From NCBI GenBank assembly GCA_016927655.1, contig JAFGMG010000005.1:75991-139990 (forward strand): 64,000 nt of DNA, given 5' to 3'. Shown here one piece after another: positions 1 to 64,000 of this stretch; the first letter of the stretch is position 1, and each line of letters begins with the position of its first letter. A program made the position numbers and the translations under genes. Source of the DNA: Candidatus Dojkabacteria bacterium. Lineage in GTDB: Bacteria > Patescibacteriota > Dojkabacteria > B142 > JAFGMG01. The notes below the pieces were generated by a model. The model saw only the letters and a list, made by a program, of their open reading frames with translations. It was not told where the DNA came from and ran no database searches.

Positions 1-420
1 TTGAGCGGTTGCTATCCCAGTTGCTATAACATTCCCGTCATAGTCTCGAAGTTCTATTTGGAAACTTCCTTCAAAGTACCAGGTGCCAGAAACTTGGCCG
101 CTAACAGTAAGCGGGCTGCTGATAACGCCATCCGGCACTGGTGAAAAAATTTGATATTGAGTCCCGTCATCCATAGTTACCAGATCCGTCCCATTGCCGG
201 CGTTTGGATCGTTTTCTCCTGCGTCTCCTGGAATTTGGCCAGTTTCCTCTTCGGCAGTGTCATCTGTCTCATTTGTCTCATCTTCGCCTGTTACGGCATT
301 TTTTATATCAGTGTAATTTTTGTGTCCGAGAAGATACATCGTTATTAAAAAACAAAGAATAGCAAGAATTGTCAATAACAGAGCAATTAAACAAGCAAAG
401 ACGAGCTTTCTATTTTTCAT
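1..420 (-). CDS. Partial CDS for a membrane-anchored protein with a Gmad2-type Ig-like domain. The start codon is at 420-418 and the 3' end runs off the window.
   Basis: Reverse-complement translation from 420 is open to position 1 and reads MKNRKLVFACLIALLLTILAILCFLITMYLLG (signal anchor). An acidic low-complexity linker follows (TGEDETNETDDTAEEETGQIPGDAGENDPNAGNG). It ends with SPLTVSGQVSGTWYFEGSFQIELRDYDGNVIATGIA, which resembles Gmad2 / GerMN-associated Ig-like domains. It is absent from the supplied ORF track because it is truncated by the window edge. Confidence 0.5.
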   Translation of the reverse strand, partial: MKNRKLVFACLIALLLTILAILCFLITMYLLGHKNYTDIKNAVTGEDETNETDDTAEEETGQIPGDAGENDPNAGNGTDLVTMDDGTQYQIFSPVPDGVISSPLTVSGQVSGTWYFEGSFQIELRDYDGNVIATGIATAQ

Positions 421-455
421 AATTGAATAATTAGATTAAGTAAATATTTAATAAA

Positions 456-1700
456 TTATTCAGGCTCAATCTCAAAAGTGTAAACAGGGTCTGTTTCTAA
501 AACAGATTCCGCTCCGCCGACACGTGCGACTTTTGAGAGTCCGTCGCTTAAATATCCCATGCCAAGTTCATTGATGTCTGTTTTGATTGCAACTAGGTAG
601 GAATTATCAATCCATTTTGCGTTTGCAAATCCGTCTGCTATAAGTGCTGGGGAGCCTGCCACATCATGGAAATACAAATGCCCTTCACCAGCGGCATCTT
701 CATTCCAATAGCTGATAAAGTTCCGATCAGGAGAGGTTTCAAGGTTGTACCCTCCAGTTCCGGCAAAAAACAAGACATTTCCTATTGTGTCTGTTGCGAA
801 CGTATATTTTTTTATCATATCTTCACTAATAAAATAAAATCCGCTATTTCCGTCAAATGTCGGGTGAGTTGCCCCTGCGATTGTTGTGATCGGCGTCCCA
901 TCTATTTGCGTTGCAATGATTGTATCTTCTCCCGGTTCTACAATAGTATTGAGTACAACAATTTTTGTATCATCGGGGCTGAAGCGGATTTGAATTCCAT
1001 CAAAGTTGCCACCGCCCCTTGCAGGTGGAATTCCAAATGATGCGATTGAGGTTGTCCCTGCGCCACTAGCGAGAATTGCTTCGTAGCTGTAATCCGCTTT
1101 TGTAATTATATATCCGAGCTTTGTAGTGTCATGGGTCCATGTGATATCAGAGACGTGTTGGGTGAATGGTGGGGTTGTATGTGCAAGCAATTCTGTATCT
1201 GCTGTAAGATCGTAAGTATAGATATTGCAGTCCCCGTCACATTTAGCGTATCCTAGTGTTCCCCGCTCTTTCCAGTCCACTGCGGTGTATCTAGTAGCGT
1301 CTCCGTCGCCGTCAAAAGTTATCTGGGTTTTATTGGTTCCATCGGTTTCCATGATCCATACATTGTCGTTTTTTAGGTAAGCGATTTTTCTGGGGCCAAA
1401 ATCTGTGTCGTCATCATCATCAGTATCATCATCAGGCGAATCAACATCATCTTCAACTATATCTCCATCATCGCCTCCTTTTGCATCATCACTGCTGTCT
1501 GAATCTTTGATTAAAAGAAAATATGCAAGAACTATTCCTGCTCCTAATACTGCCAATAAAAGTAATACAATAGCAATAATCCAGATTTTCATGTTTTTTG
1601 GGGGTTTCTTTGTCGCCGGTATGTCTGTTGTCGGTTTGGTCAGATCCGGAGGTGTGGTTTGTTTTATAGGTTGATTCTCAGGTGTTTGAGTTGTCTCCAT
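456..1700 (-). CDS. Membrane-anchored secreted protein with an acidic D-rich linker and a TolB-like (PD40/WD40-like) beta-propeller
   Basis: A TM anchor (MKIWIIAIVLLLLAVLGAGIVLAYFLL) follows the N-terminus. Next is an acidic linker (DSDSSDDAKGGDDGDIVEDDVDSPDDDTDDDDD). The remainder holds repeated motifs of the type FSPDDTKIVV / ISYWNEDAAG, typical of PD40 propeller blades. The true start may be the internal Met at MKIWII. Confidence 0.5.
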   Translation of the reverse strand: METTQTPENQPIKQTTPPDLTKPTTDIPATKKPPKNMKIWIIAIVLLLLAVLGAGIVLAYFLLIKDSDSSDDAKGGDDGDIVEDDVDSPDDDTDDDDDTDFGPRKIAYLKNDNVWIMETDGTNKTQITFDGDGDATRYTAVDWKERGTLGYAKCDGDCNIYTYDLTADTELLAHTTPPFTQHVSDITWTHDTTKLGYIITKADYSYEAILASGAGTTSIASFGIPPARGGGNFDGIQIRFSPDDTKIVVLNTIVEPGEDTIIATQIDGTPITTIAGATHPTFDGNSGFYFISEDMIKKYTFATDTIGNVLFFAGTGGYNLETSPDRNFISYWNEDAAGEGHLYFHDVAGSPALIADGFANAKWIDNSYLVAIKTDINELGMGYLSDGLSKVARVGGAESVLETDPVYTFEIEPE

Positions 1701-1806
1701 TGGCAGTTAATAAAAAATACAATAAACACAGTATAGCTGGAATTTTGAAAGAATAGAAATTTTCTGCAAAAATACTTGGTTATGTTTTTTATCTCTCCAC
1801 GCCTCA

Positions 1807-1862
1807 CTATGAAAAAATCGACATTTATGCTATATATGACATATTTGTCGATTTTTTCATAG
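1807..1862. promoter_or_regulatory. Copy A of a repeated palindromic intergenic element. Its core reads ctatGAAAAAATCGACATTTATG-N10-CATATTTGTCGATTTTTTCatag.
   Basis: Two ~23-nt arms match 21 of 23 positions as an inverted repeat, with a 10-nt centre. An A-run flanks the 5' side and a T-run the 3' side. The element lies in the divergent region between the starts of 456..1700(-) and 1888..2280(+). A near-identical copy sits at 62646-62703. Confidence 0.5.
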
Positions 1863-1887
1863 TGTCCTGGAAAGGTATCTTGACAGC

Positions 1888-2280
1888 ATGAACAGAAAAC
1901 AAAGAGCAAAAATAAGAAAAAAGAGAAAAAGGCTAGCGGGGAAAGATTTAAGAACGGCTCGTGAGCGTACAAGTAAATTCAATCTGGAAATGCGTGATAT
2001 CGAAGGACAATTCTTATCTCCCCAAAAGAAGAAAGCATTAGAACAAATCAGCCTTTTCAAAATGGCGGTTCGGAATTTAAAAGAAAAACGAAAAAGCTGC
2101 AAATTAACTCAAACGGAGCTTGCAAGAATATCGGGCGTTCCCCAGACTACAATTTCGCGAATTGAAAGAGGCTCTCAAAACGTCTCGTTAGGGAAAATTC
2201 AACAACTATCATTAGCTATGGGCTGTATAGGTGAGATTAATCTTATAGAACTGCCAGAAAAAGCTCTTCCCATCGCCTAG
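1888..2280 (+). CDS. XRE-family HTH transcriptional regulator with a basic N-terminal extension
   Basis: The C-terminal half (LTQTELARISGVPQTTISRIERGSQNVSLGKIQQLSLAMG) is a canonical XRE/Cro-C1 helix-turn-helix. The N-terminal ~58 aa are very K/R-rich. The real start may be the internal Met (MAVRNLKEKRKS). Confidence 0.6.
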   Translation: MNRKQRAKIRKKRKRLAGKDLRTARERTSKFNLEMRDIEGQFLSPQKKKALEQISLFKMAVRNLKEKRKSCKLTQTELARISGVPQTTISRIERGSQNVSLGKIQQLSLAMGCIGEINLIELPEKALPIA

Positions 2281-2365
2281 TTGCGTTTAAAATTAAATTC
2301 ATGTATAAAGTCGAAGGGCTAATTCTCCTCCTATAGAAATTTTTCTAAATTTTACAGAAAAAGCA

Positions 2366-4024
2366 ATGGCAAAAGCCAGATATATTTTTGTATCCGGAGG
2401 AGTAATTAGTGCGCTGGGCAAAGGAATTACGGCGTCCTCGATCTCTATGCTCCTTAAAGCCAGAGGCTATAAAGTAGCCCCAATCAAATGTGAAAATAAT
2501 CTAAATGTTGATTTCGGAACGCTTAATCCAATTGAGCATGGCGACCCATTCCTTTGCCATGATGGACTTGAGGCAGATCAGGATCTTGGAAATTATGAAC
2601 GAATGCTCCAGGAAGAAGTCGGGTTCCCAAATTTCATGACAATGGGACAGCTTTATTCTTCTGTGATCAAACGGGAACGTGAGATGGGTTATGACGGGGA
2701 AGATGTAGAGCCGATCCCTCACATTGTTGATGAAATAATTTCTAGGATAAAAACCACGGCCAAAAAAGCAAAAGCGGATTTCGTAGTAGTGGAACTTGGC
2801 GGTACCGTCGGTGAATATGAGAATAATAATGGCTTGTATTATGAAGCAGCTAGAATTCTTGGACTTGAAAATCCTGTTGCTCACGTTCATGTGACTTATG
2901 TCCCGGTCCCTGTTCATATCGGGGAGCCAAAAACAAAGCCGGCTCAAATGGGGATAAAAGCACTTATGGGTATGGGCATATATCCAAATTTTATAATTGT
3001 CAGGAGTGAATTACCGACAGATAATCAGCGTAAATATAAATTTGCCCAGAAGTTTCATATCAAGGCAGAAGACGTGTTTTCAAATGAGAATCTCGATGAT
3101 ATTCATGAAGTCCCTCTGCATCTGCATGAACAGGACCTTGACGCGCGGATACTAAAATACTTTGGACTGCGAAAGAAGGAGATGGATATAACTACGTGGC
3201 AGGGTTTCATCAAAAAACTCAAAGCGCCTAAAAAGCATACAGCGAAAATTGCTATTGTCGGGAAATATTTTGGAACTGGAGATTCTCAGTTGAGTGATTC
3301 ATATCACTCTCTCCTGCATGCTGTTAAACATGCTGGTATCAGAGCGAATTGTGAGATTGAGATAAAATTTGTAAATTCAGATAAGCAGGAAAAAACTATT
3401 GAGCAGGAGTTGAAAGGCATGGACGGGATAATTGTCCCGATTGGATGGGGTGCAAGAGGTGTCGAAGGAAAGATAAGGGCAGCCGGATACGCAAGAAAAC
3501 AAAAAATTCCCTATCTGGGACTTTGTTATGGAATGCATGTGGCCTGCATCGAATATGCAAGAGATGTGCTTGGCTACAAAGATGCCAATACGCAGGAATG
3601 TGACCCAAGAACAAAGCACAAAATTATCCATGCGATTCCATTTGATGAAAAATACCAGGTGATAAAAGGTGATGGCTGCTCAATGAGACTTGGAACTTAT
3701 CCATGCGAATTGAAAAAAGGAACACTGGCATACAAGATCTACTCAAAACATGGTGCCTTTGAGGATAAAGCAAAGAATCTGGTCACAGAAAGACACAGGC
3801 ACAGGTTTGAATTTAATAATGAATATAGAAACGAGCTTGAGGAAGCGGGTTTAGTGATCTCGGGAACATCGCCGGATGACTTTTTTGTAGAATTTATTGA
3901 ACTGTCGCAGAAAGTGCATCCGTTTTTCTTGGCGACTCAAGGGCATCCCGAATACAAGTCAACACCACTAAACCCGCACCCGATATTTATCGAATTTGTG
4001 AAAGCTGCAATTGAAAATAAATAA
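2366..4024 (+). CDS. pyrG: CTP synthase
   Basis: The N-terminus (YIFVSGGVISALGKGITASS...NVDFGTLNPIEHGDPF...DLGNYERM) matches the CTP synthase synthetase domain. The C-terminal glutamine amidotransferase has a GLCYGMH catalytic-Cys region. Length is 552 aa. Confidence 0.95.
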   Translation: MAKARYIFVSGGVISALGKGITASSISMLLKARGYKVAPIKCENNLNVDFGTLNPIEHGDPFLCHDGLEADQDLGNYERMLQEEVGFPNFMTMGQLYSSVIKREREMGYDGEDVEPIPHIVDEIISRIKTTAKKAKADFVVVELGGTVGEYENNNGLYYEAARILGLENPVAHVHVTYVPVPVHIGEPKTKPAQMGIKALMGMGIYPNFIIVRSELPTDNQRKYKFAQKFHIKAEDVFSNENLDDIHEVPLHLHEQDLDARILKYFGLRKKEMDITTWQGFIKKLKAPKKHTAKIAIVGKYFGTGDSQLSDSYHSLLHAVKHAGIRANCEIEIKFVNSDKQEKTIEQELKGMDGIIVPIGWGARGVEGKIRAAGYARKQKIPYLGLCYGMHVACIEYARDVLGYKDANTQECDPRTKHKIIHAIPFDEKYQVIKGDGCSMRLGTYPCELKKGTLAYKIYSKHGAFEDKAKNLVTERHRHRFEFNNEYRNELEEAGLVISGTSPDDFFVEFIELSQKVHPFFLATQGHPEYKSTPLNPHPIFIEFVKAAIENK

Positions 4025-4054
4025 ATTGATTTACTGTGTGATTTGGCTGATTCT

Positions 4055-4717
4055 TTATTTGACCATGTAGCCGAAACCTCTTACTGTCTCAATGAAGTCT
4101 TTTGCCCCGACAGTTTTCAGTTTCATTCGAATTCTGTTTATGTAGACATTGACAATATTTGGATCTTTTTCTTCACTATCAATCCAAAGGCTGTCTATTA
4201 TATTATCTTTTTCAACAAGCCGTCCTTTATGATGCAGCAAAAATTCAATAAGCTGATATTCTCTTTTTGAAAATGGAATTTTCTCCCCCTGGTAATTTAT
4301 TGATTTGTTCTCAAAATCGAATTGTATTCCGTTGATTATTTCGATTTTATTTGAGATTTCAGAATTGCGGTTTATCAGGACTTTAATTCTGACTACAAGC
4401 TCTGCAAGCTCGAAAGGCTTTGTCATATAATCATCCGCCCCAGCTTCAAAGCATTGAAGTTTATCCTCGATTGAATCTCGAACCGTAAGCATTAGAATTG
4501 GTGTTTTTTCGTGCCTGTCTCTAACTTTTTTAATAAATTCAATTCCATCCCCATCTTTTAAATTGTAATCAACGATATAAGCGCTGAACTGGGAAGGAAT
4601 AATTTTAGCAGCGTCACTCAAGCCTTCAAAAAGTTCTACATCGATATTTTCCCTCTCAAAAGCTTTGAAAACTATATAGCCGATTTTTTTCGAGTCTTCC
4701 AGTAATGCTATTTTCAT
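4055..4717 (-). CDS. OmpR/PhoB-family response regulator (receiver plus winged-helix)
   Basis: The receiver domain reads MKIALLEDS...DYNLKDGDGIEF...ILMLT. The C-terminus carries a trans_reg_C motif (REYQLIEFLLHHKGRLVEKDNIIDSLW...VNVYINRIRMKL). No adjacent kinase. Confidence 0.85.
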   Translation of the reverse strand: MKIALLEDSKKIGYIVFKAFERENIDVELFEGLSDAAKIIPSQFSAYIVDYNLKDGDGIEFIKKVRDRHEKTPILMLTVRDSIEDKLQCFEAGADDYMTKPFELAELVVRIKVLINRNSEISNKIEIINGIQFDFENKSINYQGEKIPFSKREYQLIEFLLHHKGRLVEKDNIIDSLWIDSEEKDPNIVNVYINRIRMKLKTVGAKDFIETVRGFGYMVK

Positions 4718-4871
4718 AGTAATAGCTTAATTATACCAGATAATAGGTGCTTCCTATTATATATTTATTTCAACTATATACATAATAAATATTGTTGATT
4801 ATTGATTTATTATGATGTGTTTAAATCAATCGTTCAAGATTGAAAGATAATTTATTTTTTACTTTAATGCC

Positions 4872-5348
4872 ATGAAAAAATCCACAGGGCAGGCGTTTTC
4901 AAGGGCCAGCGTTGGAATTCTCAATGCTGCGAAGAAGAAGCAGCTGATAGCGCAAACGGAGTTTAAAATTTCTGGCATTATTAAAGAATTGAATTATCTT
5001 CAAAAAGAAAAAGATGAAGAATCTATGATAAGAATGTCGAATCTGACTCAGGAACGAGACAGGCTTCTTGAAAAACTGGATGAGCTGAAAAGATCAAAGA
5101 CATATGTTCCTAAAGAAAATGAGGCAAGTAAGAGGAGCGTCAATGTGGGAGATACGGTCAAGCTTAATAACGGTATTGATGAGCTTGAATTGTCTTTGGT
5201 TGGAGACTTCGAAGCTGATTCGACCAATGGAGCAATCTCGGTTGCTTCACCTCTCGGGAGCAGTCTTTTAAATCGAGCTGTCGGAGAAGCATTCTCAGTG
5301 TTGACACCAGCGGGTCAGGCTGACTATGAGATTCTTGCGATAAACTGA
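4872..5348 (+). CDS. greA: Transcription elongation factor GreA-like
   Basis: An N-terminal coiled coil is followed by a C-terminal FKBP-like domain (VNVGDTVKLNNG...ISVASPLGSSLLNRAVGE), typical of GreA/GreB. Length is 158 aa. Confidence 0.7.
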   Translation: MKKSTGQAFSRASVGILNAAKKKQLIAQTEFKISGIIKELNYLQKEKDEESMIRMSNLTQERDRLLEKLDELKRSKTYVPKENEASKRSVNVGDTVKLNNGIDELELSLVGDFEADSTNGAISVASPLGSSLLNRAVGEAFSVLTPAGQADYEILAIN

Positions 5349-5399
5349 AGTTAACTCCAAAATAAAATTCTCGATCTGCTTTGGGTGGTATAATCCCTC

Positions 5400-6731
5400 A
5401 TGGATGATTTTCAGATACTTCAAAAATATTCAAGTAAGCAAATCCTTATTGAAGGCTACGATATTGGTATGATTCGCGAATTCCTTGATTGGCTGGGTAA
5501 ACCTGATGAAGGGATGACAATTTTTCATGTCGGGGGGACATCAGGAAAAGGCTCTACCTCTACTCTTCTTGCATCGATTATGAAAATGCATGGCTTGAAG
5601 ACTGGACTTTTCGTTTCTCCGCATGTGGAAACTGTCAGGGAGAGAATCCAAATCAATAACGAATTTATCGAAGAGGGTGATCTGAAAAGCCTGGTTGACA
5701 AAGTGTTGGTGGAATTCAAAAAATTTGAGAAGGCTAATAGCAGAATTAAGCGTGCATTAACTTATTTTGAAATACTTCTCGTTGCTGCTCTGCTTTATTT
5801 CCAATCAGAACATGTCAAATATGTCGTTATTGAGGTTGGCATTGGAGGAAAACTGGATCCGACAAATGTGCTTTTTGGCAAATATTGCATTTTGACCAAC
5901 GTTGGACTTGATCATCAAAAATATCTTGGGGATACGGTCGAGGAAATTGCAAAAGACAAAGTACAGATTGTGAAATCAGGTGCGAACCTGATAACAGGTA
6001 TAGAAAAACCGAGAGTTAGAGAGATTATCAAGGGATGGACAGAAAAGGTGACTGTAGATGTACTTTGGTCTGATAAAGAATTTGATATAGGAAAGATTGA
6101 TGTTTCTTTAGACGGAACAAGTTTTGACTATCGTTTCGGGAAGATACTCTTAGAGGGTCTTTGCACAAATTTGATAGGAGAGCATCAAGCGAAAGATTCG
6201 GCACTGGCTATTACGGCTTTTCTTAAATTTGCCAAGGATAGCGGACTTGTCTGGGAGACTGAATTGATAAATAAAGGCCTGAAGGTCAAAAATTTCCCGG
6301 CAAGATTCGAAATTAAATCCAGGAGCCCCTTGATTATCTGGGATGGAGCGCATAACGCGGACAAAATGAAGGCACTTATTGCAGCTGTAAATAAGATCAA
6401 GGGAGATAGAAAAATCAAAATGCTTTTTGCGCTAAAGAGTGATAAAGAAGTAGAAGGAGTCGTAGCTGCAATAAAAACACTTGGTGGCGAAGTGTCGCAG
6501 ATTGTTCTGACAGATTATAAGATCCGGCAGGATATAGAAGTACATTCTGCAAAAGCTGATACTGTGAAAAAAGTTCTAAATAAAACAATACCCAAAGTGC
6601 AAATTCTTTATAATCCTGAGGCAGAAGGTGCATATCATCGCCTGGTCGCAGAGCTTCAATCGAGTGAAATCCTTCTTGTCACGGGATCTTTCTATCTTCT
6701 AAGCTTCTTAAGTGAGAAATTGAAAAATTAA
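5400..6731 (+). CDS. folC: Mur-ligase-family folylpolyglutamate synthase / dihydrofolate synthase-like
   Basis: A P-loop (HVGGTSGKGSTS), a Mur ligase central domain and the overall ~440-aa length fit FolC better than MurC-F. Assignment is by motif recall only. Confidence 0.6.
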   Translation: MDDFQILQKYSSKQILIEGYDIGMIREFLDWLGKPDEGMTIFHVGGTSGKGSTSTLLASIMKMHGLKTGLFVSPHVETVRERIQINNEFIEEGDLKSLVDKVLVEFKKFEKANSRIKRALTYFEILLVAALLYFQSEHVKYVVIEVGIGGKLDPTNVLFGKYCILTNVGLDHQKYLGDTVEEIAKDKVQIVKSGANLITGIEKPRVREIIKGWTEKVTVDVLWSDKEFDIGKIDVSLDGTSFDYRFGKILLEGLCTNLIGEHQAKDSALAITAFLKFAKDSGLVWETELINKGLKVKNFPARFEIKSRSPLIIWDGAHNADKMKALIAAVNKIKGDRKIKMLFALKSDKEVEGVVAAIKTLGGEVSQIVLTDYKIRQDIEVHSAKADTVKKVLNKTIPKVQILYNPEAEGAYHRLVAELQSSEILLVTGSFYLLSFLSEKLKN

Positions 6732-7960
6732 TCTTCTATAGCTTTGACATAAAAGGCGAAGGTGGCAGTTTTCCCGCCATCAAGTTCGGCAGTTCCTTTG
6801 AAGATATAAATAGGATAAATATAGCCGGTCCAGTCATCCGGGACAAAAAATCCTAGCTCGCTTTGATCCGGATCCGCCGTGAATCTTAGGACTTTTTGCG
6901 GTTGATAACTGGCATAAGGGTTCCCCCCGACCTCGACAAGGCTTTTGAGACTTGCTTTGCCATCTTTTACATCTTCCCATGCTTTCTCGATGCTTTTGAG
7001 TTTGTAGGTTGATTTTGTTTCCTCATTAATCGCTACGCTGTTATTTTCAAATTCGACTAAATAGTCAATGTTATCTTGTCTTTGCGCCCCTGTTTGTTCT
7101 TCCTCATTTGCAAGAATAATTGAAAATGAGCCCTTGCTGAAGTTGTTAAAGTAAATCCGCCCATTCATGGATTCTGCATTTTGAGCTGTGGTCGTAGTAG
7201 TCTGGGCATTAGCTGTGTTGCTTTTTAAAGAAACAATTTCAAAACTTTCAAAATATGTCTTTTTTATAAAATCCGCGTTATTTGCCGAAGAAGTTGTTGA
7301 ATAAGAATTTCCCGATTTGATCAGGTACTCTTTTTCTGATTCTTGGGTGCTATAAGGAAATTTAAGTGTTGAGATCAAGCTTTGAGTGAGTGAATCGACG
7401 CTTGCAGTATCTACAAATTCCGGTTTGGAAAAAGAAGAATTTTTTAAAGAGCTGTTTAAATAAGTAGAATTTTCTGTAAGCTTGTTGAAAATCAGTTCTC
7501 TGCCCCCTTCACTCCATTTGAAATTCTGGTCTTGATTGATCAAACTTGAATTAAATTCCAGGCTTTTTGCAAGGTCTTTAGCTTTTACGCTGCTGCCAAG
7601 AGTCTCTCTGGGTTTGTCAACACTATAGACATTTACACTTGTGGGAGAATCATCAAATTGCCCGAGTACTACAAAGCTTGGCGTGCTTCCATCAGCAATT
7701 GCCAGACTTGATATTTCAGGATATGTCAGCACGCCAAACCCTTGATTGATCGAACTATATGGCGTGGTTCCGCCGCTAAAGGGATCCTCCTCGCTTGTCG
7801 CATATCTATAAATCACTTGTCCAGTAAGAACAACAATAATGAATACTATAAAGTACAAAACATACATTCTAGTTCTTTTTGTGGTATCAGTCAGTTTTGA
7901 CATAAATACAGTGTACATTATTAGGTTTTTTGTTTCCAGTCTTGAATGACTAGACAGCAT
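6728..7960 (-). CDS. Hypothetical membrane-anchored extracytoplasmic protein
   Basis: A signal-anchor (MYVLYFIVFIIVVLTG) follows a short N-terminal stretch. The rest is Ser/Thr/Asn-rich with no recognised domain. Its stop overlaps the folC stop by 4 nt (convergent genes). Confidence 0.4.
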   Translation of the reverse strand: MLSSHSRLETKNLIMYTVFMSKLTDTTKRTRMYVLYFIVFIIVVLTGQVIYRYATSEEDPFSGGTTPYSSINQGFGVLTYPEISSLAIADGSTPSFVVLGQFDDSPTSVNVYSVDKPRETLGSSVKAKDLAKSLEFNSSLINQDQNFKWSEGGRELIFNKLTENSTYLNSSLKNSSFSKPEFVDTASVDSLTQSLISTLKFPYSTQESEKEYLIKSGNSYSTTSSANNADFIKKTYFESFEIVSLKSNTANAQTTTTTAQNAESMNGRIYFNNFSKGSFSIILANEEEQTGAQRQDNIDYLVEFENNSVAINEETKSTYKLKSIEKAWEDVKDGKASLKSLVEVGGNPYASYQPQKVLRFTADPDQSELGFFVPDDWTGYIYPIYIFKGTAELDGGKTATFAFYVKAIED

Positions 7961-7985
7961 AGTTAAGTATGTCTATGATGTAGTT

Positions 7986-9254
7986 GTGAGAATTAGTTTG
8001 AATAAAAAACCAAGGGGTACGATCGAAAATGCCGAAGATGAGGGTTTGAGCCCAGTCGCAAGAAGACAACTAGCAATTGGCAAATTTCAAATCAAGCAGG
8101 TACATATATATAGTATTATCATGATTGTCTGTGTAACTATCTTAAGTTTTGTCGGTTTGGAAATTTTCGATCGCAAACATTTTGAGAGTTTCAGCTTGGA
8201 TTATTCTTTCGCAGGAGCGGGTAATCTGGCATATCAAAATATTGCAGTGCCTGATTTTGCACAAGTGCGAGATAAAGAAAATCCCGTAAACGGTGTTCTG
8301 GTCACAACAGATGAGCTCAATGAAATGCAAGGCAGAAAGCTGGTTGTAATCTCTTTGAATAATCACAGCGATGCAAGGCCCCAGTTCGGATTGAGTTTTG
8401 CTGATATGGTGCTCGAAGTCCTTGCAGAAGGCGGGATCACGAGATACAACGCATATTATTACCAGAATCAAAGTGTAGAGAAAATCGGGCCGATCAGAAG
8501 TGCTAGAAGCTATATGCTGGAGTATTTCCTGGGTTTTGATGATCCGGTTTTTGTACATGAGGGCCAGGCAAGCTATCCTCCGCAGGAGAAGGCCGTCCCT
8601 GAGATCAATACTTTATACCAACTTTCTGCATGGGGTATCGAAAGTATGCAGACAGCAGGTTCAAGATATCGAGATCCAGAGAGAATAAAGAGCGCAGGCT
8701 ATGTTCACTCTCTCATGACCGGATTTAAGCTTATAAATGCCGAAATTGAGCGCCTTGGCTGGATTGCTCCTTCAGATATCGAGCCTCTGAAATTTAAATT
8801 TGGTGACCTGGAAGAAGAGAGAGGAACAGATCAAAACATTGAGATTAGATTTACCAGCATGTCGACGAGCTATTACAAGGCGGCATTTGATTATGATCCT
8901 AAAACGAACACTTACTTGCGTTCAGTCGGTGGAAAAGCTGATAATGACGCTCTTACTGGAGCGCGTATTGCACCTTCTAATGTCATTATTGAATTTCACA
9001 ATTATAGAGACGCCATGGATGGTCATTCTAGAATAATTATTGATATGACCGGTGAAGATCGGGCCTTGATCTTTCGGGATGGGAAAATGATCGAAGCAAA
9101 TTGGAAAAAAGACTCAAAGGAAGATCGCACAAAGTATTATGATGAGGCCGGAAATGAGATAGAATTGAATCGCGGTCAAATCTGGGTTAGTATTGCAATA
9201 AAGACCAAGACAAAAGGGGTCAGCGATGTGCTTGTAAATGGGGAGGAAGTTTAA
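7986..9254 (+). CDS. Secreted or anchored protein, possibly of the DUF3048 (YerB-like) family
   Basis: An N-terminal TM (IYSIIMIVCVTILSFVGL) is followed by a ~350-aa extracytoplasmic domain. The family call is a weak recollection, based only on motifs such as GPIRSARSYMLEYF. Confidence 0.35.
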   Translation: MRISLNKKPRGTIENAEDEGLSPVARRQLAIGKFQIKQVHIYSIIMIVCVTILSFVGLEIFDRKHFESFSLDYSFAGAGNLAYQNIAVPDFAQVRDKENPVNGVLVTTDELNEMQGRKLVVISLNNHSDARPQFGLSFADMVLEVLAEGGITRYNAYYYQNQSVEKIGPIRSARSYMLEYFLGFDDPVFVHEGQASYPPQEKAVPEINTLYQLSAWGIESMQTAGSRYRDPERIKSAGYVHSLMTGFKLINAEIERLGWIAPSDIEPLKFKFGDLEEERGTDQNIEIRFTSMSTSYYKAAFDYDPKTNTYLRSVGGKADNDALTGARIAPSNVIIEFHNYRDAMDGHSRIIIDMTGEDRALIFRDGKMIEANWKKDSKEDRTKYYDEAGNEIELNRGQIWVSIAIKTKTKGVSDVLVNGEEV

Positions 9255-9274
9255 TATTTCAATTTGAAAAATCG

Positions 9275-10621
9275 ATGAATGATAATCTGCGAACATTTGT
9301 ATTGCTTGGTGCGGCGGTATTATTTATTGTAATAATAGGTATACTGGTTATTCTCTTTCTGCCAGGAGAAGGGGGCAATGAAACTCCTCAGGATAATACC
9401 GGAATAGTTCCTACTGATCGGCAGATTACTCTGATATGGTGGAACCTTTTTGAACCTCAGGAAAATGTCCAGCCCTTGATCGATGCTTATCAGGCGAAAT
9501 ATCCAAATGTCACTATTGAATATTCAGAAAAAACTCTAGATGATTATCAAACAAGTCTGGAGAAAGTTCTAACAGACAGGCAGCCGGAAACTACGCCCGA
9601 TATTTTTACTGTAAATTCCAAGTCTGTTGCCAGATACAAAAATTATTCCCTGCCCTGTCCTAGTGAAGTGCTGGATTATGCAACTTATCAGGAAAATTTC
9701 TACCCGGTAATTGTAAGTGATGGGGCTTATGACGGCAGTGTTCATGCCATTCCTTTGGGGATTGACTCAATTGCTTTGATTTATAATAAAAAGCTGCTTA
9801 ATGACGCTGGATATACTGTTCCTTCAAGTGACTGGTCAGAGCTTCTTGAGCAGGCACAAAATATTACAAAATCTTCAAATAATAGTATAACAACAGCTGG
9901 ATTGGCTTTGAATGCGGACGATAATTCTCAATTCTGGTTTGAAGTTTTTAATCTTTTGATGCTTCAATCGGAAGTCGGTATGGTAGATGAGCTGGGCCAG
10001 GCCGTTTTTGCAGAAGATTCTGCTACTTCTGAGGCAGCGCAGTATTTCAAAAACTTTGAAGAAGAGAATGTCTGGGATGATACTTTAAAACAGGATATTG
10101 CATTGTTCCTGGAAGGCAAACTGGGCATGTTTTTTGCGCCTGCATGGAGGCTGGATGAAGTGATTTCTTACAATCAAACGTATAATTTGGGATTGGATAT
10201 CGGGGTGGCAAATGTACCGCAGCTTTCGAGTCTGGAAGAAGGAAGTGTCGGCTGGGCGGATTATTGGATGCAGATGGTGTCTTTGGACTCGGCAAATTAT
10301 AAAGTTGCGTGGGATTTTTTAAATTTCGCAACCCAGCCGGAACAATTAAGAGCTTCTTACTCGAAAGCTGCAGAGTCACGCGTTTTTGGGCAGATTTACC
10401 CAAGAGTTGATATGGGACCGGAGCTCGAGTCAAATCAGTATCTTGAAGTTTATCTGGCTGAAATTGGACAAGCCGGGAGCTGGGAAATGGTTGATTATCT
10501 GCAGGTAAAAGAGGTTTTCGCAGAATGGCTGGCAGGAACAGGAAGTGCTGAATCCGCCCAGACAAAGGTCAATACAATACTTAGTAACAGCGGTTATCTG
10601 AGGGCTGGATTGACTAATTAG
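9275..10621 (+). CDS. Extracellular solute-binding protein (ABC transporter family-1 SBP, sugar-type)
   Basis: A signal anchor is followed by LIWWNLFEPQ...LIDAYQAKYPNVTIEY and then a periplasmic-binding fold. No permease or ATPase genes are adjacent, so this is an orphan SBP. Confidence 0.65.
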   Translation: MNDNLRTFVLLGAAVLFIVIIGILVILFLPGEGGNETPQDNTGIVPTDRQITLIWWNLFEPQENVQPLIDAYQAKYPNVTIEYSEKTLDDYQTSLEKVLTDRQPETTPDIFTVNSKSVARYKNYSLPCPSEVLDYATYQENFYPVIVSDGAYDGSVHAIPLGIDSIALIYNKKLLNDAGYTVPSSDWSELLEQAQNITKSSNNSITTAGLALNADDNSQFWFEVFNLLMLQSEVGMVDELGQAVFAEDSATSEAAQYFKNFEEENVWDDTLKQDIALFLEGKLGMFFAPAWRLDEVISYNQTYNLGLDIGVANVPQLSSLEEGSVGWADYWMQMVSLDSANYKVAWDFLNFATQPEQLRASYSKAAESRVFGQIYPRVDMGPELESNQYLEVYLAEIGQAGSWEMVDYLQVKEVFAEWLAGTGSAESAQTKVNTILSNSGYLRAGLTN

Positions 10622-10640
10622 AAAAAGGTATACTTATACA

Positions 10641-12590
10641 ATGAAATACAAAATTGCAGACAAGAGAATATTTCAAGGTTTTTTGTTTATTATCGTGTCA
10701 GCTGTGGCTGCTTCCGGTCTTTTGCAGCTTGTACAGGCTGTCCCTCTGGCTGATCCTGCAGATCAATTTTTAGTCAATTCTCCAAAGGCGAATTCTACCC
10801 TAGTAGAAACCGTAAATATCCAATTTAAGTTGTATGACGATGAGAATGCCAACCCTGAATATGAAATTGCGCTTTATCAGCCGAATTGTATTACAAAATA
10901 TGGGACAATAGCGGTCAATGATTATTCAATCAAAGACGGGAACAATGTCTATACTAAAGCATATAATACCGATGGAGCAATGATCGACCGGCCTGCTGCT
11001 GCTGATGGTACATATTGTTTGAAGGTGTGTACTACTTTGAGAAACGGAGCTGCAAATTATTCTGTTTGCGACCTTCGCTCAGTCACTCTCGCTCAAAAAG
11101 CAAACTCAGCCCCAGTAATTACATCCAATCCGCCAAATGCAAATTATATTATCGGACAGAGGTTCGGATATGATGTTCAGGCAAGTGATGCTGATGGGGA
11201 TGCTTTGAGCTACGTACTTGTCAATACGCCTAGTTTTTTGCAGATCAATCCTTCAACCGGGGAAATTACATCCAAGGGTGAGCTGGCAACTATAGGAAGC
11301 TTCCAGGTTCTTGTTTACGTCGATGACGGAAATGGTGGAAGGGACTCTCAGCAATTTGAAATAGTGGTAGTGGAACAGCCTGTGGTCATACTGCCGTCAG
11401 TAGTTATTTCCAATCCTTCTGCTGATGAACTAATTATTGATGACACGTTGAATATCGAATGGAGCATTGCTGCTATCACAAACATCAGCAAAATCGAGCT
11501 TTTTTATTCGACTGACGGGGCGAAGTGGACATTGATCAAAGCTCTGGATCCAACGGCTACTAATTATGCGTGGGATATATCGGGAATTCCTGATGGGGAG
11601 TATTATTTGAAAATTGTAGTAACTGATGATGCCGGAAATATTTACGAATATATTGTAGATACTTTTTCAATAAATAGAGAGAATGATGAGCCTATTGAAA
11701 ATGCTGCTGGTATTATTGACGTTATCCCTAAGGAAGATAGTGAGTCAAATTCAATTGCAAAAATCGAAGCGACTCTTGTTCCAAGCGCCGGCAGTGAAAT
11801 TATTGCTGATTCTGTGAAAGTGCTTCTTGATGATTCAGATATTTCAGAATCATGCGCACTTCAAGGCGACCGTCTTGTTTGTAATATCGGAGACCTCGGG
11901 CTTGGAAAACACAAGATTGAGATCAGTTTTGAAGACAGCGGTGGAGAAAAAGCTCAAAAATCATGGTTTTTTACTAAAATTGAGGCTGACGCTCAGAAAG
12001 ATAAGGGCAGCGGACTCAATACCTCTACTCTTCTTGTGATTTTTGTCATCTGCGTTGTTGCGCTATTTATTATTATTATTCCTTGGATTTTGTATTCAAT
12101 CTGGAGGGGAAGAGGCAGTGAAGAAGACATTTATGTGAATGACTATGGAACAACTCCTGGCGCTGGCGGTGCTTATGACGCTGCAACTGATGTAAATGTA
12201 AATATCGATCCAAGAACGGATCTGGACAGCAGTTATTATACGCAGCCTGCAATGGATGAAACTCCAGCTGATGTAGATGTGGATTTTGATGAATATAATG
12301 TCGGCGAAGGTGCTATTGGAGAGGATCAGAATTTCGCTCCTGTGCAGCCTCCAGTAGCCAGCGCGCAGGCGAGCTCACCTGCTCGCGACCAGCAGCCTCC
12401 AACAGCAGCGGCAGATCAGGGGCTGGATGAGGGGGATATTCCTGACTGGCTAAAAGGTGATGATATAAGTGATCCTGTAGATACAAAGGGCGAGGAAATC
12501 GATCTGGATACTGCAGAAGAGAAAAAGGACGAATTGAAAGGTGCTGATCCATACTCTGATTATGGACTTGCGCAGAAGGATGATAACTAG
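10641..12590 (+). CDS. Type I membrane surface protein with cadherin-like / putative Ig (He_PIG-type) domains and an acidic cytoplasmic tail
   Basis: It has a signal peptide. The He_PIG-like motif reads DADGDALSYVLVNTPSFLQINPSTGEITSKGE. Ig-like repeats follow, then a single TM (LLVIFVICVVALFIIIIPWILYSIW). The C-terminal tail is D/E/P-rich. Confidence 0.6.
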   Translation: MKYKIADKRIFQGFLFIIVSAVAASGLLQLVQAVPLADPADQFLVNSPKANSTLVETVNIQFKLYDDENANPEYEIALYQPNCITKYGTIAVNDYSIKDGNNVYTKAYNTDGAMIDRPAAADGTYCLKVCTTLRNGAANYSVCDLRSVTLAQKANSAPVITSNPPNANYIIGQRFGYDVQASDADGDALSYVLVNTPSFLQINPSTGEITSKGELATIGSFQVLVYVDDGNGGRDSQQFEIVVVEQPVVILPSVVISNPSADELIIDDTLNIEWSIAAITNISKIELFYSTDGAKWTLIKALDPTATNYAWDISGIPDGEYYLKIVVTDDAGNIYEYIVDTFSINRENDEPIENAAGIIDVIPKEDSESNSIAKIEATLVPSAGSEIIADSVKVLLDDSDISESCALQGDRLVCNIGDLGLGKHKIEISFEDSGGEKAQKSWFFTKIEADAQKDKGSGLNTSTLLVIFVICVVALFIIIIPWILYSIWRGRGSEEDIYVNDYGTTPGAGGAYDAATDVNVNIDPRTDLDSSYYTQPAMDETPADVDVDFDEYNVGEGAIGEDQNFAPVQPPVASAQASSPARDQQPPTAAADQGLDEGDIPDWLKGDDISDPVDTKGEEIDLDTAEEKKDELKGADPYSDYGLAQKDDN

Positions 12591-12618
12591 TCTTTAACAT
12601 CTAACTCCTAACGTCTCT

Positions 12619-15600
12619 TCATGGATTGCAGCTGCCGACAAATACACCATTCCCAAGTGTTGCATATTTCTCAATCCTGGCTGGCTTTGTGATGTTTTTA
12701 AAGATAGCATCATTTGTATGGATTTCGTATATTTCCCCTGTTTTTAGTATTTGTGTAACTTCAGATGTCTTTGGGTTGTAAAGTTTATGATCAGAATCAG
12801 TTTCGCAGTCCAAAGTGATAATTTCAATGGTTTCGCCTTTGATCCTGCTGGCAGGTGCGGCCTGAGCCACGCTTTGCGACGGCCTGGTGGACTGGTTATC
12901 TGGAATTTTATCAAAACCCAGATCGACAAGCGTAGTCCCCATCATCACAAGGGCAAAGGCAAGTCCGAAAGCTGCGGTCGGGTCAAACTTTTTAGTAAGA
13001 GTATCCACAAAATCATACAATGTTTTCATAAGAGACAATCCGGCCAGAACGTTTTTCAGAACATCAACATTTCCTAGAAGTTTATCGATTGCAGCACCGA
13101 TTTGTGAGCCGATGTATGAAATAACGGATCCCAATGCCACACCAAACAAAGGGGTTCCAATAATTGTTCCAATAAATCCTCCTGTGATGCCGCCTATTAT
13201 TCCTCCTGCTACCATAAATGTTCCAATTGGTGTCCCGGTAGCGTATGCGATTGCTATGCCAATACCAGCTCCGCTCAATGTTCCCAAGGCTGCAGCTCCG
13301 AGGTTGATCCCTTGTATGGCCGCCATGGCGCTGATCCCTCCGTATATGCCGCCGACATTAAATCCGAGTTCAGCACCCTTTAAATAATTTAGCCAGGATT
13401 TGAGATGAGTTGGAGACCAGTTTGCAGAGAAATAATCCAGTCCTTGGGCGCGCATTGCCGAGAGCTGACTATTGATCCATGGTGCTGCCGTTGCCAGGCC
13501 GACAAGTTCCATAAATGGGAGCTTGCCAAGTGCCATTAGCGTTGAACTTGTTGCAATTTTTGCAGACGCATTGACGGCGAGTCTCCCTGTTAGATATCTT
13601 GCACCAAGTGCTGCTCCCCCAGCAGTCGCTCCGGCTGCCAATGCAACCAATGGACTTGCGCCGAGCAATGCGGCAATAGCTGCTCCGCCGGCGAAGCCGT
13701 AAAAACCGGTATTTAGTGAACGGGCAAAGGTATACCCTCTTGTTGTTAGAGATCTAGAAGCGCTTAATCCTTGCTGTAAGCGCATTTCTTTTCCGAGAAC
13801 ACCGTGAGCTTTCTGAAAATCAGCAATTCTTCCAAATGGGCTGAGTTTTGTTGAATTTAATGTATCTGTGGTTAATTTCAACGCGGCACCTGCTCCACCA
13901 CTCAAAGCAGCGGCAGCAAGAATTGCTGGTGTCCCACCGCCCATCGCAAGTGCGAGTCCTGCGCCAATTGCACCGTATCTAAGCCCAGAGCCAGTTGCTC
14001 TTGCGAGTGCGCGAACCCCGTTTAGTGCTCTTTGAGCACCGATCAAGCCCTTTCCAACAACACCTCCCATTATCCGGGTTTTTGTATTGGTAATTGAGTT
14101 TGATAAAGCCTTAGCGCCGTTATTGAGGGTTTTCAAACCGCTCATAGTATATGCTCCATTCTGTACTATGCGTCTAACATTATTCAATGTATTGAGAATT
14201 TTACCCAAATATGCCTTTGCTCCAACTCCTACAGCCAGTAGTGTTTTTGATTTGGATTTACTTTTTCGCTCCTCATATTTTTTCTTGAGATTGATTGTTC
14301 CTAAATCATTGTAAAGCCGTTTAATACCAAGACCGCTAAAAGCTTTTCTTTGCGGCTGATACCTTTTGTATTTGACATCTCTGTCAAGTTTTCTGCTAAT
14401 CCTGTCTCCGATGCTTTCGTCAATTCTTGCCAATCCATTTCGAAGACGCCTCGGAAGAATGCTTATCTGCCGTCCTTTCTCGAAAGTCCATCTGCCAAGT
14501 CTTGTTTTTCCTGTCCATTGAACTATTCTGCTGGTTGCTATAGATCTGCCGATTCCCGCAACACCTTTTCTTCCAGCTCTACCGATAGCTCCTACTCCCC
14601 TGCCAGCTTGTTTCCCTAAAAACATAGTACCTTGTCCGGCTTTTCTGGGAAGATAGCCTAGTCCTGTCCTATAATACTGTCCTTTTCTACTCTCGTAGTC
14701 TTTTTTCCTGTTGCTGTACCAGTCCCTGATATTTACTTTTTCTTTCTTTTCGATCTTCTGCTCCCAAATGTTTTTCCCCTGTTTTAGCTCTTTTCTTGTA
14801 GCAGCGGCGCGTGCTTTTGCCCGTTCAAGTAGCATCTTGTCTGCCATTTCGCGAACCTGGTCCTGTGTCATCTCGTTTGATACAGAATTTAGAAGTCCAT
14901 AAGTTGACTGTAAATTCTTGATAGCTGCAGCTGCGTTTGGGTCGTCACTCTTTGCTAGTCTTGCCAGTGTGGTGCTATACGCAGCCTTTAGATTCTGCGG
15001 GGTTGCTTTATCTTTATTAATGCCGATTACATCATACGGATTGCTCCTCTCTCTTGCGATTTTCCTGACGTCCTCTTTTGAAAGATCTGCAGCAAAGTCA
15101 AATCCGCCTTGGATCAAGTCCCTTTCGATAAGTTCGCTATTGGATTGAGGCTTGATTGTTTCGGGTTTGTATTTTTGCAGATCCGGTCCCACCTGGTCAG
15201 CCATTCTTCCTAGTCTTTGTTCTGATTGCTCCAGATATCTCGCCTGATTTTGAAGTGTTGCGAATTTTTGTGCCTTTTGCTTACGGATCTCTTCTGGGGC
15301 AGCGTTTGGCTGGTTTTGGGAGAGTTTTTCGACAGCCTGAGTATAGCTCCCGAACTCCTGTTTGATCTTATTATACTTGTTTAATTCTTCCAGGTAAGTC
15401 AGATTTCTCTCCAATACTGCTTTTTCTCTTGTAAGTTGCTCTTTTCTATTTAAAATTTGTTCTCGTATGCTCGGATTCGCTTTTGCCCCGGCAAGTTCCA
15501 AATTGTTCTCAAGGGCTGCTATCTGGGTATTTAAATCTTGAAGCTGCTTTGGTAATTGCGTTTCTTTTGGTTTTGGAGGAAGGTTGGTTTCCTGTTCACT

Positions 15601-16068
15601 TGGCTTTATACTCTGTTGCTCTTCTTCTGGTGACTGTTTTTGAGGTTTAGCCTTTTTAGACCTCCTGTCTGTCCCTTGTCTTCTTAAGCGGGGTATTCTG
15701 GGAACTCTTCGGTTTTCGGCTACAACATCGTCATCTCCGCCGCCGCCGCCGGTTTGTTCTTTTGGTTGTTCCTCTTTAACTTCATTTTTAGACTCAGCCT
15801 CTTTTTGTGCTTCAATAAGTTCCTGTTTTGTCTGCGTGATCTCTGTTTCGAGACTTCTAAGTGTTTCCCGGTCTGTAATATTTATCCCCAGGCTTGCCAT
15901 AACTCCAGCTGTATTTGCTGACGGGTCTGAGACAACCCGCTCGATTTGATTCCTGATAGCTGATATTCTAAATGCACTAATTGTGGGATTTTGTCCACGT
16001 AATGCCTCCTCCACTCTATCGAGTAATTTATTAATATTTGGTTGTGCTTGTGCTGCTGGCAATGCCAT
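12619..16068 (-). CDS. Giant protein (1149 aa) with an N-terminal coiled-coil half and a C-terminal glycine-zipper hydrophobic half (tape-measure-like); function unknown
   Basis: The long ORF has coding-like composition. A charged coiled-coil region spans aa 1-460. Repeated G/A-rich amphipathic or TM segments span aa ~470-1060 (GAIGAGLALAMGGGTPAILAAAALSGGAGAAL...). A small ~80-aa soluble C-terminal domain ends it. Confidence 0.75.
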   Translation of the reverse strand: MALPAAQAQPNINKLLDRVEEALRGQNPTISAFRISAIRNQIERVVSDPSANTAGVMASLGINITDRETLRSLETEITQTKQELIEAQKEAESKNEVKEEQPKEQTGGGGGDDDVVAENRRVPRIPRLRRQGTDRRSKKAKPQKQSPEEEQQSIKPSEQETNLPPKPKETQLPKQLQDLNTQIAALENNLELAGAKANPSIREQILNRKEQLTREKAVLERNLTYLEELNKYNKIKQEFGSYTQAVEKLSQNQPNAAPEEIRKQKAQKFATLQNQARYLEQSEQRLGRMADQVGPDLQKYKPETIKPQSNSELIERDLIQGGFDFAADLSKEDVRKIARERSNPYDVIGINKDKATPQNLKAAYSTTLARLAKSDDPNAAAAIKNLQSTYGLLNSVSNEMTQDQVREMADKMLLERAKARAAATRKELKQGKNIWEQKIEKKEKVNIRDWYSNRKKDYESRKGQYYRTGLGYLPRKAGQGTMFLGKQAGRGVGAIGRAGRKGVAGIGRSIATSRIVQWTGKTRLGRWTFEKGRQISILPRRLRNGLARIDESIGDRISRKLDRDVKYKRYQPQRKAFSGLGIKRLYNDLGTINLKKKYEERKSKSKSKTLLAVGVGAKAYLGKILNTLNNVRRIVQNGAYTMSGLKTLNNGAKALSNSITNTKTRIMGGVVGKGLIGAQRALNGVRALARATGSGLRYGAIGAGLALAMGGGTPAILAAAALSGGAGAALKLTTDTLNSTKLSPFGRIADFQKAHGVLGKEMRLQQGLSASRSLTTRGYTFARSLNTGFYGFAGGAAIAALLGASPLVALAAGATAGGAALGARYLTGRLAVNASAKIATSSTLMALGKLPFMELVGLATAAPWINSQLSAMRAQGLDYFSANWSPTHLKSWLNYLKGAELGFNVGGIYGGISAMAAIQGINLGAAALGTLSGAGIGIAIAYATGTPIGTFMVAGGIIGGITGGFIGTIIGTPLFGVALGSVISYIGSQIGAAIDKLLGNVDVLKNVLAGLSLMKTLYDFVDTLTKKFDPTAAFGLAFALVMMGTTLVDLGFDKIPDNQSTRPSQSVAQAAPASRIKGETIEIITLDCETDSDHKLYNPKTSEVTQILKTGEIYEIHTNDAIFKNITKPARIEKYATLGNGVFVGSCNP

Positions 16069-16082
16069 GCGTATTTCTCTAA

Positions 16083-17273
16083 TTATAGAAAGTATTTATC
16101 CATCCTAAACCCACTTGTGCTAAAAACAAGCATGTCCTTTAGTGCCTGTTCACTCATTGTGAATTTGTAATATTCTTTTATTCCCTCAAGAAGAACTCCG
16201 GCGTTTGTAATGCTTTGGATCTCTAAAGTATATTCATTGCCTTCTTCGAGCTGTTCGTCTTGAGTTGCTTCTCGAATCTTTGAGGTGAAGAAATTACCGG
16301 GTCTAATAGCTTGTTCTATAATCACTTCGGTGAGTGCAATGAAAATGTGCTTATAAAAGTCATCTAAAGTCTCTTGATTGATTTTTGGATTGAATTCTCG
16401 TAATGAATCCAAGAGTTCTAGGACATATAATTCCATAGACATATCTTCGCGTGCTCTAAAGACGACCAGTTCTTCAAGCTGTCTTTTTTGAGCCATATCA
16501 ACTATCTGAGCAAGAGCATTGTTTTTGGCGTCTATTGGAGAAATTCCCCTTTCGATGTCACTATATGCAAGATGCATTAAATTATCAAACACTCTTTGTA
16601 TTAATTCTTCTGCAATTTGTTCGATTTGCCTACCTTGATTTATTACAAAAAAGGCTCTTTCTGGATAGTATTTAAGTTTGTTTGCTAACAGGCTATTTGA
16701 GTAGTTGAGTATGCTCAGGCCGGCGAGTTTTGATTTGATCAGATAAAATTTATTCTCGAAATTTATTGTCTCTTTGATGTCTATTTCCCCTTTTTTATCA
16801 ATTAGCACGGCGTAAGGGAGATCGACTTTAATTGTCTGCTTCAGATCCGTTTCTTTTATTCCCAGCTCTTTATATTGGGCCTTTTGAGCTTCGGTTTGGG
16901 GCGGGATGAAAAACTCTATTGCGTATTCAGCAAGTTCGGGAAGTCCCTGGTCCCATCTGGACTGGAAGTAGCTGCTGATTGTCTGAAGCCAGACTCTGGT
17001 AAGTTCAGATATATTTTCTTTCTCAAATTCAAGTACCGGGATTGAAACTGCCTCGTTTTTGGTGTTTTCCAGTACAGCTTTTATAAACTGGTCGATGGCG
17101 GCCTTGTTTTTTCTATATGTTTTTTGAAATCGTTTTTCAAATTTTGGAAGAAAGTTTTCGATTTCAAAATCAAAGGAGGTCGGACTTATAAATACAAAAG
17201 CTGATCTGCCTAATTTTTTGTAGGTCTGTTCATATAATTGATCGATTTGTTGTATTTCTTGAATATCGGACAT
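16083..17273 (-). CDS. Hypothetical soluble protein (396 aa)
   Basis: Long ORF tightly spaced with its neighbours (14 nt from the upstream gene). No recognisable motif. Confidence 0.55.
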   Translation of the reverse strand: MSDIQEIQQIDQLYEQTYKKLGRSAFVFISPTSFDFEIENFLPKFEKRFQKTYRKNKAAIDQFIKAVLENTKNEAVSIPVLEFEKENISELTRVWLQTISSYFQSRWDQGLPELAEYAIEFFIPPQTEAQKAQYKELGIKETDLKQTIKVDLPYAVLIDKKGEIDIKETINFENKFYLIKSKLAGLSILNYSNSLLANKLKYYPERAFFVINQGRQIEQIAEELIQRVFDNLMHLAYSDIERGISPIDAKNNALAQIVDMAQKRQLEELVVFRAREDMSMELYVLELLDSLREFNPKINQETLDDFYKHIFIALTEVIIEQAIRPGNFFTSKIREATQDEQLEEGNEYTLEIQSITNAGVLLEGIKEYYKFTMSEQALKDMLVFSTSGFRMDKYFL

Positions 17274-17302
17274 TTCATGTTTATCGTGCTTGTTGTTATC
17301 TC

Positions 17303-19108
17303 TTATTGTTGTTTAGCTTTCGGTCTATCTGTCCAGGCATCATATCGGCCTTTTGCGACTTTATATAGTGGCTGGGTTCCGCTTGCCAGACCAGATCGAA
17401 GAGAACCGGCAAATACTGTTTTGGCTTGTTCTTTCTTGAATTCTGCTGGTGTTGCAATTGCTTTTTCAAGGAAGTCCGGGATCATTGGTGTTGAAATAAA
17501 CAGTCCAAAGGCAATAAGATTTTTGATAAATTGTCCGCTGACTGCCCCGCCATCCCCAACTAATCTGGCAGTATTGGCCCCTATCAGAGAAGGGCTGTAA
17601 CCAAAATTGATTCCAAAGTTTAGATCGTTTGTTAAGACAATCATAAACAGAAATATTGCATAAACTGCAACAAATGTGAGAGATGCAGCAAAGAGTGTTC
17701 TAAAGTAGTTTGTTACTGCTTTCATTCCCTGTCCAGGAATAGCAATTGTCAACATAATAAATGGTGACACTATCGGGTAAAGTGCCAGGACAAGGTATTT
17801 GCTGACCAATTTCATAAATAGCTTAATACTTGCCATAAATGCGGCAATTGCAAGAACAAGGGTGAATAAAAGACCGATTAGTTTATCTGCTCCAGCAGCG
17901 TCTGCCGCTTCAAGTATTCTATCAAGTGCATTCACGACAGTATTGTTTGTCTGATCATTATCTGGAACAACCTTATCAAGTGCAATGCTTCCCTCATTCA
18001 CTCTAATATTTGCAGTCCCGAATACCCCCCATACACTCATTGCATCATCATCTGGCTGGAGGTGGTATTTGACCGGGTTGTTTGCGTCACCCAGGGTTGG
18101 ATTGTACTCAAGATCTGCTTTAAAAGCAGGTACATTTTCGAGTATTTCTAGTTTGTCCTGATCGGTTGCATCTACAAGTTGATCTATGAGTCCATTGTAC
18201 TCTTCTTGGTTTAGGCCAAGTGCGTCAGGTGTTGCATCGCTAACTACTTGTCTGAGTGTCTCGATGGGCGCATTTAGCGGGTCTATTGGGTGTGTGGTTA
18301 TACTGGTAGCATTCCACAGATCATATCCCGGTGACCAGGTATTTTGTACAAGCACCTGCTGGGTGACATTTGTTCCAATTGTAATGAAATCTATCGCAAG
18401 TCCTGAAAGTGCATAACTCAAAGTGATCATAATTAGAGCAATCACTATGTTTGGTATGGAATTCGCTATTGTTACCTGGGTTTGGCCCCCAAATGAGCTT
18501 CTAAACAAAACCATCAAGGCAACGATAATTATAATTATTATCATCGCAGCGTAAGCAATATTTCTAGATACTGCCCAGTAATCAGCTATCGGGTTTAAAA
18601 TTTCAAACCCCAGTCCGGGGTAGTAAATCCACGAGTCTTCTGGTGCGGCATAAGCGGTGTTTCCTGTGGTTAATTTGCTCCATTCGTTTTGAGCATAAGT
18701 AATTCCGCTTGCCGGAGGGTTTGCGTATAATTGTGCATTGAGACCGACGATACTTTGTATTGCGCCGGGTTTATAAAATGTAATAGGTTCCCCATTGTCA
18801 TCTAAAAGCAGTTCGCCGGTATTGCTGTCTATGACATTGCTTTTTCGTTTTACAAGAAATTTGAGTCCTAATTCGACCATTTTGACTCCAATACCTGTAA
18901 TTTCTTCATTACAAACTTGGGTGTCCGGGTCACACATGGTTGTGCTATCGAGCAGGTAATCCCCTGCTGCGGATTCGGGGACTGTGCTTTCAGTCAGGGT
19001 GTAGTCTGACGTTTCGTCGACGACCACAGCTTCAGCGTCGGTTGCAAATGTCAAAAACGACGTGGCAACAGTCGTAATCAAAAGAACCACAAGCAGTATT
19101 TTTTTCAT
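17303..19108 (-). CDS. Polytopic membrane protein with a signal peptide (601 aa); TrbL/VirB6-like topology, tentative
   Basis: A cleavable-looking signal peptide (MKKILLVVLLITTVATSFLTFATDAEA) leads into a ~150-aa exported N-domain. At least 6 hydrophobic helices follow, then a hydrophilic C-terminal tail. The VirB6/TrbL call rests on topology only. Confidence 0.55.
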   Translation of the reverse strand: MKKILLVVLLITTVATSFLTFATDAEAVVVDETSDYTLTESTVPESAAGDYLLDSTTMCDPDTQVCNEEITGIGVKMVELGLKFLVKRKSNVIDSNTGELLLDDNGEPITFYKPGAIQSIVGLNAQLYANPPASGITYAQNEWSKLTTGNTAYAAPEDSWIYYPGLGFEILNPIADYWAVSRNIAYAAMIIIIIIVALMVLFRSSFGGQTQVTIANSIPNIVIALIMITLSYALSGLAIDFITIGTNVTQQVLVQNTWSPGYDLWNATSITTHPIDPLNAPIETLRQVVSDATPDALGLNQEEYNGLIDQLVDATDQDKLEILENVPAFKADLEYNPTLGDANNPVKYHLQPDDDAMSVWGVFGTANIRVNEGSIALDKVVPDNDQTNNTVVNALDRILEAADAAGADKLIGLLFTLVLAIAAFMASIKLFMKLVSKYLVLALYPIVSPFIMLTIAIPGQGMKAVTNYFRTLFAASLTFVAVYAIFLFMIVLTNDLNFGINFGYSPSLIGANTARLVGDGGAVSGQFIKNLIAFGLFISTPMIPDFLEKAIATPAEFKKEQAKTVFAGSLRSGLASGTQPLYKVAKGRYDAWTDRPKAKQQ

Positions 19109-19157
19109 GCGCGTACTACATAAATTGCTTAGACAAAAACAGTATAGAGAGTAAATG

Positions 19158-19607
19158 TTAGGAGTGCAAGGGTAGATTCTTGTGCATCTTGATCAGGTCA
19201 TTGTAGTCATCGATGACTTGTTGGATATCCTCTTCTCCAATTCCGTGGCCTTGCATTATCATTTCTATGTCGTTTTGGTGTAGTTCTTTTACAATATCAT
19301 TTGAAGCAGAAATGAATCTGAGTAAGTAGTAATTCAGCAAAACGTACGTCGAATCATTATCTATTGTTTTGACGATAAATGCGCCAAGTTCAAGCATATC
19401 GGGATTTGTGCCGTGTTCTTCTGTGAATTTTTTGAGTTCCTCGATATCGAGATTTAGATCAAATGCTATTTTTATTACTTTGAGCAGATTTTCTCCGAAA
19501 AGCTCCGCAAAGCCATCTTCTGATATGTGGAAATACTCGTACTTCTCAATGTACTCGGTAGTAGTTTCGAAAAGTTTTTTGAATAAGTCTTGTTTTTCTT
19601 TTGGCAT
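19158..19607 (-). CDS. Hypothetical small acidic protein (149 aa)
   Basis: ORF in an operon-like arrangement with 17303..19108 and 19680..20315. No motif. Confidence 0.45.
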   Translation of the reverse strand: MPKEKQDLFKKLFETTTEYIEKYEYFHISEDGFAELFGENLLKVIKIAFDLNLDIEELKKFTEEHGTNPDMLELGAFIVKTIDNDSTYVLLNYYLLRFISASNDIVKELHQNDIEMIMQGHGIGEEDIQQVIDDYNDLIKMHKNLPLHS

Positions 19608-19679
19608 AATCAGAAATGCTTTGCTTTTTTAAATAATATAGTCAGGGTCAGATTTTCTAGCCATGTTCTTTTGTGGCTT

Positions 19680-20315
19680 TTAACGTTCAGGATCGACTTT
19701 TGCTAGCAAGCCATTCAATATATTGCCATATTGATTCTTATAGCTGTCAAATTTATCCTCTTGTTTGGTAGTATCAACAGTGAGCTTTGCGCCAACCATT
19801 GAAACTAGCGGTACAGTCCACGACAATCCTTTTGCCAATATTTTCCACATTGTCCTTCCCAGCCAGGTTTTTTTCTTATCTGCACCTAAAAGATTTTTGA
19901 TATGTTCGTAATTATCGTTTGTTTTTCCTTCTACTCTGACTTTTTGTTCTGCCATATTTAATGTTTCTTGAAGACCCCCATTTTTAAAATCGTCAATTGT
20001 CTCGTCAATTTGGTCATGGATATAGTTTTCTGTTAGTATGCCAAACTCCTCTGTCTGCATCATGTCAAAAGAAGCATCTCCAACTCTTTCTGCCAATGCT
20101 TGACCACGATTGGAAATAAATCTTCCAATCAAACCAGGCTCCTCTGCCCCAGTTAGTCCTGCACTTTCTAAGTCCTCTTGGTATCGCTTATATGCATCTT
20201 CACTCATATTCTGCTCCATCCATCTTTGAGCGCCACCTACGAATTTACCCGCGAGGTATTTGCCTACTAGCCCTGCTTTTGTTGTTTCATCGGCTGTTGC
20301 TGCTTCTGTTGACAT
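19680..20315 (-). CDS. Hypothetical protein (211 aa)
   Basis: ORF with coding-like composition; no motif. Confidence 0.45.
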   Translation of the reverse strand: MSTEAATADETTKAGLVGKYLAGKFVGGAQRWMEQNMSEDAYKRYQEDLESAGLTGAEEPGLIGRFISNRGQALAERVGDASFDMMQTEEFGILTENYIHDQIDETIDDFKNGGLQETLNMAEQKVRVEGKTNDNYEHIKNLLGADKKKTWLGRTMWKILAKGLSWTVPLVSMVGAKLTVDTTKQEDKFDSYKNQYGNILNGLLAKVDPER

Positions 20316-20453
20316 ATTTATTGAGTCAAATCATTAATTATGCCGAAATTATATACAAATAATTTTAATAAAGCAAAGTGTGCTTGATTTTGATTTGAAA
20401 TTCGTTGATAATGATTTTTGTAATTAATTATGGTATAAATATCAAGGATAGAT

Positions 20454-20723
20454 ATGAGTGGGCAGCAATCAGCAGCACAAGTATTGCAAAGTTTAGCGGA
20501 AGGGGGCACTGACGCTGTAGTGAGCAGCGAAGAGCGGCAGTACAAAATGGTCGAAAATGGCAGACGTGTGCCCAATCCAGTAATGAGAGCAGCTGCAAAG
20601 CAATTGAAGGAAAAAGGCTTCAGCGATGCAGAAATAGTGCAAAAAATCCTATTTTTCGACGAACTCGCCGAAAAAGACCAGTTGATAGATTATTTAAATA
20701 AGCAGGAAAAAGAGAAGAAATAA
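20454..20723 (+). CDS. Hypothetical small protein (89 aa)
   Basis: Short ORF immediately upstream of, and abutting, 20726..23014. Confidence 0.35.
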   Translation: MSGQQSAAQVLQSLAEGGTDAVVSSEERQYKMVENGRRVPNPVMRAAAKQLKEKGFSDAEIVQKILFFDELAEKDQLIDYLNKQEKEKK

Positions 20724-20725
20724 TT

Positions 20726-23014
20726 ATGGCAATACCAGGACAGCCAGGACAACCAGGACAACCAGGACCAACTGAAGCTATGCCACTTGGGGAGAGGAAT
20801 ATACAACCTGCTCAACAAGAAACTGCTGCAGGAGATAGTGTTGGAACTCCAGATGATCTTGCGAATTTGCTGGCCGGGAAAGAGGCTAGAACACAAGTAC
20901 AACCCCCACCAGTAGAAAATATTGAATATACAGAGGAGCAGAAAAGGAGAGATGAACTCAGGCCACAGGCCGATAAGGCTTTGGAAACTATTAGAAAAGA
21001 CATTTCATCAGAAAGATTTATTGGGGAAGCTTCTCCTCAGTTAGAAAAACTACAACGTGAGATAGATCGATTGAGCAATCTGCCAAATCCAACTCATGAA
21101 GATATAGAACAACTAGAAGGAGCCCTAAGTAGATATGACAATATAAAAGAGACGGCAGAAGACGGCGGTGAGAGAATAAGAGGAGATGCCTTTCAATCTA
21201 AAAAGTATGATTCGGGAGAAGGACAAGGTGGAGGACTTGATGAAGAGGAGAAGTCTTTCTCGCAGCTGATGAATGATTTTGATGATGCAGTTAGGGATGG
21301 AGATGTGGATTTGGCTAGGAAGTTGTTGCGCCAAGCTAATGGCAGTAAGGGATTCAATTCTAGACAGTATGATAATATGAGAGGTGATTACAGGGATTTG
21401 GAAAGAGCTACAAAAGCAGAAAAAAAGGCCGCTGAGGAGAAAGAAAAAGCAGACAAAGAGACTGCAGCTAAGAGGAGAGCTAACAATATTGTTTTGGATA
21501 TCGAAGAGAAGCCTAACCCAACAGCTAATGATACTAGGCAAGCTTTAGATGATATTGCTAATCTGGAAAATTTGCCTGACGAGCAACGTGAAAGTGCTAT
21601 GAGGAGAATTCGAACTGTTGATAATGCGAGAAAAGAGAAGGAGCGAAAGAGTCAGGAACGTAAAGTTGATAGAAACTTTCAATTGGAGAGGAATAATAAA
21701 TATATACAAGACGTTCTTCTCTCTCCAGATGGTATCAGCGTGGAAGACCAACGGGAGGCTTTTTATACAGCACAAGATATGGGAACTATTCCAGAAGATA
21801 AAAACTTTGATCAAGAAGTTCTTGATCCTATAAGAAGACAAGTTGAAGCAAGTGTGGTAGGGAAATATTCAGCAGGTGATTTGGCTAATCCGAATGCGGC
21901 TAAGGGGGAGTTAGATGCTTATGTTGCAGGTGGATATATTGAACAAAATGAGGCGGATCGAATAATGGGAAAAGTTTATGAAAGACAGGTGAGAATGGTC
22001 GACGAGTTATTGGCCAGGGAAGCTCGGGGAGAAGCCATCAAACTTGAGGATATTAAAGATGAAACCGTAAAAAAAGAATTTGAGAAGCGAGCAAGACAGC
22101 GAGCTGAAAAAAGTCCGGCAGTTTCGGATTTAATGGAGAAAGCAAAGAAGTTTATGAAGGGCAAAAGAGGGCTTGCTACAGTAGATTGGGTGAAGGGTAA
22201 TTTGAAAAAAGAATTAGCGAATTTAAGTCCAGTAGAAAAGCAAGTTGCAGAAGAGCAATTGAATGAATACTCACAGATGATGACGGAGTTGGATAAATCG
22301 ACAAGGGAATTGATTACAGAAAGTGGCGGGAACGTTTCAATCCCCGGAGTAGAAGGGGGTTCAAAGGAAGTAAAATATGATTTATTGAATATTGACGCTA
22401 TAGTTGCCAAGTTGAATCTTTCTGATTCGGCAAAAGCAAACATTAAAGAAGAGCTGAAAGCAGAACAACGAGTTAGAATTGCTGAAATGAAGATGCGTGC
22501 AAGAGAAGCTGCAGTGGCAATGGATAAACAACGTCGTGCAAATCTTGCATTACAATTAAGCAAATTGAAACATTATGGTACGGCATTAGCGATATTTGCT
22601 ATTCCTACAATTGGTCCGGGCTTGTTATTGGGCGGAGCTGGATTTGCTGCGGGAGGGATTGGTCTTGGACTTTTAGCAGGAAGTTTTACCGGTTCTTTAG
22701 CTTTGCTTCCAGCAGGAGCAGCAACATATATTTATGATCGATATTATGGGAGACGAAAAATAGATGAAATGGAATTGCAAGTTGATAAGGAAAAATTAGC
22801 GCTAGAAAAAGCGGAGAAAGAGATTAGAAGAATTGTTGCAGATGCTAGCTTGTGGTCGCGTGAGAAAGCTGCTGCCGCTTATGCAGCACAGACGGGCAAG
22901 GATGTAAATGAAACAATACAAACATATATGCAACTTACAAATGTGGATACGATTTCAGTTTTGAGAAGGGATCTAAACGCTAGTGCGGCTAGTCAATTTG
23001 CTGCGGCTGCTTGA
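20726..23014 (+). CDS. Coiled-coil protein (762 aa) with an N-terminal PGQ x3 repeat and a C-terminal glycine-zipper TM segment
   Basis: It opens MAIPGQPGQPGQPGP, followed by ~550 aa of charged coiled coil. A G/A-rich TM region (ALAIFAIPTIGPGLLLGGAGFAAGGIGLGLLAGSFTGSLALLPAGAA) and a ~110-aa tail close it. Confidence 0.7.
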   Translation: MAIPGQPGQPGQPGPTEAMPLGERNIQPAQQETAAGDSVGTPDDLANLLAGKEARTQVQPPPVENIEYTEEQKRRDELRPQADKALETIRKDISSERFIGEASPQLEKLQREIDRLSNLPNPTHEDIEQLEGALSRYDNIKETAEDGGERIRGDAFQSKKYDSGEGQGGGLDEEEKSFSQLMNDFDDAVRDGDVDLARKLLRQANGSKGFNSRQYDNMRGDYRDLERATKAEKKAAEEKEKADKETAAKRRANNIVLDIEEKPNPTANDTRQALDDIANLENLPDEQRESAMRRIRTVDNARKEKERKSQERKVDRNFQLERNNKYIQDVLLSPDGISVEDQREAFYTAQDMGTIPEDKNFDQEVLDPIRRQVEASVVGKYSAGDLANPNAAKGELDAYVAGGYIEQNEADRIMGKVYERQVRMVDELLAREARGEAIKLEDIKDETVKKEFEKRARQRAEKSPAVSDLMEKAKKFMKGKRGLATVDWVKGNLKKELANLSPVEKQVAEEQLNEYSQMMTELDKSTRELITESGGNVSIPGVEGGSKEVKYDLLNIDAIVAKLNLSDSAKANIKEELKAEQRVRIAEMKMRAREAAVAMDKQRRANLALQLSKLKHYGTALAIFAIPTIGPGLLLGGAGFAAGGIGLGLLAGSFTGSLALLPAGAATYIYDRYYGRRKIDEMELQVDKEKLALEKAEKEIRRIVADASLWSREKAAAAYAAQTGKDVNETIQTYMQLTNVDTISVLRRDLNASAASQFAAAA

Positions 23015-23061
23015 TACTAGAATAGTGAATTTAGTTTTTGTTTAGAATTTAGAAAAGTAAT

Positions 23062-23748
23062 ATGCCTACGACAAGTTATCTGATCGATCCGAATACAATA
23101 TCGATGCTTTTACAGATAGATGATGATACTGTTATTGAAAGCGAAATGCAGCAGTACTACTCTATCATTGACAAGGTTATGAAGGCTGGTGTGATTGACT
23201 ATATGGAAAGAAATAAATATGACGAAGATGAAAAAGAATTGATCAAAAAGAAGATGGATACTTATATATCCGAGCAGAATGAAGAGCTCAAGACAGACAA
23301 AATGCTCAAGACCTTTCTATCAAGCGAAGATTTGCAGAAGTTTCTTGCAGAGTTGATTAACCAGGTAAACAAAAGCTACTATGAGCAATATTATCCAAGA
23401 CTGGATCAGGCGAAACAGGATGAACTAGCCGATTATATTTTTGAAGCGCATCAACTTGAAAGGCAGACTGCAAGGCATATATTGAGTTTACTGGATTTTG
23501 TTGATGAAAAGAAAGTAGAAGAAGCTGTCAGGCAGGCAAAAGAGAATCCGCCGCAACCACAAACATCACAACAAGAATCAGTAATAGAGCCAATTGAGGA
23601 TAATGTGCTGACAGATGATTCGGGTACTTCTGAAAGTTCAATACAGCAGGCTCCTCAAGTTCAACCAATACAGCAAGAACAGCAACCAGAACAACCGCCA
23701 GCCCAGCCAACTCCTACTCCGCCGACGGTGAATCTTTCTCAGAGCTGA
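23062..23748 (+). CDS. Hypothetical protein with a Q/P-rich C-terminus (228 aa)
   Basis: ORF with a low-complexity QQEQQPEQPPAQPTPTPP tail. Its 3' end overlaps the convergent 23714..24208 gene by ~35 nt. Confidence 0.45.
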   Translation: MPTTSYLIDPNTISMLLQIDDDTVIESEMQQYYSIIDKVMKAGVIDYMERNKYDEDEKELIKKKMDTYISEQNEELKTDKMLKTFLSSEDLQKFLAELINQVNKSYYEQYYPRLDQAKQDELADYIFEAHQLERQTARHILSLLDFVDEKKVEEAVRQAKENPPQPQTSQQESVIEPIEDNVLTDDSGTSESSIQQAPQVQPIQQEQQPEQPPAQPTPTPPTVNLSQS

Positions 23749-24208
23749 GAAACTCATCAACAGTCTTTTTACCGAAACGTTTCTCCAGATTTTTCATAAT
23801 TTTCGGATATTCCGAGGCCTGCCTGATTTTTTCCATTAGATAATCGATTATTTCAAAGACGTCTTCTTTTGGCCCATCACCGATAAATCTGAAGAAAATC
23901 GCATTGTCGTATTCTTTCATCACATCCCTTGTTTCCTGCTCCAGATCATCGTATGAAGCCAGAAATAATTTTATCTGATCAAGTATGACCTTCTGCCCTT
24001 TTACCCGCTCCTCGACATTTTGCGCCTCGAACATTTTATTTATCTCCTCCATCCTGTCCGGTTCGTGTTCAGCGATATAGCCGACAATATGAGACATCAA
24101 AAACCTGGAAATAACATCATAATAATTGGCAATAAACGCCTCCTGTTCTGCAGGAGAAAACCCCATAGATTTCGTAATGATTTTTAGAGCAGTTTCATCC
24201 AAAAACAT
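23714..24208 (-). CDS. Hypothetical protein (164 aa)
   Basis: ORF directly upstream of, and co-oriented with, the 1784-aa gene. No motif. Confidence 0.45.
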   Translation of the reverse strand: MFLDETALKIITKSMGFSPAEQEAFIANYYDVISRFLMSHIVGYIAEHEPDRMEEINKMFEAQNVEERVKGQKVILDQIKLFLASYDDLEQETRDVMKEYDNAIFFRFIGDGPKEDVFEIIDYLMEKIRQASEYPKIMKNLEKRFGKKTVDEFLSSEKDSPSAE

Positions 24209-24232
24209 AATTCAATTATAAATTGTTAAATT

Positions 24233-27200
24233 TTAGAGTTCCGGCGGTTTGCTTGCTTCTTTAATTCTCTCTTCAAGCATTTCGAACATTTGTCCTGTTT
24301 TTTTGAGAACTAGATCATCAGTCGGATACCAGTCATCCGGTTCTTTGGTCGCTGCCAGATCCTCAAGCCAGAAAGTGATAACTTCAGTATAATATCTCAT
24401 TGTGGACAAATCCTGCTGCTGAGGGATCTCTCCTTGAAGTGCTGCCTGGAAAGCTCCAGCCATGGAAGTGGCATCTTTATATTTTTCTATAGCTTTTATT
24501 CTTCTTGTGTGCCATTTCTTTGCATTTTTTACAGCAGCCGGTTTGGCAAAGCCTCTAAGACCTGCTCCAGACATTACTATAAAAAGCCCTATCGGAGTTC
24601 CGGTCAATGCAGATGCAATTAATCCACCCACCATCATTTGGTTGGTCAGTCTTGTAAGCCATTTTGCAATACCTTTGTAGTATCCGGCTTTTTCGTAGCC
24701 TATACGTTCGTATTGGCCGATTTTTCTAAGTGCCATCAACCATTGATCCATCATATTCTGGCCATGCTCGTATCTGCCTCTAAAAGTGTCAATCCCTTTG
24801 GCAAGCATATCCTGCATTGTGGTAACTTCCTTAATAGGTCTTGGTCCTATTGCGTCCAGTTCCCTTCTATAAGGACTCGTCCAAGAAGGCTCTTTATAAG
24901 TTTTAAAATGCATAATATTTTCAAAATATGCGTCTTGTCCTCCGTGATTAGGACCAACTATTGCTTCTACTATTTTTGAAATATCTTCATGAGTAACATC
25001 AGGTTTATTTAAGGTTTCTTCAATAGCCGGCCATTTTGGATGTGGTATTCCTGAGGAAGAAGGCGGATAAAAGTTCATAGCAAGTCTTTTTACGTAATTT
25101 TTAAATGCAGTTGTGGCAAATCCTGAAGCTGCATCAAAAGTATCGTGGGTGTGTTTAACGCCCGTTGCATCTGTAAATGTAAATTGGGGTCTAAAATCAA
25201 TTAAATCCTGCCCTTCTTTTGTCCTGTGCATTTTATATCTTCGATCTGGCGGGAGACCTTTGACAAGAACGTCTTTCAAAACTTCGATCTGCATCCCGAG
25301 AAGAGCGTCTTTGACAGCGTCTGTTCGAAGCAGGACATTTTCTTCGTCAAAACCTTCGTCGATGTTTTTATTGCCGCCAAACCAGCTTACTGCTTTTCCC
25401 TGCCCACAAGCGGAGTTCAGCCTGATAAATCTAAGGTGCGGGTTCAATCTGTCTCCAACAAGCCTGCCCCAGTATTTTTGAACTTCGAGCATTCTGGCTC
25501 TGCTTTCATCCTCGTCTTTACTTAGCCAGGTTGTGTTTAATTGAACAACGCCATCCTTGATAATGAAATCACCACCGCCTTCGTACATCTTCTTTTCTTT
25601 ATTCCACCTTGCTTCTTTTAAAAGGACAGGTATCAGGTTCCCATTTTGATCAACTAATCTTTCTCCTGGTCGCACAGTGATAGTTTTAACTTGCCCCCTT
25701 TCTTTAAATGTTAATTTAACATCTTCATCTCTTGTATTTACAGCCCAGGCTCCTGCGTCCTGGCCTCTTAGCTCCTCTGCAATATGAATCATATTGACCA
25801 TGCTGTAGAGTGCATAATCTTCACGTATTGGATTTCCGTGTTTGTCCTTTCCTATTACTTTTTGTGCAAAGTGATCGTGCTCGTCTTTTAGTGTCATGTA
25901 GGCTAGATAGCCGTCTCTTGAATTGAGGAATTTTTTGAATTCTTTACCAACCTGGTCTCTCCAGCCGATCTTTTCAGCATCCTGTCCGGGTAGTCTTGAT
26001 CTAGTGACATACTTTTCATAATATTCACCGGCAGCTTCCTGCAGTTTTCCCGGCTTTTGAGCGATATACCTTCTAAGCGGGTTGACCATTCGAAGAAATC
26101 CCCGCCCGGATCCCATCCAAGGAGTGATGTCTCTTTTTACTTTTATCCCAAAGCGTCTGACCTCTGTTTTCCCTTTATCGTGTTCTTTGTATGTGAATTT
26201 CTCTCCACCTGGCACTAGAACTTTTTCGGCGTCTCCTCTGAAATTCCTAGAAATAAAGTTTAAAAATTCATGACCTCTTAGATCTTTAAAAAGGTAGGGG
26301 TCCCCTGCTGCTTTAGTACGTAGTTTAGCGAGTTTATCAGCACCTAGTATGTCTTTTTTGTCAACTACATCAGCAACGATATCCCTTGTACTTCGCATTT
26401 TGTCCTCATCTCTTTTGAATTTATACTGATTGGTCATAGGGTCAAAATCGAATTTTGATCCCATGAGTTCTCCCAGTATTCGCAGACGTTTAATTTCTCC
26501 AACACCTCCTTGACCTAAAATTTCGGCCATCCAGGCAAGGCCTTTTTTATGGGTAAATTCCTCGATATCCATTTGCAGACTTACCGGAGTCCTATCTCTT
26601 CCTTCTTCGATTCTGTAGGCATTTTGAATGCCTGGTAGATATTGTTTGAAAAGTCCCTCGTACTGGGTATTGAAATATTTAAAATATTTCGCAGGGTTTG
26701 CTCCAAGATAATCCGAGCCCATATAGTATTTACCAAGATCCCTGAGGCGCGGACTTTTACTTCTTGCAAGGCGCGCTCCTATACCCCTTCTAAATTCATA
26801 ATTTGTAAGCATAGGCCACGGGACCGGAACACTCCCAAGCAAGGTCGAGAATCTCCGCATTCCCGGGATCAAGTATCTAAGGGGGATAGCCCTGGCATCG
26901 ACATTGTATTCCCAGACATCATAAAATGCAGTGCCCTCACCTCCATATGTTGGCGGCGGCTTATCGCGGCCAATATACATCCCTCTTTGTATAGCTTCCT
27001 GATAGCCGGTGTTCATTGGTGAAGTGTCATCTCCAAGAGGTCCGATAAGCGGCTCTAAACCTGGGATTGCTGCATACTTATATTTGCCGGTTCTAAGGTT
27101 TTTGATTGCAGCAGACCTTTGTTCTTTGGTGCCGGCTCTTCCTGCTTCGTGATACATGTTTTCTGGATTTATCTGCGGGAGTCTATCCAGACCATATTTG

Positions 27201-29587
27201 CCGGCTAGAGCCAGGATGTATTCCATATTGATCCCCTCCATGCCAAAAGCCTGAATTTGACCAATAATATCCATGGCTAATTGGCTCCGAATCAAATCGT
27301 CGGTATTCATTGCATCATAAGTGTCAGCTCCAGCTTCCAGGGTGTTTTTATTGATTATTGCTTCAAGAGTCTTGGCAAGCAGGAACATATTCTCTCTTTG
27401 CGAGACATTTGCACTCTCTCCTGCTTGAGGTTCAAGCAGATATAGATCCTGCAGGTCGATTTTTGTTTTGCCGTCAATTTTGTGATCAAGCAGTTTTGAG
27501 ACAATTTCACGCATTGCCTCTGCTTCTTTTGATTGATCTCCATCGGGAAATAAAATTGCATCAAAAAGATAATCCTGCTGCTCGTGGGCAAGAAGAAGTG
27601 CCTGCTGCTTGAGATAGTCCGCTCTGTCCGGAAGTACTAGAATATTTACCGAAGGCATTGCTCGCTCATGAAATTTTGCGCTGAAAGCACGGTTAAAATT
27701 TTCCAGCGAAGACTCTTTGAATGTTAACCCAAGTCCATTTTTTGCGGCACTTCCAAGATCGACCCCGAATTCTTTCATCAAGGCTTCAAGTTTGTCTTTT
27801 ATTGGACCTTCCGCACCTCCTGCAGTATAAGTATTGATAGAAATTGTCATACCGGTGTTTGTCGGGATTACTTCGACAATCCCTGCATCATATAGTTCAT
27901 TTAAAACTTTGGAATCTGTAGAAATGTCTTTTCCGACAGCCTCGAGAACGTTTTTTACCGCGTCTCTGTTGATTTTCCCGTCAACGTCTTCTGGCAGGAT
28001 TTGCATAGTTGATGAATATTGATTTCTGATTTTTCGTGCTTTTGCAAGCAAATCGTTAGTGTCTTTACTGACACTTACACCTCCTTCTACTGATTTCAGC
28101 TCCCAAACCCCGCGCTCGTTTCTAAAGGCAAATCCATAGCTTGAAAGTGTCTCGTATAAATCATCTTCTGTATAATCCTCGGTATCAAGCATTTGAGCTT
28201 TCATCATGAAATCTTCTCTAACGGCAGCCATTCTCTCAGCGACTGGTCCTTCAAGTCTCCATCTTTCAAATTCTTCAATGTCTTGTAAAACCTCTTCTTC
28301 AGTATCAAGAGATGTTCTGGTGGCCGGATCGATTTCTCCTCTTCTTTCCGCGTTCATAACCTTGAGTCTGCCCACGACTTCCGGGTGTGAAAGGGTTTCG
28401 ATAAGCTGCAATTCGCGCTCGGTCAATGCAAGTGTACGGATTTGCGCCTGCCTTTGATCTTGTGTCATACCAGTCAGATTCAGCCCTCTTAACTTCAAAA
28501 ATAGAGAATTTATTTCCGGCTGGCTGCTGATAATCTTCTGCCATGTTGAGTATTCTTTGCCGAGCATTTTTGTCTGGGAGTCCCGGACCATTTCTCGAAG
28601 TATTTTTCCTTCTGTTGAGCCTAGTACTTCCAGCACTTCTTTTGTTTCGGTCCCGCCGCTCTCCGTTGTTGTTTTTATTTTCGTTTGGGCAAGAAGTGAA
28701 AATTGTTCAACCAGAAGTCCCTGCTTTACGACTTTGAGTTGTTCTCGGTCTTCATCTGTTAATTTCCTGTCTTTTTCTATACGATTTGTGATTTTCCCGA
28801 TTTTTCTATGATTTGCTACACGTTTGAGTCCGATTGTCTTCTGATCCCAGTTTTCAGGAAGGAGTCCTTCTTTTCTTGCCTTTTCGATTTGCGCAGCTCT
28901 TGAAAGAATATTGTCTATCTCCCCGGTTGGCCCATCCGCTAATTCTTTGGCTGATAATTGTTGTTTTGAAATTTTAGCCAGTTCCTGCTGTTTCCAGGCG
29001 AATTTTTCCTTACTCTCTCCAATGATTTCTTCAAGAAGTTCGAGTTCAACTTCCTCGCCTTCGGCTAATTTACCTTGACTTTTCTTTCTCTCCAGGGCTG
29101 CTTTACTCGCTTCCAATGCTCTGTGAGCCTGTTCGTGGATTCTAAGAGAATCTTCCAGAGCTTTTGCTCTTAGAGCTTCACCGTAGCCATCGAGATTGAA
29201 TTTTCTAAATAACCTTTCGGCAGCGACTTCGGCTTCAAAACCCAGCTGCATTGACGATTTTGTTTCACTGGCCCGGTCATCAAGGAGAATTTTTGCTTCG
29301 ATATTCGTTAGAAGTCTTTTCGCAAGTCTTTCGTAGTGTTCTCTTTTGGGTCTGTCTCCGGCTTTTAGAGCAGCGCCCTCGGCCGTTTTTTTTCTTGATT
29401 CACGGATTTTTCGGAGTTTTTCGGCTAAACGGCTGCTTCTATCAGTCTCTGATGTCTTTTTGATCTGTTCTGTGCGAGTTTGAGCTTCTTTCTTTTTTTT
29501 CTCCTTTGCTTCTCTCGCCTTTTTCTGATCTTCAGACTCACTGACTTGTTCGGGGCTGTCTTGTTCGGAAGTAAGACCTTCAAACAC
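24233..29587 (-). CDS. Giant protein (1784 aa) with an N-terminal K/E-rich coiled-coil region and a glycine-rich TM segment near the C-terminus; function unknown
   Basis: Uninterrupted 5.3-kb ORF. The first ~500 aa are highly charged coiled coil. The central ~1100 aa show no recognised catalytic motif, and no Walker A was found. The TM segment is MMVGGLIASALTGTPIGLFIVMSGAGL at ~aa 1650-1680. Confidence 0.8.
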   Translation of the reverse strand: MFEGLTSEQDSPEQVSESEDQKKAREAKEKKKKEAQTRTEQIKKTSETDRSSRLAEKLRKIRESRKKTAEGAALKAGDRPKREHYERLAKRLLTNIEAKILLDDRASETKSSMQLGFEAEVAAERLFRKFNLDGYGEALRAKALEDSLRIHEQAHRALEASKAALERKKSQGKLAEGEEVELELLEEIIGESKEKFAWKQQELAKISKQQLSAKELADGPTGEIDNILSRAAQIEKARKEGLLPENWDQKTIGLKRVANHRKIGKITNRIEKDRKLTDEDREQLKVVKQGLLVEQFSLLAQTKIKTTTESGGTETKEVLEVLGSTEGKILREMVRDSQTKMLGKEYSTWQKIISSQPEINSLFLKLRGLNLTGMTQDQRQAQIRTLALTERELQLIETLSHPEVVGRLKVMNAERRGEIDPATRTSLDTEEEVLQDIEEFERWRLEGPVAERMAAVREDFMMKAQMLDTEDYTEDDLYETLSSYGFAFRNERGVWELKSVEGGVSVSKDTNDLLAKARKIRNQYSSTMQILPEDVDGKINRDAVKNVLEAVGKDISTDSKVLNELYDAGIVEVIPTNTGMTISINTYTAGGAEGPIKDKLEALMKEFGVDLGSAAKNGLGLTFKESSLENFNRAFSAKFHERAMPSVNILVLPDRADYLKQQALLLAHEQQDYLFDAILFPDGDQSKEAEAMREIVSKLLDHKIDGKTKIDLQDLYLLEPQAGESANVSQRENMFLLAKTLEAIINKNTLEAGADTYDAMNTDDLIRSQLAMDIIGQIQAFGMEGINMEYILALAGKYGLDRLPQINPENMYHEAGRAGTKEQRSAAIKNLRTGKYKYAAIPGLEPLIGPLGDDTSPMNTGYQEAIQRGMYIGRDKPPPTYGGEGTAFYDVWEYNVDARAIPLRYLIPGMRRFSTLLGSVPVPWPMLTNYEFRRGIGARLARSKSPRLRDLGKYYMGSDYLGANPAKYFKYFNTQYEGLFKQYLPGIQNAYRIEEGRDRTPVSLQMDIEEFTHKKGLAWMAEILGQGGVGEIKRLRILGELMGSKFDFDPMTNQYKFKRDEDKMRSTRDIVADVVDKKDILGADKLAKLRTKAAGDPYLFKDLRGHEFLNFISRNFRGDAEKVLVPGGEKFTYKEHDKGKTEVRRFGIKVKRDITPWMGSGRGFLRMVNPLRRYIAQKPGKLQEAAGEYYEKYVTRSRLPGQDAEKIGWRDQVGKEFKKFLNSRDGYLAYMTLKDEHDHFAQKVIGKDKHGNPIREDYALYSMVNMIHIAEELRGQDAGAWAVNTRDEDVKLTFKERGQVKTITVRPGERLVDQNGNLIPVLLKEARWNKEKKMYEGGGDFIIKDGVVQLNTTWLSKDEDESRARMLEVQKYWGRLVGDRLNPHLRFIRLNSACGQGKAVSWFGGNKNIDEGFDEENVLLRTDAVKDALLGMQIEVLKDVLVKGLPPDRRYKMHRTKEGQDLIDFRPQFTFTDATGVKHTHDTFDAASGFATTAFKNYVKRLAMNFYPPSSSGIPHPKWPAIEETLNKPDVTHEDISKIVEAIVGPNHGGQDAYFENIMHFKTYKEPSWTSPYRRELDAIGPRPIKEVTTMQDMLAKGIDTFRGRYEHGQNMMDQWLMALRKIGQYERIGYEKAGYYKGIAKWLTRLTNQMMVGGLIASALTGTPIGLFIVMSGAGLRGFAKPAAVKNAKKWHTRRIKAIEKYKDATSMAGAFQAALQGEIPQQQDLSTMRYYTEVITFWLEDLAATKEPDDWYPTDDLVLKKTGQMFEMLEERIKEASKPPEL

Positions 29588-29651
29588 TTTAGGGCAATAA
29601 TAATTACGCCTATTATATCTTCTTTAATTTGTTTTGGCTATTGGTTTATTG

Positions 29652-30233
29652 TTACTTCCAGATCGTTTCTTCTGTTTTTGTGATTTTGTTGATCAGTCTT
29701 GCCTGGATAAAAAGCCAGTCACTGAGGCGGTTGAGGTATTTAAGGGTGTTTGGATTTACTTTCGCGCCTTTTTGAAGGCGGACGAGATTGCGCTCTGCTC
29801 TTCTTGCTATGCTTCTTGCGATTTGAATATTTGCTGCAATTTTATGCCCGCCAGGCAAGATGAAATTTTTTAGCGGAGTTAGTTTTTTATCTGCTTCGTC
29901 AATTTCAAATTCGAGCTTGGCGATGTATTTGGCCGGTATTCTAGAGATGCTTTTTTGAAGAGACGTGCTTGCATTAAATGGTGTTGCGATATCTGCGCCA
30001 AGCTCAAATAATTCACCCTGGAGTCGCCTAAGATTTGAGTGAATCCCCAAAACGACTTTTTCTGAATTATTTTCCTTTTCAAAACTGCTAAGATTTGAGA
30101 CTATCAGCCCAATCTGTCCATTCAGCTCGTCCAGGCAGCCAATCACTTCAAGCCTGACAATTGATTTGCTGACCCGCCTGCCTCCAAGGATTGAAGTCTG
30201 CCCGTCATCGCCTGTTTTGGTGTAGATTTTCAT
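29652..30233 (-). CDS. PduO-type ATP:cob(I)alamin adenosyltransferase
   Basis: The N-terminus (MKIYTKTGDDGQTSILGGRRVSKSIVRLEVIGCLDELNG) is the hallmark of the PduO/MMAB adenosyltransferase family. Length is ~190 aa. Confidence 0.85.
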   Translation of the reverse strand: MKIYTKTGDDGQTSILGGRRVSKSIVRLEVIGCLDELNGQIGLIVSNLSSFEKENNSEKVVLGIHSNLRRLQGELFELGADIATPFNASTSLQKSISRIPAKYIAKLEFEIDEADKKLTPLKNFILPGGHKIAANIQIARSIARRAERNLVRLQKGAKVNPNTLKYLNRLSDWLFIQARLINKITKTEETIWK

Positions 30234-30913
30234 TCGTACTTTTCTAAACTGATTCTCTCGATTTTCACATCCTCAAGAGGTTTGTCATTTGCGTCGGTTT
30301 TTACGCCGGCGATTTTTTCGACTACATTCATTCCCTTGATTACCTGCGCAAAAATTGTGTATTCTCCATCAAGACTAAGGGCTCCTGTGTCGTTTTGCAC
30401 GATATAAAATTGACTGCCGGAAGACTTTTTCTCAGGGTTTACGAAATCGCTTTGTCTTGCGGTAGCTACTGCGCCGGCTGTGTGGGTAAGATACGGGGAA
30501 ATCTCCGCGTCTACAGTGTAGCCTGGCCCGCCAGAGCCTGTGCCGTCTGGATCTCCTCCCTGGATCATAAAGCCTGCAATGATTCTATGAAATATCAAGT
30601 CATTATAAAATCCTTCTCCTGCGAGTTTTTTGAAATTTGCGACGGTATCTGGCGCTTCTTCTTCGAAAAATTTTATCTCTATATTGCCGTAATTTGTCTC
30701 AATAATTGCGATTTCTTCTCCCGCATCTGGGCAGGATTTTTGTCCTTCTTTGTTCTCGCAGTAATTATCAGGTGTAAGTTTTTGCATGGTTTGATCTGGT
30801 AATGAATTATCTACAATTTTCGAATCATTGCTATTCTGGCCATTTAGAGCTAATACCACAAGCACAGCTGCAATTACAAAAAAAACGATGATGAGAATTG
30901 TTTTATTATTCAT
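30230..30913 (-). CDS. Cyclophilin-type peptidyl-prolyl cis-trans isomerase, membrane-anchored or secreted
   Basis: An N-terminal TM is followed by cyclophilin motifs (FYNDLIFHRIIAGFMIQGGDP...GTGSGGPGYT). It overlaps the PduO gene by 4 nt, suggesting an operon. Confidence 0.85.
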   Translation of the reverse strand: MNNKTILIIVFFVIAAVLVVLALNGQNSNDSKIVDNSLPDQTMQKLTPDNYCENKEGQKSCPDAGEEIAIIETNYGNIEIKFFEEEAPDTVANFKKLAGEGFYNDLIFHRIIAGFMIQGGDPDGTGSGGPGYTVDAEISPYLTHTAGAVATARQSDFVNPEKKSSGSQFYIVQNDTGALSLDGEYTIFAQVIKGMNVVEKIAGVKTDANDKPLEDVKIERISLEKYE

Positions 30914-31026
30914 ATGTGAATTGTTAAATTAACCGGATTTCCATGAATTCTACATAATTCCTTCATGTTTTAGCAATCTTTTTGTGTTTAAATGTTTTGC
31001 AGATTTGCTAATGTTATAATGTAATT

Positions 31027-32085
31027 ATGAATCAAATGCAACTTCAAGTTAATTCTTTTGAGAGAATCAAGCACATTGATGAGAATGGCAATGAATATTG
31101 GCTGGCAAGGGAATTGATGCCTTTGTTGGAATATATGGAGTGGAGGAATTTCTTGAAAGTGATTAGGAAGGCAAGAATTTCGTTTGGAAAAACTTATCAA
31201 CAAATTGGCAGTCATTTTGTTAAAATCAACAAAAAGGTAACTATTGCTACTGGGACAAACAAACAAGCGTTGCGCCCAATTCTTGACTACAAACTCACGA
31301 GACGTGCTTGTTACATTATCGCTCAAAACGGCGACAGCTCAAAGGAAGCCATCGCTTTGGCGCAGAATTATTTTGCCGAACAGACGAGAAAAAGAGAGAT
31401 ACAAGAGGATTTAGATAAATTCCAGAAGCGTCTGCAGGCAAGAGAAAAGCTGAAGGAGACAGAGAAAAAGCTATCAGCGACACTTCAGGAACATGAAGTG
31501 CGCGACAGCGAAATAGGTCATATCCGCTCGGCTGGGGATGCGACACTTTTTGGTTTGAAAACCAGAGATATGAAGAAACGGCTGAGTGTGCCTGAAGGAA
31601 AACCCCTGGCAGACCATCTGCCGGTGATTTCTTTGAAAGCAAAAGACTTTGCAGCTGAAATGACAACTCATCAGACTGTCAAAAAAGGTCTGTTTGGCAA
31701 AGATCCGATTATGAACGAGCACGTACATAATAATAGAGAAATCAGAAGGCTTTTGACCTCAAATGGGATTTTCCCGGAAGAGCTTCCGCCTGAAGAGGAT
31801 ATAAATAAATTAAAGAACAAATTCCCTGAGAAAAAGAAACTGCCTGAGAATACTACCTATCCTGCAGATGAGCATTTTCTTGCGATGACTGATTTCTCTG
31901 TAGACATCACAGGAGTAAATGACAGGGAATTTATAAGTCAGTTACATGAAATTATTAAAATGAGCCCAGGTGAGTCTGAAATGAAAATATATTATGGCAG
32001 CCCTGATAAGCCGAAAATGGTGCGCAGAAAGGTTGAGCTATCTCAGGAATTACTGGGGTTTGTGAGGGATTATCTGATTTACTGA
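31027..32085 (+). CDS. dinD: DNA damage-inducible protein D-like (DinD family)
   Basis: The N-terminus (RIKHIDENGNEYWLARELMPLLEYMEWRNFLKVIRKA) and the downstream stretch (LTRRACYIIAQNGDSSKEAIALAQNYFAEQTRKREI) closely parallel E. coli DinD (EIRHYGTEGQEFWSARELAPLLGYRDWRNFQKV... / LSRYACYLVVQNGDP...QTYFAIQTRRQEL). The match was recalled from memory and not computed. Confidence 0.75.
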   Translation: MNQMQLQVNSFERIKHIDENGNEYWLARELMPLLEYMEWRNFLKVIRKARISFGKTYQQIGSHFVKINKKVTIATGTNKQALRPILDYKLTRRACYIIAQNGDSSKEAIALAQNYFAEQTRKREIQEDLDKFQKRLQAREKLKETEKKLSATLQEHEVRDSEIGHIRSAGDATLFGLKTRDMKKRLSVPEGKPLADHLPVISLKAKDFAAEMTTHQTVKKGLFGKDPIMNEHVHNNREIRRLLTSNGIFPEELPPEEDINKLKNKFPEKKKLPENTTYPADEHFLAMTDFSVDITGVNDREFISQLHEIIKMSPGESEMKIYYGSPDKPKMVRRKVELSQELLGFVRDYLIY

Positions 32086-32095
32086 ATTGATCCGC

Positions 32096-32974
32096 TTATT
32101 TAAATTCCAGAAGAAGTTCTGAAATATCTTTTTTCTCGACGTTGGAGACGAGATCTGGCTGATCTTTGATATGATTGATTCTCTGATAGAAATTTAGTTT
32201 TTCTTTGTTCTGATAAAGTATTCCTGTAGCGATTTTCTCTAATTGATCTCCTGCTCTTTCGTAGGCCAGCTTTAGATTTGTATTGTCATATGTATCATTT
32301 TCTTCAACCTTATAAACTCTATCTTTGTACCAGGCCTGATCCATAAACTGGTTGTATGTTGGACAGTGCTGGAGAACTTCCAGGTAGCTGAAGCCTTTGT
32401 GTTCTATTGCGGCTTTCAGGAGTCCGACTAGCTGTTTGAGATCTCCGGTAAAGCCTTTAGCGACAAAGCTTGGATTTAAAGTCAGCGCCAGCTGTGTTGG
32501 ATTGAGCCTGTCTTCGGCAACTCCAAATGGACTTGAGTTCATTTTCTGCCCTGTTGGCGTGGTTGGAGTTGCCTGTCCTGTTGTAAGACCAAAGTCACAG
32601 TTATTGTGCAGTATAAGAGTGATGTCGTAATTGCTTCTAAAGGCGTGTACAAAGTGCTGCATTCCTTCATCAAATGTTCCGCCGTCTCCTCCGACTGCGA
32701 TCACTGGGAGTCCCTGGTTAGCAAGCTTTATACCGGCTGCAACAGGAATTACTCTGCCGTGGAGACCTTTGAATACGTATGCGTTAATTTTATCCGCCAT
32801 ATTGCTGTTGCAGCCGATGTCAAAGCACAAAACTACCTCAGTCGGCGGAATATTCAGTTCGACAAGCGCCATTTTGATCGCTGTCCAGATTGCAAAGTCC
32901 CCGCATCCGGCGCACCAGGTCGGCTTTACTGGGCTTGCATAATCATTGATTTTTACATTTGTGTTTGCCTGCAT
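32096..32974 (-). CDS. 2-oxoacid:ferredoxin oxidoreductase, beta (TPP-binding) subunit
   Basis: The TPP-binding region reads CAGCGDF...GCNSNMAD...GLHGRVIPVAAGIKLANQGLPVIAVGGDGG. Length is ~290 aa, typical of the KorB / OFOR b-subunit. Confidence 0.85.
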   Translation of the reverse strand: MQANTNVKINDYASPVKPTWCAGCGDFAIWTAIKMALVELNIPPTEVVLCFDIGCNSNMADKINAYVFKGLHGRVIPVAAGIKLANQGLPVIAVGGDGGTFDEGMQHFVHAFRSNYDITLILHNNCDFGLTTGQATPTTPTGQKMNSSPFGVAEDRLNPTQLALTLNPSFVAKGFTGDLKQLVGLLKAAIEHKGFSYLEVLQHCPTYNQFMDQAWYKDRVYKVEENDTYDNTNLKLAYERAGDQLEKIATGILYQNKEKLNFYQRINHIKDQPDLVSNVEKKDISELLLEFK

Positions 32975-32985
32975 TGCTTTAATTT

Positions 32986-34791
32986 TCAGTTTTTAAACTG
33001 TTCTAGAATATCTTCTAAATAAAATGGCTTGCTGTCATAGCGTAAAATTCTATTCGTGAAATTTAGTCCGGTTTCTTTTTTGATCAATTCTGCAAACTGC
33101 CCTCGGATATTCTGTTCGACTACATAGACTTTATTTTCTTTGCCTGCAAGTTTCATCAGAGTCTCGGTTTTTAGCGGCCAGAGATAACTGAAATGAATTA
33201 TTTGAACTTTTTTGCCCTGCTCCCTTAGAATCTCAGCAGCGTCTTCTAGTGTGGTTTTATTTGAACCCCATGTGATGAATATGATATCTGCTGCGTCTAA
33301 ATCGGAATCTAAGCCTCCAATGATAGCAGGCTCAGGAAGAGCTGCTTTGAGAGTCTCAAATTTTTTGGTTCTTTTTTCAAATTGGACTTTGATAATTTTT
33401 TCATCTTCTGTTGAACGTCCCTTTTCATCGTGTTCGTCGCTATTTCCAATAAACGTAGAATTTACTGTGCTTTCAGGTGTGTCTGAGTGCTGGCCTGGAT
33501 ACCACCTTGGGCTGATGCCGTTTTCTGTAAGTTTGTATCTGAGCTCCATTCCTGTCATCAAGGCAGGATCAATCAATTCCCCGCGATTTATATCAATTTG
33601 GCTGACGTCAAAAGCCTTGGTAACATAAGAACTCTCTGCTATGTATTTTTCAGTAAGCAGCAAAACCGGAATCTGAAATTGCTCTGCAAAATTAAACGCC
33701 TGGCTGACAAGATAAAATGCGTCTGTAGCGTCGCTGATGCTCATTACAAGTCTTGGGAATTCGCCATGTCCGGTATTAATTGCCATATTCAGGTCTCCTT
33801 GCCCTGTCCAGGTTGGGGCTCCAGTTGCAGCTCCATGTCTTTGTCCAAGTACGGCAACAAATGGAGTCTCACTCATGCCGGAAAGCGAAATTGATTCGCT
33901 CATCAGATCAATTCCTCCGCCTGATGTCCCGCAAAGCGCTCTAGTTCCGGCAAAATTTGCTCCAATGCACATGTTTGCTGCGGTGATTTCATCTTCCGCC
34001 TGTTTGACAAGCATTCCGGATTTGTCTGCCCAGGCTGCCAGACTGGTCAAAATCGAGCTTGCCGGCGTCATTGGATATGAGCTGTAGATCTTCACTCCTG
34101 CTGCGATCGCCCCGAGAGATAGGGCTTCATTCCCGCTGATTACCAGATCATCTTGCGGGTTGATCTCTGATTGTCCGCTCGTTTCCATTCCTCCAGCTGC
34201 TGGCTGTCCAAGTTTTTTCTCGAGTAAATTCAAATCTTCTTTAATTGCCTCAAAACCTCCTGCTGCTGCCTTTTTATTTGCATCGATAATTTCTTCTGTC
34301 TTGTTGTAAACTTCCGCTATAATTTTCTGCAGAACTTCAAGTTCGAGCCCAATCGCTTTCCACATTGCACCTAGAGTGACAGTGTTTTTCATCAAGGCAT
34401 TCCCTCCGGCTTCTGTTGCAATATTGAGCATTGGCAGAGAATACAGTTTAACGCTGTATTTTTCTAGAAGAGCTATCTGGTCATCGTTTAGGGGGATTGC
34501 AGTATCGACTATCAAAATCCCTCCATCCTGGTCAAATTCGTCGATGTGCAGATCAATACTTTCTCCGTTTAAAGCAAGAAGTATGTCTGTGTCTTTTGTA
34601 ATTGAGCCGACTTTTTCATTACTGACTTCAATTTGGAAAACGTTGTGTCCTCCTCTAATCAGTGATGGATATTCGGTGTAGCCAAAGGTATGGTAGCCGG
34701 ATCTTTTGATCGCTTTGGAAAGAATCAGCCCGGAGCTTTTGATCCCCTGTCCTGCTGCCCCTGCAATTTTTATCGTCAAACGCTTCTGCAT
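32986..34791 (-). CDS. 2-oxoacid:ferredoxin oxidoreductase, fused gamma-alpha subunit (two-subunit OFOR type)
   Basis: The N-terminal gamma-domain signature reads KIAGAAGQGIKSSGLILSKA...TEYPSLIRGG. An alpha (domains I-II) region follows and it sits immediately upstream of the beta subunit. The substrate (pyruvate, 2-oxoglutarate or 2-oxoisovalerate) cannot be called. Confidence 0.85.
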   Translation of the reverse strand: MQKRLTIKIAGAAGQGIKSSGLILSKAIKRSGYHTFGYTEYPSLIRGGHNVFQIEVSNEKVGSITKDTDILLALNGESIDLHIDEFDQDGGILIVDTAIPLNDDQIALLEKYSVKLYSLPMLNIATEAGGNALMKNTVTLGAMWKAIGLELEVLQKIIAEVYNKTEEIIDANKKAAAGGFEAIKEDLNLLEKKLGQPAAGGMETSGQSEINPQDDLVISGNEALSLGAIAAGVKIYSSYPMTPASSILTSLAAWADKSGMLVKQAEDEITAANMCIGANFAGTRALCGTSGGGIDLMSESISLSGMSETPFVAVLGQRHGAATGAPTWTGQGDLNMAINTGHGEFPRLVMSISDATDAFYLVSQAFNFAEQFQIPVLLLTEKYIAESSYVTKAFDVSQIDINRGELIDPALMTGMELRYKLTENGISPRWYPGQHSDTPESTVNSTFIGNSDEHDEKGRSTEDEKIIKVQFEKRTKKFETLKAALPEPAIIGGLDSDLDAADIIFITWGSNKTTLEDAAEILREQGKKVQIIHFSYLWPLKTETLMKLAGKENKVYVVEQNIRGQFAELIKKETGLNFTNRILRYDSKPFYLEDILEQFKN

Positions 34792-34810
34792 GGACTTATA
34801 TTAGTGTAGA

Positions 34811-35509
34811 TTAGTCGGTTGTGTCAACTGGAATTTTTATAGTGAAAATTGTAGGGTTTTTATTTGATGAAAGTTCAAGATTTCCTCTAAATGTTTCCTG
34901 AATGATTTTTCTGGAAACTGAGAGACCCAGTCCTGTGCCGAATTCGAATGGTTTGGTAGTGAAGTAGCTTCTAAAAATTTTCCTTGAATTTTCTTCCGGG
35001 ATGCCGATTCCAAAATCAACGATTTTTAGAATATACATATTCTTGATCATTCTTGAAATAATGTTAATCCGCCTTGTGCCTTTGTCAGTTATGGCGGTTA
35101 TCTCATCGTATGCATCGACTGAATTGCTTATCAGGTTTGCAACTACCTGGTTGAATTCTACCGGGTTGCCATAGATTTCACGCGATCGAAGATCGAAGTG
35201 GACTTTGACTTTGTTCCTGCGGATTTTGAAATTGAGAAGCCTTACGGCTTTGACGATCTCGTCGTTTGGGTTAAAGCGCAAACTGAAACCGTTTTGTTTA
35301 TTCAGCCTCAGATAATTATTAAGGATCAGATCAATCTGCTCGAGGCCGATAAGCGCCCCATCTATAAATTTCTCTGGATCCTGTCTGGTTTTAATAATTT
35401 CGAGATTTGTCTTGACACAGGTAAGCGGTGTTGCGATTTCATGTGAGAGACCTGCTGAAAATTCGGCTTTGTTGGCGAGTTTTTGCAGTTTTATTATTTG
35501 AGCGCTCAT
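34811..35509 (-). CDS. Orphan cytoplasmic histidine kinase core (HisKA plus HATPase_c, no sensor domain)
   Basis: The H-box (GLSHEIATPLT) and G2 box (GTGLGLSVSRKII) are present. At 232 aa it has no TM or sensor region and no adjacent response regulator. Confidence 0.75.
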   Translation of the reverse strand: MSAQIIKLQKLANKAEFSAGLSHEIATPLTCVKTNLEIIKTRQDPEKFIDGALIGLEQIDLILNNYLRLNKQNGFSLRFNPNDEIVKAVRLLNFKIRRNKVKVHFDLRSREIYGNPVEFNQVVANLISNSVDAYDEITAITDKGTRRINIISRMIKNMYILKIVDFGIGIPEENSRKIFRSYFTTKPFEFGTGLGLSVSRKIIQETFRGNLELSSNKNPTIFTIKIPVDTTD

Positions 35510-35549
35510 GATTGAGCATCTTTATAGCACAAAAAATAGCTTCTGCGCA

Positions 35550-35565
35550 TTGTATTGCAATACAA
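35550..35565. promoter_or_regulatory. Perfect 16-bp palindrome TTGTATTGCAATACAA (candidate operator), site 1
   Basis: Located in the divergent region between the histidine kinase (-) and the SPFH gene (+). The extended site reads cattgtattgcaatacaaatttt. An identical core recurs at 36558-36573 in the opposite extended orientation. Confidence 0.45.
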
Positions 35566-35672
35566 ATTTTGGGAGAAAATTGAGAAAAAATGCAGAATTC
35601 CTGGGTTTTAAGTGAAAATTTTAAAATAATCCTGTGCTATAATCAAGCGTATTACTTCTTATCAGCCTTCTT

Positions 35673-36452
35673 ATGGAATTCTTTTTGCTATTTTGTATTG
35701 GCGGACTTGGATTTATTATGATTTCGTTTCTGCCGCTTGTAATAAGGCAGGTAAATCAATATGAACGCGGGGTTTTGTTTATGCTCGGCCGTTATCAAAG
35801 GACACTTGAACCTGGGATTCATGTAGTAGTGCCAATCATCCAGAGAATGATGAAGGTTGATATCAGAACGAAGACGGTTGATCTGCAGGATCAGGAGGCA
35901 ATTACCAAAGATAATGTCTCGACCAGGATCAGCGCGGTACTCTATTACAAAATTTCAGAAGCCTCAAAAAGTATTATAGAAGTTGAAGATTATGCATGGG
36001 CATCGTCTCAGCTCGCAGAAACAACGATGAGAACTATTGTCGGGGAATTTGATCTGGATGAGCTTCTAGCTCATAGAGACAAAGTCGCGAGCAAAATCGA
36101 GCAGATCGTGGAGAAGACAACTGCTGCCTGGGGGGTCGAGGTGCAGGCGGTTGAGCTGAAAGATGTGATTCTGCCTGAGAATATGAAAAGAACGATTGCA
36201 AAGCAGGCGGAGGCCGAAAGAGAAAAGCGAGCGACGATTATCAATTCTGAAGGAGAAATGATAGCAGCAAAAAATCTTTCAAAAGCTGCAGAAACGATGG
36301 CAAATCATCCGGGAGCACTTCACCTGCGGACTCTAAATTCGATCAATGACATTTCCTCTGACCAGTCAAATACTGTGGTATTTGCGGTGCCGTTGGAGGC
36401 TCTAAGAGCACTTGAGGGAATTGGGAAAACCTTAGGTGGCGGGAAGAAATGA
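35673..36452 (+). CDS. SPFH / band-7 (stomatin-prohibitin-HflC/K-like) membrane protein
   Basis: An N-terminal TM precedes the SPFH domain (YERGVLFMLGRYQRTLEPGIHVVVPIIQRMMKVDIRTKTVDL...). The C-terminal coiled coil carries an EAEREKRA motif. Confidence 0.85.
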   Translation: MEFFLLFCIGGLGFIMISFLPLVIRQVNQYERGVLFMLGRYQRTLEPGIHVVVPIIQRMMKVDIRTKTVDLQDQEAITKDNVSTRISAVLYYKISEASKSIIEVEDYAWASSQLAETTMRTIVGEFDLDELLAHRDKVASKIEQIVEKTTAAWGVEVQAVELKDVILPENMKRTIAKQAEAEREKRATIINSEGEMIAAKNLSKAAETMANHPGALHLRTLNSINDISSDQSNTVVFAVPLEALRALEGIGKTLGGGKK

Positions 36453-36557
36453 TTCTCAGTGTAAAAGAGACAATATAGCCAAATAGAACTGCTATTGCTT
36501 TTCCTTAATCATTTCCGATCTCCCTGGGCAGAAATTATTCCGAAATCCTCAAAAATT

Positions 36558-36573
36558 TGTATTGCAATACAAT
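36558..36573. promoter_or_regulatory. Perfect 16-bp palindrome TTGTATTGCAATACAA (candidate operator), site 2
   Basis: It sits 51 nt upstream of the 36624 (+) start. The extended site (aaaatttgtattgcaatacaatg) is the reverse complement of the extended site 1. Confidence 0.45.
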
Positions 36574-36623
36574 GTTTTATCTTTTCCTTTCTGTTATAAC
36601 CTTTCACAAAGTCTATTCAAACA

Positions 36624-37445
36624 ATGTTTAAATCGGTAACTAAAGGGAGAAAGTTTCTTCTTCTTGGCTTCATTGCTTTGATATTTATTGCAGCTCTAAT
36701 AATCAACATTTTCCTGATACTAAATACACCAAAAGTAGAAAGTCCTAATGATTTTGCTAAAAGTGAGGAAGATGTTAATGATAAGCAAGCGGTCTCTCCG
36801 GATAATTCTAAAGTTCTTGATCTTAAAGCGACAGATAACAATTTTACATTAAGCTTATTGGATTCTAAGGGAGAAATACTCAAAGAGTTCGAATCAGACG
36901 AAATACTTGATGCAGCGTTTGGGATGAATAGTCTGATATATTATCAAAAAGCAGGAGATGATTTTGGGATTTACGCGTACCCTCTGGATTCCGGTACTCC
37001 AGTGAGAATAATAAACTCAATTGATCCGCAGTTTTTTTTAAATATTGCCTTTATTTCGGATGAGAAATATTTCTTTATAGAGCCAAAAACCGGCAAATAC
37101 GGTTTTGGATATGTTTCAGGCGGAGGAAATGAATATCTCGGACAGAAAACTTCAGGTGTAGAAAGCGTGGTTGAAACAAACATTGCCGCATTTTCAAATC
37201 CATTTGTATTGCCGGCTGGGGAAAATATATTTGTAATAACAAGATCCGTTGTCCAGGAGGAGATAAAACTTTTTATTGAGGCGTATCCGATAGATCAAAA
37301 GCCTTTCAGCAATCCGGTTTTTTCCGAAGAACTGGGTTCAGATTTTGGGCAGGAAATAGCAATAGACGTTGAGGGAGACAATCTGAAAATCAGGACATTT
37401 AATTTAGCTGTAAATATGCAAACTTTCGAAATTTCAAAAATATAA
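36624..37445 (+). CDS. Hypothetical membrane-anchored protein (273 aa)
   Basis: N-terminal TM (LLLGFIALIFIAALIINIFLIL). No recognised domain. Sits immediately upstream of the giant Rhs gene. Confidence 0.45.
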   Translation: MFKSVTKGRKFLLLGFIALIFIAALIINIFLILNTPKVESPNDFAKSEEDVNDKQAVSPDNSKVLDLKATDNNFTLSLLDSKGEILKEFESDEILDAAFGMNSLIYYQKAGDDFGIYAYPLDSGTPVRIINSIDPQFFLNIAFISDEKYFFIEPKTGKYGFGYVSGGGNEYLGQKTSGVESVVETNIAAFSNPFVLPAGENIFVITRSVVQEEIKLFIEAYPIDQKPFSNPVFSEELGSDFGQEIAIDVEGDNLKIRTFNLAVNMQTFEISKI

Positions 37446-37466
37446 AATATTATTTCACCTATCTAA

Positions 37467-40400
37467 ATGAAAAATCTCTTCCTGAAATTTAGACTCCCCG
37501 GTTTGTGTTTATTAATAGTTTCTGTAATAGCTGGCATAACTGTTTTGAATTATGTATCTTACAAGGATGCAAAGAACAGTGAACCTATTACTCTCCCGCA
37601 GGAGGAATACGTTCCTAATATTCCCAGGGTGGAGCCTATTAAAGTCGAAAATGAAAGAGATTTTGTTGAGAATCAAGTTCTTCTTACGTTTGAAAATGGA
37701 ACAAGTGAAGATGAAATAAATAAATATGTTGAATCTATCGGAGGTAAGGTCGAAGTAAATATAGATAAACTTGATTCTGTTGTTGTAAGCTTTTCAAGTA
37801 CTGTCCCTGATAAATTCCCGGAAAATACAATATTAGCTTCAAGCGAGAAGGACTATCTGGCAGTAGCTTTGGGAGATAAAGATAAGGGAGCCTCTAGTGA
37901 AAGTTATCAGCTATCTCAAAGTGAAATTGAGAATACAAATTATACAGATGAAGTAATAGTCGCTCCCCCACTTGATGTTCCAGAAGATGCATACAAACCT
38001 GTACAGCCGTTTAATGATCCTGAATATATCAATCAATGGGGAATGCAGGTGATGGGAATTGAAGATCTTTTAAGGCAAGATAAAAGTACACAGAAAGAAA
38101 CTATCGTGGCAGTTATTGATAGCGGCATTTGCATAGATCATCCGGATCTTGCCGGAAAGATTGTAAAAGGTTATGACTTTGTGGAAAATGATAATATCCC
38201 TCAAGATGATTTTGACCATGGCTGCGGTGTAGCTGGAATTATTGCAGCTAATATTGATAATGAAAATGCGATAACCGGTGCGGCTCCAAATGCAAAAATC
38301 ATGCCGCTTAAAGTTTTAGATTCTCAAGGAATCGGGCAATATTCTGATATAGCCTCTGCAATTATTTATGCAGTTGATCATAAGGCAAAATATGTAAATA
38401 TAAGCGCTGGTGGCATTCAAGATTCCATCCTTCTTAAAAAAGCAGTGGATTATGCGAAAAAAAATAATGTAGTGATAATTGCTGCTGCTGGTAATACTTA
38501 TTCTGAAGAAGCGCTCTACCCTGCAAGATATGAGAGTGTTATTTCCGTCGGCTCTATAGGGCAGAATTTTTATGTGAGTAATTTTTCAAGCAGAGACAAA
38601 GCTGTTGATTATTGGGCTCCTGGAGAGTCAATCGTTTCTCTAACAGCAGGCAATAGTACTAGCTATTTTTCCGGAACCAGTTTTGCAGCTCCATATATTA
38701 CAAGCTTGTATGTTGATGGAATCTTGAACAGCAAGACAAAATTGCATGGCGGAATGCCAACAGCAGAAGGGAATGTATTGAGTGTGAATTTTGATAGTGT
38801 CGGCACTGAGGTTATAGGCTGGGGAACAACTGAGTTCGATCCCAAAAATACAAAGGACAATCCACAGGAGGAATTCCTGACCGCTCAATCAAGTACAGCC
38901 TGTGTGACTCGTTATGATACTGGATGGTGGGCTGGTGCATATTGTTATATCCAGGGAACACTTCAAACAGGAACAAGCACTCAATACAAAATTGTAACAT
39001 CAGGCAAGACATATAATCTCAACCTCAGTAATGCATCACAATATTTAAATAAGACTGTAAAAGTTGAGGTTAAATACACAAGTCAATGGTCATTTACTGT
39101 ACTCTCAGTAACGTTGATAAATAATGTCCCGATTGGGTATTTTGATAATGTAGATATTTATACTTTAAAAGTAAATGGCTGGGCATTTGATCCTGATACT
39201 CCCTCTCAGTCAATAAATGTCCATGTTTATATCGATGGACCGGCAGGTTCTGGAGCCCCAGGGTATGCTGTTTTAGCTGGAAACTACCGCGGCGATGTAA
39301 ATGCTGTCTATGGAATTACTGGAAATCATGGTTTCTCCTGGCCCCTGCCCTCTCAATTTACTTCGGGAACCCATACTTTTTATGTGTATGCAATAAACAG
39401 CTGGGGTGGAGCAAACCCGCAGATAAGCAGATCCCCGCTTCAGGCGACAATTCCAGTTTTTGACTATGATCCCCCTTCAGATAAAATAACAAGCATTTCT
39501 AATAATACTTCTTTGTATGGGAAACTTGTACCTCAAGGGGAAAATGCAGAGAAATTGAGCGAGGCAAACACTAGCATATCTTATGAGGCTTCTGATCCAG
39601 ATGCTGATCCGGTAAACACAGCAACTGGATTTCTTGATTATTCAGTAAATGATATTGGTTATACAGAGATTAATGGTATCCCGTTTGATTTTATTAGGGC
39701 ATACAATTCTGACAGCAATTATTCAGGAATTTTGGGAACTGGCTGGCAGGCTTCTTTTGATATGAAGCTTATCGCTTCTGTGAAAAATGGTACATACGGA
39801 TGGACAGTGCTATTCCCTGATGGACATGGAGAGACATTTAATGAGCCTGATAATAATTATCGAACTTTTGATTATCAATTTACTAATGCGAATAGTGAAA
39901 ATAAAGGTACACTATTTAGATACGGAGCAACTGGCGGTCCTGCACCATGGGCTGTTATTTACATTGATTCGCAGACTGGAAAACAGTTTTCTTTCCGAGC
40001 AGAACGGGTGGCTGGAAGCATGTTCGGGAAAATGATCCAGATAAAAAACCCTGACGGTTCTGTTGTAGATTATTCTTATGATGCAAACGGAAAACTTTCA
40101 AGTGCGACTGAGCAGACTTTCGGCAGGAAATTTAATTTTTCAATTGATGCTTCGGGGAGGCTTACTACAATTACAGATGTTTTAGGTAGACCTGTTACTT
40201 ATAGTTATGATGCCAATGGTAAGCTGGCACAGGTAGTCAATACTTTAGGTGGTGTTACTAAATACTTCTATAATGCTGAGAATAAAATTCGGCGCATTGA
40301 GGATCCAAATGGGAACACAACTTATGAATTTGTTTATGACGGTTCTGGCAGGGTTAGTGCAAAAACTAATGGAACTGGACAGGTAACAACGTATTCTTAT

Positions 40401-43400
40401 TTGGAGAATGGGGGCCTGAAAATAACTACTATTACTGATCCGAATGGAAATTCAACCATCCACAAGCATAATGATAAAAATTATTTCGTTGAGAAAATCG
40501 CACCAAATGGCGATGTGACTAGTTATACGTATGATGATAAAGGCCAGAGGCTGAGCGAAACTTTCCCAGATGGAAAAATTTATCACTTTGAGTATGATAC
40601 TAAAGGGAACAGAACAAAAACTATCTATCCAAATGGGTACGAAGTAGCAACTGTTTACAATGATTCAGGAAAACCAACTAAGATCACTGAAGGCAATAAT
40701 GACAGAATTACAGAATATGGGTATGACTCAAAATTTAATCTTACCTCCGTTACAGATCCGGAGGGTAATACAGTTACTTACGAATATAACACTAATAACC
40801 AGCTTATAGGAACGATATCTATAGGAGAAAATAAGAGATGGGATAACAATTTCTTCAGCGGGCCAAATTGGGATCCAACAAAAACAGTTGTAACAACGGG
40901 TGATGTAAATGGAGATGGTTTGCAAGACATTGTCGGGTTTGGCATAGATGATATTTATGTCGCTTTGTCAAATGCTGATGGGTTTGATGAACCGCAGATA
41001 TGGCATAGTACAAATTACACTTTAAATGATTGGGGATGGAGTGTATCAATGCACCCAAGAATGCTTGCTGATGTGAATGGAGATGGAAAAGATGATATTG
41101 TCGGGTTTGGTGGTGGTGGGGTTTACGTTTCTTTGTCCGATGGAGCAAGATTCTTGGAAGGAAGTATGTGGTCAGCAAGTTTTGTTTACAATTTGGGCTG
41201 GCGGGTGGAAAAGCATATCAGAGTAATGGGAGACGTAAATGGAGATGGTAAGGATGATATTGTCGGTTTTGGGGATGACGATATTTTTGTTGCATTGTCA
41301 ACTGGCAGTAGTTTTGGTGGATCCCAGATATGGCGAAGTGATGATTTTACATACAATGACTGGGGATGGAGGGTGGAAGCAAATCCAAGAACACTTGGAG
41401 ATATAAATGGGGACGGTAAAGATGATATTGTCGGGTTTGCAGGTTCTGTAGTCGCGGTAGCTATCTCCAATGGGACACAATTCCTGCCGACGTCACTCTG
41501 GACTAGTGAGTTTAGCTACAATCAGGGCTGGAGAGTCGGAGATCATGAGCGTTACGTGAGTGATATTAATGAAGATGGCAAAGCAGATATAGTCGGTTTT
41601 AAAGACGACGCTGTCTATACTGCATTCTCAACAGGGACAAGTTATCAGTCTTCTCAAGTTCTAGATAGGAACTTTAATGTAGGAGATGGCTGGAATTTTT
41701 CGAGCAGAAGATTTGCAGGTGATTTGGATGGGGATGGAAAAACAGATCTTTTCGGTCTAAAAAGTGATGGTATTTACGCTACAACAGGCAGGGGGAAAAT
41801 TACATCATTAAGCTATGACGCGAAGGGCTATCTGGCTGCGCAAAAAAATGATAATGCCAATGCAACAACCAGCTATACAAATAATCTAATTGGATTTGTG
41901 CAAAGCAAAACAGATCCAAATGGCAATACCTCCCAGTACACATATAACTCTATCGGCAATAAAACAAGTGAAACAGATGCAAATGGAAATACTAAAACTC
42001 TTGAATATGATCTGGCTGGGAATTTGACGAAGGAAATTGAAGAAGCTGGGGTTGAGACGGTTTATGTTTATGATGCAAACTATAATGTAGTCTCGAAACA
42101 AGTTGGAGATGCGCAGATTACTAGTTACCAATACGATGCCGGCGGTAGAAAAATCAAAGAAATTGCCCCAGAAGGAAATTATGTTGTCTACTCTTATGAT
42201 GCAAATGGCAGATTGACAAAAACAGAAAATTTTGGTGCAGATGATGTTTCTCTAGGTGCTGTTACGACTACATATAATAGTTCTAACACAAAAGCTTCTG
42301 AAACTGATGCGAATGGGGTTCCCACTACTTATACTTATGACGCCCTCGGCAGGCTTGCCAGCGAGACAAAGGCTGGCAAAACAAAGACTTATACATATGA
42401 TCAGTGGGCAAATCTGACTAGTGAATCTGACTGGGAAGGGAATGTAAGTTTCTTTGCTTATGACAAGAATAATAATAAAGTCCTGGAAAAGAATCCGATA
42501 GAGGTAGATCAGCGAACTCAGGGTAAAATCAGCAAATACGATGCGGCGGGAAATCAAATTGAAATAGTTGATTCAATGGGCGGGGTTACGAAACAATACT
42601 TTGACACGGAAAAGCGACTGATCAAAGTCGTCAATCCAAAAGGACAGATGGCAGACTATACTTATGCCAAAAATGGCAATCTACTCTCTCAGATAAATTT
42701 TGCCGGTGAAATATCGACATTTAACTATGACGGGAATGGAAACCTGACCAGTAAAACTGACAATCTGGGCAATGTGACCGCATTTACTTACAATTCAAGG
42801 AATCAAAATACTTCGATCATTGATGTAAATGGCAATGTCACCTCTATGCAATATGATCAATACGGTAATCTGGTTCAGGTCACTAATGCTGAAGGAGGAT
42901 TGAGGACTTTCAGCTATGACCTGAATGGCAATTTGATTTCAGAAACTGACGAGCTTGGCAACACAAAGACATATGCTTATAACTCTTTGGGCAAAAGAAC
43001 AGCAGAAACAGAGACAAAACAAGTTGCAGGGGAACTTACTGAAGTCACTAGGGCCTTTGAATACGACAGTAAAGGAAACCTGACTGCTGCTGTCAATGAA
43101 AGAGGACATACAATAAACTATTCTTACAACGCATTTGATAAAGTTACAACAGTAGAAAATCCCGATGGCACCTCGAAGGGCTTCAGCTATGACGGAAATG
43201 GCAATGTGCTGACTAGTACTGACGAACTTGGTAATGTGACGAGTTTCACTTATGACAAGATGGGTAGAAAATTGAGTGAGACTGATCCTGCAGATTATAC
43301 ACAAAACTATGCTTATGATCTGCTTGGCAGGCTTGTGAGTGAAAGTGATAAGAAAGCGAATGAGACAAACTATGAATATGATTCTGTCGGGAATGTGACT

Positions 43401-46400
43401 AAAGTGACGGATCGCGGCGGAAATGAAACTACAGTGGCTTATGACGGCGGCAATAGAATATTAACTGTGAATTATCCAAATGGACTTGAATTGACTAATG
43501 CCTATGACGGGCTTGGAAGAAAACTCTCGGAAACTAAATCCGGCGCTAGTCTCCCCTCCTCTGTCGTTGAGCAATACAGTTATGATGATCTTGGTAATTT
43601 AATTTCAAAAACTGATGCAAATGGCAGCGTCACGACTTTTACATACGATGATCTAAACAGGCAATTGGCCGAGAACAAGCCGCTTGGGCTTACAGCCGAG
43701 AAAACCTATGACGCGGCCGGCAATGTGATTTCCCAGACAGATGAAAACGGTAATACTACGACATTTGCTTATGATCCGGCAGGATCAGTTACAAGAAGAA
43801 CTGACGCGCTGGGTGTGAGCACTTCTTACAAGTACGATGCAGCTGGCAATTTGATGCAGGAAATTAACGGGAACAGTGTCCCAACCTACTACAGTTATGA
43901 CAGTAGAAATAGAAAAACAGAGACAAAAGACAGAAATCTGGAAGTGCTTGAGAGCCTTGAATATGATGGAGCTGGTAATGTCACATTAAGGTATGATGCC
44001 AATAGTTATGCAACGGAATTTACATATACTTCAACCGGACTTCTTGCCTCTACAACTGATCCTGCCGGCAATACGATCAGCTACAGTTATGATGAAAACG
44101 GCAATATTCTGACTGAAGCAAATCAGCTTGGGTTTGTTACAAGCTATGCTTACGACTCACTTGACCAGGTAATCCATGAAACCGATCCGCTTGGCAATAT
44201 GTGGGTTTATGAATACGATCAGGCTGGCAATCCTATCACGGGGATAGATCCTTTGAATAGAACTCTTTCAAATCAATACGATGAACTCGGCAGGAAGATC
44301 AAAGTTTCTCAAAACAGCCAGAGTATGGGGGTGGTCGAGACAGACTATGAATATGATAATAACGGAAACCTTGTACAAGCTATCGATCCAATGGGCAATA
44401 TCACAGTAAATGTCTACGATGCTCTAAACCGCAGGCTTAGTACTACAAACGCAGAAAACGAGACAAAATATTTCAGTTATGATGGAGTCGGGAATATTAC
44501 CCAGACAATCGATGCTAATGGTAATTCTGTGGAATATTCTTACGATGATGTTTATAGAAAAATCGCACAAACAGACGAACTTGATTATACAACTGGCTAT
44601 TCTTACGATGATGCCGGGAATTTATTGAGTATCACAAAGCCAAGGGGTAACTTGGAAAGCTATGCTTATGATGATTTCGGCAGGAAGATTAGTTATACAG
44701 ACGGTGAAGGCAATGTAACAGACTACGAATATGACAGGAATGGGAATTTGACTGCAGAGTTGCGGCCAAACGGCACCAGGCATACTTACGGATATGACGC
44801 TCTCAATAGGCCGATTGTTGAATATTCTATTGCTCCGGGCGAAGATCCTGTCGCCAGGTCTAGAACTGACTATGATGCTGCAGGCAGAGTGATCAAAACA
44901 ACCGATGCGCTTGGGAATTTCACAACTTATGAATACGACGGTCTTGATAGATTGACTAAAGTTATTGATCCGCTTCAGCATTCTACTTTCTACTCTTATG
45001 ATGCAGTTGGGAATCTGACTAGAGAAATAAATGCAAACGGTGCTGTTACAAATTATACCTTTGATGAATTTAACAATCTGATCACTGAAACTGACCCTAC
45101 GTCGCACACATGGAGCTATGAGTATGATAAAAACGGGAATATTGCGAAAGAAACTGATGCTAATGGGAATGTAAATACTAGAGAATATGACTTCGCGGGA
45201 AGGATTACTGCAAAAGAGTATCTGGATGGAAACAATAATCCTCAGGCAGAAAGTACGTATTTTGAATATGATAATGCAGGTAATTTGATCAGGGCGTACA
45301 ATCAAGCCCAGGAAAATGTATTTGATTTTGACGAAAGATCAAGTATTACAGGAACGAGTGATTCGAGAAATTACACTCAGAGCTATACTTATGATGCTAA
45401 CAATCTTCTGGAAACTCATACCTTTGCAGACGGGCACGAGCAGGAGCTTACATATAACCAGAATGATCAAGTCTCGCAGATGAAAATGGTCTACAATGGC
45501 GATAGTGTGACAGAGAATGATTCTTACGCTCTCTCTACTCTATTTGAATACGACAGCAATGGTAATCTGAACTATCAGATAAATCCTGATAAAACTGTGA
45601 TTTCCAAGACTTATGATGCTCTTGATCAGGTTGTTGAAGTGAATAATTACATGTCAGCCGATGCTTCAGCTGAGCCTGGAGAGCCTGCGTGGAAAACTCC
45701 TGAATATGTTCTTGCGAAGTACAATTATGAATTGAATGCGAATGGACAGAAATTGAGCACTGACTTTTTCTCAAATTGTGACAAAGACAACGTCTGTTCC
45801 GCTGGGACAAACGTAAGCACGACTGACAATTATGCTTATGACGCTGCGGGAAGACTTGTCCAATCGAGCAGGACAATTGATAATCCTACGCAGACTATTG
45901 AGAAGGTGAGCTACACGGACAATTATACATATGACGCGGTTGGTAATAGAACGGCCTATTCTTCGACTCAGAGCGGATCTCCTGTGACTGTGAATTATGC
46001 TTACAATCTATCAAACCAGCTTACTGGTAGTGATGATGGCTGGAGCTATAGTTATGATGCTGATGGCAACAGGACTGCTAAATCAAATTCGTCTACTGGT
46101 GAGTATGTGAATATGACATACAACAGAGCTGATGAAATGACTGGAGTTGATAGTAGCCTAAAGGATGAAAGTGGTAACCTGGAAACATACAATTTGAGCT
46201 ACACTTATGATGTCCTTGGCAGGAGGATCAAGAAGCAGGTGAATGCAAGTGATGGGAGTGAAACTTATGATGGAATTCTCTTTCAGAACTACCTCTATCA
46301 GACTAATGGCTGGGATATGGTGAGTGAGTACACAGACAGGGAGATTGGCACTGATCTTCATACGAACTATTACATGGCAAAACTTGACTCTTCTCTGCCC

Positions 46401-48236
46401 TCGCAGGTAGCAGCCGAGGATGTTTTGGATAGGACTCCAGAATCTGACTACAATCTCTGGGACAGTGTTGCGGACGAGAGCAGCTCAGAGATTGATCCGG
46501 AACATAACTTTATCCTGACTCCAGATACGGTACAGAGGATAAGCTACTACCAGAGAGATGCGCTTGACAGTATTGTAAGCAGGACAAATCTGGAGGTGAG
46601 GTATAAAGCAAGTGATACAAGTGGGACACTGGTACTTGATCCAACAGTGCAGATAATAGACGGCTACGGTGTGAACTCTCAATCAAGGACTGATGCATAC
46701 GGGAAGAAACTGAACGAGACAGAAACAGCCTCACCATCTCAAGTAGACTACGAACTCTCAGACTGGCAGGATACAAACTGGAGCTCAAGGAGTTACTCAG
46801 GTCAGGTCTACGACAGAGAATCAGGAACATACTACTACGGCAGCAGGAACTACGATCCTACAAGCGGAACCTGGAACAAGCAGGACAGCTATAGAGGCGA
46901 GCCAAAGAGTCCACTCTCAAGAAACAGATACATCTTCGTCGAAGGAGACCCAGTGAATAGTGTGGATGAGTATGGATACAGTATATTCGGTAAAGCCTGG
47001 GACTACGCAAAAAGACAGGTAAATAGAAGTCTAAATAATGTAAAGAAAGTAACTAAAGTAGTCTACAATACATCAAAAAGTATATACAACTGGAGTAAGA
47101 ATCAGGTAGACATTTTTGTAAACAAAGTCAGGGATAACTACAATTGGCTGAAAGACTATCTGAAAAACAGAGGAGGTGCAGTAAGTGAGTGTATAAAGAA
47201 CCCGAAGAAATGCAGCAACGATGCGAGGCAGGAAATAAGTGATGCGTTGGGGAAAGGCACAGAAGCAGTAAACCATATAGTACAGGAGACAAAGAAAGCA
47301 TCACAAAAGGCAGTACAATCAATAGAAAGTCAATTACAGGAACTTCTAAGTGCAAGTGAGATAGAGAGTACGATAAAGGAGAAGATGGCGCAGATCGGAA
47401 TACCAACTTCAGTAATAAATATTGCGCAAGAGTTTGGGAGAGGAGTTGGGAACGGAGCCTGGGAGAATATAAGACATACCATTACAGATTTGAATCCATT
47501 GTATATAGCAGGAAATGAGCTGAAGAACTTCAGACCGGATGTGACAGTCCCGATGTACATAGATTACTTGCAGGGCAATATATCAAAGGAAGAATTTGAT
47601 GAAATATACTCAGAGCATTGTTCGAATAGTAATTTCTGCAGGATAGGAGATTCATTGCTGCGTGGTGATATAGGAGGGGCGATAAGAGAGACAGGGATAA
47701 CAAATATTGGAGGGATTGGGGCGATAAAACAGGCGGCAGGAATGACAGAGATAAATTACACTTACTACATCAAAGGAGACAAAGATAAAGCAATGGAGAA
47801 ATGTGTAGAGGATGGTACATGCAGGACAATACTGGCATTTCAGAATGGAGACAATGAGATAAAAGCAAGGATACTAGGAGAACAATTCGGCTACTATTCC
47901 GCTGAGGCAGTTAAGATGATATTATTGGTAAAGATGGCGGAGGGTGGGGAACGGAGTATCAATAAAGGTAGCGATAGTTCAACAGTAGAATATAAATTAA
48001 ATTCAAATTGGAAAGACTGGGATAAATATATGGCTAAACGTGGTTGGACAGATGTTGATATTGTTAGAACTATTAAGGCAAATGAGTACATAGAGTATAA
48101 TAAAACAAATTATCTAAATCCTGGGAATCCAACTAAATTATTTACCGATCCAAAAACAGGGAAGTCGCTTGTAATTGATGCAGAAACAGGAGAAATCATT
48201 CAATTAGGAGGGGATCCGAAAAGTTTTAAATTTTAA
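37467..48236 (+). CDS. Giant polymorphic toxin (3589 aa) combining an I9-like propeptide, an S8 subtilase domain, FG-GAP repeats, YD/RHS repeats, an Rhs core and a C-terminal toxin domain
   Basis: A signal anchor opens the protein. The subtilase catalytic triad context is D218 (VAVIDSGICIDHPDLAGK), H (DHGCGVAGIIAA) and S405 (GTSFAAPYITS). Seven or more FG-GAP repeats (DVNGDGKDDIVGFG...) span ~40870-41800. Dozens of YD repeats (YxYDxxGNL, e.g. TYTYDALGRL, SYDANGRL) span ~39700-46900. The canonical Rhs core C-terminal motif (YYYGSRNYDPTSGTWNKQDSYRGEP...NRYIFVEGDPVNSVDEYGY) ends at ~46979. A ~418-aa unassigned C-terminal domain follows (46980-48236). Confidence 0.85.
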   Translation: MKNLFLKFRLPGLCLLIVSVIAGITVLNYVSYKDAKNSEPITLPQEEYVPNIPRVEPIKVENERDFVENQVLLTFENGTSEDEINKYVESIGGKVEVNIDKLDSVVVSFSSTVPDKFPENTILASSEKDYLAVALGDKDKGASSESYQLSQSEIENTNYTDEVIVAPPLDVPEDAYKPVQPFNDPEYINQWGMQVMGIEDLLRQDKSTQKETIVAVIDSGICIDHPDLAGKIVKGYDFVENDNIPQDDFDHGCGVAGIIAANIDNENAITGAAPNAKIMPLKVLDSQGIGQYSDIASAIIYAVDHKAKYVNISAGGIQDSILLKKAVDYAKKNNVVIIAAAGNTYSEEALYPARYESVISVGSIGQNFYVSNFSSRDKAVDYWAPGESIVSLTAGNSTSYFSGTSFAAPYITSLYVDGILNSKTKLHGGMPTAEGNVLSVNFDSVGTEVIGWGTTEFDPKNTKDNPQEEFLTAQSSTACVTRYDTGWWAGAYCYIQGTLQTGTSTQYKIVTSGKTYNLNLSNASQYLNKTVKVEVKYTSQWSFTVLSVTLINNVPIGYFDNVDIYTLKVNGWAFDPDTPSQSINVHVYIDGPAGSGAPGYAVLAGNYRGDVNAVYGITGNHGFSWPLPSQFTSGTHTFYVYAINSWGGANPQISRSPLQATIPVFDYDPPSDKITSISNNTSLYGKLVPQGENAEKLSEANTSISYEASDPDADPVNTATGFLDYSVNDIGYTEINGIPFDFIRAYNSDSNYSGILGTGWQASFDMKLIASVKNGTYGWTVLFPDGHGETFNEPDNNYRTFDYQFTNANSENKGTLFRYGATGGPAPWAVIYIDSQTGKQFSFRAERVAGSMFGKMIQIKNPDGSVVDYSYDANGKLSSATEQTFGRKFNFSIDASGRLTTITDVLGRPVTYSYDANGKLAQVVNTLGGVTKYFYNAENKIRRIEDPNGNTTYEFVYDGSGRVSAKTNGTGQVTTYSYLENGGLKITTITDPNGNSTIHKHNDKNYFVEKIAPNGDVTSYTYDDKGQRLSETFPDGKIYHFEYDTKGNRTKTIYPNGYEVATVYNDSGKPTKITEGNNDRITEYGYDSKFNLTSVTDPEGNTVTYEYNTNNQLIGTISIGENKRWDNNFFSGPNWDPTKTVVTTGDVNGDGLQDIVGFGIDDIYVALSNADGFDEPQIWHSTNYTLNDWGWSVSMHPRMLADVNGDGKDDIVGFGGGGVYVSLSDGARFLEGSMWSASFVYNLGWRVEKHIRVMGDVNGDGKDDIVGFGDDDIFVALSTGSSFGGSQIWRSDDFTYNDWGWRVEANPRTLGDINGDGKDDIVGFAGSVVAVAISNGTQFLPTSLWTSEFSYNQGWRVGDHERYVSDINEDGKADIVGFKDDAVYTAFSTGTSYQSSQVLDRNFNVGDGWNFSSRRFAGDLDGDGKTDLFGLKSDGIYATTGRGKITSLSYDAKGYLAAQKNDNANATTSYTNNLIGFVQSKTDPNGNTSQYTYNSIGNKTSETDANGNTKTLEYDLAGNLTKEIEEAGVETVYVYDANYNVVSKQVGDAQITSYQYDAGGRKIKEIAPEGNYVVYSYDANGRLTKTENFGADDVSLGAVTTTYNSSNTKASETDANGVPTTYTYDALGRLASETKAGKTKTYTYDQWANLTSESDWEGNVSFFAYDKNNNKVLEKNPIEVDQRTQGKISKYDAAGNQIEIVDSMGGVTKQYFDTEKRLIKVVNPKGQMADYTYAKNGNLLSQINFAGEISTFNYDGNGNLTSKTDNLGNVTAFTYNSRNQNTSIIDVNGNVTSMQYDQYGNLVQVTNAEGGLRTFSYDLNGNLISETDELGNTKTYAYNSLGKRTAETETKQVAGELTEVTRAFEYDSKGNLTAAVNERGHTINYSYNAFDKVTTVENPDGTSKGFSYDGNGNVLTSTDELGNVTSFTYDKMGRKLSETDPADYTQNYAYDLLGRLVSESDKKANETNYEYDSVGNVTKVTDRGGNETTVAYDGGNRILTVNYPNGLELTNAYDGLGRKLSETKSGASLPSSVVEQYSYDDLGNLISKTDANGSVTTFTYDDLNRQLAENKPLGLTAEKTYDAAGNVISQTDENGNTTTFAYDPAGSVTRRTDALGVSTSYKYDAAGNLMQEINGNSVPTYYSYDSRNRKTETKDRNLEVLESLEYDGAGNVTLRYDANSYATEFTYTSTGLLASTTDPAGNTISYSYDENGNILTEANQLGFVTSYAYDSLDQVIHETDPLGNMWVYEYDQAGNPITGIDPLNRTLSNQYDELGRKIKVSQNSQSMGVVETDYEYDNNGNLVQAIDPMGNITVNVYDALNRRLSTTNAENETKYFSYDGVGNITQTIDANGNSVEYSYDDVYRKIAQTDELDYTTGYSYDDAGNLLSITKPRGNLESYAYDDFGRKISYTDGEGNVTDYEYDRNGNLTAELRPNGTRHTYGYDALNRPIVEYSIAPGEDPVARSRTDYDAAGRVIKTTDALGNFTTYEYDGLDRLTKVIDPLQHSTFYSYDAVGNLTREINANGAVTNYTFDEFNNLITETDPTSHTWSYEYDKNGNIAKETDANGNVNTREYDFAGRITAKEYLDGNNNPQAESTYFEYDNAGNLIRAYNQAQENVFDFDERSSITGTSDSRNYTQSYTYDANNLLETHTFADGHEQELTYNQNDQVSQMKMVYNGDSVTENDSYALSTLFEYDSNGNLNYQINPDKTVISKTYDALDQVVEVNNYMSADASAEPGEPAWKTPEYVLAKYNYELNANGQKLSTDFFSNCDKDNVCSAGTNVSTTDNYAYDAAGRLVQSSRTIDNPTQTIEKVSYTDNYTYDAVGNRTAYSSTQSGSPVTVNYAYNLSNQLTGSDDGWSYSYDADGNRTAKSNSSTGEYVNMTYNRADEMTGVDSSLKDESGNLETYNLSYTYDVLGRRIKKQVNASDGSETYDGILFQNYLYQTNGWDMVSEYTDREIGTDLHTNYYMAKLDSSLPSQVAAEDVLDRTPESDYNLWDSVADESSSEIDPEHNFILTPDTVQRISYYQRDALDSIVSRTNLEVRYKASDTSGTLVLDPTVQIIDGYGVNSQSRTDAYGKKLNETETASPSQVDYELSDWQDTNWSSRSYSGQVYDRESGTYYYGSRNYDPTSGTWNKQDSYRGEPKSPLSRNRYIFVEGDPVNSVDEYGYSIFGKAWDYAKRQVNRSLNNVKKVTKVVYNTSKSIYNWSKNQVDIFVNKVRDNYNWLKDYLKNRGGAVSECIKNPKKCSNDARQEISDALGKGTEAVNHIVQETKKASQKAVQSIESQLQELLSASEIESTIKEKMAQIGIPTSVINIAQEFGRGVGNGAWENIRHTITDLNPLYIAGNELKNFRPDVTVPMYIDYLQGNISKEEFDEIYSEHCSNSNFCRIGDSLLRGDIGGAIRETGITNIGGIGAIKQAAGMTEINYTYYIKGDKDKAMEKCVEDGTCRTILAFQNGDNEIKARILGEQFGYYSAEAVKMILLVKMAEGGERSINKGSDSSTVEYKLNSNWKDWDKYMAKRGWTDVDIVRTIKANEYIEYNKTNYLNPGNPTKLFTDPKTGKSLVIDAETGEIIQLGGDPKSFKF

Positions 48237-48247
48237 TAAATTGAAAT

Positions 48248-48637
48248 ATGAATGTAGAAATTTGGACTAAGTTGATTGATGGTGTTGAAGTATCAGTGAA
48301 AGTAATAGGGAAAAAGATTGGGAAGGATATGTATAAAATTATTAAAAACTCATATCTAGACTTAGATGATTCTACTGCAATTTGGGAATTTTTCCCAGGA
48401 GATGTCGTTGTCTGCAAGAAAAAAGGTGGTGAGTTGTTTGCACAATCGCTTGTAAATTCAATAATTAAAGATAGAGAAGTTTACTCGATGATATTTTTAG
48501 TTGTATCAAAGAATGGCGAGATTAGTGATGATGATATAGAAAAATTCCGACCTGAAATAAAGAAATTAAAGGAAAGTACAGATATTAAACAAAAGCTCCA
48601 TCCTGTGATTAAAACTTGGTTAAAAAAAGTAAAGTAG
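48248..48637 (+). CDS. Putative cognate immunity protein for the Rhs C-terminal toxin (129 aa)
   Basis: A small ORF starting 12 nt after the toxin stop on the same strand, the canonical position of Rhs/CDI immunity genes. No sequence motif supports this; the call is by position only. Confidence 0.4.
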   Translation: MNVEIWTKLIDGVEVSVKVIGKKIGKDMYKIIKNSYLDLDDSTAIWEFFPGDVVVCKKKGGELFAQSLVNSIIKDREVYSMIFLVVSKNGEISDDDIEKFRPEIKKLKESTDIKQKLHPVIKTWLKKVK

Positions 48638-48911
48638 GCTTAGCGATGCTTAAATTATTGAGTAATGGGGAATATAAAGCATTCGAGAATTATATTAATA
48701 ACAGAGATAAAGCTACAGTTTAAGAGATGCATTAATTTAAAAAATAATTTAAGTTTGAATTTAGGAGATCCTGGGGAGATTAGGCATGGCACGAATAAAT
48801 ATATATAATTATACAGAGATCTAGATTAATAGAAACTTAAGCATTTATTAATATTTACTCTACTCTTATTTACCCCTCTTGTGCTACAATTTCTTGAATT
48901 AGTTATTTCTT

Positions 48912-49763
48912 ATGTTGAATGATAGGGAAGTAAAATTGCCCCAGGATTTACCCTCTGGTACGCAGATTAGGTATAAAATTGGTGCAAGTGAAATCTATAT
49001 TGAAACTCACCGTGAAGTATGGACTCCAAGTGAATTTACAATAAATATGTGTAAACTACTTGATAGCGAGAATTTAAAGAATAAAGTAGTAATGGATTTT
49101 GCTTGTGGAAGTGGTATCCTTGGAATACTGGCGGCTAAAAAGGGAGCAAAAAGTGTTATATTTAGTGATATAAATCAGAGGGCACTTGATATGACAAAGA
49201 GAAATTGGAAATTAAATAATTTACCGATGAGGAGAATGAAGACGATTCGATCCGACTGTTATGAATATTTTCATCAAATAGACAGGAGATTGAAAGTTGA
49301 CGTGATAGTTTCAAATCCTCCGACAGCACCGGAAAATTTAACTACTAAACGACAAAAAAAATTAGCAGCTCAATGGAATGAAAATGGAGAAGATGCTAGA
49401 AAAGTCACGGATGCGTTAATAAAAGAAAGTGGGGACTTCTTGAATGAAAACGGAATTCTATTATTCGTGACGACAAATAAACAGGGACCTATTAGAACTT
49501 CCAAACTACTGAATAAACATTTTGGTAAAGGATTGCAAAAAAATAATCAAGTTGATCCTTTGGACTATATGGATACTGATAATGGGAAATATAACTGGAA
49601 AGTTATTAAAAGACTTAGATTGCTTCTTGATGAATGGTATTTTCCTTTTATAGAAAAATATAAAAATATCGCAATACTCAGAAACGAGCCATCTCCAATC
49701 TTAAGGAATGAAGAAGGGGAACTTATACAGCTTTTGTATTTTATAAAAGCGAATAAGTATTAG
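48912..49763 (+). CDS. Class I SAM-dependent methyltransferase of the MTS (small-domain) family, RsmC/RlmG/HemK-like
   Basis: An MTS-type N-terminal segment (REVWTPSEFTINMCKLL) precedes SAM motif I (VMDFACGSGILGILAAKKGAKSVIFSDIN) and motif IV (VDVIVSNPPTAP; an NPPY-like DPPY/NPPF variant). The substrate (rRNA, protein or DNA) cannot be called. Confidence 0.65.
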   Translation: MLNDREVKLPQDLPSGTQIRYKIGASEIYIETHREVWTPSEFTINMCKLLDSENLKNKVVMDFACGSGILGILAAKKGAKSVIFSDINQRALDMTKRNWKLNNLPMRRMKTIRSDCYEYFHQIDRRLKVDVIVSNPPTAPENLTTKRQKKLAAQWNENGEDARKVTDALIKESGDFLNENGILLFVTTNKQGPIRTSKLLNKHFGKGLQKNNQVDPLDYMDTDNGKYNWKVIKRLRLLLDEWYFPFIEKYKNIAILRNEPSPILRNEEGELIQLLYFIKANKY

Positions 49764-50545
49764 CAGGAATTCCAGATGTTTTCGAAAATATTTTTAAAGG
49801 CCTTGTAAATTGATTCATTCCTCATATTTATTGCTATATAGGGCTTAAGAGACACCATTATAGAGACTTCATTTGAATAAATGATAAAAGTAGTCTGGAA
49901 ATCAAATGTGTCGGGAAGATATCTAGTCTCTCTGAGTTTGTTTTTATCAAGATATCTGAGTCTTTCTCCTTGTGTGTTTTTTACAACCAAAGATCGCATT
50001 TTTATCCTTTTTTTTAATCTTTGAGGAATGTAATGTGTCGAATCATAGTCTTCTGTAAATACTTGCCGCCAATATTGATGATTGGATAAAAATAATATTT
50101 CATTATCAGCATAGTCCAGGGATCTGCTACAAACATCCCGAAATCCCGTTATCCCTTCGTAATACCTTAGTAATGGGCTACTCTCCTTTCTCTCAAAAGA
50201 AGTTTCTATTAAAGGCAAGAGGTTATAAAGTTCGTTTTTCTGTTTTTTGACTTCTTCCTGTTGCTCTTCTATATAAATTTCTTTTGTCCTTATTAAGTTC
50301 TCTAATTTTTTGGGGTTTTCTGCTATTAATATTCTTTCCGAATTCTTAAAACCTTGCGATACTAGGCCCTTTGCTATCAATTTTTCTATAGTTCTGGTAA
50401 CAGTTGTTCGAGGAATGCCGCTTTGTTTTGTAATTGAAGCGATATTTCCCGATTTTAAGCTAAGTAACTCTAAATAGATTTTAGTTTCGTTGGGGCTGAA
50501 ACCAAGATCAGTAAAAATATTATCAATTTTCACATTTTCTTTCAT
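49760..50545 (-). CDS. TrmB-family HTH transcriptional regulator
   Basis: The N-terminus (TKIYLELLSLKSGNIASITKQSGIPRTTVTRTIEKLIAKGLV) is a TrmB-type winged HTH. A C-terminal effector-like domain follows. Its 3' end overlaps the methyltransferase stop by 4 nt. Confidence 0.65.
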   Translation of the reverse strand: MKENVKIDNIFTDLGFSPNETKIYLELLSLKSGNIASITKQSGIPRTTVTRTIEKLIAKGLVSQGFKNSERILIAENPKKLENLIRTKEIYIEEQQEEVKKQKNELYNLLPLIETSFERKESSPLLRYYEGITGFRDVCSRSLDYADNEILFLSNHQYWRQVFTEDYDSTHYIPQRLKKRIKMRSLVVKNTQGERLRYLDKNKLRETRYLPDTFDFQTTFIIYSNEVSIMVSLKPYIAINMRNESIYKAFKNIFENIWNSC

Positions 50546-50740
50546 ATGTTAAAGTCACTATTTTTGAATAACCACCGTTACGGTCGTTGTAGGTGCCCCC
50601 ATTATATAACAAAGACGGCTATATAATCAAGTATATTGGCTGCAGAAAATCGTTGATAACCGCTCTAGACAGTCAATACGAACTCATAATAGAATTAGTC
50701 GTCTTTTTGTTTTAATATTTAGCCGGTTAAAGTTATATAT

Positions 50741-50965
50741 ATGAAAAGCAAAATTCTTGGCTCGAAAATTAAATATTTTCGCAATAAGGCCGGATTTTCG
50801 CAGTTTGATCTGGAAAGTATCGTAGGATTTTCCCCCGGAAGTATCAGCAGGATCGAAAATGGTTTGACCATGCCAACCCTTGGGACTGTCTACAAAATTG
50901 CAAAAGCACTCGCACTTACAAAAGAAGAGACAATGGAGCTGTTTCTGGCGCAGAAAGAAAGCTAG
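50741..50965 (+). CDS. XRE-family HTH regulator (74 aa)
   Basis: Canonical Cro/C1 HTH: LGSKIKYFRNKAGFSQFDLESIVGFSPGSISRIENGLTMPTLGTVYKIAKAL. Confidence 0.75.
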   Translation: MKSKILGSKIKYFRNKAGFSQFDLESIVGFSPGSISRIENGLTMPTLGTVYKIAKALALTKEETMELFLAQKES

Positions 50966-51029
50966 AAAAATATGGCAAATCCTCACTTCAAGCTAACACT
51001 TCCCCACTGATTATGTGGTATAAATCACC

Positions 51030-51938
51030 ATGAGCAGTCACCTTAATCAAAAACTCATTTTGCTGCTTATCATGCTTATTGCCTTGAGCCACTCCGTGGC
51101 TCTATGGGGGGATTTCCAAGAAGCCAAGGCAAAAAGGCGTTATATCTCCCAGGTAGGAGAACTTGCTGATGGAAGCAGGAAATTTTGGGCGCTGGTTGAA
51201 AAGGGAAACGAGCTGGCAAGACAGGGTGAAGAAGGCTTCTCCGAGGATGCCATGAAAGAATACTCGGCTTATATCGATTCTTACGTGGCGATCTATCAGT
51301 CCAATGCGCAAATCGCCGAATCAATACTGGTTGATGATGATTACAAAGAATACGCCTTCTACACTGATATCAAGGAAAATCTGCAGGAAATAATAGGATT
51401 TGAAGATAAAGTTGGGGAAAATTTAAGTGCCAGGAAATATTTTATGAAATATTTTGTTTCCGTTTATGATGCTTTGAGCAATGAGAATTTGACACAATAT
51501 GACACAAAAGTTGAGGCAGGAATTGCGGATTATGATCTGCTCATCAATGGCTACTTCGAAGTTGTGGAAGATCTCGGTTCGATAACGCCTCCAAGTTATA
51601 TGGTTGAGTATCATGCCAATATGACTGCGTATTATTCTGAGCTAAAAAGGCTTTTTGTTAAATTAAAAAGTATCACTTATCAATTGGCAGAAATGAAACG
51701 TGATCCGAAGAAATATTCTCCCCGGGTGTGGGACGCTGTGTATATAAATCAAAGTGAGAATGACCGGGAATTTGATGAATTGTTCAAAAGCAATCCCTAC
51801 GCGGCAAATGATGATTATATGTCTGAGTTTGTCCCGGCCGCTTTTTCCGGGAAAAGCAGTGAGCAGCTGCGCGCGGAAGAAATGAAATATATACGTGCCT
51901 TGGGAGGTGTGGTTGAGGAGCGGGAGGGGTGGGAATAG
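51030..51938 (+). CDS. Hypothetical secreted protein (302 aa)
   Basis: Signal anchor (LILLLIMLIALSHSVALWG); no recognised domain. Confidence 0.5.
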   Translation: MSSHLNQKLILLLIMLIALSHSVALWGDFQEAKAKRRYISQVGELADGSRKFWALVEKGNELARQGEEGFSEDAMKEYSAYIDSYVAIYQSNAQIAESILVDDDYKEYAFYTDIKENLQEIIGFEDKVGENLSARKYFMKYFVSVYDALSNENLTQYDTKVEAGIADYDLLINGYFEVVEDLGSITPPSYMVEYHANMTAYYSELKRLFVKLKSITYQLAEMKRDPKKYSPRVWDAVYINQSENDREFDELFKSNPYAANDDYMSEFVPAAFSGKSSEQLRAEEMKYIRALGGVVEEREGWE

Positions 51939-51969
51939 GTGGATACTGACAATTACAAACGTAGTTTTT

Positions 51970-52770
51970 CTAAATAAATTTTTGAAGAAGTTTTATTACG
52001 TAGTTTGTTGGGGTATATTCAACGATTCTGAACCTAGGGAATTTTGGTAGCGTTTCGTTTGTATATAACATTCTAATTTTTTTACCCTGATAATCAAAAT
52101 ATACAGTCCTAGATTCTTCTGTCCTGACCCTTTGCGATTTGCCTTCATAAAATTCCTTCCAGATTTTCTTTAAAAATGCCTCCTGTTCTATCCAATACAC
52201 AATTTCTGTGTAGAATGGATCTCCGATCATAAAGTTCATTTCGTCCCAAGTCCGATTGAATGCAAAGTATAAGGACTCTTTAAAATCCTCTGTTTCAATA
52301 TACTTTCTAAGACCAAGTGATGGATCTAAAATTATCTGTGGCATAGTTTTCCCCAAAAAAGCAACTTCGGCGGTTTGATCTAAAGCTAGAAGTTTTTTAA
52401 ATCCTACTGAAATATCGAGCATTCTAGATCTATCATCAAGTAAATAAGCTAAAATGGTCTTATTGCTAAAATGTCCGCGGACTTCGTTCCGCGCCTCCTG
52501 GATATCTTCTTCGGTAGCAGGCTTTGCTAATTCGCCGATTAGGTAGGATATTTCTAAGCCAGATAGTTTTATAACAGCGATAATCTTTTGTATTGTTTCT
52601 TTCGTAGGATTAATAAATCCTTTTTCTATTCTGGAGATCATGCCGGCACTGGCGTTGATTTCGGTTTCGAGCTCGAGTTGTGAAAGCCCCGATCTTTTAC
52701 GGAAATATTTCAGTTTTTCGCCGAGTGTTGGGAATTTTGGTTTTATTTCTTCTTTTGTGTTCATTGGCAA
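51970..52770 (-). CDS. XRE-HTH regulator fused to a ~190-aa C-terminal domain (paralog 1)
   Basis: N-terminal HTH (LGEKLKYFRKRSGLSQLELETEINASAGMISRIEKGFINPTKETIQKIIAVIKL). The C-terminus ends with a ...RFRIVEYTPTNYVIKLLQKFI motif shared with the divergent neighbour. Confidence 0.7.
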   Translation of the reverse strand: MPMNTKEEIKPKFPTLGEKLKYFRKRSGLSQLELETEINASAGMISRIEKGFINPTKETIQKIIAVIKLSGLEISYLIGELAKPATEEDIQEARNEVRGHFSNKTILAYLLDDRSRMLDISVGFKKLLALDQTAEVAFLGKTMPQIILDPSLGLRKYIETEDFKESLYFAFNRTWDEMNFMIGDPFYTEIVYWIEQEAFLKKIWKEFYEGKSQRVRTEESRTVYFDYQGKKIRMLYTNETLPKFPRFRIVEYTPTNYVIKLLQKFI

Positions 52771-52828
52771 GTTGTTTTATATATCTGATATAATTATATA
52801 TCAAAATGCAAGTTATTAGCGAATATCC

Positions 52829-53623
52829 GTGGGAAATACTTTAGGGCAGAATAGTCTAGGCCGAAAAATCAGATTCTTCAGAAAAAGGGCTGAGATGAGC
52901 CAGATGGAGCTTGAAATGGAGATTGATGGTAGTGCTGGGATGATTTCTAGAATTGAAAGCGATAAAGTCAATCCGAGTAAGGAGACTATAAATGATATTG
53001 CCAAGGTGTTGAAATTAAACAAAAGGGAAATTGATTATATGATAGGCGCTTCCGCGAATCCTGTTAGTGAAAAAGAAATCGAAGCAGCCCGAGGCGAAGT
53101 AGGAGAATATTTTTCCAGATTAAATGTTTTTGCATATCTAATTTGTGACCGGCAGAGAATCTGGTTATTGTCGAGGGGATTTTACAAAATGTTCGCCCCC
53201 GTTGTTGATGATCCCGAAAAAGTCTCAAGAGAAGTTCAGAATGGGTCGCAGATTATTAGAATAATGCTTGATTCGAGTTTGGGAATTAATACTTATCTTG
53301 ATCAGGAATCATTAAAGGAGATGCTATGCTACAATTTATCTAGGTTCTATCTCGAGTTGGATTTCATTACAGATGATGAGAATATTACAAATACAATTAA
53401 AATGATTGAATCACACCCGATTGCAGGAAAGATCTGGGATAGAATTAAACTTCAAAAAGAAATAAATACGACGGAGCTAGATTCTAGGACGGCAACATTT
53501 ATGATACATGGATTAAAAGTCAGGCTTAGATATGGAAGAGAGTATTTAAATTCAAATCCCAGATTTGAGGTGATTGAATATGTCCCGACAAATAGATTGA
53601 TAAAGTTATTATCAAGATTTTAA
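52829..53623 (+). CDS. XRE-HTH regulator fused to a ~190-aa C-terminal domain (paralog 2)
   Basis: N-terminal HTH (LGRKIRFFRKRAEMSQMELEMEIDGSAGMISRIESDKVNPSKETINDIAKVLKL). The C-terminus (...RFEVIEYVPTNRLIKLLSRF) is clearly homologous to 51970..52770. The two genes are divergently transcribed. Confidence 0.7.
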   Translation: MGNTLGQNSLGRKIRFFRKRAEMSQMELEMEIDGSAGMISRIESDKVNPSKETINDIAKVLKLNKREIDYMIGASANPVSEKEIEAARGEVGEYFSRLNVFAYLICDRQRIWLLSRGFYKMFAPVVDDPEKVSREVQNGSQIIRIMLDSSLGINTYLDQESLKEMLCYNLSRFYLELDFITDDENITNTIKMIESHPIAGKIWDRIKLQKEINTTELDSRTATFMIHGLKVRLRYGREYLNSNPRFEVIEYVPTNRLIKLLSRF

Positions 53624-53686
53624 TTCTTGTAATTGGTACGAAAAATTATATTAATGGACTTTGATTTAAAATAATTAAATAAAAGT

Positions 53687-54808
53687 ATGAGTACTACTGA
53701 TGAAGCAACTCCCTATAAGGATGTGAAAATAAAAGCAGGAGAATTAGGTGTAAGAGAGGGGCTTATCTTACTTGATAATGTGACTAATCAACAAGAATAT
53801 ATGAATTTGTATAGAGAAGCGCTGCCAAATTTGTTTTCTGAAGATTTGACAGTAGAGTATGAGCGTTTTGATTTTGAACCCGGAGGGATTCTACACTCCT
53901 TTCCTGCCTTGAGGATTGGTAGAAAAGATGAAGAAGAACAACCATCTAAAAATATTTTTATCATGTTTGACGGTTTATTTAATGCTGCTCCGACTCATGA
54001 TAAATTCATATGGAATTTAACCCGTGAAATGCCAAACACACAGGTATACTATTTGCCTTGGCCTGGTTCACAATTCCATCAACCAGAGGTGGTTGGTGAT
54101 GAGGTATTCTTAGGCATGACAGGGGAACAAATGCTAAATATGATGCTTGATATGAAAATTCAGGCTCTTCGCAAACTAAGGGAGCAAAATCCAGATGCAG
54201 TACTTGTATCTATGGATTTTTCAAGAGGAAATGTTTATCAGTTTGTTGATGTTGCGTATGGAGATGCGATGCCTGAAATCTATCCGGAGAACAGATATGA
54301 AAAAGCTTTAGAAGTTTGTAATGCTTATAGCTTAAGTATTTCTCCTGCAATCGGACCGTTACCACTAATTGACAATATCAAGGTTAATGGATTATTGCGT
54401 ATAATAGCAAGGGATGATGAGGTCCTGTTCTCAAAATTTAGAGATAAGAGGACTATTCGCGAGCTAGCAGGAAGAGAGAGGCTTGATGAAGGAGATCTAT
54501 TAGTTGAGGCTACTCGTGCGACAACGTGTGGTCCGAATCTCAGTGCCTTAGTTTTTGCTCAAAACAGGCTTGCAAAACGTTTAGCTAGTAAAGGGACTAT
54601 TTTGCCTCAAAGTGCTAGAAAACGTTTCATTTATGGGGAGCAAGATGTAATTGCTTCACAAGATGTTGTTGTTGGGGCACTAGGTGTAGACATAGTTAAA
54701 GAAATAGAGTTTATGTATCATGATGAACATGCTAGGTATCCCCATCACTTGGCTAAACAGGTTATGTATACGCTTGAATCTCTTGCAAACAAAGGTGTTT
54801 CTGTTTAA
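53687..54808 (+). CDS. Hypothetical protein (373 aa)
   Basis: Long ORF upstream of, and co-oriented with, the glycosyltransferase. No motif recognised; no clear GxSxG. Confidence 0.5.
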   Translation: MSTTDEATPYKDVKIKAGELGVREGLILLDNVTNQQEYMNLYREALPNLFSEDLTVEYERFDFEPGGILHSFPALRIGRKDEEEQPSKNIFIMFDGLFNAAPTHDKFIWNLTREMPNTQVYYLPWPGSQFHQPEVVGDEVFLGMTGEQMLNMMLDMKIQALRKLREQNPDAVLVSMDFSRGNVYQFVDVAYGDAMPEIYPENRYEKALEVCNAYSLSISPAIGPLPLIDNIKVNGLLRIIARDDEVLFSKFRDKRTIRELAGRERLDEGDLLVEATRATTCGPNLSALVFAQNRLAKRLASKGTILPQSARKRFIYGEQDVIASQDVVVGALGVDIVKEIEFMYHDEHARYPHHLAKQVMYTLESLANKGVSV

Positions 54809-54836
54809 TATAAGATAGGTTTTTGTTATTCATGTT

Positions 54837-56105
54837 ATGAAAGTATTATTTACGCCAATTACAACAAGTTCTATCGCACATATTATTCGTAGTATGGCTG
54901 TTGCAGATGAGATGCAAAGGCGTGGGCATGATGTTTTCTTTACCTCCTGTACTGAAAAGAAGCCGTTCATAGAAAATAGAGGATATAAAGTTATAGCTAC
55001 ACATACCCCTGTTAATATGAATGATAAGGAAGATCAATCAATTAATTATTTAAAAGATAATCATGAGAAATTTGTTGATTGGTTTTCTGCGGAGATAGAA
55101 GCAGCAAGGGAACTTAGACCGGATGTAGTTGTTGCAGCTTCTGGCTTGTTTGGGCCACATCCTTCCCATGCTGATGGTTTTCCTGTTGTCCAAATAATGG
55201 ATTCTCAATATTTCCCAGAATCGAAGGGAATGATGGGAATTTCTTTAGCAAAAGATACTCTAAGAAATAGAATTATTCGTCCTATTCTGCGTCCATTGTT
55301 TGAGAAAAAGTTTATTGAGTTATACCTGTCTGAAGTCTTGGATATATATAAGGAGCTTGGAATTGATTCTTCGGGAATAAAAGATAGAAAGACTTTGTAT
55401 GCTCCAAGTCTTGTGTTAATTCCTGCTGATGATGTTTTTGAACCTTTGTATAAAACGAGAGCAAACACTTACCATATAGGTCCGCTGTTCTGGGATGGAT
55501 TTGAGACAATGGATACAGATCTTACTGATACAAAGATTAAAGATTTTAAAGGCGACGAGAAACTTGTATTTTTAACTTTTGGAGCAAGCGTATTTGATAG
55601 GGAAATTTATAATAAAATACTGGATGAACTTATAAATAATGAGCATAAGATGATCGTGTGTCTTGGTCCGAACTGGAAAAGGGAGGATTTCCCTGATGAT
55701 AATAAGCATTTTCTGATCAGAAGATATGTCCCGGGGTTACGTGTCTCAAGATATGCTGATTTGATAATCAATACAGGCTCTCAAGGGGCGATTATGCAAG
55801 GACTTACTTTCGGAAAACCTCAAGTATCGTTTCCAACGACTATTGACCAGTCCTTTTTTGCAAATAGGCTTGAAGAACTGGGTCTGGGTATCAATGTAAA
55901 TAAAATTGGGCTTGCAAAATTTGCAAAAAGAGAAAACTACACCTTGTTCCCGAAGGAGATACCAGATAGAATAATAAAAGCAATAAATATCATTTTGGGG
56001 GATGCTTCTTTTGAGATTAAGGCTTCTGCACATGCAAAAGTTTTGAAATCTTATAAGAATTCTCCATTAAGGGCTGTTGAACTTATAGAAGCTTTTATCA
56101 AATAA
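54837..56105 (+). CDS. GT1-family (MGT/UDP-glycosyltransferase-like) glycosyltransferase
   Basis: The N-terminal acceptor domain opens MKVLFTPITTSSIAHIIRSMAVADEMQRRGHDV. The C-terminal donor-binding domain has ...GSQGAIMQGLTFGKPQV... (a GT-B, MurG/MGT-like layout). Confidence 0.7.
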   Translation: MKVLFTPITTSSIAHIIRSMAVADEMQRRGHDVFFTSCTEKKPFIENRGYKVIATHTPVNMNDKEDQSINYLKDNHEKFVDWFSAEIEAARELRPDVVVAASGLFGPHPSHADGFPVVQIMDSQYFPESKGMMGISLAKDTLRNRIIRPILRPLFEKKFIELYLSEVLDIYKELGIDSSGIKDRKTLYAPSLVLIPADDVFEPLYKTRANTYHIGPLFWDGFETMDTDLTDTKIKDFKGDEKLVFLTFGASVFDREIYNKILDELINNEHKMIVCLGPNWKREDFPDDNKHFLIRRYVPGLRVSRYADLIINTGSQGAIMQGLTFGKPQVSFPTTIDQSFFANRLEELGLGINVNKIGLAKFAKRENYTLFPKEIPDRIIKAINIILGDASFEIKASAHAKVLKSYKNSPLRAVELIEAFIK

Positions 56106-56107
56106 TA

Positions 56108-58450
56108 ATGGAGTTCGAGATATTCATTTTGTCAGGAATATTGTTACTGAATTTCTTTATATTCTTTTCTATTCTCACCTCTAGGGATAGAAGTAGCAGA
56201 AGTAGGAAGCTTTTGTTTGCTGGGATGATCTTTTGGGTGATTGTATGGGTTATTTCCATTTTGATCACTGATCTGTATTTCAATGACGTTCCTATAAATC
56301 TTTGGGCTTCGAGGATATCATTTTTTTCCTCAGGACTTATAGCAATTTTTTATTTCCTGTTTATAGATTCATATCGAAAGGATAAGAGCTCTTATTATAT
56401 TATTGAGAAATTAATTTGGACCCCATTAGTCCTTTTTATTACTGGCATTAGTTTAACCAATATGGTTCTTGAATCGGTGGAAGTCGTGGATGGCCAGCAT
56501 TTGAAATCTCATTTTGGCAGCCTATATTTGTTATTTACCTTATTTATCTCTGTTAACTTTATTTATTCAGCGATAAAGTTCTATAGGATTTTTCGCCAGG
56601 AAGAAAATCCAACTCTTAGATTTCAGATTCTTTATATTTTATTGGGTACTACTGCTTCCATATTTTTCACACTTACAACGAATCTGTTTATTCCTCTCAT
56701 CACAGAAATAGAAATTAGATCTTTAGGACCATTAGGCTTAATATTCTTTTTGGGGTTGACGTATTATGCAATTTTGAGATATAGATTTTTAAGCTTGAGA
56801 ATATTTGTTGGGAAATTTGTTTACTTCACTTTCGTTTCAGTTGTCCCATATATTGCTTTTTTTGCCATCTATTTATTCCAAACAGAGACTTGGGGAAGTA
56901 TTTGGGATCTAAAGGCAATATTTTCAGGATATTTTATTGCAGCGATTTTCGTTTATTTACTTTTTCTTGCTGACAATAAGGTAAGTCATTTTGTACAAAA
57001 AAATATTGTCTATCATAGTTTTGATCCTGAGAAATTAAACAAGCAATTGATTGATACTGTCAGTAAACAACTAGAGTTGGAAGATGTTTTAAATCAGGTA
57101 TATGAAGTAATTGAGAAAGTTTTTCTGCCAAATAGTCTAGATATTTATGTTTTTGATAATCAAAACAAAGTTTTATCTTATAGAGATGAGCATCTTTATA
57201 TTGAGGAAAAAGTTGAACCGGTTTTTGCTAATATCGTTAAAATTATTGATGATGCGGATGATAACGAAATTCTCATGTACAATGAGCTTCTTCTTCAGTA
57301 CATTGATGAGGGAATTCGGGGGTATAGCAAGGAAGACATAGCCGCTATCGTAAAATTTATGAAAGAAAGGAAGTTTGAAATACTCTTGCCTTATCAACAA
57401 AGTAAAAATCAGTTGAGGGTATTGGTTTTTATTGGCTCAAAACAAACAAATTCTGCATACACGATCGGAGAATTAAGGTTTATTAAGGAAATAATTTCAA
57501 GTTCTAATGTGGCAATTGAGAGAGCACTATATCATCAGCAAGTACAAGATCATGCTGTTAGGTTAAAAAGTGAAATCGACAAAGCAACTCAAGAGCTGCA
57601 GCTCAAAAATCAGCAGCTTGAGGAGACTCTTCGTAAAGAGCGCGACATGATGGATATTCTTGGCCACGAGCTTCGTACACCGCTTACAATCGGCAAAAAT
57701 GCAATGAGATATTTAAAGCAGGATTATGAGAAAGACGGGACTGTCACTCCTGAAGTTATGAAAAAATACCTCGCTATGGCGGATGAAAATCTTACCCGTG
57801 AGGCCAGACTCCTGGAAACTCTTCTCTCCACCACGAAAATTGATAATAAAGCTGTCAATCTTCACATTGAAAAAGCCGATCTGGTCGATGCTGTTAATGA
57901 TTCGCTCGACGCATTGAGATTGAAAGCTGAGGAAAGAGGGCTTCAGGTGATTTATAATCCTCCAGCAGAGTCATTTATTTACGCTGATCGCAATAGAACG
58001 CAGGAAATCGTTGATAATCTGATCGATAATGCAATTAAATATACAAAACAGGGATCAATCACAATCGAAATAATACCTGGAGAAAAAGAAACTGCATTTA
58101 GAGTCACTGATACTGGAGTTGGAATTCCGGAAAAAGATCTTGAGAAACTCGGGCAGAAATTCTACAGAATCAACACGTATCTGGATAGCAGCATAGAAAG
58201 TGACTATAAAGTTGTGAGGCCCGGAGGAACCGGCTTAGGGCTATATGTGACTTTCAGTCTTGTGGAGCTGATGGGCGGGAAAGTTCAGGTTGAAAGCGAA
58301 GTCGGCAAAGGTTCAATCTTCACTGTAACACTGCCAACATATACCGGCCAGGCAGAAAAAGATAACGGATATTCAAATGGCAAAACTGTATTTGAAAGGT
58401 TTGAGGAGATGAAGAAGGCGAAACTGGATTCTTCTGAAAATCTCAATTGA
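56108..58450 (+). CDS. Sensor histidine kinase with an N-terminal multi-pass (7TM-type) membrane sensor
   Basis: Seven or more hydrophobic helices span aa 1-290. A cytoplasmic linker leads to HisKA (ILGHELRTPLTIGKNAMRY) and HATPase_c (GGTGLGLYVTFSLVELMGGKVQVESEVGKGSIFTVTLP). The start overlaps the GT gene end, so it looks like an operon. No adjacent response regulator. Confidence 0.85.
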   Translation: MEFEIFILSGILLLNFFIFFSILTSRDRSSRSRKLLFAGMIFWVIVWVISILITDLYFNDVPINLWASRISFFSSGLIAIFYFLFIDSYRKDKSSYYIIEKLIWTPLVLFITGISLTNMVLESVEVVDGQHLKSHFGSLYLLFTLFISVNFIYSAIKFYRIFRQEENPTLRFQILYILLGTTASIFFTLTTNLFIPLITEIEIRSLGPLGLIFFLGLTYYAILRYRFLSLRIFVGKFVYFTFVSVVPYIAFFAIYLFQTETWGSIWDLKAIFSGYFIAAIFVYLLFLADNKVSHFVQKNIVYHSFDPEKLNKQLIDTVSKQLELEDVLNQVYEVIEKVFLPNSLDIYVFDNQNKVLSYRDEHLYIEEKVEPVFANIVKIIDDADDNEILMYNELLLQYIDEGIRGYSKEDIAAIVKFMKERKFEILLPYQQSKNQLRVLVFIGSKQTNSAYTIGELRFIKEIISSSNVAIERALYHQQVQDHAVRLKSEIDKATQELQLKNQQLEETLRKERDMMDILGHELRTPLTIGKNAMRYLKQDYEKDGTVTPEVMKKYLAMADENLTREARLLETLLSTTKIDNKAVNLHIEKADLVDAVNDSLDALRLKAEERGLQVIYNPPAESFIYADRNRTQEIVDNLIDNAIKYTKQGSITIEIIPGEKETAFRVTDTGVGIPEKDLEKLGQKFYRINTYLDSSIESDYKVVRPGGTGLGLYVTFSLVELMGGKVQVESEVGKGSIFTVTLPTYTGQAEKDNGYSNGKTVFERFEEMKKAKLDSSENLN

Positions 58451-58470
58451 TTTCTATTAGAATAAATTTA

Positions 58471-58815
58471 TCATGCGCGGGCTCCATTTACTCTTTCTGG
58501 GGGATTTCCGACACTTTTCAATTCGTACTTGTCCAGCATTTTGGGGCATCCCCAATAAGTACTTATTGTTTCTCCAGAAGCAACTGGTCCGGTGATTTCT
58601 ATGCAATATAATTTGGTACCATCCTCAAATATTGCTTTATATGGTGGTTGGCTGATAGTGAATCTGGGTGAAATACCTTCTGTTATTGCATTATTTTCAA
58701 CTCGGACTAATAGTGTTAATTCATGTGGATATAGTTCCCTTCGATTTATAAGATCATTTATTGTCAGTGAAGGTAAAGTATCAGCAGTTAAAGGTTGTGG
58801 TATAGGCTCATCCAT
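58471..58815 (-). CDS. Hypothetical small protein (114 aa)
   Basis: ORF between the histidine kinase and RuBisCO; no motif. Confidence 0.35.
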   Translation of the reverse strand: MDEPIPQPLTADTLPSLTINDLINRRELYPHELTLLVRVENNAITEGISPRFTISQPPYKAIFEDGTKLYCIEITGPVASGETISTYWGCPKMLDKYELKSVGNPPERVNGARA

Positions 58816-58994
58816 AATTATTGATATCAGTTAAAGTACTGCCGTAAACTACCATAAATATTCGATCAGTTGTGAAAAGTCATTTATATTTGCTTCAATT
58901 TTCATTTGGGATTAAAATTAATTTTCAATAATTTCCCTCAACTTCTTCTCGGTGCTATACTGGTTCTAGCAGATTTGCCTCTGCTCGACTATAT

Positions 58995-60410
58995 TTGTTA
59001 CTGCAAAACTTCATGGCCGTTCAAATTGACTATTTAGCCCCACGTGGCTGGGAGCCTCAAAATTCAGACGAAGATTATTTAATTGCATATTTCCAGATTT
59101 CACTAAAAGACGGAATTCCTGATGACAAATTTATGGATGCTGCTGCCACGGTTGCAGCTGAGTCGAGTACGGGGACATGGACAGTAGTTGATGAAGGTCC
59201 AAACGCCGGGATGGATAACGCTGAGCAGTATAGAGCTTTAGTCTTTGACATTGATAAAAAGAACAAGCGATTTAAAATTGCATATCCGGCGAATCTCTTT
59301 GAACTTGATAATATGTCTGGAATGCTTGCAGGATTCGCCGGGAATATCGGCGGAATGAAAGCGATCAAAGGCATGAGATTGCTCGATGTCAGATTTCCAA
59401 AAAGAATTGTCAAGGCATTTCCCGGGCCAAAGTTTGGCATACAGGGTCTACGAGACCTTCTGGGTCATTACGATGATATGGATGATAAACTCCGCCAGAA
59501 AATGCCGATCATGGGAACTGTCCCAAAACCAAAGGTCGGAAGGACTGCCGAGCAGCAAGCCGCACTTGCAAGAACTCTTTGGACAGCCGGAGATAATACT
59601 TATGACTTTATCAAAGATGATGAGAATTTGACATCTCTGCCATTTAATAATTTCTACGACAGGACAAAGCTGCTTTTAGAAACTCAGCACGATGTGGAAA
59701 ATACTTCAAAGAATAAAAGATTCACACTGCTAAATGCAACACATTCAAATTTCGAGGAAGTTGTACGAAGAGCTGAAGCGATTAGAGACGGCGGCGGCAG
59801 GTTTGTAATGCTTGATGTTGTTGTCTCGGGTTTCGGGACGCTGCATTCTTTGAGAAATGAAGATCTGGGGCTTGCGATTCATGCCCACCGCGCGATGCAT
59901 GCGTTTATGACCAGACATCAGCAGATCGAGAGCGGCAAGGATATTGTTGATTTTAGTATTTCGATGCTTGTACTGGCAAAAATTTATAGAATGCTTGGTG
60001 TGGATTCACTTCACACCGGTTCTCCAAAGGCAAAAATGGAGGATTATGGAGAAAGTGAAATAATAGCAGAAACGATTTCAACTGACGTTGTGAAGGCTAG
60101 CGAAAAAGATCTGACTCTTGGTCAAAACTGGTTTGGAATGAAAGAATCCTGGCCTGTGGCATCTGGAGGGCTTCATCCGGGCGTGTTAGATAAAGTTGTC
60201 GAAAAATTAGGGCCGAATATATTTATTCAGCTTGGAGGAGGAGTTCTGGGGCATCCTGAGGGTATTTCAAGAGGTGTTGAAGCTGCTCTTGAAGCTAGGA
60301 AAGTGATTGCTGCTGGCGGGACTGTGAAGGAATATGTAAAAAATAAGCCGGATTCTGCACTTGCCAAGGCAGTTGAGCTTTGGGGTTTTGAGCCAAGAGT
60401 GGTATATTGA
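58995..60410 (+). CDS. rbcL: Ribulose-1,5-bisphosphate carboxylase/oxygenase large-subunit homolog (form II/III-type)
   Basis: The hallmark RuBisCO motifs are all present: VAAESSTGTWT (N-domain), GTVPKPKVG (K175-equivalent), FIKDDENLTSLPF (carbamylated Lys in KDDE), AIHAHRAMHAF (His/Arg catalytic pair) and QLGGGVLGHPEG (phosphate-binding GGG loop). Length is 471 aa. No small subunit, PRK, or AMP-phosphorylase/R15P-isomerase gene is present in the window. Confidence 0.85.
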   Translation: MLLQNFMAVQIDYLAPRGWEPQNSDEDYLIAYFQISLKDGIPDDKFMDAAATVAAESSTGTWTVVDEGPNAGMDNAEQYRALVFDIDKKNKRFKIAYPANLFELDNMSGMLAGFAGNIGGMKAIKGMRLLDVRFPKRIVKAFPGPKFGIQGLRDLLGHYDDMDDKLRQKMPIMGTVPKPKVGRTAEQQAALARTLWTAGDNTYDFIKDDENLTSLPFNNFYDRTKLLLETQHDVENTSKNKRFTLLNATHSNFEEVVRRAEAIRDGGGRFVMLDVVVSGFGTLHSLRNEDLGLAIHAHRAMHAFMTRHQQIESGKDIVDFSISMLVLAKIYRMLGVDSLHTGSPKAKMEDYGESEIIAETISTDVVKASEKDLTLGQNWFGMKESWPVASGGLHPGVLDKVVEKLGPNIFIQLGGGVLGHPEGISRGVEAALEARKVIAAGGTVKEYVKNKPDSALAKAVELWGFEPRVVY

Positions 60411-60460
60411 TGGACCTCGGACATTGGATATGTATGGAGTGAGAGGTATGTGTCCTAGAA

Positions 60461-60630
60461 CCCTCTGACTTACTTTCTGTCACATTCGGTATGCATGTTC
60501 TGAAACGTTTCATTTAATGGATTTCCATTGAATTTCCATGTTTTTGCAAGTATTTGGCAATTTTTTTGATATAAAATACACTTATATTGGGTGCAGTAAT
60601 AGCAATGTGACAGAAAGTAAGTCAAGGGGT
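60461..60630. repeat. 26-bp inverted repeat (ccctctgacttactttctgtcacatt / aatgtgacagaaagtaagtcaaggggt) bracketing a ~118-nt promoter-like spacer upstream of the XRE gene at 60644
   Basis: The arms at 60461-60486 and 60604-60630 are reverse complements over 22 contiguous nt plus 4 more with one indel. The spacer contains ttgcaa-N18-gatata promoter-like hexamers and a short direct repeat (atttccat x2). Confidence 0.5.
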
Positions 60631-60643
60631 TTACAGACAGCAT

Positions 60644-60892
60644 ATGTTCAGAAACGAAGAGAAAAACTTAATTCGGCCAGATCCAGAAGAAATATCTTCT
60701 AAGTTATTAGAGCTGGCTTTCAAAATAAAACGGATCAGGCACGAACACACCATCACCGTAAGGGAACTTTCGGAGATTACTGGGATCAGCTCTCGCACTA
60801 TATGGAGACTGGAAAACGGCAAAACAGTAAAACTTGAAAGCTTGATCAAAATGCTCTATGTTTTCGGTTGCGATTTACGCATAGAAAACTAG
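60644..60892 (+). CDS. XRE-family HTH regulator (82 aa)
   Basis: HTH: ITVRELSEITGISSRTIWRLENGKTVKLESLIKMLYVFGCDL. Confidence 0.7.
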   Translation: MFRNEEKNLIRPDPEEISSKLLELAFKIKRIRHEHTITVRELSEITGISSRTIWRLENGKTVKLESLIKMLYVFGCDLRIEN

Positions 60893-60899
60893 CTAATTA

Positions 60900-61304
60900 T
60901 CAATAAATCCCTTCAACTCTGTAAGCTGCATTGTACAATTCTACAATTTCCCCTACCCTTTTGCCGATCAGGTTGCGTAAATTCTTCGCATCCACCCAGA
61001 GAGTGACATTAAAATCAATTGAGACAAGTTTGACCCTGGAAGTGAAATTTACAAAAATCTCTCTTCGTCGCTGTCTTTGAAGAATTTTTATCGAGTTCTC
61101 CAGTTTGGCAATACTTTTATCAAGTGCCTGTAATTTTGTCAGGACTCTCAAATATCTGGAATTTTTGAAATCAGGAAGTTCTTTTTCAAGCTTTTTTTTG
61201 AAATGATCCCGGATGACCTTGTACTCCCCTAGTCTCAAGCGCAGCTGAGTCAGAAGTTCTGTGGTGTCCATTGAAATTATTCTAAAAAATAAACTAACGG
61301 ACAC
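60900..61304 (-). CDS. Hypothetical protein (134 aa)
   Basis: Basic, coiled-coil-like ORF; no motif. Confidence 0.4.
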   Translation of the reverse strand: MSVSLFFRIISMDTTELLTQLRLRLGEYKVIRDHFKKKLEKELPDFKNSRYLRVLTKLQALDKSIAKLENSIKILQRQRRREIFVNFTSRVKLVSIDFNVTLWVDAKNLRNLIGKRVGEIVELYNAAYRVEGIY

Positions 61305-61318
61305 TATAATATTATTAT

Positions 61319-61903
61319 TTATTTGGTGAACTGAAAGTGAAGTCTTGCAAACTCAATAAAGGTCTGCCAATTTGTCCGCTGACTTATACTAAAAATTAAA
61401 CAAGTAGCTAGAAAAACAATTGGTGTAAATACAATTCCAGAAACCAGCTGATTCCTGAAAAATGGAAGCGCATTGATGTAGCTTTGCATAATTCCAGCAA
61501 GATTCTTGTCGTACATCGTGGTGGTAAGAACTACGCCGAAGTTTGTCCAGAGAAAGAAAATAATGTTTGAAAGAAGGCTGCCTCCTGTAGCAAAGAATAG
61601 TTTCTTCTGAGCACTTTTTGACTTCGCAAATTTATTGATGGCAATTCCAATAAACGGGCTTAGCAGGAATGCACTCCAGGTGAAAGTGAAAATGATCGTG
61701 TTGCCAAGCATAAGATCGCTCAAAACCATGATTCCAAGAGGAACAAGATATCCAAGATTCTTACTCTTGAGAAAAAATGGCGCAGTAATGCTCAATGCTG
61801 TGACCATTTCGATATTCGGCCCCATATGATAGATAGTCCTGGTTAGAATGCCGATCAAGGTGAAAGCCCCGATTAGAATCAAATCGGATTTAATGATTTT
61901 CAT
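61319..61903 (-). CDS. Small multi-pass membrane protein, possibly an ECF-transporter S-component-like substrate carrier
   Basis: Five or six TM helices in 194 aa. The topology resembles ECF S-components (QueT/BioY-like). No motif-level support. Confidence 0.4.
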   Translation of the reverse strand: MKIIKSDLILIGAFTLIGILTRTIYHMGPNIEMVTALSITAPFFLKSKNLGYLVPLGIMVLSDLMLGNTIIFTFTWSAFLLSPFIGIAINKFAKSKSAQKKLFFATGGSLLSNIIFFLWTNFGVVLTTTMYDKNLAGIMQSYINALPFFRNQLVSGIVFTPIVFLATCLIFSISQRTNWQTFIEFARLHFQFTK

Positions 61904-61921
61904 TATTCAATTTTATAATAA

Positions 61922-62374
61922 TTAGAATTGAATTTCGTCAATTACGAATTTTAAGCTGTCTCCTTCTTTAAGTTCATAGTCGCTGACTCCGACTGGAGCG
62001 TCTTCTCCATTTATCTGGAATTTCCAGAACTGGTTGCTTGCTGGTGTGACTCCACCAATAGAGCTAATCATTACTCCAAAGTCATACTCATCGTATTCGA
62101 AAGTGAAGTCTGAATTCGCAGTTAAATTGTTTAGAGCGTCAAATGCGCTTTGGCCTTCCTGTACGCTTGCTTGATAGGTTGCGGTATCAGTGATTTCAAC
62201 AGGTACTGTAAATACATTTGCTATGTCTGATTGCTGCTCTTGCTGTTCTTCCTGGACATCGTTTGTGTCTGAGTCGCTATTTGAAATGAGATAATAACCA
62301 AGGCCGATGAGTGCTGCAATTATGACTAGTGCAGCTGCTAGCGGGGCGAGTTTTCTTGCATTTTGTTTTTGCAT
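61922..62374 (-). CDS. Hypothetical secreted or anchored protein (150 aa)
   Basis: Signal anchor (LAPLAAALVIIAALIGLGYYLI) followed by an acidic region and a small domain. Confidence 0.45.
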   Translation of the reverse strand: MQKQNARKLAPLAAALVIIAALIGLGYYLISNSDSDTNDVQEEQQEQQSDIANVFTVPVEITDTATYQASVQEGQSAFDALNNLTANSDFTFEYDEYDFGVMISSIGGVTPASNQFWKFQINGEDAPVGVSDYELKEGDSLKFVIDEIQF

Positions 62375-62645
62375 CGAAACAATTTAATAAATATAAATAA
62401 AAAAAACTCCCCCAAGCTGGAGAGATTATTTAAAAAAATAATTTCCTGCTCGGGATATTGTAGACAATTCTCAGGTTCGGACTCTAACCGTTGCGGCACA
62501 GTGCGGGAATTTCCAAAATTTAAAAAGCTGGATCACCCGGTTCACTGAAAAATCGTCATGATGACTTTACCCCGGGAAATTTTTTATGTCAAGGATTTTT
62601 CTTCGAGAGCAAACTTTGTATTGTCGGGTACTACTCCTGGCGCAC

Positions 62646-62703
62646 TATTGAAAAATCGACATTTATGACACATACAGCATATTTGTCGATTTTTCGACAG
62701 TGA
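62646..62703. promoter_or_regulatory. Copy B of the repeated palindromic intergenic element (ctattGAAAAATCGACATTTATG-N10-CATATTTGTCGATTTTTCgacag)
   Basis: Near-identical to copy A at 1807-1862, including flanks (cactat... / ...agtg.tcct.aaag). Lies between the cysS stop and the start of 61922..62374(-). Confidence 0.5.
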
Positions 62704-62740
62704 GTCCTAAAGTACTATAGTCTTGGATATAGTTTTATGT

Positions 62741-64000
62741 TTATAAATCTTCAAACCAATCAGATTCGCCATCTTGTTTATCTTGGACTAATACATTGTA
62801 TTTCGACTTAAGAAGGGTTCGGATCTTATCTGCAGTTTCAAAATCGTTTGATTTTTTTGCGATTGCTCTTTGTTCAATAAGATCTTCTATTTGATTATAT
62901 TGATCATCAGTAAACACTCTAGGCATAACCTCGTTTGTTGTTAGTTTCAATCCAAGCACTTTATCGAATTCGAGTATCGTTGCGCGTTTGTCAGCATCTG
63001 GTTCTTCTGATTTAAGAATATCCCAGACTACTGCTAGAGCTTGCGGGAGATTGAAATCAGTTTCGAGTGACTCATCGAATTTCTTTTTATATTCTGAAAG
63101 TATTTTGCCGCCCTTTTGCATTTCTCTAAGTGTTGCAACAAGTTTCTTCCTTGCACTTTTTGCCCCTTCCAGTGCCTCCCAGGTGAAATTCTGCCTGGAT
63201 CTGTAGTGGGCCTGCAGTAGGAAATAGCGATAGTCCAGCGGATCGTAGCCTTTTTCTATTAATTGATCTAATGTGTAAATATTACCAAGCGACTTCGACA
63301 TTTTGCCTCCATCGATTAGAAGCATTTCGTGATGAAGCCAGTAATTTGCAAATTTCTTTCCATACCCGCACTCGCTCTGGGCAATCTCATTTGTATGGTG
63401 AACTTGTATATGCTCTACCCCGCCCATGTGAATATCAATCGGCTGGCCAAGGGTGTCTTCTGCCATGGCTGAACATTCTATGTGCCAGCCTGGGAAACCT
63501 GCTAGTATCGGCTGATCAATCCCTTTGAATTTTTTCTCCCATGTCTGCAGCGCGTTTGCATGAGAGCCGGTTTTGAAGAACCAGACGGCAAAATCATACG
63601 GCTTCTTTTTACCCGGATCATCTTCTCCTCCATGCCCTGCCCCGCCTATATTTTTCTCTAGATTTTGCCGGTTGAGTTCATTATATTTTGGAAATTTGTC
63701 TACCTCGAAATAGATCGCTTTGTCTGTAGCATATGCAAAACCTTTATTGATCAAATTCTGCACGAGTTCTACCATTTGGTCTATGTATTCTGTCGCTTTT
63801 GTTTCAAACGTTGGTTTTTCTACATTTAACTTCGTAAGATCGTCATGATAAATTTTTGTATATTTTTCTGTAATTTCTTTAGGGCTTAGGCCTTCCCGTT
63901 TTGCACCTTTTGCAATTTTGTCCTCTCCTTCATCGCCATCGCTGACAAGATGCCCGACGTCGGTGATATTTCTGGTGTATTTCACATCGTAGCCAAGAAA
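62741..64000 (-). CDS. cysS: Cysteine--tRNA ligase, partial (N-terminus beyond the window edge)
   Basis: The CysRS zinc/active-site region (FPGWHIECSAMAE) and the class-I KMSKS motif (KMSKSLGNIYTL) are present. The reading frame is open to nt 64000. Confidence 0.9.
   Translation of the reverse strand, partial: FLGYDVKYTRNITDVGHLVSDGDEGEDKIAKGAKREGLSPKEITEKYTKIYHDDLTKLNVEKPTFETKATEYIDQMVELVQNLINKGFAYATDKAIYFEVDKFPKYNELNRQNLEKNIGGAGHGGEDDPGKKKPYDFAVWFFKTGSHANALQTWEKKFKGIDQPILAGFPGWHIECSAMAEDTLGQPIDIHMGGVEHIQVHHTNEIAQSECGYGKKFANYWLHHEMLLIDGGKMSKSLGNIYTLDQLIEKGYDPLDYRYFLLQAHYRSRQNFTWEALEGAKSARKKLVATLREMQKGGKILSEYKKKFDESLETDFNLPQALAVVWDILKSEEPDADKRATILEFDKVLGLKLTTNEVMPRVFTDDQYNQIEDLIEQRAIAKKSNDFETADKIRTLLKSKYNVLVQDKQDGESDWFEDL

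Follow-up and report, generated by a model that had tools for sequence, protein, structure and literature searches.

A Rhs polymorphic toxin with an N-terminal subtilase, a lectin-like propeller and a predicted colicin-E5-like RNase domain

Introduction

A 2012 catalogue already records subtilisin (S8) proteases together with RHS repeats, and lists subtilisin, RHS and beta-propeller domains among the components of Sec-dependent polymorphic toxins (PMC3482391). Rhs toxins of the WapA type are Sec-dependent, and occur in bacteria lacking an outer membrane (PMC12704120). Within public data we find S8 and RHS joined in six or more further clusters defined at 50% identity. The original prediction for the locus studied here, which lies in a stretch of 64,000 nucleotides (the window), regarded a subtilase at the N-terminus of an Rhs toxin as unusual, and given these precedents that premise was overstated.

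Results

Organization of the locus

The locus can be read as three genes:

36624..37445, + strand: upstream accessory gene, 273 aa, ending 21 nt before the toxin start
37467..48236, + strand: whole toxin gene, ATG start, 3589 aa, 396.6-kDa (~397-kDa) precursor
48248..48637, + strand: cognate immunity gene, 129 aa, pI 9.0, GC 30.8%, no transmembrane segment

Their products would be an accessory protein anchored in the membrane, a toxin of 397 kDa and an immunity protein that stays in the cytoplasm, and we give a probability of about 0.75 to the whole reading as a three-gene, Sec-dependent toxin system. The toxin gene is one open frame with zero internal stops. The exact 129-aa ORF was recovered on a separate Logan assembly contig, where the gene 5′ of it is called at 3589 residues and has the S8, DUF6531 and RHS domains of the window toxin. 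The single 3589-aa gene originally proposed is thus upheld. Annotation with Pfam and NCBIfam profiles confirms the S8, FG-GAP, RHS-repeat and Rhs core assignments, and the sequence supports the reading as a Rhs polymorphic toxin: its N-terminal subtilase looks intact, a propeller block and a Rhs core are present, and an immunity gene lies downstream.

The accessory protein has an N-terminal transmembrane anchor. It has no match in Pfam, NCBIfam or PHROG, and a profile built from two sequences retrieves nothing related from the PDB. Its gene, missed by the original prediction, is homologous (E 4e-28) to that immediately upstream of a sibling toxin (P0223, in locus L086), and by this comparison is conserved in the sibling's locus.

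The CTP synthase is 67-70% identical to those of Dojkabacteria/Patescibacteria MAGs. Such a CPR/Patescibacteria-like host is consistent with the earlier suggestion of an episymbiont.

The N-terminal region

Four elements precede the repeats:

37467..37565, + strand: signal peptide or signal-anchor, aa 1-33 (Kyte-Doolittle scan)
37635..37805, + strand: subtilase prodomain, I9 / Fervidolysin N-pro-like, aa 57-113 (Pfam PF22148)
38094..38786, + strand: S8 subtilase catalytic domain, aa ~210-440 (Pfam, alignments)
39117..39476, + strand: Ig/FN3-like beta-sandwich, aa ~551-670 (homologues, AF2, PDB search)

Residues 1-33 form the sole strongly hydrophobic segment of the toxin in the Kyte-Doolittle scan, and subfamily alignment places a comparable N-terminal segment in all the S8-subfamily relatives. 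We infer that export is Sec-dependent, by the same route as WapA-type toxins. The propeptide proposed earlier corresponds to a match to Fervidolysin_NPro at aa 57-113 (E 2e-4; score 22 bits, cutoff 21), and can be aligned with the prodomains of subfamily relatives.

Peptidase_S8 matches aa 210-413 with E 2e-40 (Pfam). D218, H251, N343 and S405 align with the corresponding residues of AK.1 protease and thermitase, and are invariant across the S8 subfamily alignment; the subfamily signature HGCGVAG is also found. An intact-looking subtilisin had been proposed from the contexts of D218, H and S405, and the alignment of the full tetrad supports this. Stand-alone relatives of 445-467 aa stop at a position equivalent to the domain end, so the S8 domain is complete for its subfamily. 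Its nearest relatives are N-terminal modules on many different secreted hydrolases.

The Ig-like segment (AF2 pLDDT > 90 over aa ~551-670) gives only generic Ig/FN3 matches in the PDB, and the sandwich is common to the toxin and secreted M23/CHAP peptidoglycan hydrolases. No LysM-type wall-binding domain was found in the toxin.

The YD/RHS shell and the lectin-like propeller

The repeats begin after DUF6531, a domain that conventionally sits before RHS repeats, and are interrupted by a propeller:

39606..39839, + strand: DUF6531, aa 714-791 (Pfam PF20148, E 5e-11)
39840..40841, + strand: YD/RHS repeat block 1, aa 792-1125 (Pfam, NCBIfam, motif count, AF2)
40842..41861, + strand: six-bladed PVL/AAL2-type lectin-like beta-propeller, aa ~1126-1465 (phmmer, AF2, Foldseek)
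41862..46775, + strand: YD/RHS repeat block 2, aa 1466-3103, ~1640 aa (Pfam, NCBIfam, motif count)
46776..46979, + strand: Rhs-associated core, aa 3104-3171 (TIGR03696, alignment to 6sup)

RHS_repeat is matched in 34 stretches (Pfam, E 2e-221) and YD_repeat_2x in 22 (NCBIfam). Since 46 strict YD motifs are spaced by ~21 aa across ~1,800 aa, a total of ~80-85 repeats is a fair estimate, in line with the roughly 80 first suggested. Block 1 is modelled by AF2 with pLDDT 85-95, and the model resembles the Rhs shells of T6SS toxins in Foldseek searches (e.g. 7q97, E 6e-27).

The segment inserted between the two blocks had been described as about seven FG-GAP repeats. Pfam does match FG-GAP_3 and FG-GAP families in the toxin and the propeller block stands, but there are six repeats, each with a copy of the DxNGDGxxDIVG motif, and the block is best described as a PVL/AAL2-type lectin propeller. 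The closest PDB sequences by phmmer are PVL (E 2e-77) and AAL2 (E 8e-68). The AF2 model has six blades of four strands each, and Foldseek superimposes it on PVL (2bwr) with TM 0.60, 35% identity and E 1e-19. The full Asn/Asp-Trp-His triad of the canonical GlcNAc pocket is present in one of the six pockets, and a glycan ligand is putative.

Rhs_assc_core (TIGR03696; NCBIfam) matches aa 3104-3170 at 46.5 bits, above its cutoff of 32.5. The core had been called canonical, but its motif reads DEYGY and not DPxGL. On alignment to TcdB2-TccC3 (6sup), D3140 and D3167 fall on TccC3 D651 and D674, so both catalytic Asp positions of the aspartyl protease are kept. Cleavage after Y3171 by a putative D3140/D3167 autoprotease is predicted.

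The C-terminal toxin domain and its immunity protein

Beyond the core lies a C-terminal region (CT) of 418 aa, aa 3172-3589, in two parts:

46980..47981, + strand: pre-toxin region, aa 3172-3505 (~335 aa), GC 39.9%
47982..48236, + strand: colicin-E5-like RNase toxin domain, aa 3506-3589 plus stop codon, GC 31.0%

The pre-toxin region has no significant family in profile searches, only weak matches to helical families in its N-terminal part, and no homologue among 5.8 billion proteins.

The toxin domain, left unnamed in the original prediction, belongs to a family whose tails are found on other Rhs proteins. Colicin_E5 is the top Pfam family for two independent tails (E 8e-4 and 3e-4), at scores of 17.9-21.4 bits that lie below the gathering score of 25. 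A profile of the toxin-domain family finds colicin E5 as its only significant match in the PDB (E 5e-5 and E 1e-3). R3525 falls on the catalytic Arg33 of colicin E5 within a conserved RGWT motif. The loop carrying Asp54, Arg56 and Ser57 in ColE5 is shortened, and a counterpart of Lys60 is present in the window protein only. We therefore assign the last ~85 aa as a distant colicin-E5-like domain, with predicted RNase activity.

An 11-nt spacer separates the toxin stop codon from the downstream ORF, which thus starts 12 nt after the final base of that codon, as first reported. Homologues of this ORF, 39-43% identical, come directly after the toxin domain in L002, L083 and L084 as well, so that the pairing holds in all four loci found. 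One of these is an orphan cassette, in which a truncated toxin fragment and an intact immunity gene lie behind a different full-length Rhs/immunity pair. This co-occurrence identifies the ORF as a probable cognate immunity family, an assignment earlier made from position alone. GC content is ~31% in both the toxin domain and the immunity gene, compared with 40.7% in the gene body.

The 129-aa protein has no relative in Pfam, NCBIfam, PHROG or the PDB. We considered ImmE5 and found no relatedness; ImmE5 is acidic and RNA-mimicking, whereas the window's protein is basic.

Relatives of the toxin

A 3509-aa homologue from a JGI metagenome (P0201) is collinear with the toxin, starting at aa 17 and continuing as far as the Rhs core, with 50-65% identity per 100-aa window over aa 200-3170. 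Identity collapses just after aa 3171, beyond which both the CT and the downstream ORF are unrelated. At the level of sequence, this homologue displays the logic of polymorphic toxins, the scaffold being kept while CT and downstream ORF are swapped. The sibling P0223 has the same DUF6531-RHS-propeller-RHS-core chassis, but carries an M23 peptidase where the toxin has S8, and its CT and downstream ORFs are different.

Discussion

We propose that the single hydrophobic segment at the N-terminus directs export of the precursor, probably by Sec. In subtilisins the prodomain assists folding and is then cleaved autocatalytically. Outside the cell, the I9-like prodomain would likewise fold the S8 domain, with its intact tetrad, and then be removed; by general subtilisin biology this cut would also separate the toxin from its membrane anchor. 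The mature protease may then digest the target envelope locally, letting the cocoon reach the membrane, a task that M23 would perform in the sibling. The role of S8 could thus be release from the anchor, breach of the envelope, or both.

It is possible, if rather doubtful, that S8 is purely a releasing or maturation peptidase at the producer surface, or an unrelated nutritional exoprotease fused by chance. Zhang et al. 2012 (PMC3482391) count subtilisin among the proteases that process Sec-dependent polymorphic toxins, and the nearest S8 relatives are themselves modules of secreted hydrolases. The prodomain sits between anchor and catalytic domain, and therefore autoprocessing must detach the protein. 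Yet the Rhs core already provides CT release, and the mature protease would remain on the cocoon once the prodomain had gone. An envelope-directed role is favoured because the sibling has an M23 peptidoglycan peptidase at the same position and the neighbouring Ig-like domain is common to M23/CHAP wall hydrolases.

DUF6531 and the ~85 YD repeats would form a closed shell around the CT, which the D3140/D3167 autoprotease, with both residues conserved, would free after Y3171. By homology, the propeller and Ig-like domain may recognise glycans on the target surface or material of the target wall. Binding modules of these types, PVL-like and wall-hydrolase-like, would also suit a teneurin-like structure with which an epibiotic CPR cell adheres, either an adhesin or an attachment organelle, in which propeller, Ig domain and Rhs shell grip the host, S8 trims host surface proteins, and the CT is minor, regulatory or host-manipulating rather than competitor-killing. 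The bacterium that encodes the toxin is CPR-like, the window holds several other giant family-less ORFs of a kind usual for CPR surface proteins, and a YD shell is common to teneurins and teneurin-like proteins. We nevertheless think this improbable. CT and downstream ORF act like a mobile cassette of toxin and immunity genes, co-occurring in four of four loci (one an orphan), with a GC content unlike the gene body; they are exchanged between homologues, and the Rhs autoprotease residues are retained. Adhesion and toxin delivery are, moreover, mutually compatible.

A TcB-TcC-like fusion acting on eukaryotic cells, its propeller a gate docking on a TcA-like translocator, is very unlikely. In its favour, the YD shell that contains the propeller measures ~2,450 aa, as a TcB+TcC fusion would, TcB-TcC structures are among the Foldseek matches (E 1e-12 to 1e-16) and the core aligns with TccC3. 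However, the best structural matches are T6SS Rhs shells, and the propeller is far closer to fungal GlcNAc lectins than to TcB, which gave no match in the sequence search. SpvB and the TcdB mid domain are absent (Pfam, NCBIfam), and no TcA-like gene was found among the window ORFs scanned. An RNase of colicin type with its cognate immunity gene indicates bacterial targets.

Unusual length alone speaks for a misassembly or missed frameshift near 38.9 kb fusing a separate subtilase gene to a Rhs gene, and with an end-to-end open frame, further known S8-DUF6531-RHS proteins and, above all, the Logan contig and the collinear 3509-aa homologue, we regard its chances as negligible.

In the polymorphic toxin reading that we favour, the freed CT would enter the target, perhaps, more speculatively, by means of the ~335-aa pre-toxin region. 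From its distant homology, the colicin-E5-like domain would cut RNA, most likely tRNA anticodon loops, and so stop translation, while the 129-aa protein, as its strict co-occurrence suggests, would protect the producer and its kin by neutralising the toxin. The combination of domains is new; the kind of bacterial weapon that it would constitute is already well known.

A single gene encodes a multidomain Rhs protein

Within the window the toxin gene is uninterrupted from its ATG start, encodes 3589 aa with a precursor mass of 396.6 kDa, and is followed after a spacer of 11 nt by a 129-aa ORF. The original prediction had left room for a stop or frameshift overlooked near 38.9 kb, with the N-terminus belonging to a separate gene. 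This can be set aside, because the exact 129-aa ORF is also found on a contig of the Logan assembly of SRR13394437, where the gene 5' of it again comprises 3589 residues with S8, DUF6531 and RHS matches, and because a collinear homologue of 3509 aa is present in a JGI metagenome. With the frame open in the window as well, the toxin is a single gene, and its interpretation as a misassembly is rejected. A scan for promoters and terminators found nothing beyond shuffled expectation. The genes of the system are:

36624..37445 (+), 273-aa ORF upstream of the toxin gene
37467..48236 (+), toxin, 3589 aa
48248..48637 (+), 129-aa ORF in the immunity position

Searches of Pfam and NCBIfam recovered all of the S8, FG-GAP, RHS repeat and Rhs core elements that had been proposed.

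Domain layout of the toxin
aa ~3-33, hydrophobic N-terminus, the sole hydrophobic segment of the toxin
aa 57-113, Fervidolysin/I9-like prodomain (Pfam PF22148, 22 bits against a cutoff of 21)
aa 210-413, Peptidase_S8 (Pfam, E 2e-40)
aa ~551-670, Ig-like linker (predicted beta-sandwich)
aa 714-791, DUF6531 (Pfam)
RHS/YD repeats, broken by the FG-GAP block (RHS_repeat E 2e-221, 34 stretches; YD_repeat_2x, 22 stretches)
aa 3104-3170, Rhs-associated core (TIGR03696, 46.5 bits against a cutoff of 32.5)

The Rhs shell and its autoprotease

Strict YD motifs occur 46 times over aa 869-2912, and from sequence and model this tandem appears long enough to form a shell. In the AlphaFold model the YD repeats flanking the FG-GAP block match the shells of T6SS Rhs proteins (Foldseek). 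The core motif is DEYGY, not DPxGL. On alignment with the TcdB2-TccC3 fusion (PDB 6sup), D3140 (in KQDSYRG) and D3167 (in SVDEYGY) fall on TccC3 D651 and D674, a numbering that agrees with their distance of 23 residues along the chain. Titles of PDB entries refer to D651A as a cleavage mutant, and likewise to the D1369N/D1391N pair of Tse15. Both putative catalytic aspartate positions are kept and the core scores above its NCBIfam cutoff, in agreement with the proposed aspartyl protease. Autocleavage is predicted after Y3171, and would give a C-terminal region (CT) of 418 aa.

A complete subtilase at the N-terminus

The subtilase had been described as intact-looking, and this is well supported by alignment to AK.1 protease and thermitase. 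D218 (AVIDSG), H251 (HGCGVAG), the oxyanion N343 (AAAGN) and S405 (GTSFAAP) are all kept, so that the predicted Asp-His-Ser triad and oxyanion Asn are present in the conserved order and motifs, and all four are invariant in an alignment of the S8 subfamily. The prodomain of the toxin aligns with those of its S8 relatives. Matches to S8 domains in the PDB and Pfam end ~40 residues short of the end of classical subtilisin. We conclude on sequence grounds that the domain is not truncated, because stand-alone S8 relatives of 445-467 aa finish at the equivalent position.

The nearest S8 relatives are 41-43% identical and come mostly from Chloroflexota/Anaerolineae MAGs. They have the unusual HGCGVAG motif in common, and all of them begin with an equivalent hydrophobic segment and prodomain. 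In many a second hydrolase follows the S8 domain, the types including M23, CHAP, papain-like, trypsin and metalloprotease domains. Since the same S8 is fused to many hydrolase domains, the pro-S8 is a module that recurs at the N-terminus of secreted hydrolases with several domains. Across the HGCGVAG subfamily (P0001-P0060) the partners also include reprolysin, M6 or astacin domains or a second S8. The subfamily as a whole is combinatorial, and its members are secreted hydrolases. Identity as a T7SS mycosin (TIGR03921) is rejected, with 168 bits against an equivalog cutoff of 279; the NCBIfam matches to mycosin, PatA and IteS reflect generic S8 similarity and lie far under their cutoffs.

Following the protease, the predicted structure contains a confident beta-sandwich at aa ~551-670 (pLDDT >90), whose matches in the PDB are all of a generic Ig/FN3 kind. 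Its sequence relatives are repeats of secreted M23 and CHAP peptidoglycan hydrolases, and a wall- or surface-associated role is suggested for this Ig-like linker. No close relatives of aa 1-800 were found in a scan of GTDB species genomes.

A six-bladed lectin-type propeller lies within the shell

The predicted FG-GAP block is present, with six repeats instead of the seven or so originally counted, and the AlphaFold model of aa 701-1500 (mean pLDDT 76) has six blades of four strands each. In a sequence search of the PDB the block matches Psathyrella velutina lectin (PVL; E 2e-77) and the Agrocybe lectin AAL2 (E 8e-68), and Foldseek superimposes the model on PVL with TM 0.60, an rmsd of 4.7 Å and 35% identity (E 1e-19). 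The propellers of TcB proteins give much weaker structural matches and are absent from the sequence-search results. Taken together, sequence and model identify the block as a putative PVL/AAL2-type lectin propeller. Six calcium-loop-type repeats can likewise be read by eye in the sequence of the homologue P0201.

In AAL2, GlcNAc is held by Asn/Asp, Trp and His in every blade connector (PMC4483166). The Trp is kept in all six connectors of the toxin propeller, and the full Asn/Asp-Trp-His triad in one of them (NYTLNDWGWSVSMH); the remaining five read S-W-H, D-W-N, E-W-H, N-W-R and N-W-T/K. Glycan binding by the propeller is plausible. The likeness to PVL and AAL2 (PDB 2bwr, 4tqj; PMC4483166) consists of ~35% identity, the repeat signature GWRVEKH...DVNGDGxxDIVGFG and a TM of 0.6. 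The toxin propeller differs in having six blades rather than seven, in being bacterial rather than fungal, in being set inside an Rhs shell rather than forming a free lectin, and in completing the GlcNAc triad in a single pocket.

The C-terminal domain resembles colicin E5

Most of the CT is without a homologue. Of 5.8 billion proteins searched, one gave a match, an Rhs fragment of 544 aa (P0200) whose C-terminal 77 residues have 48% identity to the tail of the toxin. Colicin_E5 (PF12106) is the top Pfam family for both tails, with E 8e-4 and 17.9-20.1 bits for the window protein, and E 3e-4 and 21.4 bits for P0200, in each case below the gathering score of 25. In the PDB, a profile built from both tails gives a significant match to colicin E5 structures alone (E 5e-5), and a four-member profile does the same (E 1e-3).

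The two domains are collinear over ~65 residues (PDB 2dfx, 2a8k; PMC1669751). The RGWT motif is conserved and places R3525 on Arg33 of colicin E5, and a Gln in the C-terminal strand is conserved also. All three full-length members of the family keep R3525, and the R33Q mutant of colicin E5 is inactive (PMC1669751). A conserved lysine, K3516, lies near the position of Lys25. Unlike colicin E5, the uridine-binding loop (Asp54/Arg56/Ser57) is shortened, and the Lys60 position is not lysine family-wide, being so in the window protein only; moreover the domain is delivered by an Rhs shell and not by a colicin. In our reading the tail is a colicin-E5-like (BECR-type) RNase, though a distant one, and its precise substrate may not be the one that colicin E5 cuts.

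Searching plasmids with the toxin domain (tblastn) gave a chance match only. Matches of the CT to tape-measure proteins in PHROG (E 3e-4 to 5e-3) and to ApoLp-III, Phasin and YtxH in Pfam were taken as helical low-complexity noise.

A probable immunity gene accompanies the toxin domain

It had been proposed that the 129-aa ORF occupies the position of an immunity gene, and its company at other loci argues for this. The ORF directly 3' of P0200 is 38% identical to it over 128 aa (E 7e-28). Two further loci were obtained by scanning metagenome contigs with the toxin-domain profile. In the first (L083), an Rhs core is followed by a CT whose tail is 56% identical, and this in turn by a homologous ORF of 133 aa. 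The second (L084, 20..6547) begins with a full-length Rhs protein of 1761 aa, which has an unrelated CT and is paired with a downstream ORF of its own (129 aa); behind this pair lie a truncated ColE5-like fragment and an intact homologous ORF of 135 aa, which from its sequence has the form of a classic orphan cassette. L084 is a TARA scaffold, from a marine genome unrelated to the window.

The family is therefore found 3' of the ColE5-like domain at four loci out of four, orphan cassette included, with 39-43% identity, while the different CTs of the homologues P0201 and P0223 are followed by unrelated downstream ORFs. This supports a predicted cognate immunity function for the 129-aa ORF. It has no match in Pfam, NCBIfam, PHROG or the PDB, and a profile of the family found nothing in the PDB (best E 0.19), ImmE5 included. 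ImmE5, the partner of colicin E5, inhibits by acidic RNA mimicry (PMC1669751), whereas the 129-aa protein is basic (pI 9.0) and unrelated to it, and is thus likely to inhibit in a different manner.

The toxin domain and immunity gene have a GC content of 31% against 40.7% for the gene body, which fits their acquisition as a cassette. Over 47982..48911, which spans toxin domain, immunity gene and the spacer beyond it, GC falls sharply to 27-31% compared with ~40% in the toxin body. The drop coincides with the beginning of the ColE5-like domain rather than with the Rhs core, although P0201 parts from the toxin sequence as soon as the core ends. The CT, the immunity gene and the RHS repeats have no further copy or orphan cassette elsewhere in the window, and the immunity profile found nothing in viral contigs.

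Immediately 3' of the immunity gene lie two further genes, which are also neighbors in Logan contig L001 and have no evident link to the toxin system:

48912..49763 (+), small-domain methyltransferase (MTS/PrmA/N6_Mtase-like)
49760..50545 (-), TrmB-family regulator

Both ends of the chassis are exchanged among relatives

P0201 (3509 aa, 1179 bits) was retrieved when aa 1-1000 were searched against 1.84 billion cluster representatives. Taken in windows of 100 aa, its identity to the toxin is 50-65% from aa 200 as far as the Rhs core (~3170); beyond this the alignment falls to noise, and its downstream ORF is unrelated. A second homologue, P0223 (3414 aa), has in common with the toxin DUF6531, the first YD block, the propeller (43% identity), the second YD block and the core (61% identity). 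Its N-terminus is instead a signal peptide with Peptidase_M23 (E 3e-8, above the cutoff), and its CT and downstream ORFs are different. As P0201 swaps the CT, and P0223 both the CT and the N-terminus, these comparisons indicate that both ends of the chassis are exchangeable.

The ORF at 36624..37445 (+), which lay outside the region originally delimited, ends 21 nt upstream of the toxin gene and encodes a 273-aa protein that has a transmembrane anchor at its N-terminus and belongs to no known family. The ORF directly 5' of P0223 is homologous to it (E 4e-28). We regard it as probably a conserved accessory gene of the toxin system. A profile of the accessory protein found nothing in the PDB.

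The joining of S8 to Rhs had been put forward as unusual, and here the prediction does not hold. Among the best 150 representatives, P0228, P0244, P0261, P0297 and P0298 have S8 with downstream RHS repeats, and in P0323 the pro-S8 is located C-terminal to the YD repeats, where the subtilase may be encapsulated cargo and not a head. Pfam confirms S8 with RHS in four of these proteins, one example being NPro+S8+CARDB+DUF6531+RHS. The combination was indeed catalogued in 2012 (PMC3482391).

Comparison with known systems

A reading as a Tc toxin is rejected: the toxin has no Pfam or NCBIfam match to SpvB or the TcdB mid domains, and no TcA-like gene is present among the window ORFs scanned. The TcB-TcC proteins (PDB 4o9x/6h6g/6sup) and T6SS Rhs effectors (7q97, 8h8b) do share with the toxin a YD shell and an aspartyl autoprotease that frees an encapsulated CT, and in TcB a propeller also belongs to the shell. 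The toxin differs from them in lacking the context of SpvB, TcA, PAAR or VgrG, in its lectin-like propeller, and in its putative export by a signal peptide. Neither a PAAR/VgrG-interacting N-terminus nor T6SS genes were found in the toxin or the window ORFs scanned. No T7SS gene was seen among these ORFs either.

WapA-type proteins are Sec-dependent Rhs toxins of >300 kDa, comprising a signal, a wall-binding region, DUF6531-Rhs1, Rhs2 and a PreT-CT, with cognate upstream genes, and the CTs of B. subtilis WapA are described as tRNases (PMC12704120). The toxin resembles WapA (of B. subtilis, and S. suis WapA-CT; PMC12704120) in its N-terminal Sec-type signal, putative surface-binding N-terminal region, DUF6531 with two YD blocks, Rhs core, pre-toxin and variable CT, in the immunity gene directly 3', in a mass of >300 kDa with no apparent need of a T6SS, and in having an upstream cognate gene. 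Signal, DUF6531-Rhs, CT and immunity gene are all seen, and the place of the wall-binding region is taken by the Ig-like domain. The toxin differs in having the pro-S8 and Ig-like domain instead of LysM, DNRLRE or wall-binding repeats, in the lectin propeller between its YD blocks, in an upstream partner that is an uncharacterised transmembrane protein and not SecF-like or SrtB, and in its CPR (Patescibacteria) host.

Another precedent is that of Zhang et al. 2012 (PMC3482391), where subtilisin is a processing protease, and RHS and beta-propellers are repeats, of Sec-dependent polymorphic toxins. An entry 'Peptidase S8; Repeats: RHS' is given there for Ntox32, and Tox-ColE5 is recorded on RHS toxins. 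Signal peptide, S8, RHS, beta-propeller repeats and variable C-terminal toxin are common to both. In that survey Ntox32 accompanies S8 and ImmE5 pairs with Tox-ColE5, whereas here a divergent ColE5-like domain is found with an unrelated immunity family; CPR hosts are not covered there. We found no paper describing S8-Rhs toxins of CPR bacteria.

Genomic context

The CTP synthase encoded in the window is 67-70% identical to those of Dojkabacteria/Patescibacteria MAGs, and a PFOR-type oxidoreductase is also encoded. No tRNA or Rfam features were found in the window. Other genes observed are:

58995..60410 (+), RuBisCO large-subunit homologue with RuBisCO_large and N domains (Pfam), TTG start
34811..35509 (-), histidine kinase, 232 aa, HisKA+HATPase, without a sensor region
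56108..58450 (+), histidine kinase
24233..29587 (-), large ORF, 1784 aa
12619..16068 (-), large ORF, 1149 aa
20726..23014 (+), large ORF, 762 aa
17303..19108 (-), large ORF, 601 aa

The RuBisCO is presumably of form II/III or III-like, the nucleoside-salvage type. The ORFs scanned in the window yielded no response regulator. The four large ORFs have no Pfam family at E<=1e-5, and may be giant surface proteins typical of CPR.

Discussion

The original reading of the locus as an Rhs polymorphic toxin with its immunity gene was essentially right. The system is a domain variant of the Sec-dependent Rhs polymorphic toxins, whose individual parts and general logic are already known, and it therefore extends the picture of polymorphic toxins without changing it. 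It is distinguished by the six-bladed lectin-type propeller in the shell, the swappable S8/M23 heads, the conserved membrane-anchored partner gene, the divergent ColE5-like toxin, the unclassified immunity family and the CPR host.

A possible course of action can be proposed. The N-terminal hydrophobic segment would act as signal or anchor for export, presumably by the Sec route. Folding of the S8 domain, aided by its prodomain, and autocleavage would then detach the toxin from the membrane. The CT would be encapsulated and cut by aspartyl autoproteolysis, consistent with the conserved residues. By homology, the lectin propeller and Ig-like domain could bind a ligand on the target, where S8, or M23 in the sibling, might digest the envelope locally. 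Entry of the CT into the target is speculative; once there, its distant homology to colicin E5 suggests that the RNase would attack tRNA. The immunity protein would protect the producer and its kin, as its co-occurrence with the toxin domain supports.

Bacteria of the CPR have genomes of roughly 1 Mb and depend on other cells, and to our knowledge little has been established of how they fight or manipulate their neighbors. Here a single gene of 10.8 kb is given over to a complete putative device for toxin delivery, and a matching immunity gene goes with it. The ligand of the propeller may name the target cell. The S8/M23 head may explain how a 400-kDa cocoon crosses the wall of a cell when neither T6SS nor T7SS assists it, which is an open question for the WapA-type toxins too (PMC12704120). 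The chassis, its conserved partner gene included, might be a self-contained device independent of any secretion system, with which ultra-small CPR epibionts dock on the glycans of a host or rival, cut its envelope and inject an RNase; we consider this unlikely, giving it about one chance in five. If true, this would be a distinct mode of delivery for Rhs cocoons, and would give direct molecular access to the means by which bacteria of the CPR attack other cells or control them.
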